Counted from the first letter of the stretch, positions 1 to 58,824 are shown. The stretch: DNA of 58,824 nucleotides from Telluria sp. (GCA_036405115.1 DASWYE010000055.1:1-58824); one strand, 5' to 3'. Notes: generated from the sequence alone by a model not told the origin. Program-made: numbers and translations.

Positions 1-761
1 TCATCTATCTGGGCAGCGTGGGCGAACTGAAGCAGGTCGCGCGAGCCGACGGCATGCTCGACATCGGCGCCGGCGTGACGCTGAACGAAGCCTATGCGGC
101 CGTGTGCGCGGATTACCCGCAGCTGGGCGAGATGTGGCAGCGCTTCGCCTCGCTTCCGATCCGCAACGCAGGGACGCTGGGCGGGAATATCGCCAACGGC
201 TCGCCGATCGGCGACTCGATGCCGTGGCTGATCGCGCTCGGCGCGCAGGTCGTGCTGCATGGCCCTGCCCGCCGGCGTGTGCTGGCGCTGGAAGATTTCT
301 ACCTCGGCTACCAGAAGAAGGACCTGCAGCCCGGCGAATTCGTGCGCGGGGTGCGCGTTCCGCTGCCGCGCGCCGGCGTGGTCTTCCGCACCTACAAGCT
401 GGCCAAGCGCTTCGACCAGGACATCTCGGCCGTGTGCGCCGCATTCGCGGTCGAGCTGGATGGCGAACGCGTCGGCGATGTGCGCATCGCGTTCGGCGGC
501 ATGGCCGCGACGCCCAAACGCGCGGCCGCTGCCGAAGCCGCGCTGCGCGGCCGCAGCTGGACCGAGGATGCGCTGCGCGAGGCGATGCAGGCCCTTGAAC
601 AGGACTACCAGCCGCTCAGCGACATGCGCGCCAGCGCCGGCTACCGGCTGCGCGCCGCGCGCAACCTGCTGCGCCGCTTCTGGCTGGAGACGCGAATCGA
701 CGCGCCGCTGCCGGAAAGCGCCGTGAATGCCTTCGCACGCACGGAAGGGGAGGCCGCGTGA
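1..761 (+). CDS. xdhA: Xanthine dehydrogenase small subunit (FAD-binding part), 5'-truncated by the window edge
   Basis: Motifs [33 protein letters not shown] and [12 protein letters not shown]. The frame is open from the window start, and the stop overlaps the xdhB GTG (GTGA). Confidence 0.95.
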
Positions 762-3085
762 ACCAGCCGACCGCCCCGGAACTTGCCGGCGCATGGGCCG
801 CCGTCGGCGTCGCCCGCCCGCATGAGTCGGCGTCCCTGCACGTGCTGGGCCAGGCCACCTACACCGACGATATTTCGGAAGTGCAGGGCACTCTGCATGC
901 CGCGCTCGGCCTGTCCCCCCGCCCGCATGCCCGTTTCAGTACGCTCGACCTGGATGCCGTGCGCGCCAGCCGTGGCGTGGTCGCCGTGTTCGCCGCCGCC
1001 GACATCCCCGGCCTGAACGACTGCGGCCCGATCATCCACGACGACCCGATCTTCGCGGATGGCCTGGTGCAGTACGTGGGCCAGCCGATGTTCATCGTGG
1101 TGGCCGATACCCACGACAACGCGCGCCGCGCTGCCCGCCTCGCAAAGGTGGATTACGAAGACCTGCCCGCGATCCTGACGCCGCAGGCCGCGCGCGCTGC
1201 GCAGTCGTTCGTGCTGCCGCCGATGAAGCTGGAGCGCGGCGATTGCCAGGCTGCCTTCGAGCGTGCGCCGCACAAGGTCAGGGGTGAGCTGCACGTGGGG
1301 GGGCAGGAGCAGTTCTACCTCGAAGGCCAGATCGCCTACGCCATCCCGCGCGAAGACAGCGGCATGCTGATCCAGTGCTCGACCCAGCACCCGAGCGAGA
1401 TGCAGCATGTGGTCGCGCACGCGCTCGGCCTGCATTCGCACCATGTCACGGTCGAATGCCGGCGCATGGGCGGCGGATTCGGCGGCAAGGAATCGCAATC
1501 GGCGCTGTGGTGCGCGGCCTCCGCCATTGCAGCCTTCAAGCTGAAGCGCCCGGTGAAGCTGCGTGCGGACCGGGACGACGACATGCTCGTCACCGGCAAA
1601 CGCCACTGCTTCCACTACGAATACGAAGTCGGCTACGACAGTGAGGGTCGCATCCTTGCCGCCAAAGTGGACATGGTGTCGCGCGCCGGCTATTCGGCCG
1701 ACCTGTCCGGCCCGGTGGCCACGCGCGCCGTCTGCCATTTCGACAATACCTACTACCTGTCCGACGTCGAGATCCGCGCAGCCTGCGGCAAGACCAATAC
1801 GCAGTCGAACACCGCGTTCCGCGGCTTCGGCGGTCCGCAGGGCGCCATCGCGATCGAATACATCATCGACGAGATCGCGCGCAATCTCGGCAAGGACCCG
1901 CTGGACGTACGGCGCAAGAATTTCTACGGACGGGACACCAATAATGTGACGCCGTATGGCCAGGTGGTGAGCGACAACGTGATCCACGAACTGGTCGCGC
2001 AACTGGAGCAGGGCAGCGCCTACCGCGCCCGCCGCCAGGCGATCGACGAGTTCAACCGGACCAGCCCCGTGCTGAAGAAGGGGCTGGCGCTCACTCCGGT
2101 CAAGTTCGGCATTGCATTCAACGTCACACACCTGAACCAGGCCGGCGCGCTGGTGCACGTGTACGTCGATGGCTCGGTGCTGGTCAACCACGGCGGCACC
2201 GAGATGGGGCAGGGCATCAACACCAAAGTGATGCAGTGTGTGGCGCACGAGCTTGGCGTGGACATGTCGCATGTGCGCATCAGCGCGACCGATACCAGCA
2301 AGGTCGCGAATACCTCGGCCACCGCAGCCTCCACCGGTGCCGACCTGAATGGCAAGGCTGCTCAGGATGCGGCGCGCAAGATCCGCCAGCGGCTCGCGGA
2401 ATTCGCGGCGACGATGTACGGCGGCGATGCTGCCGGCGTGCGCTTCGCCGGCGACGCGGTACATGCCAACGGCACCACCATCGGCTTCCCGGAACTGGTC
2501 CAGAAGGCCTACCTGGCCCGTGTCCAGCTCTGGTCCGACGGCTTCTATGCGACACCAGGGCTGCACTGGAATCCGAAAACGATGAACGGCAACCCGTTCT
2601 CTTATTACGCCTACGGCGCCGCGGTCGCGGAAGTCGTGGTCGATACGCTCACCGGCGAATGGAAGCTGCTGCGCGCCGACGTCCTCTACGATGCCGGCCG
2701 CTCGCTGAACCCGGCCATCGATATCGGGCAGGTCGAAGGCGCCTTCATCCAGGGCATGGGCTGGCTCACCACCGAAGAACTGTGGTGGAACGGCGACGGC
2801 AAGCTGATGACGCACGCGCCATCCACCTACAAGATCCCGGCGATCTCTGACTGCCCGCGCGACTTCCGCGTGGCCCTGTTCGATAACGCCAACGCCACCG
2901 ATTCGATCCACCGTTCCAAGGCGGTAGGGGAGCCGCCACTGCTGCTGCCGTTCTCGGTGTTCTTCGCAATCCGCGATGCGGTGTCCGCGGTGGGCGGCCA
3001 CAAGGTCAATCCACCGCTGAACGCGCCGGCGACCTGCGAAGCCATCCTGGACGCCATCGCCGCGGTCGAGGGCGGAGCCGCGTGA
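758..3085 (+). CDS. xdhB: Xanthine dehydrogenase molybdopterin-binding subunit
   Basis: Motifs [37 protein letters not shown] and SKAVGEPP; 775 aa. Confidence 0.97.
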
Positions 3086-4098
3086 TGGACGAGTGGCTGC
3101 AAGCGACAGCGGCAGGTCCGTTTGTCGCGGTCACGGTGGCTGCGGCCGAGGGTTCGGTCCCGCGCGAGCCTGGTGCTGCCATGCTGGTCGGCGCCTCGCA
3201 CCTGTCCGGCACGATCGGTGGCGGTCACCTCGAACTGCGCGCGATCGACATTGCGAGGGAAATGCTCGCCGATGGCCGCGAGCGCCACATGGAGCGCTTC
3301 GCGCTCGGGCCGGGCCTGGGCCAGTGCTGCGGCGGGGTCGTCCACCTTGCATTCGATGTGGTTGCCAGCGAACAGTCGCAGGGCCTGGGCGCGCGGCCGA
3401 ATGTAGATACCTGGCGCATCTGCGCCTTCGATGGTGCACCGGATTGGGCGCTATGCGAAGCCAGTGGCGCGGTCCTGGCCGGAAGCGTGGCAGCGCCTGT
3501 GTTTGCCGCGTCGCGCGGCACGCATATGCTGCAGGAGCAGGACGGGCGCCGCTGGCTGGTGCACCATGTCGAAGCACCTCGCGCGCACCTGGTGCTGTTC
3601 GGCGCCGGACACGTGGGCACGGCGCTGGTCAGGGCACTGGCCCCGCTGCCCTGTACCATTACATGGGTGGACGAGCGCGAGGAGCTGTTCCCGGCCGCGG
3701 TACCGGCCAATGTGAGGGTCGAAGCGACCGATACTCCGGAGGCGGTAGTGGCGCAGGCGCCCGCGGGCGCGAGTTACCTCGTCATGACCCACAGCCACGC
3801 GCTGGACCAGCGGCTGGCGGAGGCGATCCTGTCGCGTCCCGTGGTCGGCTGGTTCGGCCTGATCGGTTCCAGGACAAAACGTGTACAGTTCGAGCGCCGC
3901 CTGCTGGCACGCGGCATCGACGCAGGGCGAATCGGCGCCATGGCATGCCCGATCGGCGTGCCCGGTATCACCGGAAAGGCGCCGGCCGTGATCGCGGCCT
4001 CCGTCTGCGCGCAACTCCTGTCGGTATGGGAAGCGCAGGCGGCAGGCGCAATCGCCGGCGCGCCATCTGTCAGGCTGGTCGCCTCCGGCAGCACTTAA
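3082..4098 (+). CDS. xdhC: Xanthine dehydrogenase accessory protein XdhC
   Basis: Motifs GSVPRE, GTIGGG, LGQCCGG, LFGAGHVG, MTHSHALD and GLIGS. Overlaps the xdhB stop; start is GTG 3082 or ATG 3085. Confidence 0.93.
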   Translation: MMDEWLQATAAGPFVAVTVAAAEGSVPREPGAAMLVGASHLSGTIGGGHLELRAIDIAREMLADGRERHMERFALGPGLGQCCGGVVHLAFDVVASEQSQGLGARPNVDTWRICAFDGAPDWALCEASGAVLAGSVAAPVFAASRGTHMLQEQDGRRWLVHHVEAPRAHLVLFGAGHVGTALVRALAPLPCTITWVDEREELFPAAVPANVRVEATDTPEAVVAQAPAGASYLVMTHSHALDQRLAEAILSRPVVGWFGLIGSRTKRVQFERRLLARGIDAGRIGAMACPIGVPGITGKAPAVIAASVCAQLLSVWEAQAAGAIAGAPSVRLVASGST

Positions 4099-4115
4099 CA
4101 ACGGAATTACCTCAG

Positions 4116-5432
4116 ATGCAAAGAGCACACAACGTGCAGGCTTACCGGGCCAGCCTGCTGCACTTCAGCGCCGATCCGGCCTACACCGAGGAGGCGTACA
4201 CGTGGCACCAGGATGGCCTGCTGGTGGTCGAGGACGGCCGCGTGCGCGCCGCCGGCGACTACGACTCGCTCGTCCATGCGCTGCCGCCCGGCGTCACGGT
4301 GCGCGACTACCGCGGCAAGATCATCTCGCCCGGCTTCATCGACGCGCACGTGCATTATCCGCAGCTCGACATGATCGCCTCGCCCGCACCCGGACTGCTG
4401 CCATGGCTGGAAAGCTACACCTTCCCCACCGAGCGTAAGTTCGACGATCCCGCGCACGGCAGCGAGGTCGCCGAATTCTTCCTCGACGAACTGCTGCGCT
4501 GCGGGACCACCACCGCTGTTGTCTACTGCACCGTGCACCGCGAATCGGTCGATGCATTCTTCGAGGCTGCGCAGAAGCGCAACCTGCGCATGGCGGCGGG
4601 CAAGGTGCTCATGGACCGCAACTGCCCCGCCTTCCTGTGCGACACCGCGGAGCAGGGCGCGCGCGACACCGAGGAACTGATCGGCAAGTGGCACAACAAG
4701 GGCCGCGGCATGTACGCGATCACGCCGCGCTTCGCTCCCACCTCCACCGAGGCGCAGCTGCGCCTGGCCGGCGAGCTGGCCGCAGCTTATCCCGACACCT
4801 TCATCCAGACCCACGTCTCGGAAAACCCGGACGAATGCCGCTGGGTGCGCGAACTGTATCCGGACGCGCGCAGCTACCTGGGCGTCTACGAACACTTCGG
4901 CCTGATGCGCCCCCGCTCGCTGTTCGGCCACTGCATCTGGCTCGACGACGACGACTTTGCGGCTATCGCGGCGACCGGCTCCACCGCCGTCACCTGCCCG
5001 ACCTCCAACCTGTTCCTGGGCAGCGGCCTGTTCGATTTCGAGATGGCGACCCGGCACCGTGTACCGCTGGCGCTGGCGACCGACGTGGGGGCGGGCACGT
5101 CCTTCTCGATGTTGCAAACGATGAATGAAGCCTATAAAGTAGCGCGACTGAAAGGCAGCTACCTGCCAGCCATCCGCATGTTCTACCTGGCCACGCTCGG
5201 CGCTGCACGCAGCATGCAGCTCGAAGGCACGGTCGGCAGCTTCGCGCCCGGCGCGGAAGCCGACTTCGTGGTGCTCGATCCGCAATGCACGCCGCTGCTG
5301 GCACGCCGCAGCGCGCACTGCGACTCGCTTGAGGAACAGCTGTTCGCGCTGGCGCTGCTGGGTGACGACCGCGCAATCGCGGCGACCTACGCGGCCGGTA
5401 CGCTGGTCCACGAGCGCACACCAACGAACTGA
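4116..5432 (+). CDS. guaD: Guanine deaminase
   Basis: Motifs PGFIDAHVHYPQ, TPRFAPT, QTHVSEN, CPTSNLFLGSG and TDVGAGTS. The real start is ATG 4116; the ORF-track extension to 3093 only shadows xdhC. Confidence 0.95.
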   Translation: MQRAHNVQAYRASLLHFSADPAYTEEAYTWHQDGLLVVEDGRVRAAGDYDSLVHALPPGVTVRDYRGKIISPGFIDAHVHYPQLDMIASPAPGLLPWLESYTFPTERKFDDPAHGSEVAEFFLDELLRCGTTTAVVYCTVHRESVDAFFEAAQKRNLRMAAGKVLMDRNCPAFLCDTAEQGARDTEELIGKWHNKGRGMYAITPRFAPTSTEAQLRLAGELAAAYPDTFIQTHVSENPDECRWVRELYPDARSYLGVYEHFGLMRPRSLFGHCIWLDDDDFAAIAATGSTAVTCPTSNLFLGSGLFDFEMATRHRVPLALATDVGAGTSFSMLQTMNEAYKVARLKGSYLPAIRMFYLATLGAARSMQLEGTVGSFAPGAEADFVVLDPQCTPLLARRSAHCDSLEEQLFALALLGDDRAIAATYAAGTLVHERTPTN

Positions 5433-5442
5433 AAGACAAGCC

Positions 5443-6918
5443 ATGCAAAAGACATTGATCGGCCTGATGGTCGCGGCCGCGTTTGCGAGCAGCGCGCTGG
5501 CGGCTTCTCCCAAAGCCAACGAGGCCGCGACCGCCCGCCACTACGCGGAGCTGGTCAAGGCGCAGCCCAACCTGGCCGGCCTGACGATGTTCTTCACCCG
5601 CATGCCGAAGGGCGGCGACCTTCACCACCACTACTCCGGATCGATCTACGCCGAGCAGTACCTGGAGTGGGTCGACAAGATGGGCTACTGCGTCAACAAG
5701 CAGACCTACCGCATCGAGACCGACAAGGCGGTGGTCGAATCGCAGCGCGCACTGCCGGCGAAGGAACGCGTGTGCCTGTCGACCCAGGAGATGATCCGCG
5801 ACGACTACAGCTACCGCGAGATGCTGCAGCGCTGGTCCACCAAGGACTTCAACAACCACGGCGCGAACCAGCCGCCGCCGGACCGTGCCTTCTTCGAGAC
5901 CTTCGGCTACTTCGGCCCGGTGTCGAACTCGAACTTCAACGAAGGCCTGCGCACGCTGAAGCAGCGCGCGGTCGAGGAGAACGTCTCCTACATCGAGACC
6001 CAGTTCAAATCGGCCCCGCTGATCCAGGACACGGCGTGGGACGCGGCGGTGCTGCAGGCCGGCGTGGCCGGCGACGACAAGATGCTGGGCGACCACCTCG
6101 GCGCCTTCGCCGCGAAGCTGGAGCAGGACTCCGCCTTCAATGCCCGCGTCAACGATTTCGTCAACAACGTGAAGGCATCGAGCGCGGGCATCGACGACGC
6201 CAATTTCACGATGCGCTACCAGACCTACGTGCTGCGCCTGCTGCAGCCGTCGCAGGTGTTCTCGTCGATGCTGGGCGCGTTCAAGTCGGCGCGCCAGAGC
6301 GGCGGCCTGATCGTCGGCGTGAATATCGTCGGGGCCGAGAACACCGCGGTGTCGATGCGCGACTACGCCCTGCACATGAAGATGTTCCGCTTCCTGAAGG
6401 CGCAGTATCCGGAAGTGAAGACTTCGCTGCACGCCGGCGAGCTGTCGCTGGGCATGGTGCCGCCGGAAGGGCTGCGCTTCCACATCGACCAGGCCATTCA
6501 CGTGGCCGGCGCCGACCGCATCGGCCATGGCATCGACCTGGCGCACGAGCTGCGCGCGCCCGAGATCATGAAGGCGATGCGCGAGAAGGACATTCCGGTC
6601 GAGATCAACCTGACCAGTAACGAATTCATCAACGGTGTCAGCGGCCAGGACCATCCGATCCTGCTGTACCGCCGCTACGGCGTGCCGTTCGTGATTTCGA
6701 CCGACGATACCGGCGTCACCCGCCACACGCTCACAAAAGAATACGTGCTGTTCGCCAGCCGCTACCAGCCGAGCTACGCCGAAGTGAAGAAGGCCTCGTA
6801 CAATGGCATCCGCTACGCCTTCCTGCCGAAGGCGGACAAGGACCGCCTGACACGCCAGCTGGACCAGCGCTTCGCCAGGTTTGAAGCGGAAATGGCAGCG
6901 TTAGCTGCCCGGAAATAA
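5443..6918 (+). CDS. Secreted/periplasmic adenosine deaminase, ADA2/ADGF-like
   Basis: Sec signal MQKTLIGLMVAAAFASSALA, followed by RMPKGGDLHHH, LHAGE, RIGHG, EINLTSN and STDD deaminase motifs. Starts 10 bp after guaD. Confidence 0.85.
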   Translation: MQKTLIGLMVAAAFASSALAASPKANEAATARHYAELVKAQPNLAGLTMFFTRMPKGGDLHHHYSGSIYAEQYLEWVDKMGYCVNKQTYRIETDKAVVESQRALPAKERVCLSTQEMIRDDYSYREMLQRWSTKDFNNHGANQPPPDRAFFETFGYFGPVSNSNFNEGLRTLKQRAVEENVSYIETQFKSAPLIQDTAWDAAVLQAGVAGDDKMLGDHLGAFAAKLEQDSAFNARVNDFVNNVKASSAGIDDANFTMRYQTYVLRLLQPSQVFSSMLGAFKSARQSGGLIVGVNIVGAENTAVSMRDYALHMKMFRFLKAQYPEVKTSLHAGELSLGMVPPEGLRFHIDQAIHVAGADRIGHGIDLAHELRAPEIMKAMREKDIPVEINLTSNEFINGVSGQDHPILLYRRYGVPFVISTDDTGVTRHTLTKEYVLFASRYQPSYAEVKKASYNGIRYAFLPKADKDRLTRQLDQRFARFEAEMAALAARK

Positions 6919-6949
6919 CCTCGTCGTCCCGGCGACGTTGTAATGACAA

Positions 6950-6980
6950 ACGGCCGCGCAATGCGGCCGTCTTTCCTTTC
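6950..6980 (+). terminator. Probable intrinsic terminator of the xdh-guaD-ada operon
   Basis: Stem-loop ACGGCCGC-GCAAT-GCGGCCGT followed by CTTTCCTTTC. Confidence 0.65.
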
Positions 6981-7229
6981 GGGAAATGTTTGCTGGCGCA
7001 AGCTGTGGCCTGTGCGCGACACAATTTTGCCTTCTTCCCCACCTTTGCTGTTTTTGCCAATGAAAGGATTTCAGCAAACAGGTGCTCATTTATAATCTCG
7101 GCTGGCAGTCTCGACCATAAAAACGCTATATATCCGCGTATTTATATTCCCGCCGACTAAATTCTGAAGGGAAATCGTATTTGTCTCCTATGGCAGGCTC
7201 ATGCATAGTTGACAATCAGGTATTCCCTC

Positions 7230-7247
7230 GTGTCATGGCCTTGACAC
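7230..7247. promoter_or_regulatory. Palindromic candidate operator upstream of the Oar-type TBDT
   Basis: GTGTCA-N6-TGACAC inverted repeat in an AT-rich intergenic region, overlapping a TTGACA hexamer. Confidence 0.3.
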
Positions 7248-7352
7248 ATTGCAAAGCTAGAATCGCACAGCTCTAGCGTGGCCACGGTAGCAACACAGTA
7301 AAGCGGGCGTCTCCCGGCGCCCACCATAACAAGTCTTTTTTGGGGTTATACA

Positions 7353-10300
7353 ATGATCAGTCAAAAACGGATTCAGCTGACCAAGCTGGCGTTGGCGTTG
7401 TCCATCGCGCTCTCCGCAACGCCGTCGTTCGCACAGAACACCACTTCGGCCATCGGCGGCCGCATTTCGGCAGCCGACGGCAAGCCGGCGGCAGGTGCGA
7501 CGGTTTCCATCGTCCACACCGAATCGGGTTCCGTCAGCAACGTCGTCACCGATCCGAATGGCCGTTACGTCGCACGCGGCCTGCGCAGCGGTGGTCCGTA
7601 CACGATCATCATCACCAAAGACGGCGTCACCGAAAAGCGTGAAAACGTCTTCCTGCAGCTGGCTGAAACCGCTTCTGTGGACGCTACCTTGGGTGGCGCT
7701 GCGATCCAGACCGTGACGATCGCGGGCAGCGCCCAGCGTTCGGACGTCTTCTCGCGCAGCACCATGGGCGCGGGCACCAGCATCACCCCGACCGAACTGC
7801 AAGCGCACGCATCGATCAACCGTAACCTGCAGGACTATGCGCGTACCGACCCGCGCGTGTCGCAGACCGACAAGGAACGCGGCGAGATCTCCGTGGCCGG
7901 CCAGAACTCGCGCTTCAACAGCCTGACCATCGACGGCGTGGCCGTGAACGACACCTTCGGCCTGGAAGCAAACGGCAGCCCGACCGCCAAGCAGCCAATC
8001 TCGATCGAAGCGATCCAGTCGGTGCAGATCAACGTCGCCAACTACGACGTGACCCAGAAGGGCTACACCGGCGGCAACATCAATGCCGTCACCAAGTCCG
8101 GTACCAATAACTGGAAGGGCTCGCTGTACTACGTCTTCCGCGACGACAGCCTGGTCGGCGACCGCTTCAATACCCGTACTGAAGAATATTACGAAGTCGC
8201 ACCGTTCAAGGAAGACACCAAGGGCTTCACCCTCGGCGGCCCTATCCTGGAAGACAAGGTGTTCATCTTCGGTAACTACGAAGAGTTCTCGTCCTCGCGC
8301 TCGACCCCGACCTACGGTTCGATCGGCAGCCCGCTGACCAACGTCGGCATCACCCAGTCGGCCATCGCCGGCGCGCAGCAGATCGCACGCGACGAGTACG
8401 GCATGGACATCGGTAGCGAAGGCGTTCCTGCCGGCACCGAAATGATGGTCAAGGATTACCTGGTCAAGCTCGACTGGAACATCAACGACAACCACCGCGC
8501 CAACGTGCGCTTCTCGCGCACCGAGCAGGAAGAGCCGCAGTTCCGTGGCATCTCCCAGAGCGGCATCGCGCTGAGCTCGCACTTCTACCGCGACGTCAAG
8601 AAGATCGACACGATGGTCGGCGAATGGTTCGGCGACTGGACCCCGGACTTCTCGACTGAAGTAAAGCTGTCCAGCCGTAAGTATGACTCCGTGCCAGACA
8701 ACAACGCCCGCCTGCCAGCAATGGCCCTGCGTTTCGCTGGTGCCCTGCCTGACAACGCACCGGCCGGCCTGTCGACCGGTAACCGCTACCTGAACTTCGG
8801 TACCGAATACGCTCGCCAGAACAACGTGCTGGGCACCGACACCCTCGACGCCTACGCCGGCGCGACCTGGGTGCTCGGCCAGCACGAACTGAAGTTCGGT
8901 GCCGACTACAACAAGAACGAGGTATACAACGCCTACCTGCAGAACGTGTTCGGCGACTACACCTTCGGCTGCCGCGATACCAGCGCGACCTACTCGTACG
9001 AATTCAACGGTGGCGCATCGCTCCGCTGCTCCACCGCGACCAACGCGCAAGTTGAAGCGGCAGTGCTGGAAAACTTCCGTCGCGGCCGTCCAGAGACCTA
9101 CCGCGCACAGATCCCGGTCGAAGGCGGCACCCTGTCCGACGCGATCGCCCAGTTCTCGCTGGTCGACACCGGCGTGTTCTTCCAGGACACCTGGGAAGCG
9201 ACCTCGCAGCTGACCATCAACGCCGGCCTGCGCCTGGACTACTCGACCGTGAACGGCCGTCCGAAGCGTAACGACGCTGTGGCGCAGCCTACCGTGGCCG
9301 GCAACCCGGCCACCATGGCGCGCCAGACCGGCGGCTTTGGCCTCGACAACACCAATACCATCGACGGCACCAAGCTGTGGCAGCCGCGCTTCGGCTTCAA
9401 CTACCGCTTCGACCAGGAACGCGCTTCCCAGCTGCGTGGCGGCATCGGCCTGTTCCAGGGCGCGGCGATGTCGGTGTGGATGTCGAACCCGTTCTCGAAC
9501 CCTGGCGTGGCAACCCGCAACATCAGCTGCTCGGGTACCTCGTCGTCGTCCTGCCCGACTACCGATGGCTTCTTCACCGGCAATCCGGACAGCCCACCGA
9601 CCATCGCGTCGGCGGTCCCGGCAGCCAACGTCGACATCCTCGACCCGTCGTTCGAACAGCCGTCGGTGTGGAAAGCCAACATCGCGTTTGACACCGAACT
9701 GCCATGGTACGGCCTGACCTTCAGCACCGAATACCTGCGCACCCAGAACAAGGCAGCGATTTACTACGAGCACCTGAACCTGGGCACCCCGAGCCGTATC
9801 GGCCCGGACGGCCGCCAGATGTTCTACAACGCAGCAGGTTACAACCCTGAATGCTGGAACGAGTTCGGCAATGTCCAGACCAGTGTCTGCACTGGCGCCA
9901 CCCGCGTCACCAACCGCGCGCTGTCGAACCTGGCGTACGACCGTGTGCTGAACGCCAAGACCACCGACAAGGGTGCAGCGAACATCATCACCATGTCGCT
10001 GTCGCGTCCAATGTCGAAGGGCTTCGGCTGGCGCATGTCGTACACCTTCACCGACGCCACCGAAGTGTCGCCGCTGACTTCGTCGACCGCGAACTCGAAC
10101 TGGGCTGGCCGTGCAGTCTTCAATCCAAACGAAGACACCGTCGGCAAGTCGGGCTATGCAGTGAAGGACCGCCTGAACGCGTCCGTCACCTGGCAGAAGG
10201 CATTCTTCGGCAAGTACAAGTCCTCGGTTGGCGTGTTCTACGAAGGCCGTTCGGGCAAGCCGTACAGCTGGACGTTCGAGAACGACATGAACGGCGACGG

Positions 10301-10784
10301 CACCTCGGGCAACGACCTGATGTTCATCCCGTCCGCGTTCGGTTCGGGTGAAGTCGTGTTCTACGGCGACACCGCAACCTCGCACACCAACGAAGAGCGC
10401 TTCTGGCAGTTCATCAACGAGAACAAGCTGGGCAAATTCGCCGGTGGCGTAGCCGAGCGTAACTCGTCGAACTCGCCTTGGACCAACTCGTTCGACCTGC
10501 GCCTGAGCCAGGAAGTACCAGGCTTCATGAGCGGCCACAAGGGTACCTTCGTGCTCGACTTCATGAACGTTGGCAACATGCTCAACAAGCGTTGGGGCCG
10601 TATCAACGAAGTGGGCTTCAGCTCGGGTGGCGGTTTCCCGCGCAGCTTCGTGAACTACGCTGGTATCACTGCTGACAACAAGTACGTCTACGCTGTCGAC
10701 AACACCGTGGAAGAGCTGGTGCTGAAGCAGAACAAGGGCGAATCGCAGTGGGCCATCCAGGCTACCCTGCGCTACGAGTTCTAA
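7353..10784 (+). CDS. Oar-type TonB-dependent outer-membrane transporter with an N-terminal carboxypeptidase-regulatory-like domain
   Basis: Signal peptide; N-terminal Ig-like domain (GRYVARGLRSGGPYTI); plug motifs IDGV, GGNINAVTKSGTN and QPRFGFNY; C-terminal RYEF; 1143 aa. Confidence 0.93.
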   Translation: MISQKRIQLTKLALALSIALSATPSFAQNTTSAIGGRISAADGKPAAGATVSIVHTESGSVSNVVTDPNGRYVARGLRSGGPYTIIITKDGVTEKRENVFLQLAETASVDATLGGAAIQTVTIAGSAQRSDVFSRSTMGAGTSITPTELQAHASINRNLQDYARTDPRVSQTDKERGEISVAGQNSRFNSLTIDGVAVNDTFGLEANGSPTAKQPISIEAIQSVQINVANYDVTQKGYTGGNINAVTKSGTNNWKGSLYYVFRDDSLVGDRFNTRTEEYYEVAPFKEDTKGFTLGGPILEDKVFIFGNYEEFSSSRSTPTYGSIGSPLTNVGITQSAIAGAQQIARDEYGMDIGSEGVPAGTEMMVKDYLVKLDWNINDNHRANVRFSRTEQEEPQFRGISQSGIALSSHFYRDVKKIDTMVGEWFGDWTPDFSTEVKLSSRKYDSVPDNNARLPAMALRFAGALPDNAPAGLSTGNRYLNFGTEYARQNNVLGTDTLDAYAGATWVLGQHELKFGADYNKNEVYNAYLQNVFGDYTFGCRDTSATYSYEFNGGASLRCSTATNAQVEAAVLENFRRGRPETYRAQIPVEGGTLSDAIAQFSLVDTGVFFQDTWEATSQLTINAGLRLDYSTVNGRPKRNDAVAQPTVAGNPATMARQTGGFGLDNTNTIDGTKLWQPRFGFNYRFDQERASQLRGGIGLFQGAAMSVWMSNPFSNPGVATRNISCSGTSSSSCPTTDGFFTGNPDSPPTIASAVPAANVDILDPSFEQPSVWKANIAFDTELPWYGLTFSTEYLRTQNKAAIYYEHLNLGTPSRIGPDGRQMFYNAAGYNPECWNEFGNVQTSVCTGATRVTNRALSNLAYDRVLNAKTTDKGAANIITMSLSRPMSKGFGWRMSYTFTDATEVSPLTSSTANSNWAGRAVFNPNEDTVGKSGYAVKDRLNASVTWQKAFFGKYKSSVGVFYEGRSGKPYSWTFENDMNGDGTSGNDLMFIPSAFGSGEVVFYGDTATSHTNEERFWQFINENKLGKFAGGVAERNSSNSPWTNSFDLRLSQEVPGFMSGHKGTFVLDFMNVGNMLNKRWGRINEVGFSSGGGFPRSFVNYAGITADNKYVYAVDNTVEELVLKQNKGESQWAIQATLRYEF

Positions 10785-10808
10785 GCTGATTAGCATTCGC
10801 GCAACATG

Positions 10809-10839
10809 AAAAAAGCCGGTGGCAACACCGGCTTTTTTT
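10809..10839 (+). terminator. Strong (bidirectional-type) intrinsic terminator
   Basis: AAAAAA-GCCGGTG-GCAA-CACCGGC-TTTTTTT. Confidence 0.9.
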
Positions 10840-10923
10840 ATGGCAAGTCCGTGCGCCCGCCAGTCGACTTTATGCGGTCGGGATGCTGCGCCGGACGTGC
10901 TACATCGGTTATCCTAAGCAACT

Positions 10924-12606
10924 ATGAATCCAATCCTCAAGCAGTTCTCCATCATCGTCACAGCCAGCATCGCGCTGGCCGGTTGCGCGAGCGCGCCCCA
11001 GGCCCCGATTGAAATCAACCTGGTTGCCATGAACGACTTCCACGGCAACCTCGAGGCGAGCAAATTCACCCACGCCGGCCCGGACGGAAAACCGGTGACG
11101 GTGCAGGCGGGCGGCATCAGCGCCGTGGCCGCCGCGGTGCATGCCTGGCGCGCGCAGGACCCAAACCTGGTGCTGGTCGGCGCCGGCGACCTGGTGGGCG
11201 GCACGCCGGCCATGTCGTCGATGTGGAATGACGAGCCGACCATCAATGCACTGAACCTGCTCGGCATGAATTTCAGCTCGGTGGGCAACCATGAATTCGA
11301 CAGCGGCCGCATCGAACTGCTGCGCAAGCAGCATGGCGGTTGCGAGACCCCGCGCGCGGACAAGGCCTGCAAGCTGGCGCCTGACTTCAGCGGCGCCAGA
11401 TTCCAGTACCTCGCCGCCAATGTGATCGACAAGGCCACCGGCAAGCCCTTCCTGCCTGCGTGGCGCATCGAGGAAGTACGCGGCGTGAAGATCGGTTTTA
11501 TCGGTGCCGTATTGAAGGGAACGCCCGAACTGGTGCTGGCCTCCGGCATCGAGGGACTGGCATTCCAGGATGAGGCGACCGCGATCAACCGCGTGCTGCC
11601 CGAAGTGCGCGCCGCCGGCGCCACTGTGTTCATCGTGCTGATCCACGAAGGCGGCACCACCAGGGAGCCGTACCACAAGCAGGACTGCAGCGAACTGGCC
11701 GGCCCGATCGTCGATATCACCAAGAAGCTTGACCCGGCCGTGCGCCTTGTGGTCAGTGGCCACACGCACCGCGGCTACCAGTGCAAGGTCGATGGCCGCA
11801 CCGTCACCCAGGCTGAGTATGCGGGCCACATGCTGTCGCGGATCAAGCTGACCGTGGATCCTTCCACCCGCGCACTGCAACACGTCGAAACGAACAACGT
11901 CGTTGTGAAGGTCGGTGATTTCCCGCAGGTGCAGGCGGTGGCCGATTACCTCGCGACCGTCAAACAGCGCAGCCAGGCAGCGCTGGCCCGGCCGGTCGGA
12001 CGCATGGCGGTGCGCAGCATCGACCGCCGCCTCGACCCGGCCGGCGAATCGCCGCTGGGCGGCATCGTCGCCGATGCGGTCTGGTTCGCGACCAGGCAGC
12101 AGGGTGCCGACATTGGCCTGATCAACACTGCCGGCGTGCGCAAGGACCTGGAATCGACCGCCGACGGTACCGTGACCTATGGCCAGGCACAGGCGGTCCT
12201 GCCCTTCAATAACACGCTGGTGGTGATGGAACTGACCGGCAAGCAGCTGGTGGAGATGCTCGAGATGCAATGGGCGCGCGAAGGCGTCGACGCACGCCAT
12301 TCGATGCTGCAGGTGTCGAAGAACTTCAGCTACCAGTGGGACAGCGAGCGTCCGCGCGGCGCGCGCGTGGTGCCGGGCAGCGTGCTGCTGAATGGCCAGC
12401 CGATCGTCGCGGACAAGGTCTACCGCGTGGCGGCCAACAACTTCCTCGCCGAAGGTGGCGATGGCTTCCCGATTTTCACCAAAGTGCCCAAGCGCGACAC
12501 GCAGGTCGTTGACATCGACGCGTTCATTGGCTTCCTGGCCAAGGGCGAACTGGCGCAGCCGGCCGCGTTTGCCGCGCCGGCCAAGCGCATCGTGCGCGTG
12601 AAATAA
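10924..12606 (+). CDS. Lipoprotein 5'-nucleotidase (UshA-like metallophosphoesterase plus 5'-nucleotidase C-terminal domain)
   Basis: Lipobox LAGC; motifs NDFHG, AGDLVG, GNHEFD, IHEG, SGHTH, LPFNN and EGGDGF. Confidence 0.92.
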   Translation: MNPILKQFSIIVTASIALAGCASAPQAPIEINLVAMNDFHGNLEASKFTHAGPDGKPVTVQAGGISAVAAAVHAWRAQDPNLVLVGAGDLVGGTPAMSSMWNDEPTINALNLLGMNFSSVGNHEFDSGRIELLRKQHGGCETPRADKACKLAPDFSGARFQYLAANVIDKATGKPFLPAWRIEEVRGVKIGFIGAVLKGTPELVLASGIEGLAFQDEATAINRVLPEVRAAGATVFIVLIHEGGTTREPYHKQDCSELAGPIVDITKKLDPAVRLVVSGHTHRGYQCKVDGRTVTQAEYAGHMLSRIKLTVDPSTRALQHVETNNVVVKVGDFPQVQAVADYLATVKQRSQAALARPVGRMAVRSIDRRLDPAGESPLGGIVADAVWFATRQQGADIGLINTAGVRKDLESTADGTVTYGQAQAVLPFNNTLVVMELTGKQLVEMLEMQWAREGVDARHSMLQVSKNFSYQWDSERPRGARVVPGSVLLNGQPIVADKVYRVAANNFLAEGGDGFPIFTKVPKRDTQVVDIDAFIGFLAKGELAQPAAFAAPAKRIVRVK

Positions 12607-12615
12607 GGAGTCCGC

Positions 12616-13845
12616 ATGCGCCGCTACCTGCTTGGCCTGCTCGCCTTCCTGGCCGGAAGCGCGCAGGCGCAATTCGCGATTCCCGGCTACGAGCTGGTCC
12701 AGACCGCGCCGGTCGAGACTACGCTCGCCAGCAGCGACTTGCGCGACCCGGTTACCGTATGGTCCGGGATGTTCGACACCGCCCGCGAGGAAATCGTGAT
12801 CGGCCAGTTCTATGCGGCCAGCCGCGCCGGCACGCCGTTCGACAAGGTGATGCAAAGCCTCGCCGCGGCGGGCGCGCGTGGCGTCAAGATCCGCTTCCTG
12901 CTCGACAAGAAGGGCGTCGGCATTTCCGAACCGGAGACACTGGAGCAGCTGCGCAAGATTCCCAACCTCGAACTGCGCGTGCTCGATTACTCGCAGCTGA
13001 CCGGCAATGGCATCATCCACGCAAAGTACCTGGTGGTGGACCGCAAGGCCGCCTTCGTCGGCAGCCAGAACTTCGACTGGCGCGCATTCACGCACATCCA
13101 CGAGACCGGCCTGCGCATCACCGATCCGGCCATGGTGGCGCAGGTGCTGGCCATCTTCGAGAAGGACTGGACCGCGCAGGGCCAGCTCGCCGCTGGCGTG
13201 AAGCTCGCGCCGATGGCGCCGGCCAGCCTGGCGCCTGCCACGATTGGAGAGAAGCAGCTGCTGGCCAGCCCGCACGGCATGAACCCGGCCGGCGTCGCCG
13301 ATTCCGAAGCCGCGCTGCCCGCACTGCTGGCCGAAGCGAAGAACGAGATCCGCATCCAGGTGCTCGACTACGCGCCGCTCAGCTACGGTCCCAACGGCAC
13401 ACGCCCGTACTACGGCGTGATCGACAATGCGATCCGTGCCGCGGCGACCCGCGGCGTCAAAGTGAAGCTGCTGGTGTCGAACTGGAATACCGAGAAGCCC
13501 GCGATCGCCTACCTCAAGAGCCTGTCCCTGGTGCCGAACGTGGAAGTGAAGATCGTCACGCTGCCGCAAGCATCGGAAGGCTTCATCCCGTTCGCGCGCG
13601 TCATCCACAGCAAGACCATGGTCATCGACGGCAAGACTGCGTGGATCGGCACGAGCAACTTCGCCGGCGGCTATTTCGACAAGTCGCGCAATCTCGAAGT
13701 GGTGCTGCGCAACGAAAAGATGGCGCAGCGCGTTCTGCAATCGCAGGACCAGGTGTGGAACTCGCAGTACGCCGCCCCGATCGATGTCAGCAAGGATTAT
13801 CCGAAGCCGAACAAAAGCGGCCAATCACCCAAGTCCAAGGAATAA
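12616..13845 (+). CDS. Secreted PLD-superfamily enzyme, PLD3/PLD4/vaccinia-K4-like (probable nuclease)
   Basis: Signal peptide ending AQA; two HKD motifs, IHAKYLVVD...GSQNFDWR and IPFARVIHSKTMVID...IGTSN; AGGAG RBS. Confidence 0.85.
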   Translation: MRRYLLGLLAFLAGSAQAQFAIPGYELVQTAPVETTLASSDLRDPVTVWSGMFDTAREEIVIGQFYAASRAGTPFDKVMQSLAAAGARGVKIRFLLDKKGVGISEPETLEQLRKIPNLELRVLDYSQLTGNGIIHAKYLVVDRKAAFVGSQNFDWRAFTHIHETGLRITDPAMVAQVLAIFEKDWTAQGQLAAGVKLAPMAPASLAPATIGEKQLLASPHGMNPAGVADSEAALPALLAEAKNEIRIQVLDYAPLSYGPNGTRPYYGVIDNAIRAAATRGVKVKLLVSNWNTEKPAIAYLKSLSLVPNVEVKIVTLPQASEGFIPFARVIHSKTMVIDGKTAWIGTSNFAGGYFDKSRNLEVVLRNEKMAQRVLQSQDQVWNSQYAAPIDVSKDYPKPNKSGQSPKSKE

Positions 13846-13848
13846 GCA

Positions 13849-14904
13849 ATGAAGAAACTCGCATGCGTGCTGGCGTTGGCCAGCGCATTTGCCGCCACCA
13901 ATGCCCACGCGTGGGGCAACGACGGCCACCGCGCGGTGGGCGCCATCGCCGACAAGCTGCTCAAGGGCACCAACGCGCAGAAGCAGCTGGCCGCGATCCT
14001 GTTCCCGGGCGAATCGCTCGAGTCGATCGCCAACTGGGCCGACTGTGTCAAGGGCACCTACTGCGGCCCGCAGACCCCGGAGATGGTCGGCTACGTGGAA
14101 GCCAACCCGAAGCACGGCACCTACCACTACACCGACGTGCCGTTCCAGCACAGCCACTATGAAGACGGCGCGCCGGGCGCGTTCGAGGACGACATCGTCC
14201 AGACCCTGAAGCAGGCCATCGCAGTGCTGCAAGGCAAGGCCGACCAGGATCCGTCCCTGAACCCGCACAAGTTCACCAAGCGCCAGGCGCTGATGCTGCT
14301 GGTGCACATGACCGGCGATATCCACCAGCCGCTGCACGTGGGCGCGGCCTACGTCGGCAAGGACGGCAAGTTCACGATCCCGAAAACGCACCACGATATC
14401 GATACGGTCAACATCTTCGATTCGCGCGGCGGTAATAATTTCCTGCTGGACGAAGGCAAGGTCGCCGCGATGGACGCGGCGCACATCCCCGGCCAGCCGC
14501 GTCCGGTGAAAGAGGGCGTGCCACGTGCGCTGACCAAGCCGTTCCACTCGTACTGGGACACCACCGTGGTCGACTACGCGATGCGCCGCAGCAGCACCAA
14601 AACGCCGGACCAGTTCGCGCAATATGCGATCGACAGCAAGCCGACTGTTGCCGCCAACACCGGCGAACCGGTGACCTGGCCGTACCAGTGGGCCAACGAT
14701 GCGCTGGCCCAGTCGAAGGTGGCGTACGCTGACGTGGTGCCGGGCCCGTTCCAGCAGCAGGTCAGCCGCAAGGGCGAAACCTACTACACCTGGTCGCTGG
14801 AAGTGCCGCAGGACTATCCGGTGCCAAGCTCCGCGCTGGCACGCACGCAACTGATCAAGGGCGGCTACAACCTGGCTGCCGTGCTGAAGGCAATTTTCCC
14901 TTAA
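13849..14904 (+). CDS. S1/P1 nuclease
   Basis: Signal peptide cleaves at AHA|WGNDGH, exposing the N-terminal Trp zinc ligand. WAD, YHY, HMTGDIHQPLH and HSYWD zinc-ligand motifs are all present. Confidence 0.93.
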   Translation: MKKLACVLALASAFAATNAHAWGNDGHRAVGAIADKLLKGTNAQKQLAAILFPGESLESIANWADCVKGTYCGPQTPEMVGYVEANPKHGTYHYTDVPFQHSHYEDGAPGAFEDDIVQTLKQAIAVLQGKADQDPSLNPHKFTKRQALMLLVHMTGDIHQPLHVGAAYVGKDGKFTIPKTHHDIDTVNIFDSRGGNNFLLDEGKVAAMDAAHIPGQPRPVKEGVPRALTKPFHSYWDTTVVDYAMRRSSTKTPDQFAQYAIDSKPTVAANTGEPVTWPYQWANDALAQSKVAYADVVPGPFQQQVSRKGETYYTWSLEVPQDYPVPSSALARTQLIKGGYNLAAVLKAIFP

Positions 14905-14914
14905 GGAGACCGAC

Positions 14915-15733
14915 ATGCGCTACCCGACGACTTGCATCCTGATGTGCGCAGTCGTCGGGGCGCAGGCCAGCGCCGCCCCCACGCTGCCGCTGTGGGAGGC
15001 CGGCGTCATCGGCGGGGCTGTCTCCATGCCCGCCTATCCTGCTTCTTCAGACCGCTCCACCCGGGGCATCGTTTTTCCCTACCTGATCTACCGCGGCAAG
15101 GTGTTCCGCTCCGATGAATCCGGCCTGCTGGCGCGCATCCTGCGCACCGAACGGATGGAGCTGGACATGGGCTTCGCCGCGTCGCTGCCGGCCCGTTCGG
15201 GAAGCATCGACGCGCGCGCGGGCATGCCGAACCTCGGTGCGCTGGGCGAATTCGGTCCGCGCCTGAAGGTCAAGGTCGGCGATGTCGCCACCACCAAAGT
15301 CCTGTTCGAACTGCCGGTGCGCACCGTGATCGAGGCGCGCGGCGGCCTGCGCCAGCGCGGCTGGACCGCCGAGCCGCGCCTGTCCTGGAGCACCGAGGAC
15401 GAAACCCGCCGCCTGTCGATGGGCACCAACTTCAGCGCCTTGTTCGGCGACCGCTCGATCAACCGCTATTTCTACGAGGTCGAGCCGCAGTACGCAACGG
15501 CCACACGCCCCGCCTATGCCGCGGACAGTGGATTGATACTGCTGCGCCTGGGCGCGAGCGCCAACTACAAGCTGACGCGCGACCTGCGCCTGTACGGTTA
15601 CGTGCGAGCAGAGAGCTACTCCCGCTCCGCCAACCGCGACAGCCCACTGCACCTCAAGTCCACCGGCTACTCGGGCGGCATTGCGCTCGCATGGATCATG
15701 GCGCGCTCGAAGCGGCCTGCAGCGGCTGACTGA
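14915..15733 (+). CDS. MipA/OmpV-family outer-membrane protein
   Basis: Motifs LPLWEAG, PAYPAS, PYLIYRG, ARAGMPNL and YFYEV; signal peptide; AGGAG RBS directly after the nuclease stop. Confidence 0.8.
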   Translation: MRYPTTCILMCAVVGAQASAAPTLPLWEAGVIGGAVSMPAYPASSDRSTRGIVFPYLIYRGKVFRSDESGLLARILRTERMELDMGFAASLPARSGSIDARAGMPNLGALGEFGPRLKVKVGDVATTKVLFELPVRTVIEARGGLRQRGWTAEPRLSWSTEDETRRLSMGTNFSALFGDRSINRYFYEVEPQYATATRPAYAADSGLILLRLGASANYKLTRDLRLYGYVRAESYSRSANRDSPLHLKSTGYSGGIALAWIMARSKRPAAAD

Positions 15734-15739
15734 ACGACC

Positions 15740-16534
15740 ATGGCAAGAGCGGCTATCGGCATACTGGCGCTCGCGGTACTTGCATATGCCGGCCTGTGTG
15801 CGCTGGTGTTCTTCCAGCAGCGCTCCCTGATGTATTTTCCTGTGCCGCCCACACCAACGCCCGCCGGCGCAGTAGCGATGGAGCTTCCTGTCGACGGCGC
15901 GCGCGTGACGGTGACTGTGTTCGGTCAAGAGCGCAGGCGGGCATTGCTTTATTTCGGCGGAAACGCCGAGGACGTCAATGGAAGCCTCGGCGGATTGTCG
16001 GCAGCGTTTCCCGACCATGCCATCTACCTGATGCATTACCGCGGCTATGGCAACAGTAGCGGCGAGCCTTCGGAGGCGGCGCTTGTATCGGACGCGTTGG
16101 CGCTTTACGACCAGGTGACGCGCAAGCACGCCGCGGTCGCCGTGGCGGGTCGCAGCCTGGGCAGCGGCGTGGCGATCCAGCTTGCCAGCGCACGGCCTGT
16201 CGAAAGGCTGGTGCTGGTCACCCCGTTCGACAGCATGCGGCATGTCGCCGCCGCGCACTACCGGTACCTGCCAGTCCGCTGGCTGATGCGGGAGACCTAC
16301 GACTCGCTAAAACATGCGCAGCACATATCTGCGCCCACCACCCTGATCGCCGCCGCCGAGGACAGGATCATTCGGCCCGCGCACGCGCGAGCGCTGTGGG
16401 CAGCTTTTCCGCAAGGCGTTGCGACGATGACGGTGATCGCGGGAGTCGGACATAACGATATCGAATCCAGTCCGCGCTATCTCCCTGCATTGAGGGGCGA
16501 GCCTGCGGTGCGGACCAGCCACCTGACACCTTAG
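15740..16534 (+). CDS. Membrane-anchored alpha/beta hydrolase (ABHD13/17-like)
   Basis: N-terminal TM, QRSLMYFP, YFGGNAE, YRGYG, nucleophile motif GRSLG and GHND. Confidence 0.88.
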   Translation: MARAAIGILALAVLAYAGLCALVFFQQRSLMYFPVPPTPTPAGAVAMELPVDGARVTVTVFGQERRRALLYFGGNAEDVNGSLGGLSAAFPDHAIYLMHYRGYGNSSGEPSEAALVSDALALYDQVTRKHAAVAVAGRSLGSGVAIQLASARPVERLVLVTPFDSMRHVAAAHYRYLPVRWLMRETYDSLKHAQHISAPTTLIAAAEDRIIRPAHARALWAAFPQGVATMTVIAGVGHNDIESSPRYLPALRGEPAVRTSHLTP

Positions 16535-16551
16535 CCAGAAGGAGAGCAAGC

Positions 16552-16968
16552 ATGCTGATCTCGGCCGTCCTGCGCAACGCTGGTGCAATGCATGATGTGA
16601 CTTTGTCCACCGATGGCGCGTCACACAGCCTGGGCGTCGCCGCAAAAGGCAACGGGCAGGGCTCATCGTTCAATGGCGGCGAATTCCTGTTGCTCGCGAT
16701 CGCGACCTGCTACTGCAATGATCTGTATCGCGAGGCCGCCCGGCTTGGCATGTCGGTGACCTCGGTGGAAGTGCGCGCCAGCGCCGAATTCGATGGTAGG
16801 GGCCTGGCCGCGCGCGACATCCGTTATGCAGCGAGGGTCGAGTCACCCGCTTCCGAAGAACAGGTGCAACGCCTGATCCGCGAAACGGACGCGGTGGCCG
16901 AGGTGCACAACACGCTCCGTTCCGGCGCGGCGGTGACGCGCGTGCCGTGGAGCGCGCCGCCGGAGTGA
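16552..16968 (+). CDS. OsmC-family protein
   Basis: NGGEFLLLAIATCYCND and AEVHNTLR; 138 aa; GGAG RBS. Confidence 0.8.
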   Translation: MLISAVLRNAGAMHDVTLSTDGASHSLGVAAKGNGQGSSFNGGEFLLLAIATCYCNDLYREAARLGMSVTSVEVRASAEFDGRGLAARDIRYAARVESPASEEQVQRLIRETDAVAEVHNTLRSGAAVTRVPWSAPPE

Positions 16969-16975
16969 GTCGGAA

Positions 16976-18262
16976 CTAGAGCCCCGCGCGGTTCTTGTTG
17001 GCCCGTTCCAGCATAAGGTCGCGCTCGCGGGCATTGCCGGCCAGTGCGGCTGCGCGCTCGAATTCCTTGCGCGCCTCATCGTGGCGGCCGAGCTTTTCCA
17101 GCAGGTCGCCGCGCACGCCGGGCAGCCATTGATACTCTTGCAGCGCGCGGTCGCGGCTAATTTCATCGACGATGGCGAGCGCCTCGAGCGGACCGCGCGC
17201 CATGCCCACCGCCACCGCCCTGTTCAGTTCCACTACCGGCGAATGTGCGACCCGGGCCAGCTCTTCATACAGGCCGATGATCGCCTCCCAGTCGGTTTGC
17301 TGTGCGGTCCGTGCGCGTGCATGGCAGGCAGCGATCGCCGCCTGCAAGCGGTAGGGGCCGGCCGGGCCGCCCGGGCCGCCCAGGCTCTCGGCAAGCGCAA
17401 GCGAATCGAGGCCACGGCCGATGAGCGGGATGTCCCAGCGCGAGCGGTCCTGGTCCAGCAGCAGCACGGGCCGACCGTCGCCGTCGGTGCGCGCTTTCGT
17501 CCGCGATGCCTGCAGCTCCATGAGTGCCACCAGCCCATGTACTTCCGGCTGGCGCGGCGCCAGGCGGGCGAGGAGGCGGCCCAGCCGCAGCGCCTCGTCG
17601 CACAGGGCAGGGCGCAACCAGTCGGTGCCCGAGGTGGCGGTGTAGCCTTCGTTGAAGATCAGGTAGACCGCTTGCAGCACCGAATCGATCCGCTCCGGCA
17701 GCGCTTCGGGTGGGGGCAGTTCGAACGGTACGGCCGCCTCGCGCAGCGTGCGCTTGGCACGCACCAGCCTTTGCGCCAGCGTCGGTTCCGGCACCAGGAA
17801 CGCGCGCGCAATCTCCTGCGTGGTCAGGCCCGCGACCGTCTTGAGCGTCAGCGCGATGCGCGCCTCGGTGGACAGGACCGGATGGCAGGCGGTGAACATC
17901 AGGCGCAGCACATCGTCGCCGATCACGTCATTGCGCGCGGCGTCCAGGCCGTCCACGAAATCAGGGACGACCAGCGCTTGCTGCGCCTCCAGGTCGAGAC
18001 CGATCTCCTGCAGCTTCTGCTGCAGCAGCTTGTCGCGGCGCAGGCGGTCGAACGCGCCATTCTTTGCCGTCGCCATCAGCCACGCTCCCGGGTTATCGGG
18101 GATGCCGGACGCGGGCCAGTGCTCCAGCGCAGACACCAGCGCATCCTGCGCCAGCTCCTCGGCCAGGCCGATATCGCGCACCAGGCGCGCGAGGCTGGCC
18201 ACGATCCTGGCGGATTCGCGCCGCCAGACGCTGGATATGACCCGGTCGACCCCTGGATGCAT
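16976..18262 (-). CDS. ECF sigma factor with a C-terminal TPR-like extension (ECF42 type)
   Basis: Motifs AEELAQDA, PDNPGAWL, DDVLRLMFTACHP, EIARAFLVPEPTLAQRLVRAK, YLIFNEGY and GPYRLQAAIAACH. Confidence 0.92.
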   Translation of the reverse strand: MHPGVDRVISSVWRRESARIVASLARLVRDIGLAEELAQDALVSALEHWPASGIPDNPGAWLMATAKNGAFDRLRRDKLLQQKLQEIGLDLEAQQALVVPDFVDGLDAARNDVIGDDVLRLMFTACHPVLSTEARIALTLKTVAGLTTQEIARAFLVPEPTLAQRLVRAKRTLREAAVPFELPPPEALPERIDSVLQAVYLIFNEGYTATSGTDWLRPALCDEALRLGRLLARLAPRQPEVHGLVALMELQASRTKARTDGDGRPVLLLDQDRSRWDIPLIGRGLDSLALAESLGGPGGPAGPYRLQAAIAACHARARTAQQTDWEAIIGLYEELARVAHSPVVELNRAVAVGMARGPLEALAIVDEISRDRALQEYQWLPGVRGDLLEKLGRHDEARKEFERAAALAGNARERDLMLERANKNRAGL

Positions 18263-18672
18263 CAGACGGCAGGTGGCGCGGCGTCAGGGTCCATGTACGA
18301 CAGTTCCCACACGTGGCCGTCGAGGTCTTCGAAGCCGTGGCCGTACATGAATCCGTAGTCCTGCACCTTGTTCGGCGCACGGCCGCCGGCGGCGATGGCC
18401 TTGGCGACCAGCTCGTCCACCTGCGCGCGGCTTTCACACGACAGGCAGGTCAGGACCTCGGTGGATTTGAATGCATCCGAAATCGGCTTGCTGGTAAAGG
18501 TCTGGAAGAACTCTTCGACCAGCAGCATGGCGAAGATATTCTCCGAGATGACCATGCAGATGGCCTGTTCATTGCTGAACTGCGGATTGAAAGTGAAACC
18601 GAGCGCGGAGAAGAACTCCTTCGTGCGGCCGATGTCCTTGACTGGCAGGTTGACGTAGATTTGCCTATGCAT
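18262..18672 (-). CDS. VOC/glyoxalase-family protein
   Basis: IYVNLPVKD, FFSALGF and FEDLDGHVWE; its stop overlaps the sigma-factor ATG. Confidence 0.9.
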   Translation of the reverse strand: MHRQIYVNLPVKDIGRTKEFFSALGFTFNPQFSNEQAICMVISENIFAMLLVEEFFQTFTSKPISDAFKSTEVLTCLSCESRAQVDELVAKAIAAGGRAPNKVQDYGFMYGHGFEDLDGHVWELSYMDPDAAPPAV

Positions 18673-18744
18673 GATGGTTCCTTTGCGGTGATGCCGGCGG
18701 TTTCGATGGCAGCGGCGCTGCGCATGGCCGGGTTCTATCTCTAC

Positions 18745-18771
18745 GACGAACCGGCGCGGCCGGAATCGACA
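18745..18771 (-). promoter_or_regulatory. ECF42-type promoter (-35 TGTCGA, -10 CGTC)
   Basis: The minus strand reads TGTCGA-ttccggccgcgccggtt(17)-CGTC, about 70 bp upstream of the VOC-sigma pair. Confidence 0.7.
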
Positions 18772-18786
18772 CGCGCCGCAAAATAT

Positions 18787-19146
18787 TCAGCTGTCTTCGT
18801 AGCAGGGTGCCAGCGCGCGCACTTCGACCGTAGCCCACTCCGCGGCAGGGCAGCGGGCGGCGAGGGCGACCGCCTCCTCGCGCGACTTCACGTCGACCAT
18901 GAAGAAGCCGCCAATCATCTCCTTCGCCTCGGCGAAAGGGCCATCCAGCACGCGCGCCTTGCCCGCTTCGACGCGTACGCGGGCCGCCGAATTCTGCGAA
19001 GCCAGCGCTTCACCGCCCAGCAGCACTCCTTCGGCATGCAGCTCCGCGCCGAACGCCAGCATGCGGTCGTACAGGGCGCGCCCTTCGGAGTCCGAGCGGG
19101 TGGCGCGCTGGCCGACAGGTTCGTGGATCAGCAACATGTACGTCAT
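18787..19146 (-). CDS. YciI/DGPF-domain protein
   Basis: DGPFAEAKEMIGGF motif and VEVR; a typical ECF42 neighbour. Confidence 0.92.
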   Translation of the reverse strand: MTYMLLIHEPVGQRATRSDSEGRALYDRMLAFGAELHAEGVLLGGEALASQNSAARVRVEAGKARVLDGPFAEAKEMIGGFFMVDVKSREEAVALAARCPAAEWATVEVRALAPCYEDS

Positions 19147-19295
19147 TTCTTATTCCGAATAGGCCAAATATTAAGAAAATACCATGATTTAAGGCAGGGA
19201 TTGATTCTTTGTACAAACTCGCTTAAGGTTTGATCTTTGTTAATGCCTCATCCGCTGGACCGGTTATCCCGCCACATTCCTGAAGGGCCAATATC

Positions 19296-19907
19296 GTGTC
19301 TGACAAAAAGTTCGATCCGGTTTCCTCGTCCATGGCTGACGCCCAGCGCGACATGCGGCAGGCTTACTACGATGGCGCTCCGGGGGTGCTGGCCTCGGCG
19401 CTGGTGTGGACGGTCGCGGCGGGCGTATGTTTCCGCGCTTCGCCCGAGCAGGCGATCTGGGCGCTGTTCGTGGGCGGCATGTTCATCCACCCGGTCGCCG
19501 TCGTGCTGAACAAGCTGATGGGACGGTCGGGCCAGCACATGGCCGGCAATCCGCTCGGAGCGCTTGCGCTGGCGACCACCATCTGGATGATCCTGGCGTT
19601 CGCGCTGGCGTACGCCGCATCGATGGTGCGCATCGAATGGTTCTTTCCCGCGATGCTTTTCATAATCGGCGGACGCTACCTGACCTTTTCAACGATTTAC
19701 GGTGCGCGGATCTACTGGGTGTTCGGTGCGGTGCTCGCGCTGGCCGGGTATCTGCTGGGCCAGAACAACGTAGCGCCGGCGATTTCGGCTGCCATGGGTG
19801 CAGCGATCGAAGCGGTGTTCGCCATCGCCATTTTCATCAACGCACGGCGCGACAGCAGCGCCGTCATGCTGCAAGGTATGCCGGTTCGAGTCCGGTCCCC
19901 ACGGTAA
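19296..19907 (+). CDS. Multi-pass membrane protein (DUF7010-like)
   Basis: About 6 hydrophobic segments; GNPL and WFFPAMLFIIGGRYLTFSTIYG. Start is GTG 19296 or ATG 19332. Confidence 0.7.
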   Translation: MSDKKFDPVSSSMADAQRDMRQAYYDGAPGVLASALVWTVAAGVCFRASPEQAIWALFVGGMFIHPVAVVLNKLMGRSGQHMAGNPLGALALATTIWMILAFALAYAASMVRIEWFFPAMLFIIGGRYLTFSTIYGARIYWVFGAVLALAGYLLGQNNVAPAISAAMGAAIEAVFAIAIFINARRDSSAVMLQGMPVRVRSPR

Positions 19908-19934
19908 ACACGTCCACAGAAAGGATAGTCACCT

Positions 19935-20282
19935 ATGAAGACCGTCACCGCATTCGCGCTCAGCTTCGTCGTCGCGGCATCGTTAATGTACCTGTACTTC
20001 TTCGCCGGCGACCTGCTGCCAGGGTTCGCCCACCTCGCCGCGCTGCCGGTGATTGCGTTCGTGGCCGGCTACCTCCAGGGCCGCATGATCGGGCGCCAGC
20101 ACTACTTCAGCATCGGGTTCGGCGCATTGCTGGCCTTGCTGGTGGTCTGGAGTCCCCTGGTCTACCTCACCTACGGTTTTGCACTGATGGGTGTCCCGAT
20201 CCTGGTCGTGCTCGCAGTATGCGTCGGTCTTGGCGCAACCCTTGCCAAGCCGGCAGCGACCGAAGCGCTCGGACCCGCGTAA
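19935..20282 (+). CDS. Small hypothetical membrane protein (about 4 TM)
   Basis: 115 aa, almost entirely hydrophobic; AAGGA RBS; ends just before a terminator. Confidence 0.65.
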   Translation: MKTVTAFALSFVVAASLMYLYFFAGDLLPGFAHLAALPVIAFVAGYLQGRMIGRQHYFSIGFGALLALLVVWSPLVYLTYGFALMGVPILVVLAVCVGLGATLAKPAATEALGPA

Positions 20283-20310
20283 TCCTTCCGCCGTTCGCGG
20301 CGGCGCAGAT

Positions 20311-20342
20311 AAAAAAAGCGGCCCGCGGGCCGCTTTCGTTTT
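20311..20342. terminator. Bidirectional terminator between convergent genes
   Basis: AAAAAAAGCGGCCC-GC-GGGCCGCTTTCGTTTT. Confidence 0.8.
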
Positions 20343-20356
20343 GCGCTGGCTGACTG

Positions 20357-21325
20357 TCAGCGGGATTTGACGAACGGTTTGCCAATCGCCTTTGGCGCCA
20401 CCGACTTGGCCATCAGGCCGGCCAGAACCACGACCGTGACCACGTACGGGATCATCTGGATCAGCGACCCCGGGATGCGGCCGACAACCGGCAGATCCAC
20501 GCCTTCCATCTGGATCTGCAGCGCGCTGAAGAGGCCGAACATCACGCAGCCCAGCGCCGTGTACGCAGGGCGCCAGTTACCGAACACCATGGCCGCCAGC
20601 GCAAGATAGCCTGCGCCTGCGGACATGTCGCGCAGGAAGAAGCCGCTCTGCACGATCGACAGGTAGGCGCCCGAGAACGAGCACAGCACGCCGGCGATCA
20701 GCATGGCCATGTAGCGGGTGCGCGCCACCGACACGCCGGCAGCATCGGCCGCGTGTGGATTCTCTCCGCAGGCGCGCAGGCGCAGGCCGAAGCGCGAGTG
20801 GTAGATCACCCAGTGCACCACCGGGATCAGCAGGAAGGCGAGGTAGGTCAGCACCGAGTGCCCGCCCAGCACGCTGCCGTAGAACCAGCCGACGAAGGGG
20901 ATGTCGCGCAGCGCTTCGGTGCCCGGCAGGACGATGTCGAACAGGCGGTACTCGCCCAGGTCCGGCGTGCGGCCGCCCTGCTGGAAGAAGTACTGCGCCA
21001 CCACGAAGGTCAGGCCGCTCATGGCGATGTTGACCGCGATGCCGGCGACCAGCTGGTTGCCCTTTTGCGTGATGCTCACAAAACCCTGCAGCAGCGCGAG
21101 CGCGGCCGAGACGGCAATGCCGGCGGCGATGCCGGCCCACGGATCCTGGAAGGTGTAGGCGACGGCGGCCGATGCGAACGCGCTGGCCAGCATCTTGCCT
21201 TCGAGGGCGAGGTCGATCACGCCGCTGCGTTCGGCGAACAGGCCGGCCATCGCCGCGAACAGCAGCACCGGTGCATTGCGGATGGTCGATACGACCATAC
21301 TGGAGAACTGGAAGTCTTCGAACAT
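20357..21325 (-). CDS. Nucleoside ABC transporter permease 2
   Basis: ERSGVIDLALEG, GLRLRACGENP, GYLALAAMVFGNW and MIPY motifs. Confidence 0.93.
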   Translation of the reverse strand: MFEDFQFSSMVVSTIRNAPVLLFAAMAGLFAERSGVIDLALEGKMLASAFASAAVAYTFQDPWAGIAAGIAVSAALALLQGFVSITQKGNQLVAGIAVNIAMSGLTFVVAQYFFQQGGRTPDLGEYRLFDIVLPGTEALRDIPFVGWFYGSVLGGHSVLTYLAFLLIPVVHWVIYHSRFGLRLRACGENPHAADAAGVSVARTRYMAMLIAGVLCSFSGAYLSIVQSGFFLRDMSAGAGYLALAAMVFGNWRPAYTALGCVMFGLFSALQIQMEGVDLPVVGRIPGSLIQMIPYVVTVVVLAGLMAKSVAPKAIGKPFVKSR

Positions 21326-21328
21326 GGC

Positions 21329-22411
21329 TTATCCTTTCCGGCGCAGGTTGATCGCCTTCATGATCGCGGGCGCGTACAGGTTTTCCATCGCGCCGCAGAA
21401 CAGGATGATCAGGCCCTGGATGAAGATGAAGGTCTCCTGCGGGATATTCGGTTTTTCCAGCGACAGGTCGAAGCCGCCCTGGATCAGCGCGCCGAACAGC
21501 ACTGCGGACAGGAAGATGCCGACCGGGTGCTGGCGCCCCATCAGCGCGATGGCGATGCCGACGAAGCCGGCGCCGGCCGGGAAGTTCAGGCTCAGGTAAT
21601 GGGTCGAGCCGAGGATCGAGTTGACCGCTGCAAGGCCCGCCAGCGCGCCGGAGATCAGCATGGCGACGATGATCATGCGGCTGATCGACACGCCCGCGTA
21701 GTGCGCCGCATCCTGGTTCAGGCCCGTGGCGCGCAGCTCATAGCCCCAGGACGAACGCCACACCATCACGCCGTAGATTGCCAGCGCGGCGATCGCCAGC
21801 AGGAAGCCGATGTTCAGCGGAGTGTCGCCCAGCACCGGGAACAGCGTATTCAGGCGCGGCATGAAGGCCGCCTCCGCGAACACGCGGCTGGCTGGATTCT
21901 GTTCACCTTCGGGGATCATCTTCAGGATGAAGAAGTTCATCAGGCTCGCGGCGATGAAGTTGAACATGATCGTGGTGACCACGATGTGGCTGCCTCGACG
22001 CGCCTGCAGCCAGGCCGGCAGCCATGCCCATAGCGCGCCGAACAGCGCGGCGCCGATCATCGCTACCGGGATCAGGATCCAGGCGGGCAGGGTGGCGTCG
22101 AACGACAGCATGGCCAGCGTCAGGCCCAGGCCGCCGATGTACATCTGGCCCTCGGCGCCAATGTTGAACAGGCCCGCCTTCATGGCGATCGACACCGCGA
22201 GGCCGGTAAAGATGAAGGTCGAGGCGTAGAACAGCGTGTACGACAGGCCTTCCGGATTGATGATCGCGCTGTTGATCAGGATCTGCATCGACTCGACCGG
22301 GTCCTCGCCCAGCAGGTGGATGACCAGCGCGGCCACCAGCAGCGCCGAGACCAGGTTCAGGAGGGGCAGGGCAAACGCCGTGGCCCAGCGTGGGAGCTCA
22401 GTCTTTTTCAT
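21329..22411 (-). CDS. Nucleoside ABC transporter permease 1
   Basis: AGLFNIGAEGQ, VVTTIMFN, GYELRATGLN and GFVGIAIALMG motifs. Confidence 0.93.
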   Translation of the reverse strand: MKKTELPRWATAFALPLLNLVSALLVAALVIHLLGEDPVESMQILINSAIINPEGLSYTLFYASTFIFTGLAVSIAMKAGLFNIGAEGQMYIGGLGLTLAMLSFDATLPAWILIPVAMIGAALFGALWAWLPAWLQARRGSHIVVTTIMFNFIAASLMNFFILKMIPEGEQNPASRVFAEAAFMPRLNTLFPVLGDTPLNIGFLLAIAALAIYGVMVWRSSWGYELRATGLNQDAAHYAGVSISRMIIVAMLISGALAGLAAVNSILGSTHYLSLNFPAGAGFVGIAIALMGRQHPVGIFLSAVLFGALIQGGFDLSLEKPNIPQETFIFIQGLIILFCGAMENLYAPAIMKAINLRRKG

Positions 22412-23937
22412 GATGTGTGCATGCCTCCCATCAGGAGGCCGATGCGGGTGGTATCGAATTCTTCAATTTTGAGTTCGCCGGTAATGCGGCCGCCGGACAT
22501 GACGATGATGCGGTCGGCCAGCGCGCGCACTTCTTCCAGTTCCACCGATACCAGCAGGATGCCGACGCCGTCGTCGCGCATCTTGAGCAGCTGGGTGTGG
22601 ATCGACTCGATGGTGCCGATGTCCACGCCGCGGGTCGGCTGGCCGACCAGCATCAGCTTCGGCCCGGCCGCGACTTCGCGCGCGATCACGACCTTCTGCT
22701 GGTTGCCGCCCGAGAGCAGGCCGATGCGCAGGTCCGGATTGTTCGGGCGTACGTCGAAGGCCTTGAGCAGGCCGGCGCAGCGCGCCTTGATCGCCTTCAG
22801 GTCGAACAGGCCCCAGCGGTTCTTCACTTTGTCCTGGTAGCCGAACACGGTGTTCTGCTCGACCGAGAAATCCTTGATCACGCCGTCGCGCAGGCGGTCT
22901 TCCGGCACGTGGCCGATGCCCAGCTGGCGGAATACCTTCGGCAGGCCGTCCGGATCATGGCGGCCGGCGAACGGCAGGTCCTTGCCGAGGAATTTCGCGC
23001 GCCCCGCCGACGGCAGGCGCATGCCCGACAGGATCTGCATCAGCTCACTCTGGCCGTTGCCGGAGACGCCCGCGATGGCGACGATTTCGCCGGCGCGCAG
23101 CGAGAACGAGATGTCGTCGAGCTGCTTGACGCCCTGCGAATCGACCAGGCCAAGCTGGTCCACTTCCAGCAGCACTTCGCCCGGGTTGTAGGGCGCGCGC
23201 GGCAGTTCGTTCCGGATCGGGCGGCCGACCATCAGGCTCGCCAGTTCTTCCTTGGAGGTGCTGGCCGTCTGCACCGCGCCGGCGACGCGGCCGGCGCGCA
23301 TCACGGTCACCTCGTCGGTGATCTCCATGATCTCGCCCAGCTTGTGCGTGATGAGGATGATGGTCTTGCCCTGCTCCTTGAACAGGCGCAGGATGTCGAA
23401 CAGCGACGCGGTCTCCTGCGCGGTCAGCACGGCGGTCGGCTCGTCGAGGATCAGGATGTCGGCGCTGCGGTAGATCTGCTTGAGGATCTCGACGCGCTGC
23501 TGGGCGCCGACCGACAGGTCCTCGATCTTTGCCAGCGGGTCGAGCTGCAGCTTGTAGCGCTCGCAGATCTCGCGCAGCTTGCGTTCCACTTCGCCGCGCT
23601 GCTTCGACAGCTGGAAGCCGCCTTCGCTGCCCAGCATGACGTTGTCCAGCACCGTGAAATTCTCGACCAGCATGAAGTGCTGGTGCACCATGCCGATCCC
23701 CAGTTCGATCGCCTCATGGCTGTTGCGGATGGTGCGGTGCTGGCCGTCGATGAGCACATCGCCGCTGTCGGCATGGTAGTAGCCGTACAGGATGCTCATG
23801 AGGGTTGACTTGCCCGCGCCGTTCTCGCCGATCACGCCATGGATCGAGCCCTTGGCAATCGAAAAGCTGACGTCGGCATTCGCTTGCACGGCCCCGAAGG
23901 CCTTGCTGATCTTGCGAAATTCAACAGCTGGCTGCAT
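22408..23937 (-). CDS. Nucleoside/sugar ABC transporter ATP-binding protein (two NBDs)
   Basis: Walker A GENGAGKST, ILILDEPT, LSGGNQQK and QPTRGVD. Likely start is ATG 23937 (MQPAVEF). Confidence 0.95.
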   Translation of the reverse strand: MQPAVEFRKISKAFGAVQANADVSFSIAKGSIHGVIGENGAGKSTLMSILYGYYHADSGDVLIDGQHRTIRNSHEAIELGIGMVHQHFMLVENFTVLDNVMLGSEGGFQLSKQRGEVERKLREICERYKLQLDPLAKIEDLSVGAQQRVEILKQIYRSADILILDEPTAVLTAQETASLFDILRLFKEQGKTIILITHKLGEIMEITDEVTVMRAGRVAGAVQTASTSKEELASLMVGRPIRNELPRAPYNPGEVLLEVDQLGLVDSQGVKQLDDISFSLRAGEIVAIAGVSGNGQSELMQILSGMRLPSAGRAKFLGKDLPFAGRHDPDGLPKVFRQLGIGHVPEDRLRDGVIKDFSVEQNTVFGYQDKVKNRWGLFDLKAIKARCAGLLKAFDVRPNNPDLRIGLLSGGNQQKVVIAREVAAGPKLMLVGQPTRGVDIGTIESIHTQLLKMRDDGVGILLVSVELEEVRALADRIIVMSGGRITGELKIEEFDTTRIGLLMGGMHTS

Positions 23938-23958
23938 AAGAAGATCTTCTTGTAATTG

Positions 23959-23997
23959 AAACGCGCCGCCGGGCATTCAAACCCGTGCGGCGCGTTT
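23959..23997 (-). other. Intercistronic stem-loop after the substrate-binding gene
   Basis: Hairpin AAACGCGCCGC-CGGG...CCCG-T-GCGGCGCGTTT, at a position typical of mRNA-stabilising or attenuating hairpins in ABC operons. Confidence 0.6.
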
Positions 23998-24013
23998 GGA
24001 AAGTGCTTAAAAA

Positions 24014-25012
24014 TCAGACCGGGCAGCTGTTCGCGGCACGGTAGTCGATGACCTTGATCTTGCCGCTGATGATGCCGGCCTTGGCTTCATTGACGCGCTT
24101 CTCGATTGCCGGGGTGACCACGGCGCGGTTGTTCTTGTCCAGCGCCCAATCCACGCCGCCTTCCTTCAGGCCCTTGTAAGTGACGCCCGGCTTCCAGCTG
24201 CCGTTCTTCACCTGCATGAAGGAGTCGTACACCGCCACGTCCACGCGCTTGACCATCGAGGTCAGCATGGTGCCCGGGTGCAGGTGGTTCTGGTTGGAGT
24301 CGACGCCGATCGCCAGCTTGCCTTTTTCCTTGGCCTTCTGGAGTGCTCCCAGGCCCGAGCCGCCAGCAACCGCGAACACCACGTCGGCGCCGCGGTCGAA
24401 TTGCGCGCGCGCCAGCTGGCCGCCCTTGGCCGGGTCGTTCCAGGCGGCGGCAGTCGTGCCCACCATGTTCTGGATGACGTCGATCTTCGGCACCACCGAT
24501 TTCGCGCCCTGCGCGTAGCCGCACGCGAACGCGCGGATCAGCGGAATGTCCATGCCGCCCACGAAGCCGAGCTTCTTGGACTTGGACGCCATCGCGGCGG
24601 CGACGCCGACGATGTAGGAGCCTTCTTCTTCCTTGAACATGATCGAGTTGACGTTCGGGCTCTTGGCCACGGCGTCGATCAGCACGAATTTCACGTTCGG
24701 GAATTCCTTCGACACCTTCTGCACGGCCTGCGCCTGCGAGAAGCCGATCGCCGCGATCAGGTCGACCTTCTTGCGCGCCAGTCCGCGCATCACCTGCTCC
24801 GACTGGGTGTCCGACGAGGCCTGCACTTCCATGAACGAAATGCCGGTTTCCTTTTTGAAGCGCGATGCGCCTTCAAACGCCGATTCGTTGAACGACTTGT
24901 CGAACTTGCCGCCCGCGTCGTACACGATTGCCAGCTTCGGCGGAGTCGCCGCTGCAACGGTGCCGGCCGCGCACAGGGCCGCGATGGTGATGCTCAGATG
25001 CTTGAATTTCAT
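24014..25012 (-). CDS. BMP/PnrA-family nucleoside-binding protein
   Basis: GGKFDKSFN, FKEEEGSY, GFVGGMD, AIGVDSNQ and TSMVKRVD; Sec signal without a canonical lipobox. Confidence 0.92.
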   Translation of the reverse strand: MKFKHLSITIAALCAAGTVAAATPPKLAIVYDAGGKFDKSFNESAFEGASRFKKETGISFMEVQASSDTQSEQVMRGLARKKVDLIAAIGFSQAQAVQKVSKEFPNVKFVLIDAVAKSPNVNSIMFKEEEGSYIVGVAAAMASKSKKLGFVGGMDIPLIRAFACGYAQGAKSVVPKIDVIQNMVGTTAAAWNDPAKGGQLARAQFDRGADVVFAVAGGSGLGALQKAKEKGKLAIGVDSNQNHLHPGTMLTSMVKRVDVAVYDSFMQVKNGSWKPGVTYKGLKEGGVDWALDKNNRAVVTPAIEKRVNEAKAGIISGKIKVIDYRAANSCPV

Positions 25013-25048
25013 AAGAATTGACTCCTGGAATAACGATATTGTACCCGC

Positions 25049-26089
25049 CTAGCCCATCAATGCCAGCAAATTGCGGTGGGTTTGCCCGAATTCTGTCAGT
25101 CCTGCGGCGAGCGCGTCGTTACCAATTGTTTCGAGGTCGATTCCGTGGCGGGCAAGCTGGGCGACGGTTGCCTGCGCCGCGTCGATGTCATCCTGTAAAT
25201 GCGGTTGTGCCACTGCCGCGGCGTGCAGCGGACTGCAGCAGTCCGCGCTGGCGATGAACACCACGCCGGGCAGCGGCGCGCCATCGGACGCGCCGGCAAG
25301 CGCGAGCTGCTGGGGCGCCGCACCAAAGGCGGCAAACACCGCGAAACCGCTGTCGCTGTCCAGGTCGCGCCAGGCCAGGCGCGCGCACGCGGCGCCGGCT
25401 TTGCCGCGCAAGTGCGCCGCGGACGTTCCAAGCTGCGCGTCGACTGCATCATCCAGCGACCGCGCGGGAAGGCTGGCGATACAGGCGATCCGCTGCACGG
25501 ACATGGTGGCCTGCAGGCGGCGCGCCAGCCCGCGCCGGTGGGCGGCGCGCACGGCGGCGACACGGCGCGGCGTGCACGCCAGCGTGGCGTTGACGCCAAT
25601 TCCCTCGAAAACCAGTTGTTCGATGGCCTGGACGCCGGCCGGGGTGGCGGGCACCTTGATCACCACGTTGGGCCGCGCGACCGCGCCATGCAGGCGGCGG
25701 CCGGCTGCCACGATGCCAGCCACGTCATGCGCGATGAATGGCGGAAGGTCGATGCAGACGAATCCCGCGCGGCCGCTGCTGCCTTCCCACGTGGCGGCGA
25801 ACAGGTCGCATGCGCGCTTTACATCGGGCAGTAGCAGGGCGTCGAGGCGGTCCTGAGGTCCTGGATGCGCGGCGCGCAGGGAGGGCAGCACGGCATGGAA
25901 GGCCGGGCAGTTGCCGATCTCGTCGAGCAGCGCCGCGGAATTGGACGAAACGCCTTGCAGGCCGTCCGCGATCAGGCGCGCCAGCCGGCCCGACTCGAGC
26001 TGTTCGCGCGACAGGCCATCCAGCCACCATTGCGGCACCAGCGTGGCGCGTGCGGCGGGTGGGGACAGGGTAGCTGATGCTTCGCTCAT
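25049..26089 (-). CDS. Divergent transaldolase-family protein (Schiff-base Lys kept; phosphate-binding motifs eroded)
   Basis: WLDGLSR...SG.LARLI, DVKRACD, PNVVIKVPAT, VNATL, LRGKAG and GIDLE match the Neisseria/plant-type Tal fold. Several conserved motifs are substituted. Confidence 0.8.
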   Translation of the reverse strand: MSEASATLSPPAARATLVPQWWLDGLSREQLESGRLARLIADGLQGVSSNSAALLDEIGNCPAFHAVLPSLRAAHPGPQDRLDALLLPDVKRACDLFAATWEGSSGRAGFVCIDLPPFIAHDVAGIVAAGRRLHGAVARPNVVIKVPATPAGVQAIEQLVFEGIGVNATLACTPRRVAAVRAAHRRGLARRLQATMSVQRIACIASLPARSLDDAVDAQLGTSAAHLRGKAGAACARLAWRDLDSDSGFAVFAAFGAAPQQLALAGASDGAPLPGVVFIASADCCSPLHAAAVAQPHLQDDIDAAQATVAQLARHGIDLETIGNDALAAGLTEFGQTHRNLLALMG

Positions 26090-26254
26090 TTTTACTTTCC
26101 GTTACGTGATCAATCAGGGTGTCGCGATGGCGCAACAGCCGGGAACTGCACAAATTGGAAGTGGACGACTATGCAACAGCCTTGTTCCGGATGACAAATA
26201 CGTTTTTGCTTGGCGTTTTATTTGTTCTGAAAATAAATACGAAGGTGTCTTAAC

Positions 26255-26299
26255 TGCAATTGTTTGCAATCTTTCATGCTAGGATAAATATCGTTTGCA
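26255..26299. promoter_or_regulatory. LacI-family-like operator candidates flanking an extended -10
   Basis: TGCAATTGTTTGCA (26255-26268), a TGnTAGGAT extended -10 (26277-26285) and AAATATCGTTTGCA (26286-26299). Confidence 0.35.
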
Positions 26300-26382
26300 T
26301 GTATGGACGCGCAGGCAAAGGCCGTATGCCTGTGGCGTCCTGGACCTCATTTTGTTCGGCTGAATACCCATAAGGAGAGCGC

Positions 26383-28683
26383 ATGACCGTACCGACCACC
26401 CGGAACCTGGCCCGATCGCTGATCGCACTTGCCGTCGCCAGCGCGTTCCCGCTGCAGGCGTTTGCCCAGGAGGCGCAACCCGCACCCGCGCCAGCGGCAG
26501 CGGCCGCTCCGGCTCCGGCGCCGGCTGCGCAGGAGGAACTGGAAACCGTGATCGTGACGGCGAACCGCCGCTCGGAAAACATCCGCGAAGTGCCGATGGC
26601 GATCACCACGCTCAAGGGCGAGAAGCTGGACGTACTGACCTCCGCCGGCCAGGACATCCGCTTCCTGGCGGGGCGTTCGCCGTCGCTGAACGTGGAATCG
26701 GACTACGGCCGCTCTTTCCCGCGTTTCTACATTCGCGGCCTGGGCAATACCGACTTTGACCTGAACGCGTCGCAGCCGGTCGGCCTGGTGTACGACGACA
26801 TCGTGCTCGAGTCGCCGATGCTCAAGGGCTTCCCCGTGTTCGACGTGGACCAGGTGGAAGTGCTGCGCGGGCCACAGGGCACGCTGTTCGGCCGTAACTC
26901 CCCGGCTGGCGTGATCAAGTTCGATTCGGCGCGCCCGTCCGACAAGTTCGAAGGCTACGGCAGCGCGGGCTTCGGCAAGGACCGCACCATCAACGTGGAA
27001 GGCGCGCTGAACGTGCCGCTGAACGAGAACATGGCGATGCGCTTCTCGCTGATGTCGCAGCACCGCGACGACCGCGTCCACAACGACCGCCCGAACGCGC
27101 CGATCCGCGACCTCGAGGGCTACCACGACAACGCCGCGCGCATCCAGCTGCAATACAAGAGCGGCGATTTCAGCGCGCTGTTCGGGCTGAAGCACCGCGA
27201 CATGACCGGCAACGCGACCCTGTTCCGCGCGAACATCATCAAGAAGGGCACCAACGACCTGGTCGACGGCTTCCGCTACGACTGGTACCCGACCGACGGC
27301 TACAACGAGCAGTGGCTGAAGAACACCGGCGCCAGCATGCGCCTGCGCTGGCAGTCGGGCAACCTGGCCTTCCACTCGATCACCGGCTACGAGACCGCGA
27401 AGTTCTTCAGCTGGGGAGACGTCGATGGCGGCTTTGGCGCCTCCTACGCGCCGCCGATGGGACCGGACTATCCGGGCCAGCCTGCGTTCATCCCGTTCAA
27501 CTCCGAGACCGCGGACGGCATGCCGGACCACAAGCAGATCACGCAGGAGTTCCGCGTCGAGTCCAACTACAAGGGGCCGTGGCAGTGGATCGCCGGCGCC
27601 TACTACTTCAGCGAAGACCTGCAGGTGGACAGCTTCAACAAGGACACCTTCAACGGCGGCGCGCCGTTCGGCTACGCAGTGCAGTTCCAGGACTCGACTT
27701 CGTGGGCGCTGTTCGGCTCCATGAACTACCAGGTCACCGACAAGCTGAAGATGCGCGCCGGCCTGCGCTACACCGACGACAAGAAGGAATTCAATGCATC
27801 GCGCACGGTGAACCCATTCACCGGTGCGGCCGACAACCTGCACCACGCGACCAACCAGGAGTCGGACAACATCAGCTGGGACCTGTCCGGCACTTATGAG
27901 ATGGACGCCGACACCAACCTGTACGCGCGCCTGGCAACCGGCTACCGCGCGCCATCGGTACAGGGCCGCATCCTGTTCGGCGACACCATCTCCGTGGCGG
28001 ACGCGGAGCGTGCGCGCTCATTCGAGTTCGGCGTCAAGCAGGAACTGTTCAACCGCCGTGCGCGCATCTCCGCCACCGCATTCCGCTACGACGTGAAGGA
28101 CCTGCAGCTGACCGCAGGTTCGGGCGGCGTCAACCAGAACCGCCTGGTCAACGCCGAGCGCGCGACCGGCCAGGGCATCGAGCTGGACCTGCAGGCGATC
28201 CTGACCCCGGAACTGCGCATGACGCTGGGCGCCAGCTACAACGACACCATGATCAAGGATCCTGGCCTGTTCGTGTCCCCATGCGGCTCAGGCTGCACGG
28301 TGCTGGACCGCGCGGGACCATTCCCTGGCACCGTGTCGATCAACCACAACGAGCTGCCGCGCGCGCCGAAGCTGACCGCCAACTTCACGCTGCGCTGGGC
28401 GCGCCAGATCGGTAACGGCGAAGTGTTCGCCTACACCGACTGGGCATACCGCGACGACTACAACATGTTCCTGTACGACGCCGTCGAGTATCGCGCCAAG
28501 TCGCTGGTGGAAGGTGGCGTACGTCTCGGCTACAAGTGGGACGACGGCCGCTACGAAGCCGCGATCTACGGCCGCAACATCACCAACAAGGTGCAGGTGA
28601 CGGCCGCGATCGACTTCAACAACCTGACCGGCATCGTGAACGAACCGCGCACCTACGGCATCCAGTTCAAAGCCTTCTTCTGA
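26383..28683 (+). CDS. TonB-dependent transporter (candidate nucleoside importer)
   Basis: Signal peptide, Pro/Ala linker, TonB box ETVIVTA, plug motif VEVLRGPQGTLFGRN and C-terminal PRTYGIQFKAFF. Confidence 0.93.
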   Translation: MTVPTTRNLARSLIALAVASAFPLQAFAQEAQPAPAPAAAAAPAPAPAAQEELETVIVTANRRSENIREVPMAITTLKGEKLDVLTSAGQDIRFLAGRSPSLNVESDYGRSFPRFYIRGLGNTDFDLNASQPVGLVYDDIVLESPMLKGFPVFDVDQVEVLRGPQGTLFGRNSPAGVIKFDSARPSDKFEGYGSAGFGKDRTINVEGALNVPLNENMAMRFSLMSQHRDDRVHNDRPNAPIRDLEGYHDNAARIQLQYKSGDFSALFGLKHRDMTGNATLFRANIIKKGTNDLVDGFRYDWYPTDGYNEQWLKNTGASMRLRWQSGNLAFHSITGYETAKFFSWGDVDGGFGASYAPPMGPDYPGQPAFIPFNSETADGMPDHKQITQEFRVESNYKGPWQWIAGAYYFSEDLQVDSFNKDTFNGGAPFGYAVQFQDSTSWALFGSMNYQVTDKLKMRAGLRYTDDKKEFNASRTVNPFTGAADNLHHATNQESDNISWDLSGTYEMDADTNLYARLATGYRAPSVQGRILFGDTISVADAERARSFEFGVKQELFNRRARISATAFRYDVKDLQLTAGSGGVNQNRLVNAERATGQGIELDLQAILTPELRMTLGASYNDTMIKDPGLFVSPCGSGCTVLDRAGPFPGTVSINHNELPRAPKLTANFTLRWARQIGNGEVFAYTDWAYRDDYNMFLYDAVEYRAKSLVEGGVRLGYKWDDGRYEAAIYGRNITNKVQVTAAIDFNNLTGIVNEPRTYGIQFKAFF

Positions 28684-28708
28684 GTGATGGACGGAGGGGT
28701 TCTCCCTC

Positions 28709-28741
28709 CGTCATCCCCGCAAACGCGGGGACCCCTGCTGA
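28709..28741 (+). repeat. CGTC-type REP monomer
   Basis: CGTCATCCCCGCAAACGCGGGGACCCCTGCTGA, the same unit as five other loci in the window. Confidence 0.85.
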
Positions 28742-28754
28742 TTTCGCACTCTGC

Positions 28755-28787
28755 AAAAAAACGAGGAACCGGTTTCGGTTCCTCGTT
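28755..28787 (-). terminator. Intrinsic terminator between the convergent TBDT and xapR
   Basis: AAAAAAA-CGAGGAACCG-GTTT-CGGTTCCTCG-TT; the poly-U tail is on the minus strand. Confidence 0.8.
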
Positions 28788-28809
28788 CCATTTCCAGCGT
28801 ACGTTGGCC

Positions 28810-28838
28810 GGGGTCAGTCGCCTGCGGCAACAGACCCC
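28810..28838. repeat. GGGGTC...GACCCC palindromic element overlapping the xapR 3' end
   Basis: GGGGTCAGTCGCC-TGC-GGCAACAGACCCC; related to the copies at 55175-55419. Confidence 0.6.
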
Positions 28839-29755
28839 ATCACCGGTAGCTGGGGCGCCTGCGGATGCAGGATGTTGAGGAAGGCGCGCACCACCGGCGC
28901 GTCATCCAGCGCGGCGTAGCAGATGTACAGGTTGGCCGACGGCGGATTGGTTTTGATCTGCAGGAAGGTCACGCCCGGCCAGCCGATCCGGCTGGTGGTC
29001 TCGGGCATCAGCGCCACGCCCAGGCCCGCACCCACCATCGCCAGCAGCGTCTGCGGCTCGGTCGCTTCCTGGAACACGCTCGGCTGGAAGCCGGCCTTGA
29101 CGCAGCAGTCGAGCAGGTAGCGCGGCTCGGCCGCCGACTTGTCCAGCGTGAGCGTGAGCATCGGCTCGTTGGCAATGTCGATCAGCTCGATGCCGCTGCG
29201 TTCGGCCAGCGGATGGCGCGAGTTCACCGCCACGCATACGTTCTCGCGGAAGCACAGTTCCTGGCGCAGGTTGTCGCGCTTGAGTTCTTCTTCGTCCAGT
29301 TTCGGCTCGCGCCAGAAGCCGACATCGATCTGCTTGGCCCGCAGCGCTTCGTATTGCGAAGTCGGCGAGGACTCGTGCAGGGTCCACGTCACCTGCGGGA
29401 ACTTGGTCTGGAATTCTTCCAGCATGCCCGGAATCGGGCCCCACATCGCGGAGCCGACAATCCCCACGCGCAGGCGGCCCACTTCGCCGCGGTCGATCTG
29501 GCGGATGGTGTCGATGGTCATGCGCATGCGGGCCAGGATATCGGCCGCTTCGGTCATCAGCGCCTTGCCGGCCGCGGTCAGCTCGAAGGTGCGGGTGGTG
29601 CGCGCGAACAGGCGCACGCCCAGTTCCGCTTCCAGCTTCATGATCTGCTGCGACAGCGGCGGCTGCGAGATGTGCAGCTTTTCGGCGGCGCGGCTGAAGC
29701 TCTTTTCCTCCGCGACGGCGAGGAAGTATTTCAGTTGTTTGAGGTCGATCGACAT
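28814..29755 (-). CDS. xapR: LysR-family regulator, XapR-like
   Basis: LysR HTH (YFLAVAEE...SQPPLS). GIVGSAMWG, EPQTLLAMV and WPGV are XapR-like, and the gene is linked to xapA. Confidence 0.8.
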   Translation of the reverse strand: MSIDLKQLKYFLAVAEEKSFSRAAEKLHISQPPLSQQIMKLEAELGVRLFARTTRTFELTAAGKALMTEAADILARMRMTIDTIRQIDRGEVGRLRVGIVGSAMWGPIPGMLEEFQTKFPQVTWTLHESSPTSQYEALRAKQIDVGFWREPKLDEEELKRDNLRQELCFRENVCVAVNSRHPLAERSGIELIDIANEPMLTLTLDKSAAEPRYLLDCCVKAGFQPSVFQEATEPQTLLAMVGAGLGVALMPETTSRIGWPGVTFLQIKTNPPSANLYICYAALDDAPVVRAFLNILHPQAPQLPVMGSVAAGD

Positions 29756-29759
29756 GGCG

Positions 29760-30689
29760 TCAGACGGGCTGCTTGCCGGGGATCTGGTGCAGCGCGACGG
29801 CGAGCTGCGCGCCGACGGTCGCGTTGTGCTTCACCAGCGCGATGTTGGTGGCCAGGCTGCGGCCCTCTGTCAGTTCCTTGATGCGCGACAGCAGGAACGG
29901 CGTCACGGCCTTGCCGGTGACGCCCTGGTCGCCCGCTTCGCGCAGCGCCTGTTCGGTGATGCGGTCGATCTCTTCCTTCGGCATGGCGAATGCTTGCGGC
30001 ACCGGGTTGGCCACCACCACGCCGCCGTGCAGGCCGAGCTGCCATTTGGTGTGGATGAAGCTGGCCTGCTCCAGCGCCGTGTCGAGCTGGAAGTCGGCCT
30101 TGAACCCGCTGTCGCGGGTGAAGAACGCCGGGAAGCCCGGCTGGCCTACGCTCGCAACCGGCACGCCCAGCGTCTCCAGGTATTCCAGCGTAAGGCCGAT
30201 GTCGAGGATCGATTTGACGCCCGCGCACACCACGGCGACGTCGGTCCTGGCCAGTTCCTGCAGGTCGGCCGAAATGTCGAAGCTGGTTTCCGCGCCGCGG
30301 TGCACGCCGCCGATGCCGCCCGTGACGAACACGGAGATCCCCGCCATGCGCGCGCAGATCATGGTGGCGGCCACGGTGGTGGCGCCGACCAGGCGCTTGG
30401 AGAGCACGTAGGCCATGTCGCGCCGGCTCACCTTGATCGCGTGCGGCGAGGTGCCGAGCAGTTCCAGCTGGGCGTCGGACAGGCCGATGCAGACCTTGCC
30501 GTCCAGGAGGGCGATGGTGGCCGGCACGGCGCCGTTGTCGCGGATGACCTGCTCGACCTCTTTCGCGGTCTGCACGTTCTGCGGGTAGGGCATGCCGTGC
30601 GAAATGATGGTCGACTCGAGCGCGACCACCGGTTTGCCGGCGGCGCGTGCGCTTGCCACTTCGGGCGAGAGGAGGAGGTACTGTTGCAT
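29760..30689 (-). CDS. psuG: Pseudouridine-5'-phosphate glycosidase
   Basis: [39 protein letters not shown] and GKAVTPFLL; AAGGA RBS before ATG 30689. Confidence 0.96.
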
Positions 30690-30721
30690 GATCAATCCTT
30701 ATGTTCTTCAGTTAGCTATCC

Positions 30722-30802
30722 CGTCATTCCCGCGAACGCGGGAACCCATACCGAGCGTCTAACGCCAACTCAGCATGGGTCCCCGCGTTCGCGGGGATGA
30801 CG
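30722..30802. repeat. CGTC-type REP inverted dimer encoding the PsuK C-terminus
   Basis: CGTCATTCCCGCGAACGCGGGAACCCATACCGA...TCAGCATGGGTCCCCGCGTTCGCGGGGATGACG. Confidence 0.92.
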
Positions 30803-31671
30803 GTGGAGCGCGATGCGACCGTACGGGCGGCGAGGTACATCCCGCGCCGGCATGCGAGTCGCAGATCATCGGGGTCCTTCAGCAGCGACCAGCACGCGGC
30901 CGCCGAGAATGCATCGCCGGCTCCGGTCACGTCCACCACTTCGGCCGGCACAACGTCCAGGTGCTCAATGCCGCCGGGCGTCGTGTACGACACGCCCGCG
31001 CTGCCGCTGGTGACGATGATGTCCCGCACGCCTTGAGCCTGCACCTCGCGGCACGCGTCCAGCAGCGCCGCGTCGCTATCGACTTGCCTGCCGACCCTGG
31101 CTTGCAGTTCGCCGCGGTTCAGGATCAGCAGGCGCAGGCCGCTGAGGTCAGCCGGCAGCCGCGCCATCTTCGGTTCCGACACGGCCACCACGACCAGCGG
31201 CTGCACTGTCCTTACCAGGGCCGAGACGGTCTCCAATGGCAGGTTCAGGTCCGCGACGGTGAGCGCGGCCGGGCCGGAAAGCCCAGCCGCCACGCGCTCC
31301 GGCGTTAGCTGTTCGTACAGCTCCATGTCCGCCAGCGCGAGCACCATGTCGCCGCGCTGGTCAAGGACGGCGGTGTAGGTACCGGATGCCTGGCCCTCGA
31401 AGACGAGCGCGCTGCCGGTGTCGATCCCCGCCACCTGCGCATGGGCGAGCAGCGCCTGGCCGCCGGAATCCCGGCCGACCGCAGTGAGCAGGGCGACCCC
31501 GGCGCCGAGATGCGCCAGGTTCTCCGCCACGTTGCGCGCCACCCCGCCAAACGACTCGTGCTGGCGCGCGGGATTCGAGGTCCCCATGCGCAGCGGTCCT
31601 TTGGCGGTCAGTTTGCGGTCAATGTTGGCGGCCCCGATGCACAGCACGCGACCGGTTGTTGCGAGCGTCAT
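30724..31671 (-). CDS. psuK: Pseudouridine kinase (PfkB family)
   Basis: IGAANID, SNP, GGVARNVAENL, VSEPK and DVTGAGDAF; lies directly upstream of psuG. Confidence 0.88.
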   Translation of the reverse strand: MTLATTGRVLCIGAANIDRKLTAKGPLRMGTSNPARQHESFGGVARNVAENLAHLGAGVALLTAVGRDSGGQALLAHAQVAGIDTGSALVFEGQASGTYTAVLDQRGDMVLALADMELYEQLTPERVAAGLSGPAALTVADLNLPLETVSALVRTVQPLVVVAVSEPKMARLPADLSGLRLLILNRGELQARVGRQVDSDAALLDACREVQAQGVRDIIVTSGSAGVSYTTPGGIEHLDVVPAEVVDVTGAGDAFSAAACWSLLKDPDDLRLACRRGMYLAARTVASRSTVIPANAGTHAELALDARYGFPRSRE

Positions 31672-31690
31672 GTCGCCTTTCAGTATCAAA

Positions 31691-31710
31691 AGTCAACCAA
31701 ATAGTTGACT
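31691..31710. promoter_or_regulatory. Perfect inverted repeat upstream of psuK
   Basis: AGTCAAC-caaata-GTTGACT, 20 bp upstream of the psuK ATG. Confidence 0.45.
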
Positions 31711-31775
31711 ACCCATCTGTTATTGCTTGATAAGCGCAACAATACGCTCATTTATAGTGTTTGGCTATAAATCAG

Positions 31776-31826
31776 CTGCCAAAAAGGTATTTGCCCTACG
31801 TAGGAGGGGTGGGGCATAGTTATAAT
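31776..31826 (+). promoter_or_regulatory. Candidate activator-dependent xapA promoter
   Basis: Perfect TATAAT (31821-31826) with no consensus -35 at 17 bp. A T-N11-A LysR-type box (TGCCAAAAAGGTA, 31777-31789) lies upstream. Confidence 0.45.
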
Positions 31827-31904
31827 GGTGAGTTACGCTCAGCGCGGCAGCAGCCGCGTTCGCCTGTCCCCGCATTCCAAGATCACGAAAACCTGAGGAA
31901 CAAG

Positions 31905-32744
31905 ATGTCCAACAATACCCCCTTTGAAGCCGCCGAGATCATCAAGGCACGCGCTCCGGGCTTCCAGCCCCGCGTTGCCATGATCCTGGGTTCGGGCCTG
32001 GGCGTGCTCGCCGAGCAGATGCTTGACGCCGTCACGATCGGCTTCGATGAACTGCCAGGCTTCCCGATCAGCACCGTGCACGGCCACGCCGGCCAGCTGG
32101 TGCTCGGCACGCTGGCGGGCGTGCAGGTCGCCTGCATGAAGGGGCGCGGCCACTTCTACGAAGGCTACGGCCCGACCGTGATGACCAGCGCGATCCGCAC
32201 CCTCAAGCTGATCGGCTGCGAACTGCTGTTCGTGACCAATGCCGCCGGCTCGCTGCGCGCCGAAGTGGACGCCGGCTCGCTGGTGGCGATCTCCGACCAC
32301 ATCAACTTCCTGCCGGGTACCCCGATGATCGGCCCGAACGACGAGCGTTTCGGCCCGCGCTTCTTCAGCATGGCCAACGCCTATGACGCCGACACCCGCA
32401 ATTCGATCAAGGCGGTCGCTTCCGAAAACGGTATCGTGCTGCATGAAGGCGTGTTCATCGCCGTGCCCGGCCCGAACTTCGAGACCGCCGCCGAAATCCG
32501 CGCCTACAAGACGCTGGGCGCCGACACGGTCGGCATGTCGGTGGTGCCGGAAGTGATCTCGGCCCGCCACTGCGGCCTGAAAGTGACCGGCGTATCGGTC
32601 ATCACCAACCTGGCCGAAGGCATGTCGCCGTTCGCGCTGTCGCACGAGCAGACGCTGAAGTACGCGGCAATCGGCGCCGAGTCGCTGGTCAAGCTGATCC
32701 TGGCCTTCCTCGCGCGCTTCGCCGAGACCCCGCGCCAGGTATAA
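31905..32744 (+). CDS. xapA: Purine nucleoside phosphorylase II (xanthosine phosphorylase type)
   Basis: ILGSGLG, STVHGHAG, KGRGHFYEG, TNAAGSL, GPNFETAAE, GMSVVPE and ITNLAEG; closely follows E. coli XapA as I recall it. Confidence 0.9.
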   Translation: MSNNTPFEAAEIIKARAPGFQPRVAMILGSGLGVLAEQMLDAVTIGFDELPGFPISTVHGHAGQLVLGTLAGVQVACMKGRGHFYEGYGPTVMTSAIRTLKLIGCELLFVTNAAGSLRAEVDAGSLVAISDHINFLPGTPMIGPNDERFGPRFFSMANAYDADTRNSIKAVASENGIVLHEGVFIAVPGPNFETAAEIRAYKTLGADTVGMSVVPEVISARHCGLKVTGVSVITNLAEGMSPFALSHEQTLKYAAIGAESLVKLILAFLARFAETPRQV

Positions 32745-32760
32745 ACCAAGGAGGCATCAC

Positions 32761-33954
32761 ATGTCCCGCGCATTCATCCTGCTCCTCGACTCGTTCGGCC
32801 TGGGCGCGCTGCCCGACGCCGGCAAGTACGGGGACACCGGCGCCAACACCTTTGGCCACATCGCCAGCTGGGCGGCCAAATCGGGCAAACCGATGGACTT
32901 GCCGAACCTCGAAAAGCTCGGCCTCGCCGCCGCCGCCCACCTGGCCAGCAACGAGTGGGCCGAAGGCTTTGCGCTGCGCGACGGCTTCACCGGCGCCTAC
33001 GGCGCGGCCCGCGAACAGTCCACCGGCAAGGACACGCAGTCCGGCCACTGGGAGATCGCCGGCGTGCCGGTGCTGTTCGACTGGGGCTACTTTCCGAAAG
33101 AGGCGCCGTCGTTCCCGCGCGAGCTGACCGACGCAATGCAGGCGCAGTCCGGCGTGCCGGGCTTCATCGGCAACTGCCACGCATCGGGCACCGAGATCAT
33201 CAACAAGCTGGGTGACGAGCACGTCGCGACCGGCAAGCCGATCCTGTACACCTCCGCCGACTCGGTGCTGCAGATCGCCGCGCACGAAGAGCACTTTGGC
33301 CTCGACAAGCTGTATGCGCTGTGCGAGATCGCGTATGAGCTGGTCAAGCCGTACAACATCGGCCGCGTGATCGCGCGCCCGTTCACGGGCTCGAACGGCG
33401 ACTACAAGCGCACCTCGAACCGCCACGACTACGCGGTGCCGCCGCCGGCGCCGACCCTGCTCGACCACGTCAAGGACGCGGGCGGCGAGGTGATCGCGCT
33501 CGGCAAGATCAGTGACATCTTTGCGGGCAGCGGCGTCACGCAGCTGATCAAGGGCGCCGACAACATGGCGTTGTTCGACCAGCTGGTCAAGGTCGCGGGT
33601 AGCGCGCCGGACAAGTCGCTCACCTTCGTCAACTTCGTCGACTTCGACATGCACTTCGGCCACCGCCGCGACATCGCCGGCTACTCGAACGCGCTGCACG
33701 AACTGGACGCGCGCCTGCCTGCCTTCATGGCGCAGCTGAAGGAGGGCGACCTGTGCGTGATCACGGCCGACCACGGATGCGATCCGAGCTGGCCGGGCTC
33801 CGACCACACGCGCGAGCACATCCCGATGATCTTCTTCGGCCCCGGCCTCCAGGGCCGCGCGCTCGGCATCTCCGACACCTTCTCCGACATCGGCGCTACG
33901 CTGGCCAAGCACCTCGGCGTCAAACCACTTTCCAACGGAACCAGCCTGTTATGA
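32761..33954 (+). CDS. deoB: Phosphopentomutase
   Basis: LLDSFGLG, GKDTQSGHWE, YTSADSVLQ, GRVIARPF, FGHRRD, TADHGCDP and DHTRE. Confidence 0.97.
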   Translation: MSRAFILLLDSFGLGALPDAGKYGDTGANTFGHIASWAAKSGKPMDLPNLEKLGLAAAAHLASNEWAEGFALRDGFTGAYGAAREQSTGKDTQSGHWEIAGVPVLFDWGYFPKEAPSFPRELTDAMQAQSGVPGFIGNCHASGTEIINKLGDEHVATGKPILYTSADSVLQIAAHEEHFGLDKLYALCEIAYELVKPYNIGRVIARPFTGSNGDYKRTSNRHDYAVPPPAPTLLDHVKDAGGEVIALGKISDIFAGSGVTQLIKGADNMALFDQLVKVAGSAPDKSLTFVNFVDFDMHFGHRRDIAGYSNALHELDARLPAFMAQLKEGDLCVITADHGCDPSWPGSDHTREHIPMIFFGPGLQGRALGISDTFSDIGATLAKHLGVKPLSNGTSLL

Positions 33955-34910
33955 CTTCCCCAATCGATTTCAAACGTACCGAGGCAGTAGGCCTCGATCT
34001 TGGCTGGGTCAACCAGATCAAGGTCAACCGCAATGCCGCAGACCGCCGCGCCGCCAGCCTGGCCGCGCGCCGCACCGTCAAGAAGGAATACCAGGCGGCG
34101 TGGCTGATCAAGGCGATCCAGTGCATCGACCTGACCACCCTCGGCGGCGACGACACCCCCGGCCGCGTCGAGCGCCTGTGCATGAAGGCCATGCGCCCGC
34201 TGCGTCCGGACCTGCTGCAGGCACTGGGCCTGGACCAGCCGCTGACCACCGGCGCCGTCTGCGTGTACCACGAGATGATCGCACCGGCCGTCAAGGTGCT
34301 GAACGGCCGCCTGCCGATCGCCGCGGTATCGACCGCGTTCCCGGCCGGCCTGTCCAGCCATGAGACCAAGATGCGCGAGATCGAACTGTCGGTTGCCGCC
34401 GGCGCCACAGAGATCGATATCGTCATCACCCGCAAGCACGTCCTGACCGGCGACTGGCAGGCGCTGTACAACGAGATGGCCGACTACCGCCGTGCCTGCG
34501 GCGACGCGCACGTCAAGGCGATCCTCGCGACCGGCGACCTGGTCACGCTGGAGAACGTGGCCAAGGCATCGTGGGTCTGCATGATGGCGGGCGCCGACTT
34601 CATCAAGACCTCCACCGGCAAGGAAGGCGTCAACGCCACCATCCCGGTCGCGCTGACGATGGTGCGCACCATCCGCGAATTCCACGAGCGTTACGGTTTC
34701 CAGGTCGGCTTCAAGCCGGCCGGCGGCGTATCGAGCGCCAAGGCCGCGCTGCAGTACCTGACCCTGATGAAGGAAGAACTGGGCAACGAGTGGCTGGAGC
34801 CGCACCTGTTCCGCATCGGCGCATCGAGCCTGCTGACCGACATCGAACGCCAGATCGAACACTACGTCACTGGTAACTATTCGGCGGCGCACCGCCACGC
34901 GCAACCTTAA
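33951..34910 (+). CDS. deoC: Deoxyribose-phosphate aldolase (long, animal-DERA-like form)
   Basis: IDLTTL, AVCVY, EIDIVI, AGADFIKTSTGK, GFKPAGG and FRIGASSLL; ATGA overlap with deoB. Confidence 0.95.
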   Translation: MTSPIDFKRTEAVGLDLGWVNQIKVNRNAADRRAASLAARRTVKKEYQAAWLIKAIQCIDLTTLGGDDTPGRVERLCMKAMRPLRPDLLQALGLDQPLTTGAVCVYHEMIAPAVKVLNGRLPIAAVSTAFPAGLSSHETKMREIELSVAAGATEIDIVITRKHVLTGDWQALYNEMADYRRACGDAHVKAILATGDLVTLENVAKASWVCMMAGADFIKTSTGKEGVNATIPVALTMVRTIREFHERYGFQVGFKPAGGVSSAKAALQYLTLMKEELGNEWLEPHLFRIGASSLLTDIERQIEHYVTGNYSAAHRHAQP

Positions 34911-34924
34911 GGAACGACTTCGCC

Positions 34925-37303
34925 ATGCCAACTATTAACGAGATTCTGAAGACTATGGACTTCGGCCCGGCACCGGAAAGCACCAAGGAAACCAACGCGT
35001 GGCTGGACCAGCATGAGCGCCGCTTCGGCCTGTTCATCGACAACGCGTGGACCGCCCCCGGCCAGACCTTCGCCACCAACAATCCTGCCGACGGCAAGGA
35101 GATCGCCCAGGTCACGCAGGCAACCACCGATGACGTGAACCGCGCCGTGGAAGCCGCGCGCCGCGCGCAGCCGGGCTGGGTGGCGCTGGGTGGCCACGGT
35201 CGCGCGCGCATCCTGTACGCGCTGGCTCGCCTGCTGCAAAAGCACTCGCGCCTGTTCGCGGTGCTCGAGACGCTCGACAACGGCAAGACCATCCGCGAAA
35301 TGCGCGATGCCGACCTGCCGCTGGCCGCACGCCACTTCTACCACCACGCAGGCTGGGCGCAGCTGCAGGCCGAAGAGTTCGCGGACTACCGCGCGGTCGG
35401 CGTGGTCGGCCAGATCGTGCCGTGGAACTTCCCGCTGCTGATGCTGGCGTGGAAGATCGCGCCTGCCATGGCGGCCGGTAACACCATCGTCTTCAAGCCG
35501 GCCGAGTTCACGCCGCTGACCGCGCTGCTGTTCGCGGAGATCTGCCAGCAGGCCGGCGTGCCCGCGGGCGTCGTCAACATCGTGACCGGCGACGGCGCGG
35601 TGGGCGAGGCGATCGTCAAGCACCCAGGCATCGACAAGCTGGCCTTCACCGGCTCCACCGACGTGGGCCGCATCATCCGCCGCGAAACGGCAGGCACGGG
35701 CAAGAAGCTGTCGCTGGAACTGGGCGGCAAGTCGCCCTTCATCGTGTTCGAAGACGCGGACCTCGACGCAGCCGTCGAAGGCCTGGTCGATTCGATCTGG
35801 TTCAACCAGGGCCAGGTGTGCTGCGCCGGCTCGCGCCTGCTGGTGCAGGAATCGGTGGAAGAGCGCTTCTACGCCAAGCTGCGCGCGCGCATGGACAACC
35901 TGCGCGTCGGTTCGCCGCTGGACAAGTCGTCCGACATCGGCGCGCTGGTCGATCCGGTCCAGCACCAGCGCATCCACGGCCTGGTGGAAGGTGCACGCGC
36001 CGAAGGCTGCACCATCTATCAACCTGAATGCGTGCTGCCGGCCGATGGCTCGTGGTATCCGCCGACCCTGATCATGGGCGCATCCACCTCGGCCAGCGTG
36101 GCGCAGACCGAAATCTTCGGCCCGGTGCTGGTGGCGATGAGCTTCCGCACCCCGGCCGAAGCGGTGCAGCTCGCGAACAATACCGTGTACGGCCTGGCCG
36201 CATGCGTGTGGTCCGAGTCGATCAGCCTGGCGCTGGACGTGGCGCCGCAGATCAAGGCTGGGGTGGTGTGGATCAATACCGCCAACCAGTTCGACGCGGC
36301 CTGCGGCTTCGGCGGCTACCGCGAATCCGGCTATGGCCGTGAAGGCGGCCGCGAAGGCATGCTGGAATACCTGGTCCCGCTGGCCGAAGACGCGCGCCCT
36401 GCGGCGCCGGTCGCCCCGGTCAAGGGCAAGGTCAAGGAAGCGGAATCCGGCAACCCGTTCGCGATTGACCGCACCGCCAAGCTGTACATTGGCGGCAAGC
36501 AGGCGCGTCCTGACGGCGCCTACTCGCGCGCGATCAACGGCGCTAACGGCGAGTTCCTGGCCGACGTCGGCGAAGGCAACCGCAAGGACATCCGCAACGC
36601 GGTGGAAGCTGCGCACAAGGCGTCCGGCTGGTCCAAGGCCAGCGCGCACAACCGCGCGCAGGTGCTGTACTACATCGCCGAGAACCTGGCGGCGCGCGCG
36701 GACGAATTCGCGGCACGCCTGGGCGCGATGACCGGCGCAAAGAATCCGGAGAAGGAAGTGCAGGCATCGATCGACCGCCTGTTCACCTGGGCCGCGTGGG
36801 CCGACAAGTACGACGGCCTGGCGCACCAGCCGCCGATGCATGGCATCACCGTCGCGCTGAACGAGCCAGTGGGCGTGGTTGGCATCGTGTGCCCGAACGA
36901 GGCGCCGCTGCTCGGCTTCATCTCGCTGGTGGCGCCTGCGCTGGCAGTGGGCAACCGCGTGGTCGCGGTGCCGTCGGAAGCGTTCCCGCTGTCGGCGACC
37001 GACCTGTACCAGGTGCTGGATACGTCCGACCTGCCGGGCGGCGCCCTGAACATCGTCACCGGTTCCGCGGACGAACTGGCGAAGACGCTGGCATCGCACT
37101 CGGACGTGGACGCTGTGTGGCGCCACGACGGCTCGGCCGAGGGCTGCGCCGAAGTCGAGCGCCTGTCGGCATCGTCGCTCAAGCGCACCTGGACCAGCGG
37201 CGGCCGTGGCCGCGACTGGTACAGCGACAAGCAGTCGGCTGGCCGCGCCGTCCTGTACCACGCGACGCAAGTCAAAAACGTCTGGATCCCCTACGGCGTT
37301 TAA
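34925..37303 (+). CDS. ALDH16-type extended aldehyde dehydrogenase (probably oxidises acetaldehyde from DeoC)
   Basis: The N-terminal ALDH is complete (PWNFP, FTGST, LELGGKSP, GQVCCAG, EIFGP) and is followed by a second Rossmann-like ALDH half with no catalytic domain; 792 aa. Confidence 0.9.
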   Translation: MPTINEILKTMDFGPAPESTKETNAWLDQHERRFGLFIDNAWTAPGQTFATNNPADGKEIAQVTQATTDDVNRAVEAARRAQPGWVALGGHGRARILYALARLLQKHSRLFAVLETLDNGKTIREMRDADLPLAARHFYHHAGWAQLQAEEFADYRAVGVVGQIVPWNFPLLMLAWKIAPAMAAGNTIVFKPAEFTPLTALLFAEICQQAGVPAGVVNIVTGDGAVGEAIVKHPGIDKLAFTGSTDVGRIIRRETAGTGKKLSLELGGKSPFIVFEDADLDAAVEGLVDSIWFNQGQVCCAGSRLLVQESVEERFYAKLRARMDNLRVGSPLDKSSDIGALVDPVQHQRIHGLVEGARAEGCTIYQPECVLPADGSWYPPTLIMGASTSASVAQTEIFGPVLVAMSFRTPAEAVQLANNTVYGLAACVWSESISLALDVAPQIKAGVVWINTANQFDAACGFGGYRESGYGREGGREGMLEYLVPLAEDARPAAPVAPVKGKVKEAESGNPFAIDRTAKLYIGGKQARPDGAYSRAINGANGEFLADVGEGNRKDIRNAVEAAHKASGWSKASAHNRAQVLYYIAENLAARADEFAARLGAMTGAKNPEKEVQASIDRLFTWAAWADKYDGLAHQPPMHGITVALNEPVGVVGIVCPNEAPLLGFISLVAPALAVGNRVVAVPSEAFPLSATDLYQVLDTSDLPGGALNIVTGSADELAKTLASHSDVDAVWRHDGSAEGCAEVERLSASSLKRTWTSGGRGRDWYSDKQSAGRAVLYHATQVKNVWIPYGV

Positions 37304-37310
37304 TAGCCGT

Positions 37311-37405
37311 CGTCATCCCCGCGGACGCGGGGACCCCTACTGAGCCTCTTTAGCCGATTCAGCATGGGTCCCCGCGGAGGGGGCCGCCATCGGCCGGGGA
37401 TGACG
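37311..37405. repeat. CGTC-type REP inverted dimer; right arm has an expanded loop
   Basis: CGTCATCCCCGCGGACGCGGGGACCCCTACTGA...TCAGCATGGGTCCCCG-[cggagggggccgccatcggc]-CGGGGATGACG. Confidence 0.88.
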
Positions 37406-37435
37406 TCTTATTTGCATAGATTACGAAAGCAGCAA

Positions 37436-38761
37436 ATGTCCTTTCTTCCCCAGGAAATCATCCGAAGAAAACGCGACGGTTACGCCCTGAGTGCCGAGGA
37501 AATCCAGTTCTTCGTGCGCGGCATCACCGATAACTCCGTGAGCGAAGGCCAGATCGCCGCGTTCGCCATGGCCGTCTATTTCAAGGACATGAACATGGAC
37601 GAACGCGTCGCCTTCACGCTGGCGATGCGCGACTCCGGCCAGGTCATGGAATGGGGCTCGCTGAACCTGCCCGGCCCGGTGGTGGACAAGCACTCCACCG
37701 GCGGCGTCGGCGACGTGGTCAGCCTGATGCTCGGCCCGATGATCGCCGCCTGCGGCGGCTACGTGCCGATGATCTCCGGCCGTGGCCTCGGCCACACCGG
37801 CGGCACGCTCGACAAGTTCGATTCGATCCCGGGCTATTGCACCGTCCCCGATCCAGAGCTGTTCCGCAAGGTGGTCAAGGACGTCGGCGTGGCCATCATC
37901 GGCCAGACCGCGCAACTGGCGCCATCCGACAAGCGCTTCTACAGCATCCGCGACGTCACCGCGACGGTGGAATCGGTGGCCATGATCACCGGCTCGATCC
38001 TGTCGAAGAAGCTGTCGGCGGGCCTGGATGCCCTGGTGATGGACGTGAAGGTCGGCTCTGGCGCCTTCATGCCAACCTATGAAAAGTCGGTGGAACTGGC
38101 CGAGAGCATCGTCGCCGTCGGCAATGGCGCGGGCACGAAGACCTCCGCGCTGCTGACCGAGATGAACGAGTCGCTCGGCCCCGTGGCCGGCAACGCGCTG
38201 GAAGTGCGCCTGGCGATCGACTACCTGACCGGCCGCTCGCGTCCTGCGCGCCTGCACGAGGTCACGATGGCGCTGTGCGCTGAAATGCTGGTCATCTCGG
38301 GCATCGAGAAGGATGACGCATCCGCGCGCGCACGCCTGCAGGCCGCGCTCGATTCGGGCGAAGCCCTGGACCGCTTCGCGAAGATGGTCGCGGCACTGGG
38401 TGGCCCGGCCGACCTGGTCGAGTCCACCGACAAGTACCTGGAGAGCGCGCCGGTCGTGGTGGCCGTGCCTGCGCCGCGCGCGGGCTTCGTCTCGTCGGTC
38501 GACACGCGTGGCCTCGGCCTCGCCGTGGTCAGCCTTGGAGGCGGCCGTCGCCGTCCGTCCGATGCGATCGACTTCGCGGTCGGCCTGACCGGCCTCGTCG
38601 AACTGGGCGACAGCATCAGCGCCGGCCAGCCTCTGGCGATGGTGCATGCACGCACGCAGGAAGCGGCCGCGCAAGCGGTGCGCGAAGTGCAGGCGGCATA
38701 CACGCTGGGCGACGCGAAGCCTGCGCCGAATCCGGTCATCTACCGAACCATCCGCCCTTGA
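37436..38761 (+). CDS. deoA: Thymidine phosphorylase
   Basis: [45 protein letters not shown] and SILSKK. Confidence 0.96.
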
Positions 38762-38772
38762 GGGAACGCGCA

Positions 38773-39177
38773 ATGAACTTCACCAAGCTGATTGAAGAAG
38801 CACGCGCCGCGCGTGAGCAGGCCTACGTGCCGTACTCGAACTTCAAAGTGGGTGCGGCGCTGGAGTGCAGGGACGGTCGCATCTTCCGCGGCTGTAACGT
38901 GGAGAATGCGAGCTACGGCCTGTGCAACTGCGCCGAGCGCACCGCGTTCTTCTCCGCGATCGCCAGTGGCTACAAGCCGGGCGACTTCACCGCTCTGGCG
39001 GTGATCGGCGAGACCGACGGCCCGATCGCGCCATGCGGCGCCTGCCGCCAGGTGACCCTGGAACTGGGTGGCAACGACCTGCCGGTCGTGCTGGCGAACC
39101 TGAAGGGCGACACGCTGGAGACGACTGCTGCCGAGCAGCTCCCTAACGCCTTCGGCGGTTGGGACCTCAAAAAGTAA
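38773..39177 (+). CDS. cdd: Cytidine deaminase (homotetrameric type)
   Basis: AYVPYSNFKVGAA, GCNVENASYG, CAERTA and PCGACRQ. Confidence 0.96.
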   Translation: MNFTKLIEEARAAREQAYVPYSNFKVGAALECRDGRIFRGCNVENASYGLCNCAERTAFFSAIASGYKPGDFTALAVIGETDGPIAPCGACRQVTLELGGNDLPVVLANLKGDTLETTAAEQLPNAFGGWDLKK

Positions 39178-39184
39178 GCTAACC

Positions 39185-39290
39185 CGTCATCCCCGCGCAC
39201 GCGGGGACCCATGCTGAGGATCACGATCGGGTGAGGTGAAAGTACCTTGCTGCGATTTCAGTAGGGGTCCCCGCGTGCGCGGGGATGACG
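39185..39290. repeat. CGTC-type REP inverted dimer between convergent genes
   Basis: CGTCATCCCCGCGCACGCGGGGACCCATGCTGA...TCAGTAGGGGTCCCCGCGTGCGCGGGGATGACG. Confidence 0.92.
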
Positions 39291-39298
39291 GTGGTACT

Positions 39299-39685
39299 TC
39301 AGGCGGCGTGGGTATCGGCCTGCATCATGCCGAATACATTTCCGTCCGGGTCCTTCACATACGCGAGCCAGCCCACGCCCGGCACCGCCATCTTGGGCAC
39401 CGCAATCGTCGCGCCGCTCGTCGTAGCCCGCTCCAGCAGCCCATCGATGTTTTCCACATCGACCGTCACCACAAACGCATTCATCGCCGCCATCTCCTGC
39501 GGCACATCCCCGCGCCGCGGCAGCAGTCCACCATGGATGCCCGGCTCGTCGTCCGGCCCCGTATTGATCAGCCAGTACTCGGCGCCATCCCACTTGTTGA
39601 ACATCCACCCGAACATGTGAGCATAGAAGTCGATCAGCTTCTGCGGGTCGGATGCCTGGATTTCAAAGTGAACGGGACGCGCCAT
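39299..39685 (-). CDS. VOC-family protein
   Basis: PVHFEI, FYAHMFGW, GIHGG and PKMAVPGVGWLAYVKDPDGN; GGAG RBS. Confidence 0.9.
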   Translation of the reverse strand: MARPVHFEIQASDPQKLIDFYAHMFGWMFNKWDGAEYWLINTGPDDEPGIHGGLLPRRGDVPQEMAAMNAFVVTVDVENIDGLLERATTSGATIAVPKMAVPGVGWLAYVKDPDGNVFGMMQADTHAA

Positions 39686-39694
39686 GCCAGCTCC

Positions 39695-40132
39695 TTACTC
39701 AGTTGTTTGCCAAGGATCGTATTCGCCGATGCTCCACACATGCCCTTCGAGATCGCGGCAGGTAAAGCCGCGCATGCCCGGTTCGGCGTCCACCATATCG
39801 AGCACGATTTCCGCGTTTGCACGCTTGACGCGCCGATATACCGCGTCTGCATCGCGAACGGTCAGGCAGGTGGTCTGGGTTTGCATGCCGCCGATCTGGT
39901 CCGGCATCGTGATCAGCTTTCCGAAGTGGTCCTGCACGGAGGCCGATGCCAGCATGATCATGCCGTTGCCGAAGGTGAGCTGCGCGTGCAGCACATCCCC
40001 ATAAGGCCCCGGCAGCACAAGCCGCTTTTCGAAGCCGAATACCTCGCACAGCCACTCGATGGCGCGAGGCGCATCACGGTAGCGCAGGCACGGGGTGACG
40101 GTTGACGTGGTGTCCTTTGCCGTTTGCGGCAT
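39695..40132 (-). CDS. VOC/glyoxalase-bleomycin-resistance family protein
   Basis: PCLRYRDAPRAIEWLCEVFGF, HAQLTFGNGMIM and RDLEGHVWSIG; GGAG lies 6 nt before ATG 40132. Confidence 0.88.
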   Translation of the reverse strand: MPQTAKDTTSTVTPCLRYRDAPRAIEWLCEVFGFEKRLVLPGPYGDVLHAQLTFGNGMIMLASASVQDHFGKLITMPDQIGGMQTQTTCLTVRDADAVYRRVKRANAEIVLDMVDAEPGMRGFTCRDLEGHVWSIGEYDPWQTTE

Positions 40133-40301
40133 CACATACTCCATAAACTCGAATGGACTTAATGTTAGCCGATTCCAGCCCAGCTATAGAAGTTGGTTTG
40201 TCGTCGTTGCCTATCCGAAACGCCACCCACTCAGTTCAAGCGCTCGACATCACTGATGATGGAGTAAAAGCCAGCGAGGTTCCCGGGGCTGACCATACAG
40301 C

Positions 40302-41108
40302 TTATTGTTTTACGGTGGGGTACCGCGCTTCAATAGCGAGTTCAATTTTCTCGCTCAAGCGTTGCAAATATCCCGTTCCCTCCCTTGCATCAATGGCTTC
40401 GACGGTCGCGTTGTTGAAGCCAGTAACGTATGCAATCCGCTCTTCGCTGTAGACATCTCCGGCAAACATCAACTCGATTCCGTGCTTCTCGTATTCCCGG
40501 ACTCGCATCATGTCGCGTTCACCCGGGGGAGGGCTGAAAATGAAAAGCGCTGGCGTCCGATTGGCAACGCAGAGCCGGGCACGGGCCGGTCCGTCCGTTA
40601 CGGCAAAAACAAGATCCCCGCAGGAAGGGCGTGACAGCGCTTCGTTAAACTCGGTTTTCTCGATGCACTTGTTGATCGCCTGCCTGCTGTCTGACGCGAG
40701 GGTCCAGCAATCAGCTGCAGCGGGAAGTTTGCGTGCGCCGTGCGCGCCTCGCCGCAAGGCGTTCGCCAATATCCGCATCGAAGGCGCACGCCCTGCCACC
40801 GCTGCGATGTAGATGTGGCGAATCCCCGATTCCTGGTTGCGCGTCGCCGGTTTGAGGGATTTGGCGTGTGGACCTAGCAGGAGTGTTCCGAGCTTTTCAT
40901 GATACTCAGCGCCACCGCCAAATGCCGCCTGGCTCCAGTATTTATATGCCTGATCATAATGGCCTGCCCTAAACGCGGTATCGCCCTGGACACCCAGTTT
41001 GCTTAGCCAAGAGTCGGCCCTGGCTCCGCACGTAGCGGCCAACAGAAGGGATACAGCGAATAGGGTTTTTGCCACAACGATGTGTGTGATTGCCGAAGTC
41101 TTCTTCAT
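40302..41108 (-). CDS. Hypothetical exported protein, possibly Sel1/TPR-like, with atypical composition
   Basis: 268-aa ORF with an N-terminal signal-like segment and helical-repeat-like motifs (YDQAYKYWSQAAFGG; LANALRRG). Visibly lower GC than its flanks. Confidence 0.6.
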   Translation of the reverse strand: MKKTSAITHIVVAKTLFAVSLLLAATCGARADSWLSKLGVQGDTAFRAGHYDQAYKYWSQAAFGGGAEYHEKLGTLLLGPHAKSLKPATRNQESGIRHIYIAAVAGRAPSMRILANALRRGAHGARKLPAAADCWTLASDSRQAINKCIEKTEFNEALSRPSCGDLVFAVTDGPARARLCVANRTPALFIFSPPPGERDMMRVREYEKHGIELMFAGDVYSEERIAYVTGFNNATVEAIDAREGTGYLQRLSEKIELAIEARYPTVKQ

Positions 41109-41191
41109 GTCCCTTCCAATGCTAATCGCTCAAGCGGAGATGCACCACCTTGCAGCATTTCGCTCACCGCTCATGTTAGCGAAGATCGGTT

Positions 41192-41959
41192 TCACATCTG
41201 CTGGAAGAGGTGGGAATGGCCGCGGCTCACCTCCAGCTGCTGCGGATAGCCGCGCACGGAGAGCATCTGGCGTCCGCGCGAATCGCGCGTCACTTCGGCG
41301 ATGGCATCGACGCGCACCAGCGTGGAGCGGTGGATGCGCCAGAATTCGTCCGGATCCAGTTCGTCGGACAGTTCCTTGAGCGTCTTGCGGATCAGGAGCT
41401 GCGCGTTCGCGGTCTGGACGCAGGTGTATTTTTCGTCGGCCTGGAAGAACAGGATCTCGCGCGTGCTGATCATGCGCAGGCTGTTGCCGACCTGCGCCTG
41501 GATCCACTTGAGGTAGGGCCGTTTGGGCTGATCCGATGCGGCTCCGTCGCGCAGCAGCCTGGTGAGTTCGCCCAGTTGTGCGCCGATGTCGCTTGGCGCC
41601 GACGTGAGGCGCTGCTTCAGCCGTTCGCGCGTCATCGCCAGCCGCTCGGCCGTCACCGGCTTGAGCAGGTAGTCCATCGCGCCCTGTTCGAACGCGTCGA
41701 TCGCGTACTGGTCGTAGGCGGTGACGAACACGATGTGCGACGGGTGGTACAGCTGGCGTGCGCACTCGATGCCGTTCTGGCCCGGCATGCGGATGTCCAG
41801 GAAAATGATGTCCGGTTTGTGCTCGTGCGCCAGCGTGATTGCCTCGATGCCGTTGGCCGCTTCGTCCACGATCTGCAGGTCCGGCCACACTTCGGCAAGG
41901 CGCGCGCGCAGCTGGTCGCGCATCGGGGCTTCATCGTCGACGATCAGGGCTGTGGTCAT
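41192..41959 (-). CDS. LytTR-family response regulator
   Basis: Receiver motifs IVDDE, FLDIRMP, FVTAYD and DYLLKP; LytTR motifs ADEKY, FWRIHRS and VSR. Confidence 0.95.
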   Translation of the reverse strand: MTTALIVDDEAPMRDQLRARLAEVWPDLQIVDEAANGIEAITLAHEHKPDIIFLDIRMPGQNGIECARQLYHPSHIVFVTAYDQYAIDAFEQGAMDYLLKPVTAERLAMTRERLKQRLTSAPSDIGAQLGELTRLLRDGAASDQPKRPYLKWIQAQVGNSLRMISTREILFFQADEKYTCVQTANAQLLIRKTLKELSDELDPDEFWRIHRSTLVRVDAIAEVTRDSRGRQMLSVRGYPQQLEVSRGHSHLFQQM

Positions 41960-42858
41960 GCACGTTTCTCCATTGGTCCGAACGGTACGCGGATCGACGC
42001 GTAGGCACCGCCCGCGAGCGGGGCTTCGATCACCAGTTGCGCGGCGTCGCCGAACAACAGCTTCAGGCGCTCGCGGATGTTGGCCAGGCCAACTCCCTCG
42101 TCCGAGTGCAGGTTGAAGCCAACGCCATTATCCTGTACATCGACCCACAGCTGGCGGTCGACCACGCGGGCGGTCACTTCAATGTGGCCGCCTTCGATCT
42201 TAGGTTCCAGGCCGTGCTTGATCGCGTTTTCGATCAGCGTCAGCAGCATCATTGGAGGGAACGGTGCGGTCTCCAGGTGCGCGGGTACGTCGAAGGTGAC
42301 CGCCAGCCGCTCCTTCATCCGCGCCTGCATGATGGCGAGGTAGGCGCGCGACAGCTCCACCTGCTTGCCCAGCGTGCCTCCGCCGGCTGCGCGCATCTGC
42401 GGCAGCGTCGCACGCAGGTATTCGATCAGGTGCTGATGAATGCGGGCAGCCTGCTGCGGATCCGTTTCGATCAGCTGTCCGATCAGCGCGAGCGTGTTGA
42501 ACAGGAAGTGCGGCTCGACCTGCGCCTGCAGGGTGGCCATCTGTGCTTCCACCAGGCGCCGTTCAAGGTTGGCCACATCGGCCTTCTCGACGGCGTCCTT
42601 GGCCACCAGCTCGGCACGGCGCTTGCCCCCGGCAACCACCTTGAGGCCGGCCGTGATCAGGATGAACATCATCGCCGGCTCGACCATCTGCACCATCACG
42701 CCGAACGCAAACACGAGGAACCAGGTGATGTAGAGCTGGCGCCACTCCGCGATGGCCAGCCAGTCGAAGAAGCGCCACCACAGCACCGACAGTTCGGTCA
42801 TGGCCTCGTGCAGGAAATCCTTCACGTCCTGCACTCCGCCTTTTTTGCTGATGCTCAT
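41956..42858 (-). CDS. LytS-type sensor histidine kinase with a minimal 2-TM input region
   Basis: LQAQVEPHFLFNTL, LIENAIKHG, DNGVG and GVGLANIRERL; ATGA overlap with the regulator. Confidence 0.93.
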   Translation of the reverse strand: MSISKKGGVQDVKDFLHEAMTELSVLWWRFFDWLAIAEWRQLYITWFLVFAFGVMVQMVEPAMMFILITAGLKVVAGGKRRAELVAKDAVEKADVANLERRLVEAQMATLQAQVEPHFLFNTLALIGQLIETDPQQAARIHQHLIEYLRATLPQMRAAGGGTLGKQVELSRAYLAIMQARMKERLAVTFDVPAHLETAPFPPMMLLTLIENAIKHGLEPKIEGGHIEVTARVVDRQLWVDVQDNGVGFNLHSDEGVGLANIRERLKLLFGDAAQLVIEAPLAGGAYASIRVPFGPMEKRA

Positions 42859-43125
42859 TTACTGCCCTTCCGGTGCCTGTGGTGGAGGGAGGTGGCGCGG
42901 TTTGGCGAACGCCGCCACCATCACTTTAATCAGCAGGAAGACCAGGAAGACGAAGATGGCGAGCGGGAGCAGGGTCAGGACCAGCGCCACACCGAGCGCC
43001 ACGGCCAGCAGGGCCGGCCAGGACATGCCGGCGATCGCGCGTGCCACCTGGCGCACGGTCTCTTCCAGCGATTTGAAGAAATCGTTGATCGATTGGGTAA
43101 AGCTTTTTGGGGTGATGTCTTTCAT
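42859..43125 (-). CDS. Small membrane protein, first gene of the LytS/LytTR operon
   Basis: 88 aa from the GGAG-preceded ATG 43125, with a long hydrophobic hairpin; its stop abuts the kinase ATG. Confidence 0.7.
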   Translation of the reverse strand: MKDITPKSFTQSINDFFKSLEETVRQVARAIAGMSWPALLAVALGVALVLTLLPLAIFVFLVFLLIKVMVAAFAKPRHLPPPQAPEGQ

Positions 43126-43198
43126 TTCTTTCTCCATTCGGCACTGTGCCGATGGAAGCAATGTACCGCGGACTTGCTGCCCATCTCCATAGCGGACC

Positions 43199-43249
43199 GA
43201 CGAACTGCAGGGCGGCGGGGATGAGTGGTAGCTGGTGCGTGCCGGACGG
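43199..43249 (-). promoter_or_regulatory. Three LytTR-type 9-bp direct repeats with a 21-bp period
   Basis: Plus-strand GACGAACTG (43199), GATGAGTGG (43220) and GCCGGACGG (43241). On the minus strand they resemble the AlgR site CCGTTCGTC. Confidence 0.65.
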
Positions 43250-43422
43250 GAGAACGTTTTTTTGATTCCCCGCCTCGCTCCTGTGCGCCGCGTCAAAATG
43301 TGCTCTTTTTGCAACCTGTACGGTTGGCATTCCGTCTAAAACCGGAAGATGTGCCATAGTAATACCGCGGAATATCATGCGGGACATATTTCTTATTGTT
43401 TAGCTGTCTATTGGAGAAGTGC

Positions 43423-44739
43423 ATGAACGAATCCAGACCAGCGTCGATGGCCTCCTTCTGGATGCCATTTACCAATAACCGCGATTTCAAGACCAATCCC
43501 CGTCTGCTCGTCTCGGCCGAAGGGATGTACTACACGGATGTGGACGGCAACAAGGTGCTGGACGGCACCGCCGGCCTCTGGTGCGTGCCCTGCGGCCACG
43601 CGCAGCCGAAGATCGTCAGCGCCGTGCGCGAGATGGTCGGCCAGCTCGACTTCGCGCCGACCTTCCAGATGGGCCATCCGGCCGCGTTCGACCTTGCAGA
43701 ACAGCTGATGGAATACACGGGCCACAAGTTCGGCCACGTCTTCTATACCAATTCCGGCTCCGAAGCCGTCGATACCGCGCTCAAGATTGCGCTGGCCTAC
43801 CACCGCGCGCGCGGCGAGGGCAGTCGCACCCGCCTGATCGGACGCGAGCGCGGCTACCACGGCGTGGGCTTCGGCGGCATCTCCGTCGGTGGCATCGGCG
43901 CCAATCGCAAACCATATGGACCGCTGCTGCCGGGCGTGGACCACCTGCCGCACACCCACTGCCCGGCGGAGAATGCGTTCTGCCGTGACGAGCCGGAATA
44001 CGGCGCCCACCTCGCCGATGAACTGGAGCGGATCGTCGCGCTGCATGATGCATCCACCATCGCCGCAGTGATCGTGGAGCCGGTGGCCGGATCGACCGGA
44101 GTCCTGATCCCGCCGAAAGGTTATCTCAAGCGCTTGCGCGAGCTGTGCACCAAGCACGGCATCCTGCTGATCTTCGATGAAGTGATCACCGGCTTCGGGC
44201 GCCTGACCACGCCGTTCGCGGTCGATTATTTCGACGTGCAGCCTGACATGCTCACCTGCGCCAAGGGCCTGACCAATGGTGTCGTGCCGATGGGCGCGGT
44301 ATTCTCCAAAAAGCACATCCATGACGCGTTCATGGAAGCGCCGCAGGGGATCGAACTGTTCCACGGCTATACCTATTCCGGCCACCCGATCGCATGCGCG
44401 GCATCGCTGGCCACGCTGGAGGTGTTCCGCGAGCAGGACGTGCTGGCGAACGCGAAGCGCCTGGCCGGCTACTGGGCCGATGCCGCGCATTCGCTCAAGG
44501 GACTGCCACACGTGATCGACATCCGCACGCTGGGACTGATCGCAGGCATCGAGCTGCAGCCGATCGACGGCAAGCCGGGTGCACGGGCCTTCGCCGCTTT
44601 CAAGAAGGCGTTCGCGGACGGGCTCCTGATCCGCGTCACCGGCGACATCATCGCGCTCTCGCCGCCGCTGGTGCTGGAGAAGAAACACATCGACGAGTTG
44701 TTCGGCAAGCTCGCCACCATCCTCAAGAACCTGGATTGA
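43423..44739 (+). CDS. Beta-alanine (omega-amino acid)--pyruvate aminotransferase
   Basis: [42 protein letters not shown] and HGYTYSGHP; heads the pyrimidine-degradation operon. Confidence 0.92.
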
Positions 44740-44741
44740 CC

Positions 44742-46244
44742 ATGCGCGAGCTCGATACGATCAGCCATTTCATCAACGGTGCGAAGGCGACGCCGCACGG
44801 CGAACGCTTCGGCGATGTGTTCAATCCGGCACGGGGCGAGCCGGTTGCGCGCGTGGCGATGGCGACGCAGGAGGAGGTGGATGCCGCGGTGGCCGCTGCC
44901 GCCGCCGCGTTCCGGGCCTGGGCCAACATGGCGCCGCTGGCGCGTGCGCGCGTGCTCTTCAAGTACCTGGAGCTGTGCCACCAGCACGTCGACGAATTCG
45001 CCACCATGCTCACGCGCGAACACGGCAAGACCCTGTCCGACGCCAAGGGCGAGGTCGCACGCGGCATCGAGATGGTGGAGTTCGCGGTCGGCATCCCGCA
45101 GATGCTCAAGGGCGAGTACACCGACCAGATCGCGCGCGGAATCGATGCGTGGTCGATGCGCCAGCCGCTCGGCGTGGTGGCCGGCATCACTCCATTCAAC
45201 TTCCCGGTGATGGTGCCGATGTGGATGTTCCCCATCGCGATCGCGTGCGGAAATACCTTCGTGCTCAAGCCTTCCGAACGCGATCCGTCGGCATCGCTGC
45301 TGCACGCGCAGCTGCTCAAGCAGGCCGGCCTGCCGGATGGCGTGTTCAATGTGGTCCAGGGCGACAAGCTGGCGGTGGATGCGCTACTCGACCATCCGGA
45401 CGTGCAGGCGATCAGCTTCGTAGGATCGACGCCGATCGCTGAATACATCTACGCGCGCGGCAGCGCTTCCGGCAAGCGGGTGCAGGCGCTGGGCGGCGCC
45501 AAGAACCACATGGTGGTGATGCCGGATGCGGACATGGAAATGGCGGTGGACGCCCTGATCGGCGCTGCCTACGGCTCCGCGGGCGAGCGCTGCATGGCAA
45601 TTTCGGTGGCGGTGGCGGTGGGCGACGCCGCCGACCAGCTGATTCCGCAGCTGGCGCGGCGTACCGAAGCGCTCAAGATCCGCGACGGCATGGACGGCGA
45701 GGCCGAGATGGGTCCGGTGATCACGCGCGCCGCCAAAGAGCGCATCGAAAAGCTGATCGGGCATGGCGTGGAGCAGGGCGCGACGCTGGTGGTGGACGGG
45801 CGCGGCTACCGCGTCCCGGGTCGCGAGGAAGGCTTCTTCGTCGGCGGCACGTTGTTCGACCACGTCACGCCAGACATGGCGATCTACAAGGAAGAGATCT
45901 TCGGCCCGGTCCTGTGCGTGGTGCGGGCGCCGGATGCTGCCGCTGCGGTCAACCTGATCAACGCGAACGAGTATGGCAACGGCGTGGCAATCTTCACGCG
46001 CGATGGCGGCGTGGCGCGCGAGTTCGTGCGCCAGATCCAGGTGGGCATGGTGGGCGTGAACGTGCCATTGCCGGTACCGATGGCGTTCAGCAGTTTTGGC
46101 GGATGGAAGCGCAGCCTGTTTGGCGACCATCACGCCTACGGTCCGGAGGGCGTGCGCTTCTACACGCGGCACAAGGCCGTGATGCAGCGCTGGCCGAACA
46201 CCGCCAGCGCCGGCGCGCAGTTTGCGTTCCCCACCATGAAGTAG
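44742..46244 (+). CDS. mmsA: CoA-acylating (methyl)malonate-semialdehyde dehydrogenase
   Basis: [31 protein letters not shown] and GVNVPLPVP; start ATG 44742. Confidence 0.94.
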
Positions 46245-46252
46245 CGACACCC

Positions 46253-46336
46253 CGTCATCCCCGCGAAGGCGGGGACCCATGCTGAGCAAGCGCTTCGGCA
46301 GCTTAGCATGGGCCCCAGCCTTTGCCGGGGGCGACG
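46253..46336. repeat. CGTC-type REP inverted dimer (right arm degenerate)
   Basis: CGTCATCCCCGCGAAGGCGGGGACCCATGCTGA...TTAGCATGGGCCCCAGCCTTTGCCGGGGGCGACG. Confidence 0.88.
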
Positions 46337-46374
46337 GCATGCATCACCAATCCCATCTCAAGGAAGGGTTTGCA

Positions 46375-47742
46375 ATGATCGACTCGCTAAAGCACCTGCC
46401 GACTCCCACCGCATCCCACGCGGACCTGGCCCTCAACTTTACCGACCTCGCTCCGCCGCTGACTGCGCGCCAGGCCGCCATCGAAAGCGCCCGCTGCCTG
46501 TACTGCTACGACGCGCCGTGCATGCGCATCTGCCCGACCGAGATCGACGTCGCAAGCTTCATCCGCAACATCCACGACGGTAACGTGGACGGAGCCGCGG
46601 TGGGCATCCTCAAGCAGAACATCTTCGGCGGCGCCTGTGCCCGCGTATGCCCGACCGAGATCCTGTGCGAGAGCGCCTGCGTGCGCAACCACGACGCAGA
46701 AGGCCAGCCGGTAAAGATCGGCCTGCTGCAGCGCTTCGCGCTCGATCATGCGGCGCTGAAGGAGCATCCGTTCACACGCGCGCCTTCCAACGGCAAGCGC
46801 GTGGCTGTGGTGGGCGCCGGTCCTGCCGGCCTGTCCTGCGCGCACCGCCTGTCGATGCTGGGCTACGACGTGGTCGTGTACGAGGCGAGGGAAAAGTCCG
46901 GTGGCCTGAATGAGTATGGCATCGCCAAATACAAGCTCACCGATAACTTCGCCCAGCGTGAGGTGGATTTTGTACTCGGCATTGGCGGCATCGAGGTGCA
47001 GCACGGCCGCGTATTGGGTGCCAACCTGCACCTGGCCGACCTGCACGCGCAGTTCGACGCGGTCTTCCTCGGAATCGGCCTGTCCGCGAGCCGTGCGCTC
47101 GGCCTGACGGGCGAGGACGCTCCCGGCCTGGCCGCCGCGGTGGAATACATCGCGGCCCTGCGCCAGGCCGGCGACCTGTCCGCGTTGCCGGTGCCACGCC
47201 GCGCCATCGTGATCGGCGCCGGCAATACCGCCATCGACATTGCCGTGCAATTGCGGCGACTTGGGTCGGAGGAGGTCACGCTGGTGTACCGGCGCGGATT
47301 CGAATCCATGAGCGCCACGCTGCACGAGCAGGAAATCGCAAAGGCAAACCAGGTGCGCATGCTCGTGTGGGCCGCGCCCGGCGAAGTGCTGCTGGACGCG
47401 GCGGGCCGCGTGCGCGGCATGCGCTTCGAGCGCACCCGGCAGGCGGACAACCTGGTCGTCGGCACCGGCGAATTCGTCGAGATCGCGGCGGACGCCGTGT
47501 TCAAGGCCATCGGGCAGAAGATGGACACCGCCAGCCTGTCGGACCCGATGGCGCGCCAGATCGAAAACCGCGGCGACAAGATCAACGTGGACGCCTTCTT
47601 CCGGACCTCCGTGCCGGGCATCTATGCCGGTGGTGACTGCATCGCACCGGGACAGGACCTGACGGTGCAGGCGGTGCAGCAGGGCAAGCTGGCTGCACTC
47701 GCCATCCACCACGACATCCAATCGAAACTGGAGGCTGCATAA
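46375..47742 (+). CDS. preT: Dihydropyrimidine dehydrogenase FAD/Fe-S subunit
   Basis: RCLYCYDAPC...CP, CARVCPTEILCESAC, VVGAGPAG, IGAGNTAID and YAGGDC; lies upstream of preA. Confidence 0.92.
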   Translation: MIDSLKHLPTPTASHADLALNFTDLAPPLTARQAAIESARCLYCYDAPCMRICPTEIDVASFIRNIHDGNVDGAAVGILKQNIFGGACARVCPTEILCESACVRNHDAEGQPVKIGLLQRFALDHAALKEHPFTRAPSNGKRVAVVGAGPAGLSCAHRLSMLGYDVVVYEAREKSGGLNEYGIAKYKLTDNFAQREVDFVLGIGGIEVQHGRVLGANLHLADLHAQFDAVFLGIGLSASRALGLTGEDAPGLAAAVEYIAALRQAGDLSALPVPRRAIVIGAGNTAIDIAVQLRRLGSEEVTLVYRRGFESMSATLHEQEIAKANQVRMLVWAAPGEVLLDAAGRVRGMRFERTRQADNLVVGTGEFVEIAADAVFKAIGQKMDTASLSDPMARQIENRGDKINVDAFFRTSVPGIYAGGDCIAPGQDLTVQAVQQGKLAALAIHHDIQSKLEAA

Positions 47743-47743
47743 C

Positions 47744-49045
47744 ATGGCTGACCTGAGCATCGATTTTTGCGGCATCAAGTCTCCCAACCCGTTCTGGCTG
47801 GCGTCCGCGCCGCCAACCGACAAGGCCTACAACGTGGTGCGCGCCTTCGAGGCGGGGTGGGGCGGGGTGGTCTGGAAAACGCTGGGCGAGGACCCGCCGG
47901 CAGTCAACGTGTCGTCACGCTACTCCGCGCATTACGGGAAGAACCGCGAGGTGCTCGGCTTTAATAACATCGAGCTGATCACCGACCGCAGCCTGCAAAT
48001 CAACCTGGACGAGATCACGCAGGTCAAGAAGGACTGGCCTGACCGCGCGCTGGTCGTCTCGCTGATGCTGCCGTGCGAAGAACACCAGTGGGCCGGCATC
48101 CTGCCACTGATAGAGGCGACCGGTGCGGATGGCATCGAACTGAATTTCGGCTGCCCGCACGGGATGCCGGAGCGCGGCATGGGTGCAGCCGTGGGCCAGG
48201 TGCCGGAATACGTGGAGATGGTGACGCGCTGGTGCAAGTCACACACGCGCCTGCCGGTGATCGTCAAGCTCACCCCCAACATCACCGACGTGCGCATGCC
48301 CGCGCGCGCCGCCATGGCCGGGGGCGCCGATGCGGTCTCGCTGATCAACACAATCAACTCGATCACGCACCTGGACCTGGACCGCATGGTCGCGTTCCCG
48401 GCGGTGGGTAACGCCAGCACGCACGGCGGCTATTGCGGCTCCGCGGTCAAGCCGATCGCGCTCAACATGGTGGCCGAGATCGCGCGCGATCCGCTGACTG
48501 CGCGGCTGCCGATCTCCGGCATCGGCGGCATTGGCAACTGGCGCGACGCGGCCGAGTTCATCGCGCTTGGCGCAGGCTCGGTGCAGGTGTGCACGGCCGC
48601 CATGCTGCACGGTTTCCGCATCGTCGAGGAGATGAAGGACGGCCTGTCGCGCTGGATGGACGCGCAGGGCTACCGCAGCATCGCCGACTTCGCGCGCAAG
48701 GCAGTGCCCAACACCACCGACTGGAAATACCTGGACATGAACTACCAGGTGATCGCGCACATCGACCAGGACAAGTGCATCAAGTGCGGCAAGTGCTACA
48801 TCGCCTGCGAGGATACCTCGCACCAGGCCATCGCCAAACTGGATGCTGCCGGCGCGCGCACCTACAGCGTGATCGACGCCGAATGCGTGGGCTGCAACCT
48901 GTGCGAGATCACGTGCCCGGTAGAGGGCTGCATCACCATGGTGCCGCAGCAGTCCGGCAAGCCTTATATGAACTGGCTGCAGGACCCGCGCAACCCGCGC
49001 GGCGAATCACGTTTGACCGGGGCCGAAGCCGCCGATACACTCTGA
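47744..49045 (+). CDS. preA: Dihydropyrimidine dehydrogenase FMN subunit
   Basis: NPFWLASAPPT, NNIELI, ELNFGCPHGM, VKLTPN and two C-terminal 4Fe-4S motifs. Confidence 0.96.
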   Translation: MADLSIDFCGIKSPNPFWLASAPPTDKAYNVVRAFEAGWGGVVWKTLGEDPPAVNVSSRYSAHYGKNREVLGFNNIELITDRSLQINLDEITQVKKDWPDRALVVSLMLPCEEHQWAGILPLIEATGADGIELNFGCPHGMPERGMGAAVGQVPEYVEMVTRWCKSHTRLPVIVKLTPNITDVRMPARAAMAGGADAVSLINTINSITHLDLDRMVAFPAVGNASTHGGYCGSAVKPIALNMVAEIARDPLTARLPISGIGGIGNWRDAAEFIALGAGSVQVCTAAMLHGFRIVEEMKDGLSRWMDAQGYRSIADFARKAVPNTTDWKYLDMNYQVIAHIDQDKCIKCGKCYIACEDTSHQAIAKLDAAGARTYSVIDAECVGCNLCEITCPVEGCITMVPQQSGKPYMNWLQDPRNPRGESRLTGAEAADTL

Positions 49046-49073
49046 CAGCCTTCACCCCGAACGGAGACAGCAC

Positions 49074-51963
<2,890 letters not shown>

Positions 51964-52004
51964 GCAGGGCGCACATCAACCGGGTTTGCAGCGGGGAGGA
52001 GAGC

Positions 52005-53246
52005 ATGAACGAACTACGCATCAACGGCGAGCGGCTGTGGTCATCGCTGATGGAGCTGGCGCAGATCGGCGCCACGCCCAAGGGCGGCGTCAAGCGCCTG
52101 ACGCTGACGGACCTGGACCGGCAGGGCAGGGACCTGGTCACCGCCTGGGCGCGCGAGGCCGGGATGAGCGTGACGGTGGACCAGATCGGCAACGTGTTCA
52201 TGCGCCGCGAAGGCAGCAACCCGTCGCTGCCACCGGTGATGACCGGCAGTCATATCGACACACAGCCGACCGGCGGCAAGTTTGATGGCAATTACGGCGT
52301 GCTGGCCGGGATCGAGGTCGTGCGCACGCTGAACGACCTCGGGATCAGGACCGAGGCGCCGATCGAGGTCGCGTTCTGGACCAACGAGGAGGGATCGCGC
52401 TTCGTGCCGGTGATGATGGGATCGGGTGTGTTTTGCGGCGCGTTCACGCTGGAACATGCGTACGCCGCGAAGGACGTCGAGGGCAAGACCGTGCGCGAGG
52501 AGCTGGAGCGCATCGGCTACCTGGGCGACGAAGTGCCGGGCCAGCATCCGATCGGTGCGTACTTCGAGACGCACATCGAACAGGGACCGGTGCTGGAGGA
52601 CGAAGGCAAGGTAATTGGCGTAGTGCCTGCGGTGATGGGCCTGTCGTGGTACGACTGCACCGTTGGCGGCATGGAAGCGCACGCCGGACCGACACCGATG
52701 CACCTGCGCCGCGACGCCCTGCAGGTCGCCACGAAGATCATGCAGGAAGTGGTCGCCATCGCGAACCGCTATCCGCCGTATGGTCGTGGCACGGTCGGCA
52801 TGGTGCAGGTCTTCCCCAACAGCCGTAACGTCATACCGGGTCAGGTCAAATTCAGCATCGACCTGCGCAACGTGAACGACGAACTGCTGAACCGCATGCA
52901 CCAGGACATGCTGGCGTTTATCGACAGGACGCGTGGCGAGAGCGGGCTATCGATCGACATCGAGCGGGTCTCGTACTACCCGCCATGTCCGTTCCACCCT
53001 GACTGCGTGGGCGCGGTGCGCAAGGCGACCGAAAAGCTGGGATATTCGACCATGGACGTGGTGTCGGGCGCGGGGCATGACGCCATCTATGCCGCGCGGG
53101 TGGCGCCGGCGGGCATGATCTTCGTCCCGTGCAAGGACGGCATCAGCCACAACGAGATCGAAGATGCCAAGCCGGAGCACCTTGAAGCCGGCTGCAACGT
53201 CCTGCTGCACGCCATGCTCGAACGCGCAACAGTCGTCCCCGGCTAA
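52005..53246 (+). CDS. Beta-ureidopropionase / N-carbamoyl-amino-acid hydrolase (M20)
   Basis: GSHIDTQPTGGKFDG, WTNEEGSRF, HIEQGP, HAGPTPM, SGAGHDA and GISHN; GGAGG RBS before ATG 52005. Confidence 0.92.
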   Translation: MNELRINGERLWSSLMELAQIGATPKGGVKRLTLTDLDRQGRDLVTAWAREAGMSVTVDQIGNVFMRREGSNPSLPPVMTGSHIDTQPTGGKFDGNYGVLAGIEVVRTLNDLGIRTEAPIEVAFWTNEEGSRFVPVMMGSGVFCGAFTLEHAYAAKDVEGKTVREELERIGYLGDEVPGQHPIGAYFETHIEQGPVLEDEGKVIGVVPAVMGLSWYDCTVGGMEAHAGPTPMHLRRDALQVATKIMQEVVAIANRYPPYGRGTVGMVQVFPNSRNVIPGQVKFSIDLRNVNDELLNRMHQDMLAFIDRTRGESGLSIDIERVSYYPPCPFHPDCVGAVRKATEKLGYSTMDVVSGAGHDAIYAARVAPAGMIFVPCKDGISHNEIEDAKPEHLEAGCNVLLHAMLERATVVPG

Positions 53247-53260
53247 CCCGTCAGCGAACT

Positions 53261-53325
53261 CGTCATCCCCTCGAACGCGATTGGGGTCGTCCCCGTTTTC
53301 CCCCGAACGCGGGGACCCATGCTGA
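53261..53325 (+). repeat. Degenerate tandem CGTC-type REP units
   Basis: CGTCATCCCCTCGAACGCGATTGGGGTC followed by CGTTTTCCCCCGAACGCGGGGACCCATGCTGA. Confidence 0.75.
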
Positions 53326-53359
53326 ATGACCGAAGTCCCCCGTGCATTTGTCATCGGTA

Positions 53360-55126
53360 TCAAGCCTGGGACCTGAAGCTGCGCAGGAAATCAAGCATCA
53401 CCCGCGCCGCGACATCCGCATCGTCCGCCGTCATCGTCTCCAGGGGATTGTGACTGATGCCGCCATTGCCGCAGCGCGTGAACAGCATCGCCACATCCGT
53501 GATCGACGCCATCGCCATCGCATCGTGTCCGGCGCCCGACAGCAGATCGTAGCGCGGCAGGCCCGCACGTACTACGGCCCCGCCCAGCTGGTCCATCAGC
53601 CACGGTGCACAAGGCGCAGCATCCGCCGCCACGATCTGCTGCACCGACGCCTCGACGCCGCGGCGCGCGCCAATCTCCGCGATTCCTTCAAGGATGTCCG
53701 TGACTGCCGCCGCGCGAACGGCATCGTCGGCCGCGCGAATATCGAGCGACAGCGCGCACCGCCCCGGGATCACGTTGACCGAACCCCCGGGCACTTCCAG
53801 CTGGCCCACTGTCCCGACCAGCGATGGCTGCCCCGCGCAGCGGCGCTCGACCAGCAGCACGATCTCCGCCGCAGCGGCCGCCGCATCGCGACGCATGTGC
53901 ATCGGCGTCGTGCCTGCGTGGCTGGCTACACCCGCCAGTTCAACGAGGAAGCGCGAACTGCCGGCGATTGCCGTCACCACGCCCAACGCCAGTCCCTGCT
54001 CGAGCAGCACCGGTCCCTGCTCGATGTGCACCTCCACGAACGCCAACAGGTCCTCCTTGCGGCGCGCAATCTGCGGAATGCGTGCAGGGTCGAAGCCGGC
54101 TGACGCGATCGCATCGCGCATCGTCACGCCGGCCGCATCGTTCTGGTCCAGCAAGGTCATGTCGAATCGTCCGGTGACCGCATTACTGCCCAGGAAAGTG
54201 CTCTTGAACCGCACGCCTTCCTCTTCCGCGAATGCCACCACCTCAAAATGGAAGGGCAAGCGTTCGCCGCGCTCGTGCAGGTGGCGCGCCACCGCGATGG
54301 GCAGCGCGATACCGAGCCGGCCATCGTATTTGCCGCCGTTGCGGACCGTATCGTAGTGCGATCCGGTCATCAGCGTCTTCGCACCGGGATCCGCGCTCGC
54401 GTAGCGTCCCACCACATTGCCCACATCGTCCGTGTGTACCTCCATCCCCGCGTCGCTCATCCACTCCGCGATCCGCTGCGCGGTGCGGCGATGCGCCGGC
54501 GTCATGTACGCGCAGGTGAGGCCCTCGTCCGAATCGCTCCAGGCGCCGATCTCCTCCAGCTGGCGCATGATGCGCGGCCCGAACTCCAGCTGCACGCCGA
54601 GCAGCTCATTGAGCCGGATCTCGGCGATGCGGTGCACCTGGCGCAGGCACTCGGCCATCTCGTCCTGCGGCCGGTTGCGCAGGCGCCGCGTAAAAGTCGC
54701 GATCACCTGCTCGCGCGTCAGTCCATCGCCGGTTGGCCCCTTGACCGCCAGGATGAACGCAAACCCGAACTTCGCGTTGTACTCGCCGTTAAGCCGCTGG
54801 AGCGTCGCAAACTCCTCCGGGCTGCACCTGTTCAGCCCCGACTTCGCCTGCTCCCCGGTCGACTCCTGCGTCAGCTCGCCCGCGATTGCCGCGCGCCCGG
54901 CCAGTTCCGGATGCGCCCGCAGCAACCCTAGTTGCTCTTCCCGCGTTGCGCGTGCCACCACCTCCTGCAGCGCCAGCTTCAGCGACGCCAGCGTCGCGAA
55001 GGGCCGCGCCTGCGCCGCCCGCTCCGGAATCCACGGCGAATGCTCATAAATCCCGTTCAGGCGCGCCACAAACGCCGGCGTATCAAGTTGGTTCAGTTCG
55101 GTCAAAGTAGTCATAGCACGAATCAT
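53360..55126 (-). CDS. uraD: OHCU decarboxylase (UraD) fused to allantoate amidohydrolase
   Basis: The N-terminus has YEHSPW, RAHPELAG, EQAKSGL, YNAKFGFAFI and IAEIRL. The C-terminus has GSHYDTVRNGGKYDG, EEEGVRF, HIEQGP, SGAGHDA and GGISHNP. Confidence 0.92.
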   Translation of the reverse strand: MIRAMTTLTELNQLDTPAFVARLNGIYEHSPWIPERAAQARPFATLASLKLALQEVVARATREEQLGLLRAHPELAGRAAIAGELTQESTGEQAKSGLNRCSPEEFATLQRLNGEYNAKFGFAFILAVKGPTGDGLTREQVIATFTRRLRNRPQDEMAECLRQVHRIAEIRLNELLGVQLEFGPRIMRQLEEIGAWSDSDEGLTCAYMTPAHRRTAQRIAEWMSDAGMEVHTDDVGNVVGRYASADPGAKTLMTGSHYDTVRNGGKYDGRLGIALPIAVARHLHERGERLPFHFEVVAFAEEEGVRFKSTFLGSNAVTGRFDMTLLDQNDAAGVTMRDAIASAGFDPARIPQIARRKEDLLAFVEVHIEQGPVLLEQGLALGVVTAIAGSSRFLVELAGVASHAGTTPMHMRRDAAAAAAEIVLLVERRCAGQPSLVGTVGQLEVPGGSVNVIPGRCALSLDIRAADDAVRAAAVTDILEGIAEIGARRGVEASVQQIVAADAAPCAPWLMDQLGGAVVRAGLPRYDLLSGAGHDAMAMASITDVAMLFTRCGNGGISHNPLETMTADDADVAARVMLDFLRSFRSQA

Positions 55127-55174
55127 ATATCTCCCTCGTCCTCCCCATATAAGCCCCCCGATATACCTGATCTA

Positions 55175-55419
55175 CATCAACCACGGGGTCAGGTCACGTT
55201 TCCCCTTGGGGTCAGGCACCTTCACTGCTGAGCTGGTGTCAGGTCACCGGCGCGTATCCCGCTACTTTGCCGCCTCTGGAGCGCGTCGAGAGCCGATTCC
55301 GATACCCGATCCCGTCAAAAACCCGGCCGAACCCTGCGCTGCATCAACCGTGGGGTCAGGCCTCGATTCCCCTTGGGGTCAGGCACCTGCGGGAGGGGCG
55401 GGTGCCTGACCCCAAGGGG
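55175..55419. repeat. Cluster of GGGGTCAGG elements: a 47-bp direct repeat plus a 19-bp-stem hairpin
   Basis: 55175-55221 and 55342-55388 match at 42/47 positions. CCCCTTGGGGTCAGGCACC...GGTGCCTGACCCCAAGGGG forms a hairpin at 55369-55419. Confidence 0.85.
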
Positions 55420-55423
55420 GGTG

Positions 55424-56362
55424 TTACGGGTGGGTAAGTGCAGCGGCGGTGGCACTGACCTGGTCGCGCAGCCACTTGTGCTCCGGCGCGGAATGCACGC
55501 GCTCGTGCCACAGCTGGTAGAAGCGCATCGGCGGGAAGCGCACCGGTACCGTAAACGTCTTTAGCGGCAGCGTCTTTTCGTAGGAGCGGATGAACTGGCG
55601 CCCGGTCGTCAGCACGAGGTTGGTTTGCGTGAGCATGTGGGGGATCAGGCCAAAATATGCCGATTCGACGGCGACGTTGCGACGCAGTCCCTGGCGCTCG
55701 AGGAAGGTGTCGATCACGCCGTGGTAGCCCGGCAGGATCTGCGAGGGGGCGACGTGCGGCAGCGAGAGGTAGTCGGCCAGCGTCATGGCGTCGGCCCTGG
55801 TGCGCCGCGCGTACGGGCAGTCGGCGCGCATGGTGCATACGATCGGGTCTTCGAACAGTTTGGAGATGTGCAGGTGCGCCGGCGGTTCGTCCCAGTTGGC
55901 GATGACGAGGTCCAGCTCGCCGTCCGACAGCATGCGGTTGTAGTCGACACCCGGCCCCAGCGAGTGGATGACGATGCGGCTGCGCGGCGATCCACGCCGC
56001 AGCGCGGCCACGACGTTGGGCAGGAACTGGCTGTCCAGGTAGTCGGGCGCGGCGATGTGGAAGCTGCGCTCTTCCTCCTCCGGCACGAACGGAGTCTTCT
56101 TGACGAACAGCGCTTCGGTCTCGTCCAGGATGCGCTTGGCCGGCTTGAGCAGGCTTTCGCCGTGCTGCGTCGGCACCATGCCGCGCGCGCCGCGCACCAG
56201 CAGCGGGTCGCCGGTCAGTTCGCGCAGCTTGCGCAGCGAGGCGGAAATCGAGGGCTGCGGCTGGTTCAGCTTGAGCGCGACGCGCGAGACGTTCTTCTCC
56301 ACCAGCAGCAGGTACAGGATGCGGATCAGGTGCAGGTCGAGGTGCTGGGGCAGGCTGGCCAT
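55424..56362 (-). CDS. LysR-family regulator (NodD/LeuO-like), probable urate-catabolism regulator
   Basis: LDLHLIR, QPQPSISASLRKLR, DPLLVRG and WHERVH; divergent from puuD. Confidence 0.92.
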   Translation of the reverse strand: MASLPQHLDLHLIRILYLLLVEKNVSRVALKLNQPQPSISASLRKLRELTGDPLLVRGARGMVPTQHGESLLKPAKRILDETEALFVKKTPFVPEEEERSFHIAAPDYLDSQFLPNVVAALRRGSPRSRIVIHSLGPGVDYNRMLSDGELDLVIANWDEPPAHLHISKLFEDPIVCTMRADCPYARRTRADAMTLADYLSLPHVAPSQILPGYHGVIDTFLERQGLRRNVAVESAYFGLIPHMLTQTNLVLTTGRQFIRSYEKTLPLKTFTVPVRFPPMRFYQLWHERVHSAPEHKWLRDQVSATAAALTHP

Positions 56363-56470
56363 TCGGATGAATATATGAGATTCGGTATGTCGAATATACG
56401 CGATTTTTCATGTTGTGCGAATGGCATTCGCGCTATCGTCGGACAATTCGCGTAACTCTGCCCGCCCCCG

Positions 56471-57685
56471 ATGGAATACCTGATCCCCTATGCCCTGGAG
56501 TGGCTGAACCTCCTTTTTCGCTGGCTCCACATCATTACGGGCATCGCCTGGATCGGCGCGTCGTTCTATTTCGTCTGGCTCGATAATTCGATCCGACCGC
56601 CGGCGCCCGGTTCGGACCTGGCGCAGAAGGGCGTGTCCGGCGAGCTGTGGGCCGTCCACGGCGGCGGCTTCTACAACCCGCAGAAGTACCTGGTCGCACC
56701 CGCGCAGCTGCCGAAGGAGCTCCACTGGTTCAAGTGGGAAGCCTATTCGACCTGGCTGTCCGGCTTCGCGCTGCTGTTCATCGTGTACTACTTCAATGCA
56801 CAGGCGATGATGGTGGACCGCTCGGTCGCGGACCTCTCCAGCCTGCAGGCCAACGCGATCGGCCTTGGCAGCCTGCTGGTCGGCTGGGTGGTGTACGACC
56901 TGCTGTGCCGCTCGCCGCTCGGCAAGCACGACCTGGCGTTCGGCGCGGTGATCTTCGGCTTCCTGCTCGCCAGCGCCTGGGTGCTCACCCATTACCTGAG
57001 CGGCCGCGCGGCCTTCATCCACGTCGGCGCGATGATCGGCACGATGATGGTCGGGAATGTGCTCATGCTGATCATCCCCGGCCAGCGCAAGATGGTCGAT
57101 GCGATGATGGCCGGCCGGAAGCCGGACCCGGTCCACGGCATCAAGGCCAAGCAGCGCAGCGTGCATAACAATTACTTTACGCTGCCGGTGCTGTTCATCA
57201 TGATCAGCAATCACTTCGCGATGACCTATCGCCATCCGCACGCCTGGGCGATCCTCGGCACGATCATGCTGGCCGGTGTGCTGATCCGTCACTTCTTCAA
57301 CCTGCGTCACAAGGGCCGCGTGGAGTGGAGGTATCCGGCGGCCGGCGTGGCGCTGCTGCTCGCGCTGGCAGTGCTGCTGGCGCCGTCGCCGCCGCAGGCC
57401 ACCGCTGCGGTCGGCGACAACGCTGCGCAGTTCGCCCAAGTCCGGCAGATCGTCACGCAGCGCTGCGTGTCCTGCCATTCGGACCAGCCCACCCAGCCCG
57501 GCTTCGCCGCGGCGCCTTCCGGCGTGATGCTCCATACGCCCGAGCAGATCGCGCAGAACGCACAACGCATCTATCAACAGACAGTACAACTCAAGGCGAT
57601 GCCGCTGGCGAACCTCACCAACATGACCGACGCTGAACGCGCGCAGCTGGCCGCGTGGTACGAAGCAGGAGCGAAACAGGAATGA
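56471..57685 (+). CDS. puuD: Membrane urate hydroxylase with a C-terminal cytochrome c domain
   Basis: RWLHII...WIGASFYF, WAVHGGGFY, WFKWEAY, IIPGQRK, RSVHNNYFTLP and the heme motif CVSCH. Confidence 0.95.
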   Translation: MEYLIPYALEWLNLLFRWLHIITGIAWIGASFYFVWLDNSIRPPAPGSDLAQKGVSGELWAVHGGGFYNPQKYLVAPAQLPKELHWFKWEAYSTWLSGFALLFIVYYFNAQAMMVDRSVADLSSLQANAIGLGSLLVGWVVYDLLCRSPLGKHDLAFGAVIFGFLLASAWVLTHYLSGRAAFIHVGAMIGTMMVGNVLMLIIPGQRKMVDAMMAGRKPDPVHGIKAKQRSVHNNYFTLPVLFIMISNHFAMTYRHPHAWAILGTIMLAGVLIRHFFNLRHKGRVEWRYPAAGVALLLALAVLLAPSPPQATAAVGDNAAQFAQVRQIVTQRCVSCHSDQPTQPGFAAAPSGVMLHTPEQIAQNAQRIYQQTVQLKAMPLANLTNMTDAERAQLAAWYEAGAKQE

Positions 57686-58824
57686 CACACAAGGAACAGC
57701 TGGCGCAGTGGATCGACACGCACTTCGATGAGGAGGTGGCATTCCTCCGGGAGGTAATCCGCATTCCGACCGATACGCCGCCGGGGAACAACGCGCCCCA
57801 CGCGGACGCTGTCGCCGCCATGGTCGAAGCGTTCGGCTGGCACGCGGAGAAACACGCGGTGTCGCAGCAGCAGGTGCGCGACTACGGCATGGAGAGCATC
57901 ACCAACCTGGTGATCCGCCGTCCCTATAAAGAAGGCGGCCCGACCATCGCGCTCAACGCGCACGGTGACGTGGTGCCGCCAGGTGAAGGGTGGACCAAGC
58001 CTCCTTACGGCGGCGTGGTGGAGGACGGCTATATCTACGGCCGTGCCGCTGCAGTCTCCAAATGCGACTTCGCGACCTACATCTTCGCGGTGCGTGCGCT
58101 GGAGGCGCTCGGTGTGCCGCTGCGCGGCGGCCTCGAGCTGCACTTCACCTACGATGAGGAATTCGGCGGGCTGCTGGGCCCGGGCTGGCTCCTCTCGCAG
58201 AAGATCACGCGCCCGGATTTCGTGATCGCCGCAGGCTTCAGTTACAACATCGTCACCGCGCATAACGCCTGCCTGCAGCTCGAGATCAGGGTCAACGGCA
58301 AGTCCGGCCACGGCGCGATGCCGGAGACCGGGCACGATGCGCTGCAGGCCGCAACCCGGATCCTCAACGCGATCTACGGCGAGCTGCCGGAACTGAAGAA
58401 GATCAAGTCGAAGGTACCGGGAATCGATTCGCCAACCATGCTGGTGGGCCGCATCGATGGCGGCACCAATACCAACGTCGTCCCGGGGAAGGTGGTGATG
58501 AAAATGGATCGCCGCATGATCCCGGAAGAAGATCCGGTGGAAGTGGAAGCGCATGTGCGCAAACTGATTGAGGGTGCCGTGCACGGCCTGCCCGGCATCT
58601 CGATCGAGATCCGCCGCCTGCTTCTCTCCCACGCGCTGCGTCCCTTGCCTGGTCAGGAAAAGCTGGTTGCGCGCCTCCAGCAGAACGGCCGCGATGTAAT
58701 CGGCGAAGAGATCACGGCCCAGGGCACGCCGCTGTATGCGGACGCGCGCCTGTACGGTGACGCCGGCATCCCGGCGGTGCTGTATGGCGCCGGCCCGCGC
58801 ACGGTGCCCGAGTCGAACGCCAAG
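57682..58824 (+). CDS. M20 (ArgE/DapE-like) hydrolase with a non-canonical metal site, 3'-truncated by the window edge
   Basis: Absent from the ORF track because it has no stop in the window. Hand translation from ATG 57682 (ATGA overlap with puuD) gives PTDTPPGN, NAHGDVVP, YDEE, GGTNTNVVP, DRRMIP and YGAGP. Confidence 0.88.
   Translation, partial: MTHKEQLAQWIDTHFDEEVAFLREVIRIPTDTPPGNNAPHADAVAAMVEAFGWHAEKHAVSQQQVRDYGMESITNLVIRRPYKEGGPTIALNAHGDVVPPGEGWTKPPYGGVVEDGYIYGRAAAVSKCDFATYIFAVRALEALGVPLRGGLELHFTYDEEFGGLLGPGWLLSQKITRPDFVIAAGFSYNIVTAHNACLQLEIRVNGKSGHGAMPETGHDALQAATRILNAIYGELPELKKIKSKVPGIDSPTMLVGRIDGGTNTNVVPGKVVMKMDRRMIPEEDPVEVEAHVRKLIEGAVHGLPGISIEIRRLLLSHALRPLPGQEKLVARLQQNGRDVIGEEITAQGTPLYADARLYGDAGIPAVLYGAGPRTVPESNAK

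Follow-up and report, generated by a model that had tools for sequence, protein, structure and literature searches.

Feeding on extracellular nucleic acids by means of exported nucleases and nucleotidases is a known concept, exemplified by ddbABCDEF of Bacteroides and by UshA/CpdB of Vibrio. In Bacteroides thetaiotaomicron, ddbABCDEF is a DNA-utilisation locus (bioRxiv 10.1101/2025.03.18.642099; PMC12478041). DNA is described as a poor sole source of C, N or P for this organism, and for Pseudomonadota the available text names the pilus route alone (bioRxiv 10.1101/2025.03.18.642099). Vibrio cholerae scavenges phosphate from eDNA with secreted nucleases, UshA, CpdB and PhoX, partly induced by phosphate limitation (PMC4714964, available portion). 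In the 'DNA-degradation loci' of Ca. Izemoplasmatales, nucleases and phosphohydrolases stand together with nucleoside ABC transporters, an arrangement that the authors likened to polysaccharide-utilisation loci (PULs) (PMC8289736, available portion). In the literature searched, no Pseudomonadota version of such a locus was found.

The locus considered here lies in a 58,824-nt stretch of DNA from the soil bacterium Telluria sp. (GCA_036405115.1, DASWYE010000055.1:1-58824), called the window below. A sequence-only reading had proposed it as a PUL-like locus for nucleic acids. A TonB-dependent transporter (TBDT) of the outer membrane does stand beside exported nucleases; PUL-like loci for nucleic acids have, however, already been described in Bacteroidales. 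Judged from the accessible parts of the Ddb papers, both systems follow PUL-like logic, include product deamination and come in subtypes that exclude one another at a single site in the genome. Ddb belongs to another phylum, whereas the Telluria locus has S1/P1, PLD3-like and UshA-type enzymes, and its TBDT is flanked by ADA and the nucleotidase with no DUF5689 match, so that the DdbD/DUF5689 partner is absent. Homology (about 25-50% identity) links the Ddb subtypes, which may have replaced one another as whole loci, while here the exchange concerns the transporter ORF alone, takes place between subfamilies that cannot be aligned and leaves the promoter in place. Pho and XapR-type boxes predict a nutritional use in Telluria, again unlike Ddb. 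PF25183 matches also occur in the B. thetaiotaomicron control genome. As in V. cholerae, nucleases and periplasmic nucleotidases would together release phosphate and nucleosides; a TBDT is not named in the accessible V. cholerae text, whereas here one is linked to clustered genes and the S1/P1 enzyme could provide the 3'-nucleotidase role. The Izemoplasmatales loci differ in their nuclease families and, in the text available ('tonb', 0 occurrences), by the absence of a TBDT. Compared with canonical PULs, the locus contains no SusD or CAZyme family and the TBDT has no NCBIfam SusC match; the TBDT operator is common to ABC and deo operons, yet a terminator separates the TBDT from the enzyme genes.

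Gene order and exported enzymes

Five consecutive exported proteins had been read from the + strand, and all five ORFs were found in place, with Pfam families that fit their labels (Table 1). All five N-termini look like signal peptides by eye, and the nucleotidase carries a lipobox (LAGC, residues 18-21). The tight coupling of the last three genes was also borne out, the sequence giving gaps of 9 bp (nucleotidase-PLD) and 3 bp (PLD-S1/P1), and the close-packed run extends beyond position 14904 into mipA (10 bp gap) and an alpha/beta hydrolase gene (6 bp gap). Contigs from public sequencing runs span the ADA-TBDT and TBDT-nucleotidase junctions, that of nucleotidase and PLD (run X1, which may be the source sample) and that of PLD and S1/P1 (run X9).

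Table 1. Features of the locus and of the nucleoside island, in window coordinates
Feature	Position	Strand	Details
ADA, predicted exported adenosine (or AMP) deaminase	5443..6918	+	491 aa; PF00962
Terminator-like hairpin 3' of ada, weakly backed	6950..6978	+	hairpin scan
Conserved TATAAT, -10 of predicted first promoter	7091..7096	+	alignment of 20 upstream regions
XapR-type operator + promoter	7140..7209	+	palindrome of ATTTATA-N9-TATAAAT type
Predicted Pho box	7231..7263	+	TGTCAT-N5-TGACAC, then 10 nt, -10 TAGAAT
TBDT, Oar-type	7353..10784	+	1143 aa; CarboxypepD_reg + plug + OMP_b-brl_4; single copy
Intrinsic terminator hairpin with U-tract, 3' of TBDT	10809..10839	+	z -7.3; 0/200 shuffles
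Conserved -10-like TATCCT, predicted own promoter of enzyme genes	10910..10915	+	8 nt before nucleotidase ATG
Lipoprotein 5'-nucleotidase, UshA/CD73 fold	10924..12606	+	560 aa; PF00149 + PF02872
PLD, exported two-HKD PLD-superfamily enzyme	12616..13845	+	409 aa; SpPLD/PLD3/PLD4 group
S1/P1, exported S1/P1 nuclease	13849..14904	+	351 aa; PF02265
mipA, MipA/OmpV-family outer-membrane protein	14915..15733	+	PF06629
Nucleoside-type ABC transporter	20357..25012	-	Bmp binding protein, ATPase, two permeases; predicted same regulon as TBDT
Second XapR-type operator/promoter	26169..26238	-	upstream of transaldolase-like gene and ABC genes
XapR-like LysR regulator, candidate activator	28814..29755	-	38% identity to E. 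coli XapR, E 2e-61; NF007439 above cut-off
Third XapR-type operator/promoter	31750..31825	+	upstream of xapA-deoB-deoC-aldehyde dehydrogenase-deoA-cdd

The five genes probably do not form the single unit first supposed. A terminator follows the TBDT gene, and ada, the final gene of the run xdh-xdhC-guaD-ada, starts 10 bp 3' of guaD and lies 434 bp from the TBDT, so that it is likely part of the xdh-xdhC-guaD unit. The scan that returned the hairpin behind ada found 10 hairpins overall against 10.5 in shuffles, i.e. no excess. The layout thus probably corresponds to three transcription units rather than one operon, namely xdh-guaD-ada, TBDT and nucleotidase-PLD-S1/P1-mipA.

In 60 genomes of the genus, picked without regard to the locus, the adjacency ADA-TBDT-nucleotidase-(PLD)-S1/P1 was present in 59, the remaining one being cut by a contig end. 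This recurrence indicates that the arrangement is not due to chance. A 5.2-kb opposite-strand insert separates the TBDT from the enzyme genes in three loci, and mipA falls inside the fetched stretch in 55/60. S1/P1 is found in all 60 genomes; PLD is accessory, since just 2/60 loci have it. In the phylum sample, PLD occurs without a TBDT in 5 of 12 genomes. In two genomes it has a phytase-like gene and a phosphoesterase gene among its neighbours.

The catalytic motifs of all enzymes of the locus are intact. The PLD is not a required step of the closed route from polymer to nucleoside envisaged earlier. ADA motifs DLHHH59, HAGE330, GHG361 and TDD420 are conserved in 29/29 loci. The nucleotidase consists of metallophosphoesterase and 5_nucleotid_C domains with a GNHEFD motif, and has matches in the PDB as well; NCBIfam 5'-nucleotidase models outscore CpdB models, all of them below cut-off. 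Assignment as a UshA orthologue was rejected in favour of family membership (NF007109, 144.7 bits vs a cut-off of 600). S1/P1 matches PF02265 at 102 bits (cut-off 29.5) and SmNuc1 (8QJL) at E 4e-11, and retains the motifs of the trinuclear Zn site (W22, which is W1 of the mature protein, H27, D65, H93, H153, D157, the H163 region, H233 and D237).

The description of these enzymes as lysosome-like is appropriate for the PLD, and among the enzymes this closeness is limited to it. ADA reaches 59 bits against the ADA2/ADGF model TIGR01431 (cut-off 315), and its predicted structure (pLDDT 66.8) gave a best query TM of 0.51 to a chimeric ADGF and 0.37-0.46 to the others listed. The best PDB match of the PLD is 7E0M (E 1e-153), SpPLD of Serratia plymuthica, whose pocket was called nuclease-like with no activity reported in the portion of the paper available (PMC8004604). 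PLD3/PLD4, described in the accessible text as glycosylated acid enzymes of the lysosome (PMC10783504), follow at E 1e-32 to 1e-30 and are about 30% alike; the remaining matches are poxvirus K4/F13-type proteins and NucT. At E<=0.001, neither Streptomyces PLD nor human PLD1/2 was matched in the PDB. The Telluria enzyme resembles SpPLD and PLD3/PLD4 in two HKD motifs, a conserved Glu, an aromatic residue at the base-stacking position and a soluble exported form. Its catalytic and pocket residues are H135, E163, F326 and H331: the Glu lies 28 residues past the first His of the two HKD/HKE motifs, the aromatic five residues ahead of the second. The H135..E163 spacing equals that of H201..E229 in PLD3, and F326 occupies the position of Y411. 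Both HKD motifs are present in 66/66 PLD loci and IP[FY]ARVxH in 64/66. No bacterial member of the SpPLD group assayed as a nuclease was found in the literature searched. PLD3-type enzymes favour 5'-OH ends and S1/P1 products end in 5'-phosphate; hence the two are unlikely to work in simple series.

Control region and transporter slot

XapR of E. coli binds two sites, one of them overlapping the -35 (PMC7205307, available text). The promoter in front of the TBDT has the same layout: the second box overlaps the -35 TTGTCT (7181), which is followed by a 17 nt spacer and the -10 CATAGT (7204). A 46-bp matrix was derived from relatives, leaving out the own site and that of the nearest relative, and 2.68 Mb were scanned. 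Three strong matches resulted, upstream of the TBDT (61.2 bits), the nucleoside ABC genes (47.6) and xapA-deo (29.9), the next reaching 11.7. Applied to the 7.6-kb xap region of E. coli, the matrix placed the yfeN-xapA intergenic DNA on top (24.0 vs 6.4). Together with xapA, which scores above the TIGR01699 cut-off, and a XapR-like LysR regulator encoded in 60/60 genus genomes, this describes a predicted XapR regulon that resembles E. coli xapABR (NZ_CP051706.1), although the genes behind its operator are those of a TBDT, of an ABC transporter and of a full deo operon rather than xapAB. Within the locus, operators were seen for the TBDT only and not for the enzyme genes.

A Pho box is as a rule spaced 10 nt from the -10. 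Upstream of the TBDT, an 11-bp direct repeat precedes the -10 by this distance, as at pstS, and a phoB gene is present. With a Pho matrix built without it, the site ranked first (31.2) and pstS second (26.2), the latter match lying 75 nt upstream of the ATG and being the best other one genome-wide; 1 of 12 column-permuted matrices equalled the three matches observed at 20 bits. Phosphate starvation and purine nucleosides are the predicted signals for the control region. Operator and Pho box precede whichever transporter type follows, in 57/59 and 58/59 genus loci.

The transporter combines CarboxypepD_reg, plug and PF25183 barrel in about 1100 aa with a C-terminal Phe, features of the type called Oar in the sequence-only reading. 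In the genus sample the slot holds an Oar-type TBDT in 43/60 genomes, a non-alignable ~800-aa TBDT in 17/60 and both in none; each related species examined has one and only one of the two, highly dissimilar as they are, downstream of the same control region. The types were exchanged at least 14 times within the sample, the same promoter being kept. The TBDT is therefore not dedicated to the locus, as had been supposed, but occupies a swappable slot. The same exchange was found beside a nucleotidase at another site in a second lineage.

In the phylum sample, relatives of the Oar-type transporter adjoin genes of nucleotide catabolism or uptake in 31/55 loci, with at least 10 different partner sets, and in 11/12 loci of the window's own clade; 24/55 lack such neighbours. 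One fixed neighbour rule applied to 34/55 Oar loci vs 1/13 of the other TBDTs that this genome encodes outside the window, with a neighbour library derived from the Oar loci themselves, several short control contigs and kin that are not independent. Agmatine deiminase adjoins 10 of the 55, and a near relative (L085, 55% identity) stands in an amino-sugar context. The ~800-aa TBDT accompanies PLD, nucleotidase, NPP phosphodiesterase, an EEP protein or a xanthine/uracil permease in 7/8 phylum-sample matches.

Proposed pathway and alternatives

The TBDT and the exported nucleases and phosphatases probably form a nucleic-acid scavenging module that imports nucleotides and short oligonucleotides for periplasmic digestion. 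To the established genes, motifs, synteny, common operator sequences and slot filled by either non-alignable subfamily, this scheme adds enzyme activities, cargo, compartment and regulator binding that are each predicted. The TBDT gene would be activated by PhoB at phosphate starvation and by the XapR-like LysR protein on a purine nucleoside signal, and nucleotides and short oligonucleotides would reach the periplasm through its product. There, S1/P1 is predicted to yield 5'-NMPs and remove 3'-phosphates, and the optional PLD, a predicted 5'-exonuclease, to yield 3'-NMPs; with the lipoprotein 5'-nucleotidase they would free nucleosides and phosphate. Adenosine would be converted to inosine by the exported deaminase. 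Uptake of the products into the cell would fall to Pst and to the Bmp ABC transporter, and the island's own operons (xapA-deo, xdh-guaD and pyrimidine) would use them. Envelope scavenging that hands over to these ABC and catabolic genes, as already proposed, is supported by synteny, the common operator, the Pho box and nucleotide-gene neighbours in distant families. Bolder, and in our estimate somewhat short of an even chance, is the view that this is an undescribed, pilus-independent mode of nucleic-acid feeding in Pseudomonadota, in which both unrelated TBDT subfamilies import oligonucleotides and replace each other as drop-in cassettes behind a promoter with dual PhoB/XapR control, the SpPLD group being a bacterial periplasmic counterpart of PLD3/PLD4. 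If true, it would assign a substrate class to a transporter family present in 56/401 sampled Pseudomonadota genomes.

The same pathway might run in another order: the nucleases would act outside the cell, released by type II secretion or in vesicles or exposed at the surface, and the TBDT would admit monomers alone (nucleotides/nucleosides) with high affinity, as an energised analogue of Tsx/OmpK. We consider this unlikely, yet deserving of real weight: the nearest distant TBDT relatives adjoin the monomer-handling PpnN, NupC, cdd-deoA and uridine kinase, an OmpK-family gene lies divergent to xapA in the E. coli region that shares the operator, TBDT transcription is probably separate from that of the enzyme genes, and a secreted-looking non-specific endonuclease is encoded elsewhere, on C18. 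A Pho box on the transporter is, however, better explained by phosphate-bearing cargo, and the ~800-aa TBDT is co-oriented with tonB-exbB-PLD even without S1/P1 or nucleotidase nearby, which suggests cargo with phosphodiester bonds intact. The Pho box would also suit a broad PhoB organophosphate scavenger with nucleic acids as one substrate and the PLD as a true phospholipase or general phosphodiesterase. 7E0M was deposited as a phospholipase, phytase-like and phosphoesterase genes adjoin PLD in two genomes, and PhoB of Caulobacter governs TBDTs and enzymes for nucleic acids and phospholipids alike (PMC11208175). The available SpPLD text, though, presents a pocket unsuited to acyl chains and no activity assay (PMC8004604), the other PDB matches are PLD3/PLD4, NucT and poxvirus K4/F13-type proteins, and the XapR-type operator links the TBDT with nucleoside genes, which leaves this explanation quite improbable.

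That the locus serves transformation by DNA uptake, or the breakdown of foreign DNA on its entry, is hardly credible. The accessible text relates the Ddb transporter to a transformation system of Riemerella, and the PLD weakly matches the DISARM DrmC and NucT models, below cut-off; against this, the locus has no DdbD-like DNA-binding partner or competence gene, its predicted regulation is nutritional, and none of the phage records searched carries the PLD. Nor is it at all likely that the genes merely cluster in an inherited purine/pyrimidine island around a TBDT with unrelated cargo (amino sugar, polyamine), its swaps reflecting phage pressure on the surface receptor alone. The amino-sugar and agmatine contexts would fit such a cargo, same-genus synteny is largely descent, and receptor exchange would be expected under phage selection. 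The scavenging module accounts better for a TBDT operator common to nucleoside operons, for both TBDT types adjoining nucleotide genes independently in other families, and for the repetition of their exchange beside a nucleotidase at a different site in a second lineage.

Gene content and probable transcription units of the locus

The five open reading frames described in the sequence-only reading are all present, with the strands and gaps claimed. Their products belong to the Pfam families adenosine deaminase (ADA), CarboxypepD_reg/plug/OMP_b-brl_4 TonB-dependent transporter (TBDT), metallophosphoesterase with 5_nucleotid_C (nucleotidase), two PLDc (PLD) and S1-P1 nuclease (S1/P1), and every catalytic motif is intact in the four enzymes. 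The window makes up one contig of a genome that is 78% complete, and Telluria, Pseudoduganella and Massilia records are its closest named relatives. Genes of purine, pyrimidine and nucleoside catabolism lie on both sides of the locus and form a larger island, with xdh-xdhC-guaD upstream and a Bmp-type ABC transporter, a second TBDT, a LysR gene, psuG/pfkB, xapA-deoB-deoC-aldehyde dehydrogenase-deoA-cdd and reductive pyrimidine genes downstream.

A one-operon reading of the five genes was rejected in view of a strong terminator hairpin with U-tract 3' of the TBDT gene (z -7.3; 0/200 shuffles) and a -10-like hexamer immediately 5' of the nucleotidase start; ADA likely goes with guaD, starting 10 bp downstream of it and ending 434 bp upstream of the TBDT gene. 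The five genes probably form three transcription units. Of 28 relatives folded, most have such a hairpin after the TBDT gene, whichever transporter type it encodes; a generic promoter/terminator scan performed no better than shuffles and overlooked the hairpin after the TBDT. The coupled run extends beyond S1/P1 to mipA (10 bp gap) and an alpha/beta hydrolase gene (6 bp gap). In three Pseudoduganella-group loci the TBDT and nucleotidase genes are separated by a 5.2-kb opposite-strand cluster, which looks like a graspetide-type RiPP cluster.

Features of the window, of other contigs of its genome (C) and of related records (L)
Feature	Record	Position	Strand	Remark
Conserved element TGTGGC-N6-GCGACA	window	7004-7021		upstream of TBDT
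Conserved element TGAAA-N3-TTTCA	window	7060-7073		upstream of TBDT
Predicted XapR-type operator	window	7140-7209		upstream of TBDT
Predicted Pho box	window	7231-7263		upstream of TBDT
Oar-type TBDT	window	7353-10784	+	1143 aa
MipA/OmpV-family gene	window	14915-15733	+	after S1/P1 in 55/60 genus loci; absent there in most Duganella/Pseudoduganella loci
Transaldolase-like gene	window	25049-26089	-	first of ABC unit; looks degenerate, divergent (46-60% to relatives)
Second TBDT	window	26383-28683	+	conventional, 766 aa; divergent from ABC unit across operator at 26238; kept in relatives; may import nucleosides
xapA	window	31761-32744	+	start probably ATG at 31906 rather than TTG at 31761 (within the operator)
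Third Pho match	C163	1106		ahead of small ORF
Inserted cluster	L014	3530-7865	-	RimK/MvdD-type ATP-grasp ligase, 440-480-aa protein, C39-peptidase ABC exporter
Inserted cluster	L016	3519-7857	-	same
Inserted cluster	L018	3511-7867	-	same
Oar-type TBDT	L085	8249-11680		55% identical
Oar-type TBDT	L105	8331-11489		alphaproteobacterial-level genome; 74-78% identical to gammaproteobacterial-family L106, L107; perhaps transferred, or from a contaminated bin
E. coli yfeN-xapA intergenic DNA	L146	3270-3364		operator layout on both strands

Conserved core, accessory PLD and exchangeable transporter

A PLD-anchored search returned 39 loci, mostly with the same gene order, under sampling that selects for PLD. 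The universal five-gene block that it implied was rejected as a product of this bias after comparison with an unselected sample of 60 genus genomes, drawn regardless of the locus. S1/P1 is present in 60/60 of these and PLD in 4/60. Around S1/P1, the order ADA-Oar TBDT-nucleotidase-S1/P1 was found in 41/60 and the same order with a TBDT of ~800 aa (the 800-aa type) in 16/60; a PLD-containing locus occurs in 2/60, one per TBDT type, and 1/60 is cut by a contig end. Synteny is conserved for ADA-TBDT-nucleotidase-S1/P1 in 59/60; PLD is part of 2/60 loci. PLD presence changes once on a 77-tip flanking-gene tree (midpoint root), consistent with one loss. Based on the genus-sample counts and this tree, the core is TBDT, nucleotidase and S1/P1, and PLD is accessory. 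Elsewhere, a Collimonas-group unit has the order tonB-TBDT800-exbB-(nucleotidase)-PLD (TBDT800 being the 800-aa type), without S1/P1 nearby; tonB-TBDT800-exbB-PLD occurs in two other families, in three genomes of the first and one of the second, and exbD-tonB-TBDT-exbB-PLD on a named Chimaeribacter plasmid. PLD lacks an adjoining TBDT in 5/12 genomes of the phylum sample, as it does on a Sphingomonas plasmid; no phage record searched carried PLD.

Both transporter types are TBDTs, with no significant pairwise BLAST similarity to each other (lowest E 0.24 with the 800-aa protein of Telluria and 0.03 with that of Collimonas). Genome-wide, the Oar type is present in 43/60 and the other in 17/60, always as one copy, with both in 0/60 and neither in 0/60. 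On the flanking-gene tree at least 14 changes of type are required, as against a mean of 18.6 (minimum 12) in 500 shuffles, so that transporter type tracks descent only weakly. The same exchange is found in a second lineage at a different site, where relatives L089 (Oar) and L074, L076 and L077 (800-aa type) share the divergent nucleotidase and downstream genes, 79-97% identical, as well as stretches of intergenic DNA. As to the cause, phage pressure and differing cargo lengths are guesses. One promoter serving two non-alignable transporters offers a natural swap experiment on cargo specificity and receptor turnover. Solved structures included no relative of the Oar TBDT and a weak one only for the 800-aa type, and Atlas matches carried generic TBDT names only.

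Predicted regulation and gene neighbours of the transporter

When 20 ADA-TBDT intergenic regions were aligned, conserved blocks were seen to be retained under both TBDT types. Block one is a direct repeat, TGTCAT-N5-TGACAC, with a -10 following after 10 nt. Using a Pho matrix built from sites of 12 relatives, with the window's own site and that of the nearest relative left out, the own site ranked first in the whole genome (31.2 bits); second place (26.2) fell to a site 75 nt upstream of the pstS start, on the contig that also carries phoB. Matches of at least 20 bits numbered 3; of 12 column-permuted matrices, ten gave 0, one gave 1 and one gave 3.

Block two, a palindrome plus a box overlapping the -35, has three strong genome-wide matches, at the TBDT (61.2), the nucleoside-ABC unit (47.6) and xapA-deo (29.9), the next best scoring 11.7; the -10 CATAGT is common to all three. 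The LysR protein of the island, present in 60/60 genus genomes, shares 38% identity with E. coli XapR, for which two sites have been reported, one overlapping the -35 (PMC7205307). In the E. coli xap region the top match of the matrix (24.0 vs 6.4) lies in yfeN-xapA intergenic DNA and is oriented towards yfeN. The operator layout is present there on both strands, suggesting that the OmpK-family gene yfeN may also be XapR-activated. Upstream of the TBDT, 57/59 members of the genus sample have an XapR-type motif of at least 25 bits and 58/59 a Pho box of at least 15 bits, one of the 59 genomes being also in the motif training set. Both boxes are sequence predictions and concern the TBDT, not the enzyme genes. 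The public runs listed as carrying this DNA included none of RNA, which speaks neither for nor against expression. The Massilia-group Pho matrix gave 4-19 bits in Collimonas tonB regions and 2-7 bits in Pseudomonas/enterobacterial ones, and the XapR-type motif was not found in either.

Oar-type TBDTs occur in 56/401 phylum genomes; 55 loci were counted, with the truncated L111 left out and L105, whose gene calls are poor, scored as having no neighbour. A nucleotide catabolism or uptake gene lies within two genes and 4 kb in 31/55: PpnN in 9, NupC in 7, cdd-deoA with a RutR-type regulator and EEP protein in 5, and elsewhere S1/P1, nucleotidase, AMP nucleosidase, uridine or thymidine kinase, NPP or endonuclease I. 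The window's own clade is nucleotide-linked in 11/12 loci. A single fixed library rule gave 34/55 Oar loci against 1/13 for other TBDTs that this genome encodes beyond the window, which is a contrast and not a statistical test since the library was built from the Oar loci themselves, the control set includes short contigs and related loci do not count as independent. No nucleotide gene accompanies 24/55, among them the TBDT of L085, perhaps re-purposed for amino sugars, which lies among GHL10, MFS, BadF-kinase and amidase genes.

Ten of the 24 lie beside agmatine deiminase. At that site, which in three alphaproteobacterial-level families also has a carbon-nitrogen hydrolase alongside (L097, L099, L102, L122, L123, L128, L130, L132, L135, L137), Oar-type alleles of several clades share one position, so that here too a fixed slot shows allele turnover.

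Proposed route, its enzymes and known systems

In the reading that we favour, and hold to be fairly probable, the TBDT would import nucleotides and short oligonucleotides, and their breakdown into nucleosides and phosphate would be completed in the periplasm, with phosphate starvation and nucleosides as the controlling signals. The leading alternative keeps the pathway unchanged but places digestion outside the cell, with import of monomers, and we judge it unlikely. Taken together, the readings with nucleic-acid-derived cargo are highly probable, and both orphan TBDT subfamilies gain a proposed cargo.

In soil, much P and N is present as extracellular DNA and RNA. PUL-like DNA-utilisation loci with mutually exclusive subtypes have been described in gut Bacteroidales (bioRxiv 10.1101/2025.03.18.642099; PMC12478041), including ddbABCDEF of Bacteroides thetaiotaomicron, which the present locus would resemble in function, yet without the feature of DdbD, the binding partner of the Ddb transporter. 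For Pseudomonadota, the accessible part of the ddb paper gives the pilus route only (bioRxiv 10.1101/2025.03.18.642099). Vibrio uses nucleases with UshA, CpdB and PhoX (PMC4714964), the Izemoplasmatales 'DNA-degradation loci' are without TonB in the part of that account available (PMC8289736), and Caulobacter PhoB controls TBDTs thought to import phosphate donors (PMC11208175). A literature search of main texts, of incomplete coverage, found a TBDT-based route to extracellular nucleic acids in Bacteroidota alone, and no account of such a locus in Pseudomonadota, of a substrate for either TBDT type or of the swap. A Pseudomonadota route becomes directly testable in culturable Massilia-group strains.

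The nearest structure match of the locus PLD is SpPLD (7E0M, E 1e-153), followed by PLD3/PLD4, poxvirus proteins and NucT, with no classical lipid PLD among the matches. The available part of the SpPLD paper presents results without an activity assay and a positively charged, nuclease-like pocket (PMC8004604); this solved 'phospholipase' can be re-read as a likely PLD3-type exonuclease. E229 and the base-stacking Y411 of PLD3 (PMC10783504) correspond to E163 and F326 of the locus PLD. S1/P1 is related to SmNuc1, a nuclease active on both RNA and DNA that also works rapidly as a 3'-nucleotidase (PMC11705217). The nucleotidase is nearer to 5'- than to 3'-nucleotidase models, passing no equivalog cut-off. 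The deaminase may be ADGF-like, its ADA2 membership having been assessed on a predicted structure of middling quality.

S1/P1 products carry 5'-phosphate ends, which are poor substrates for PLD3-type enzymes. PLD is therefore read as a parallel route, in which it would act on 5'-OH fragments while S1/P1 would clear the resulting 3'-NMPs; this fits PLD being dispensable. Endonuclease I was not found in the 78%-complete genome. Contig C18 encodes a secreted-looking non-specific endonuclease, which could make the initial cuts.
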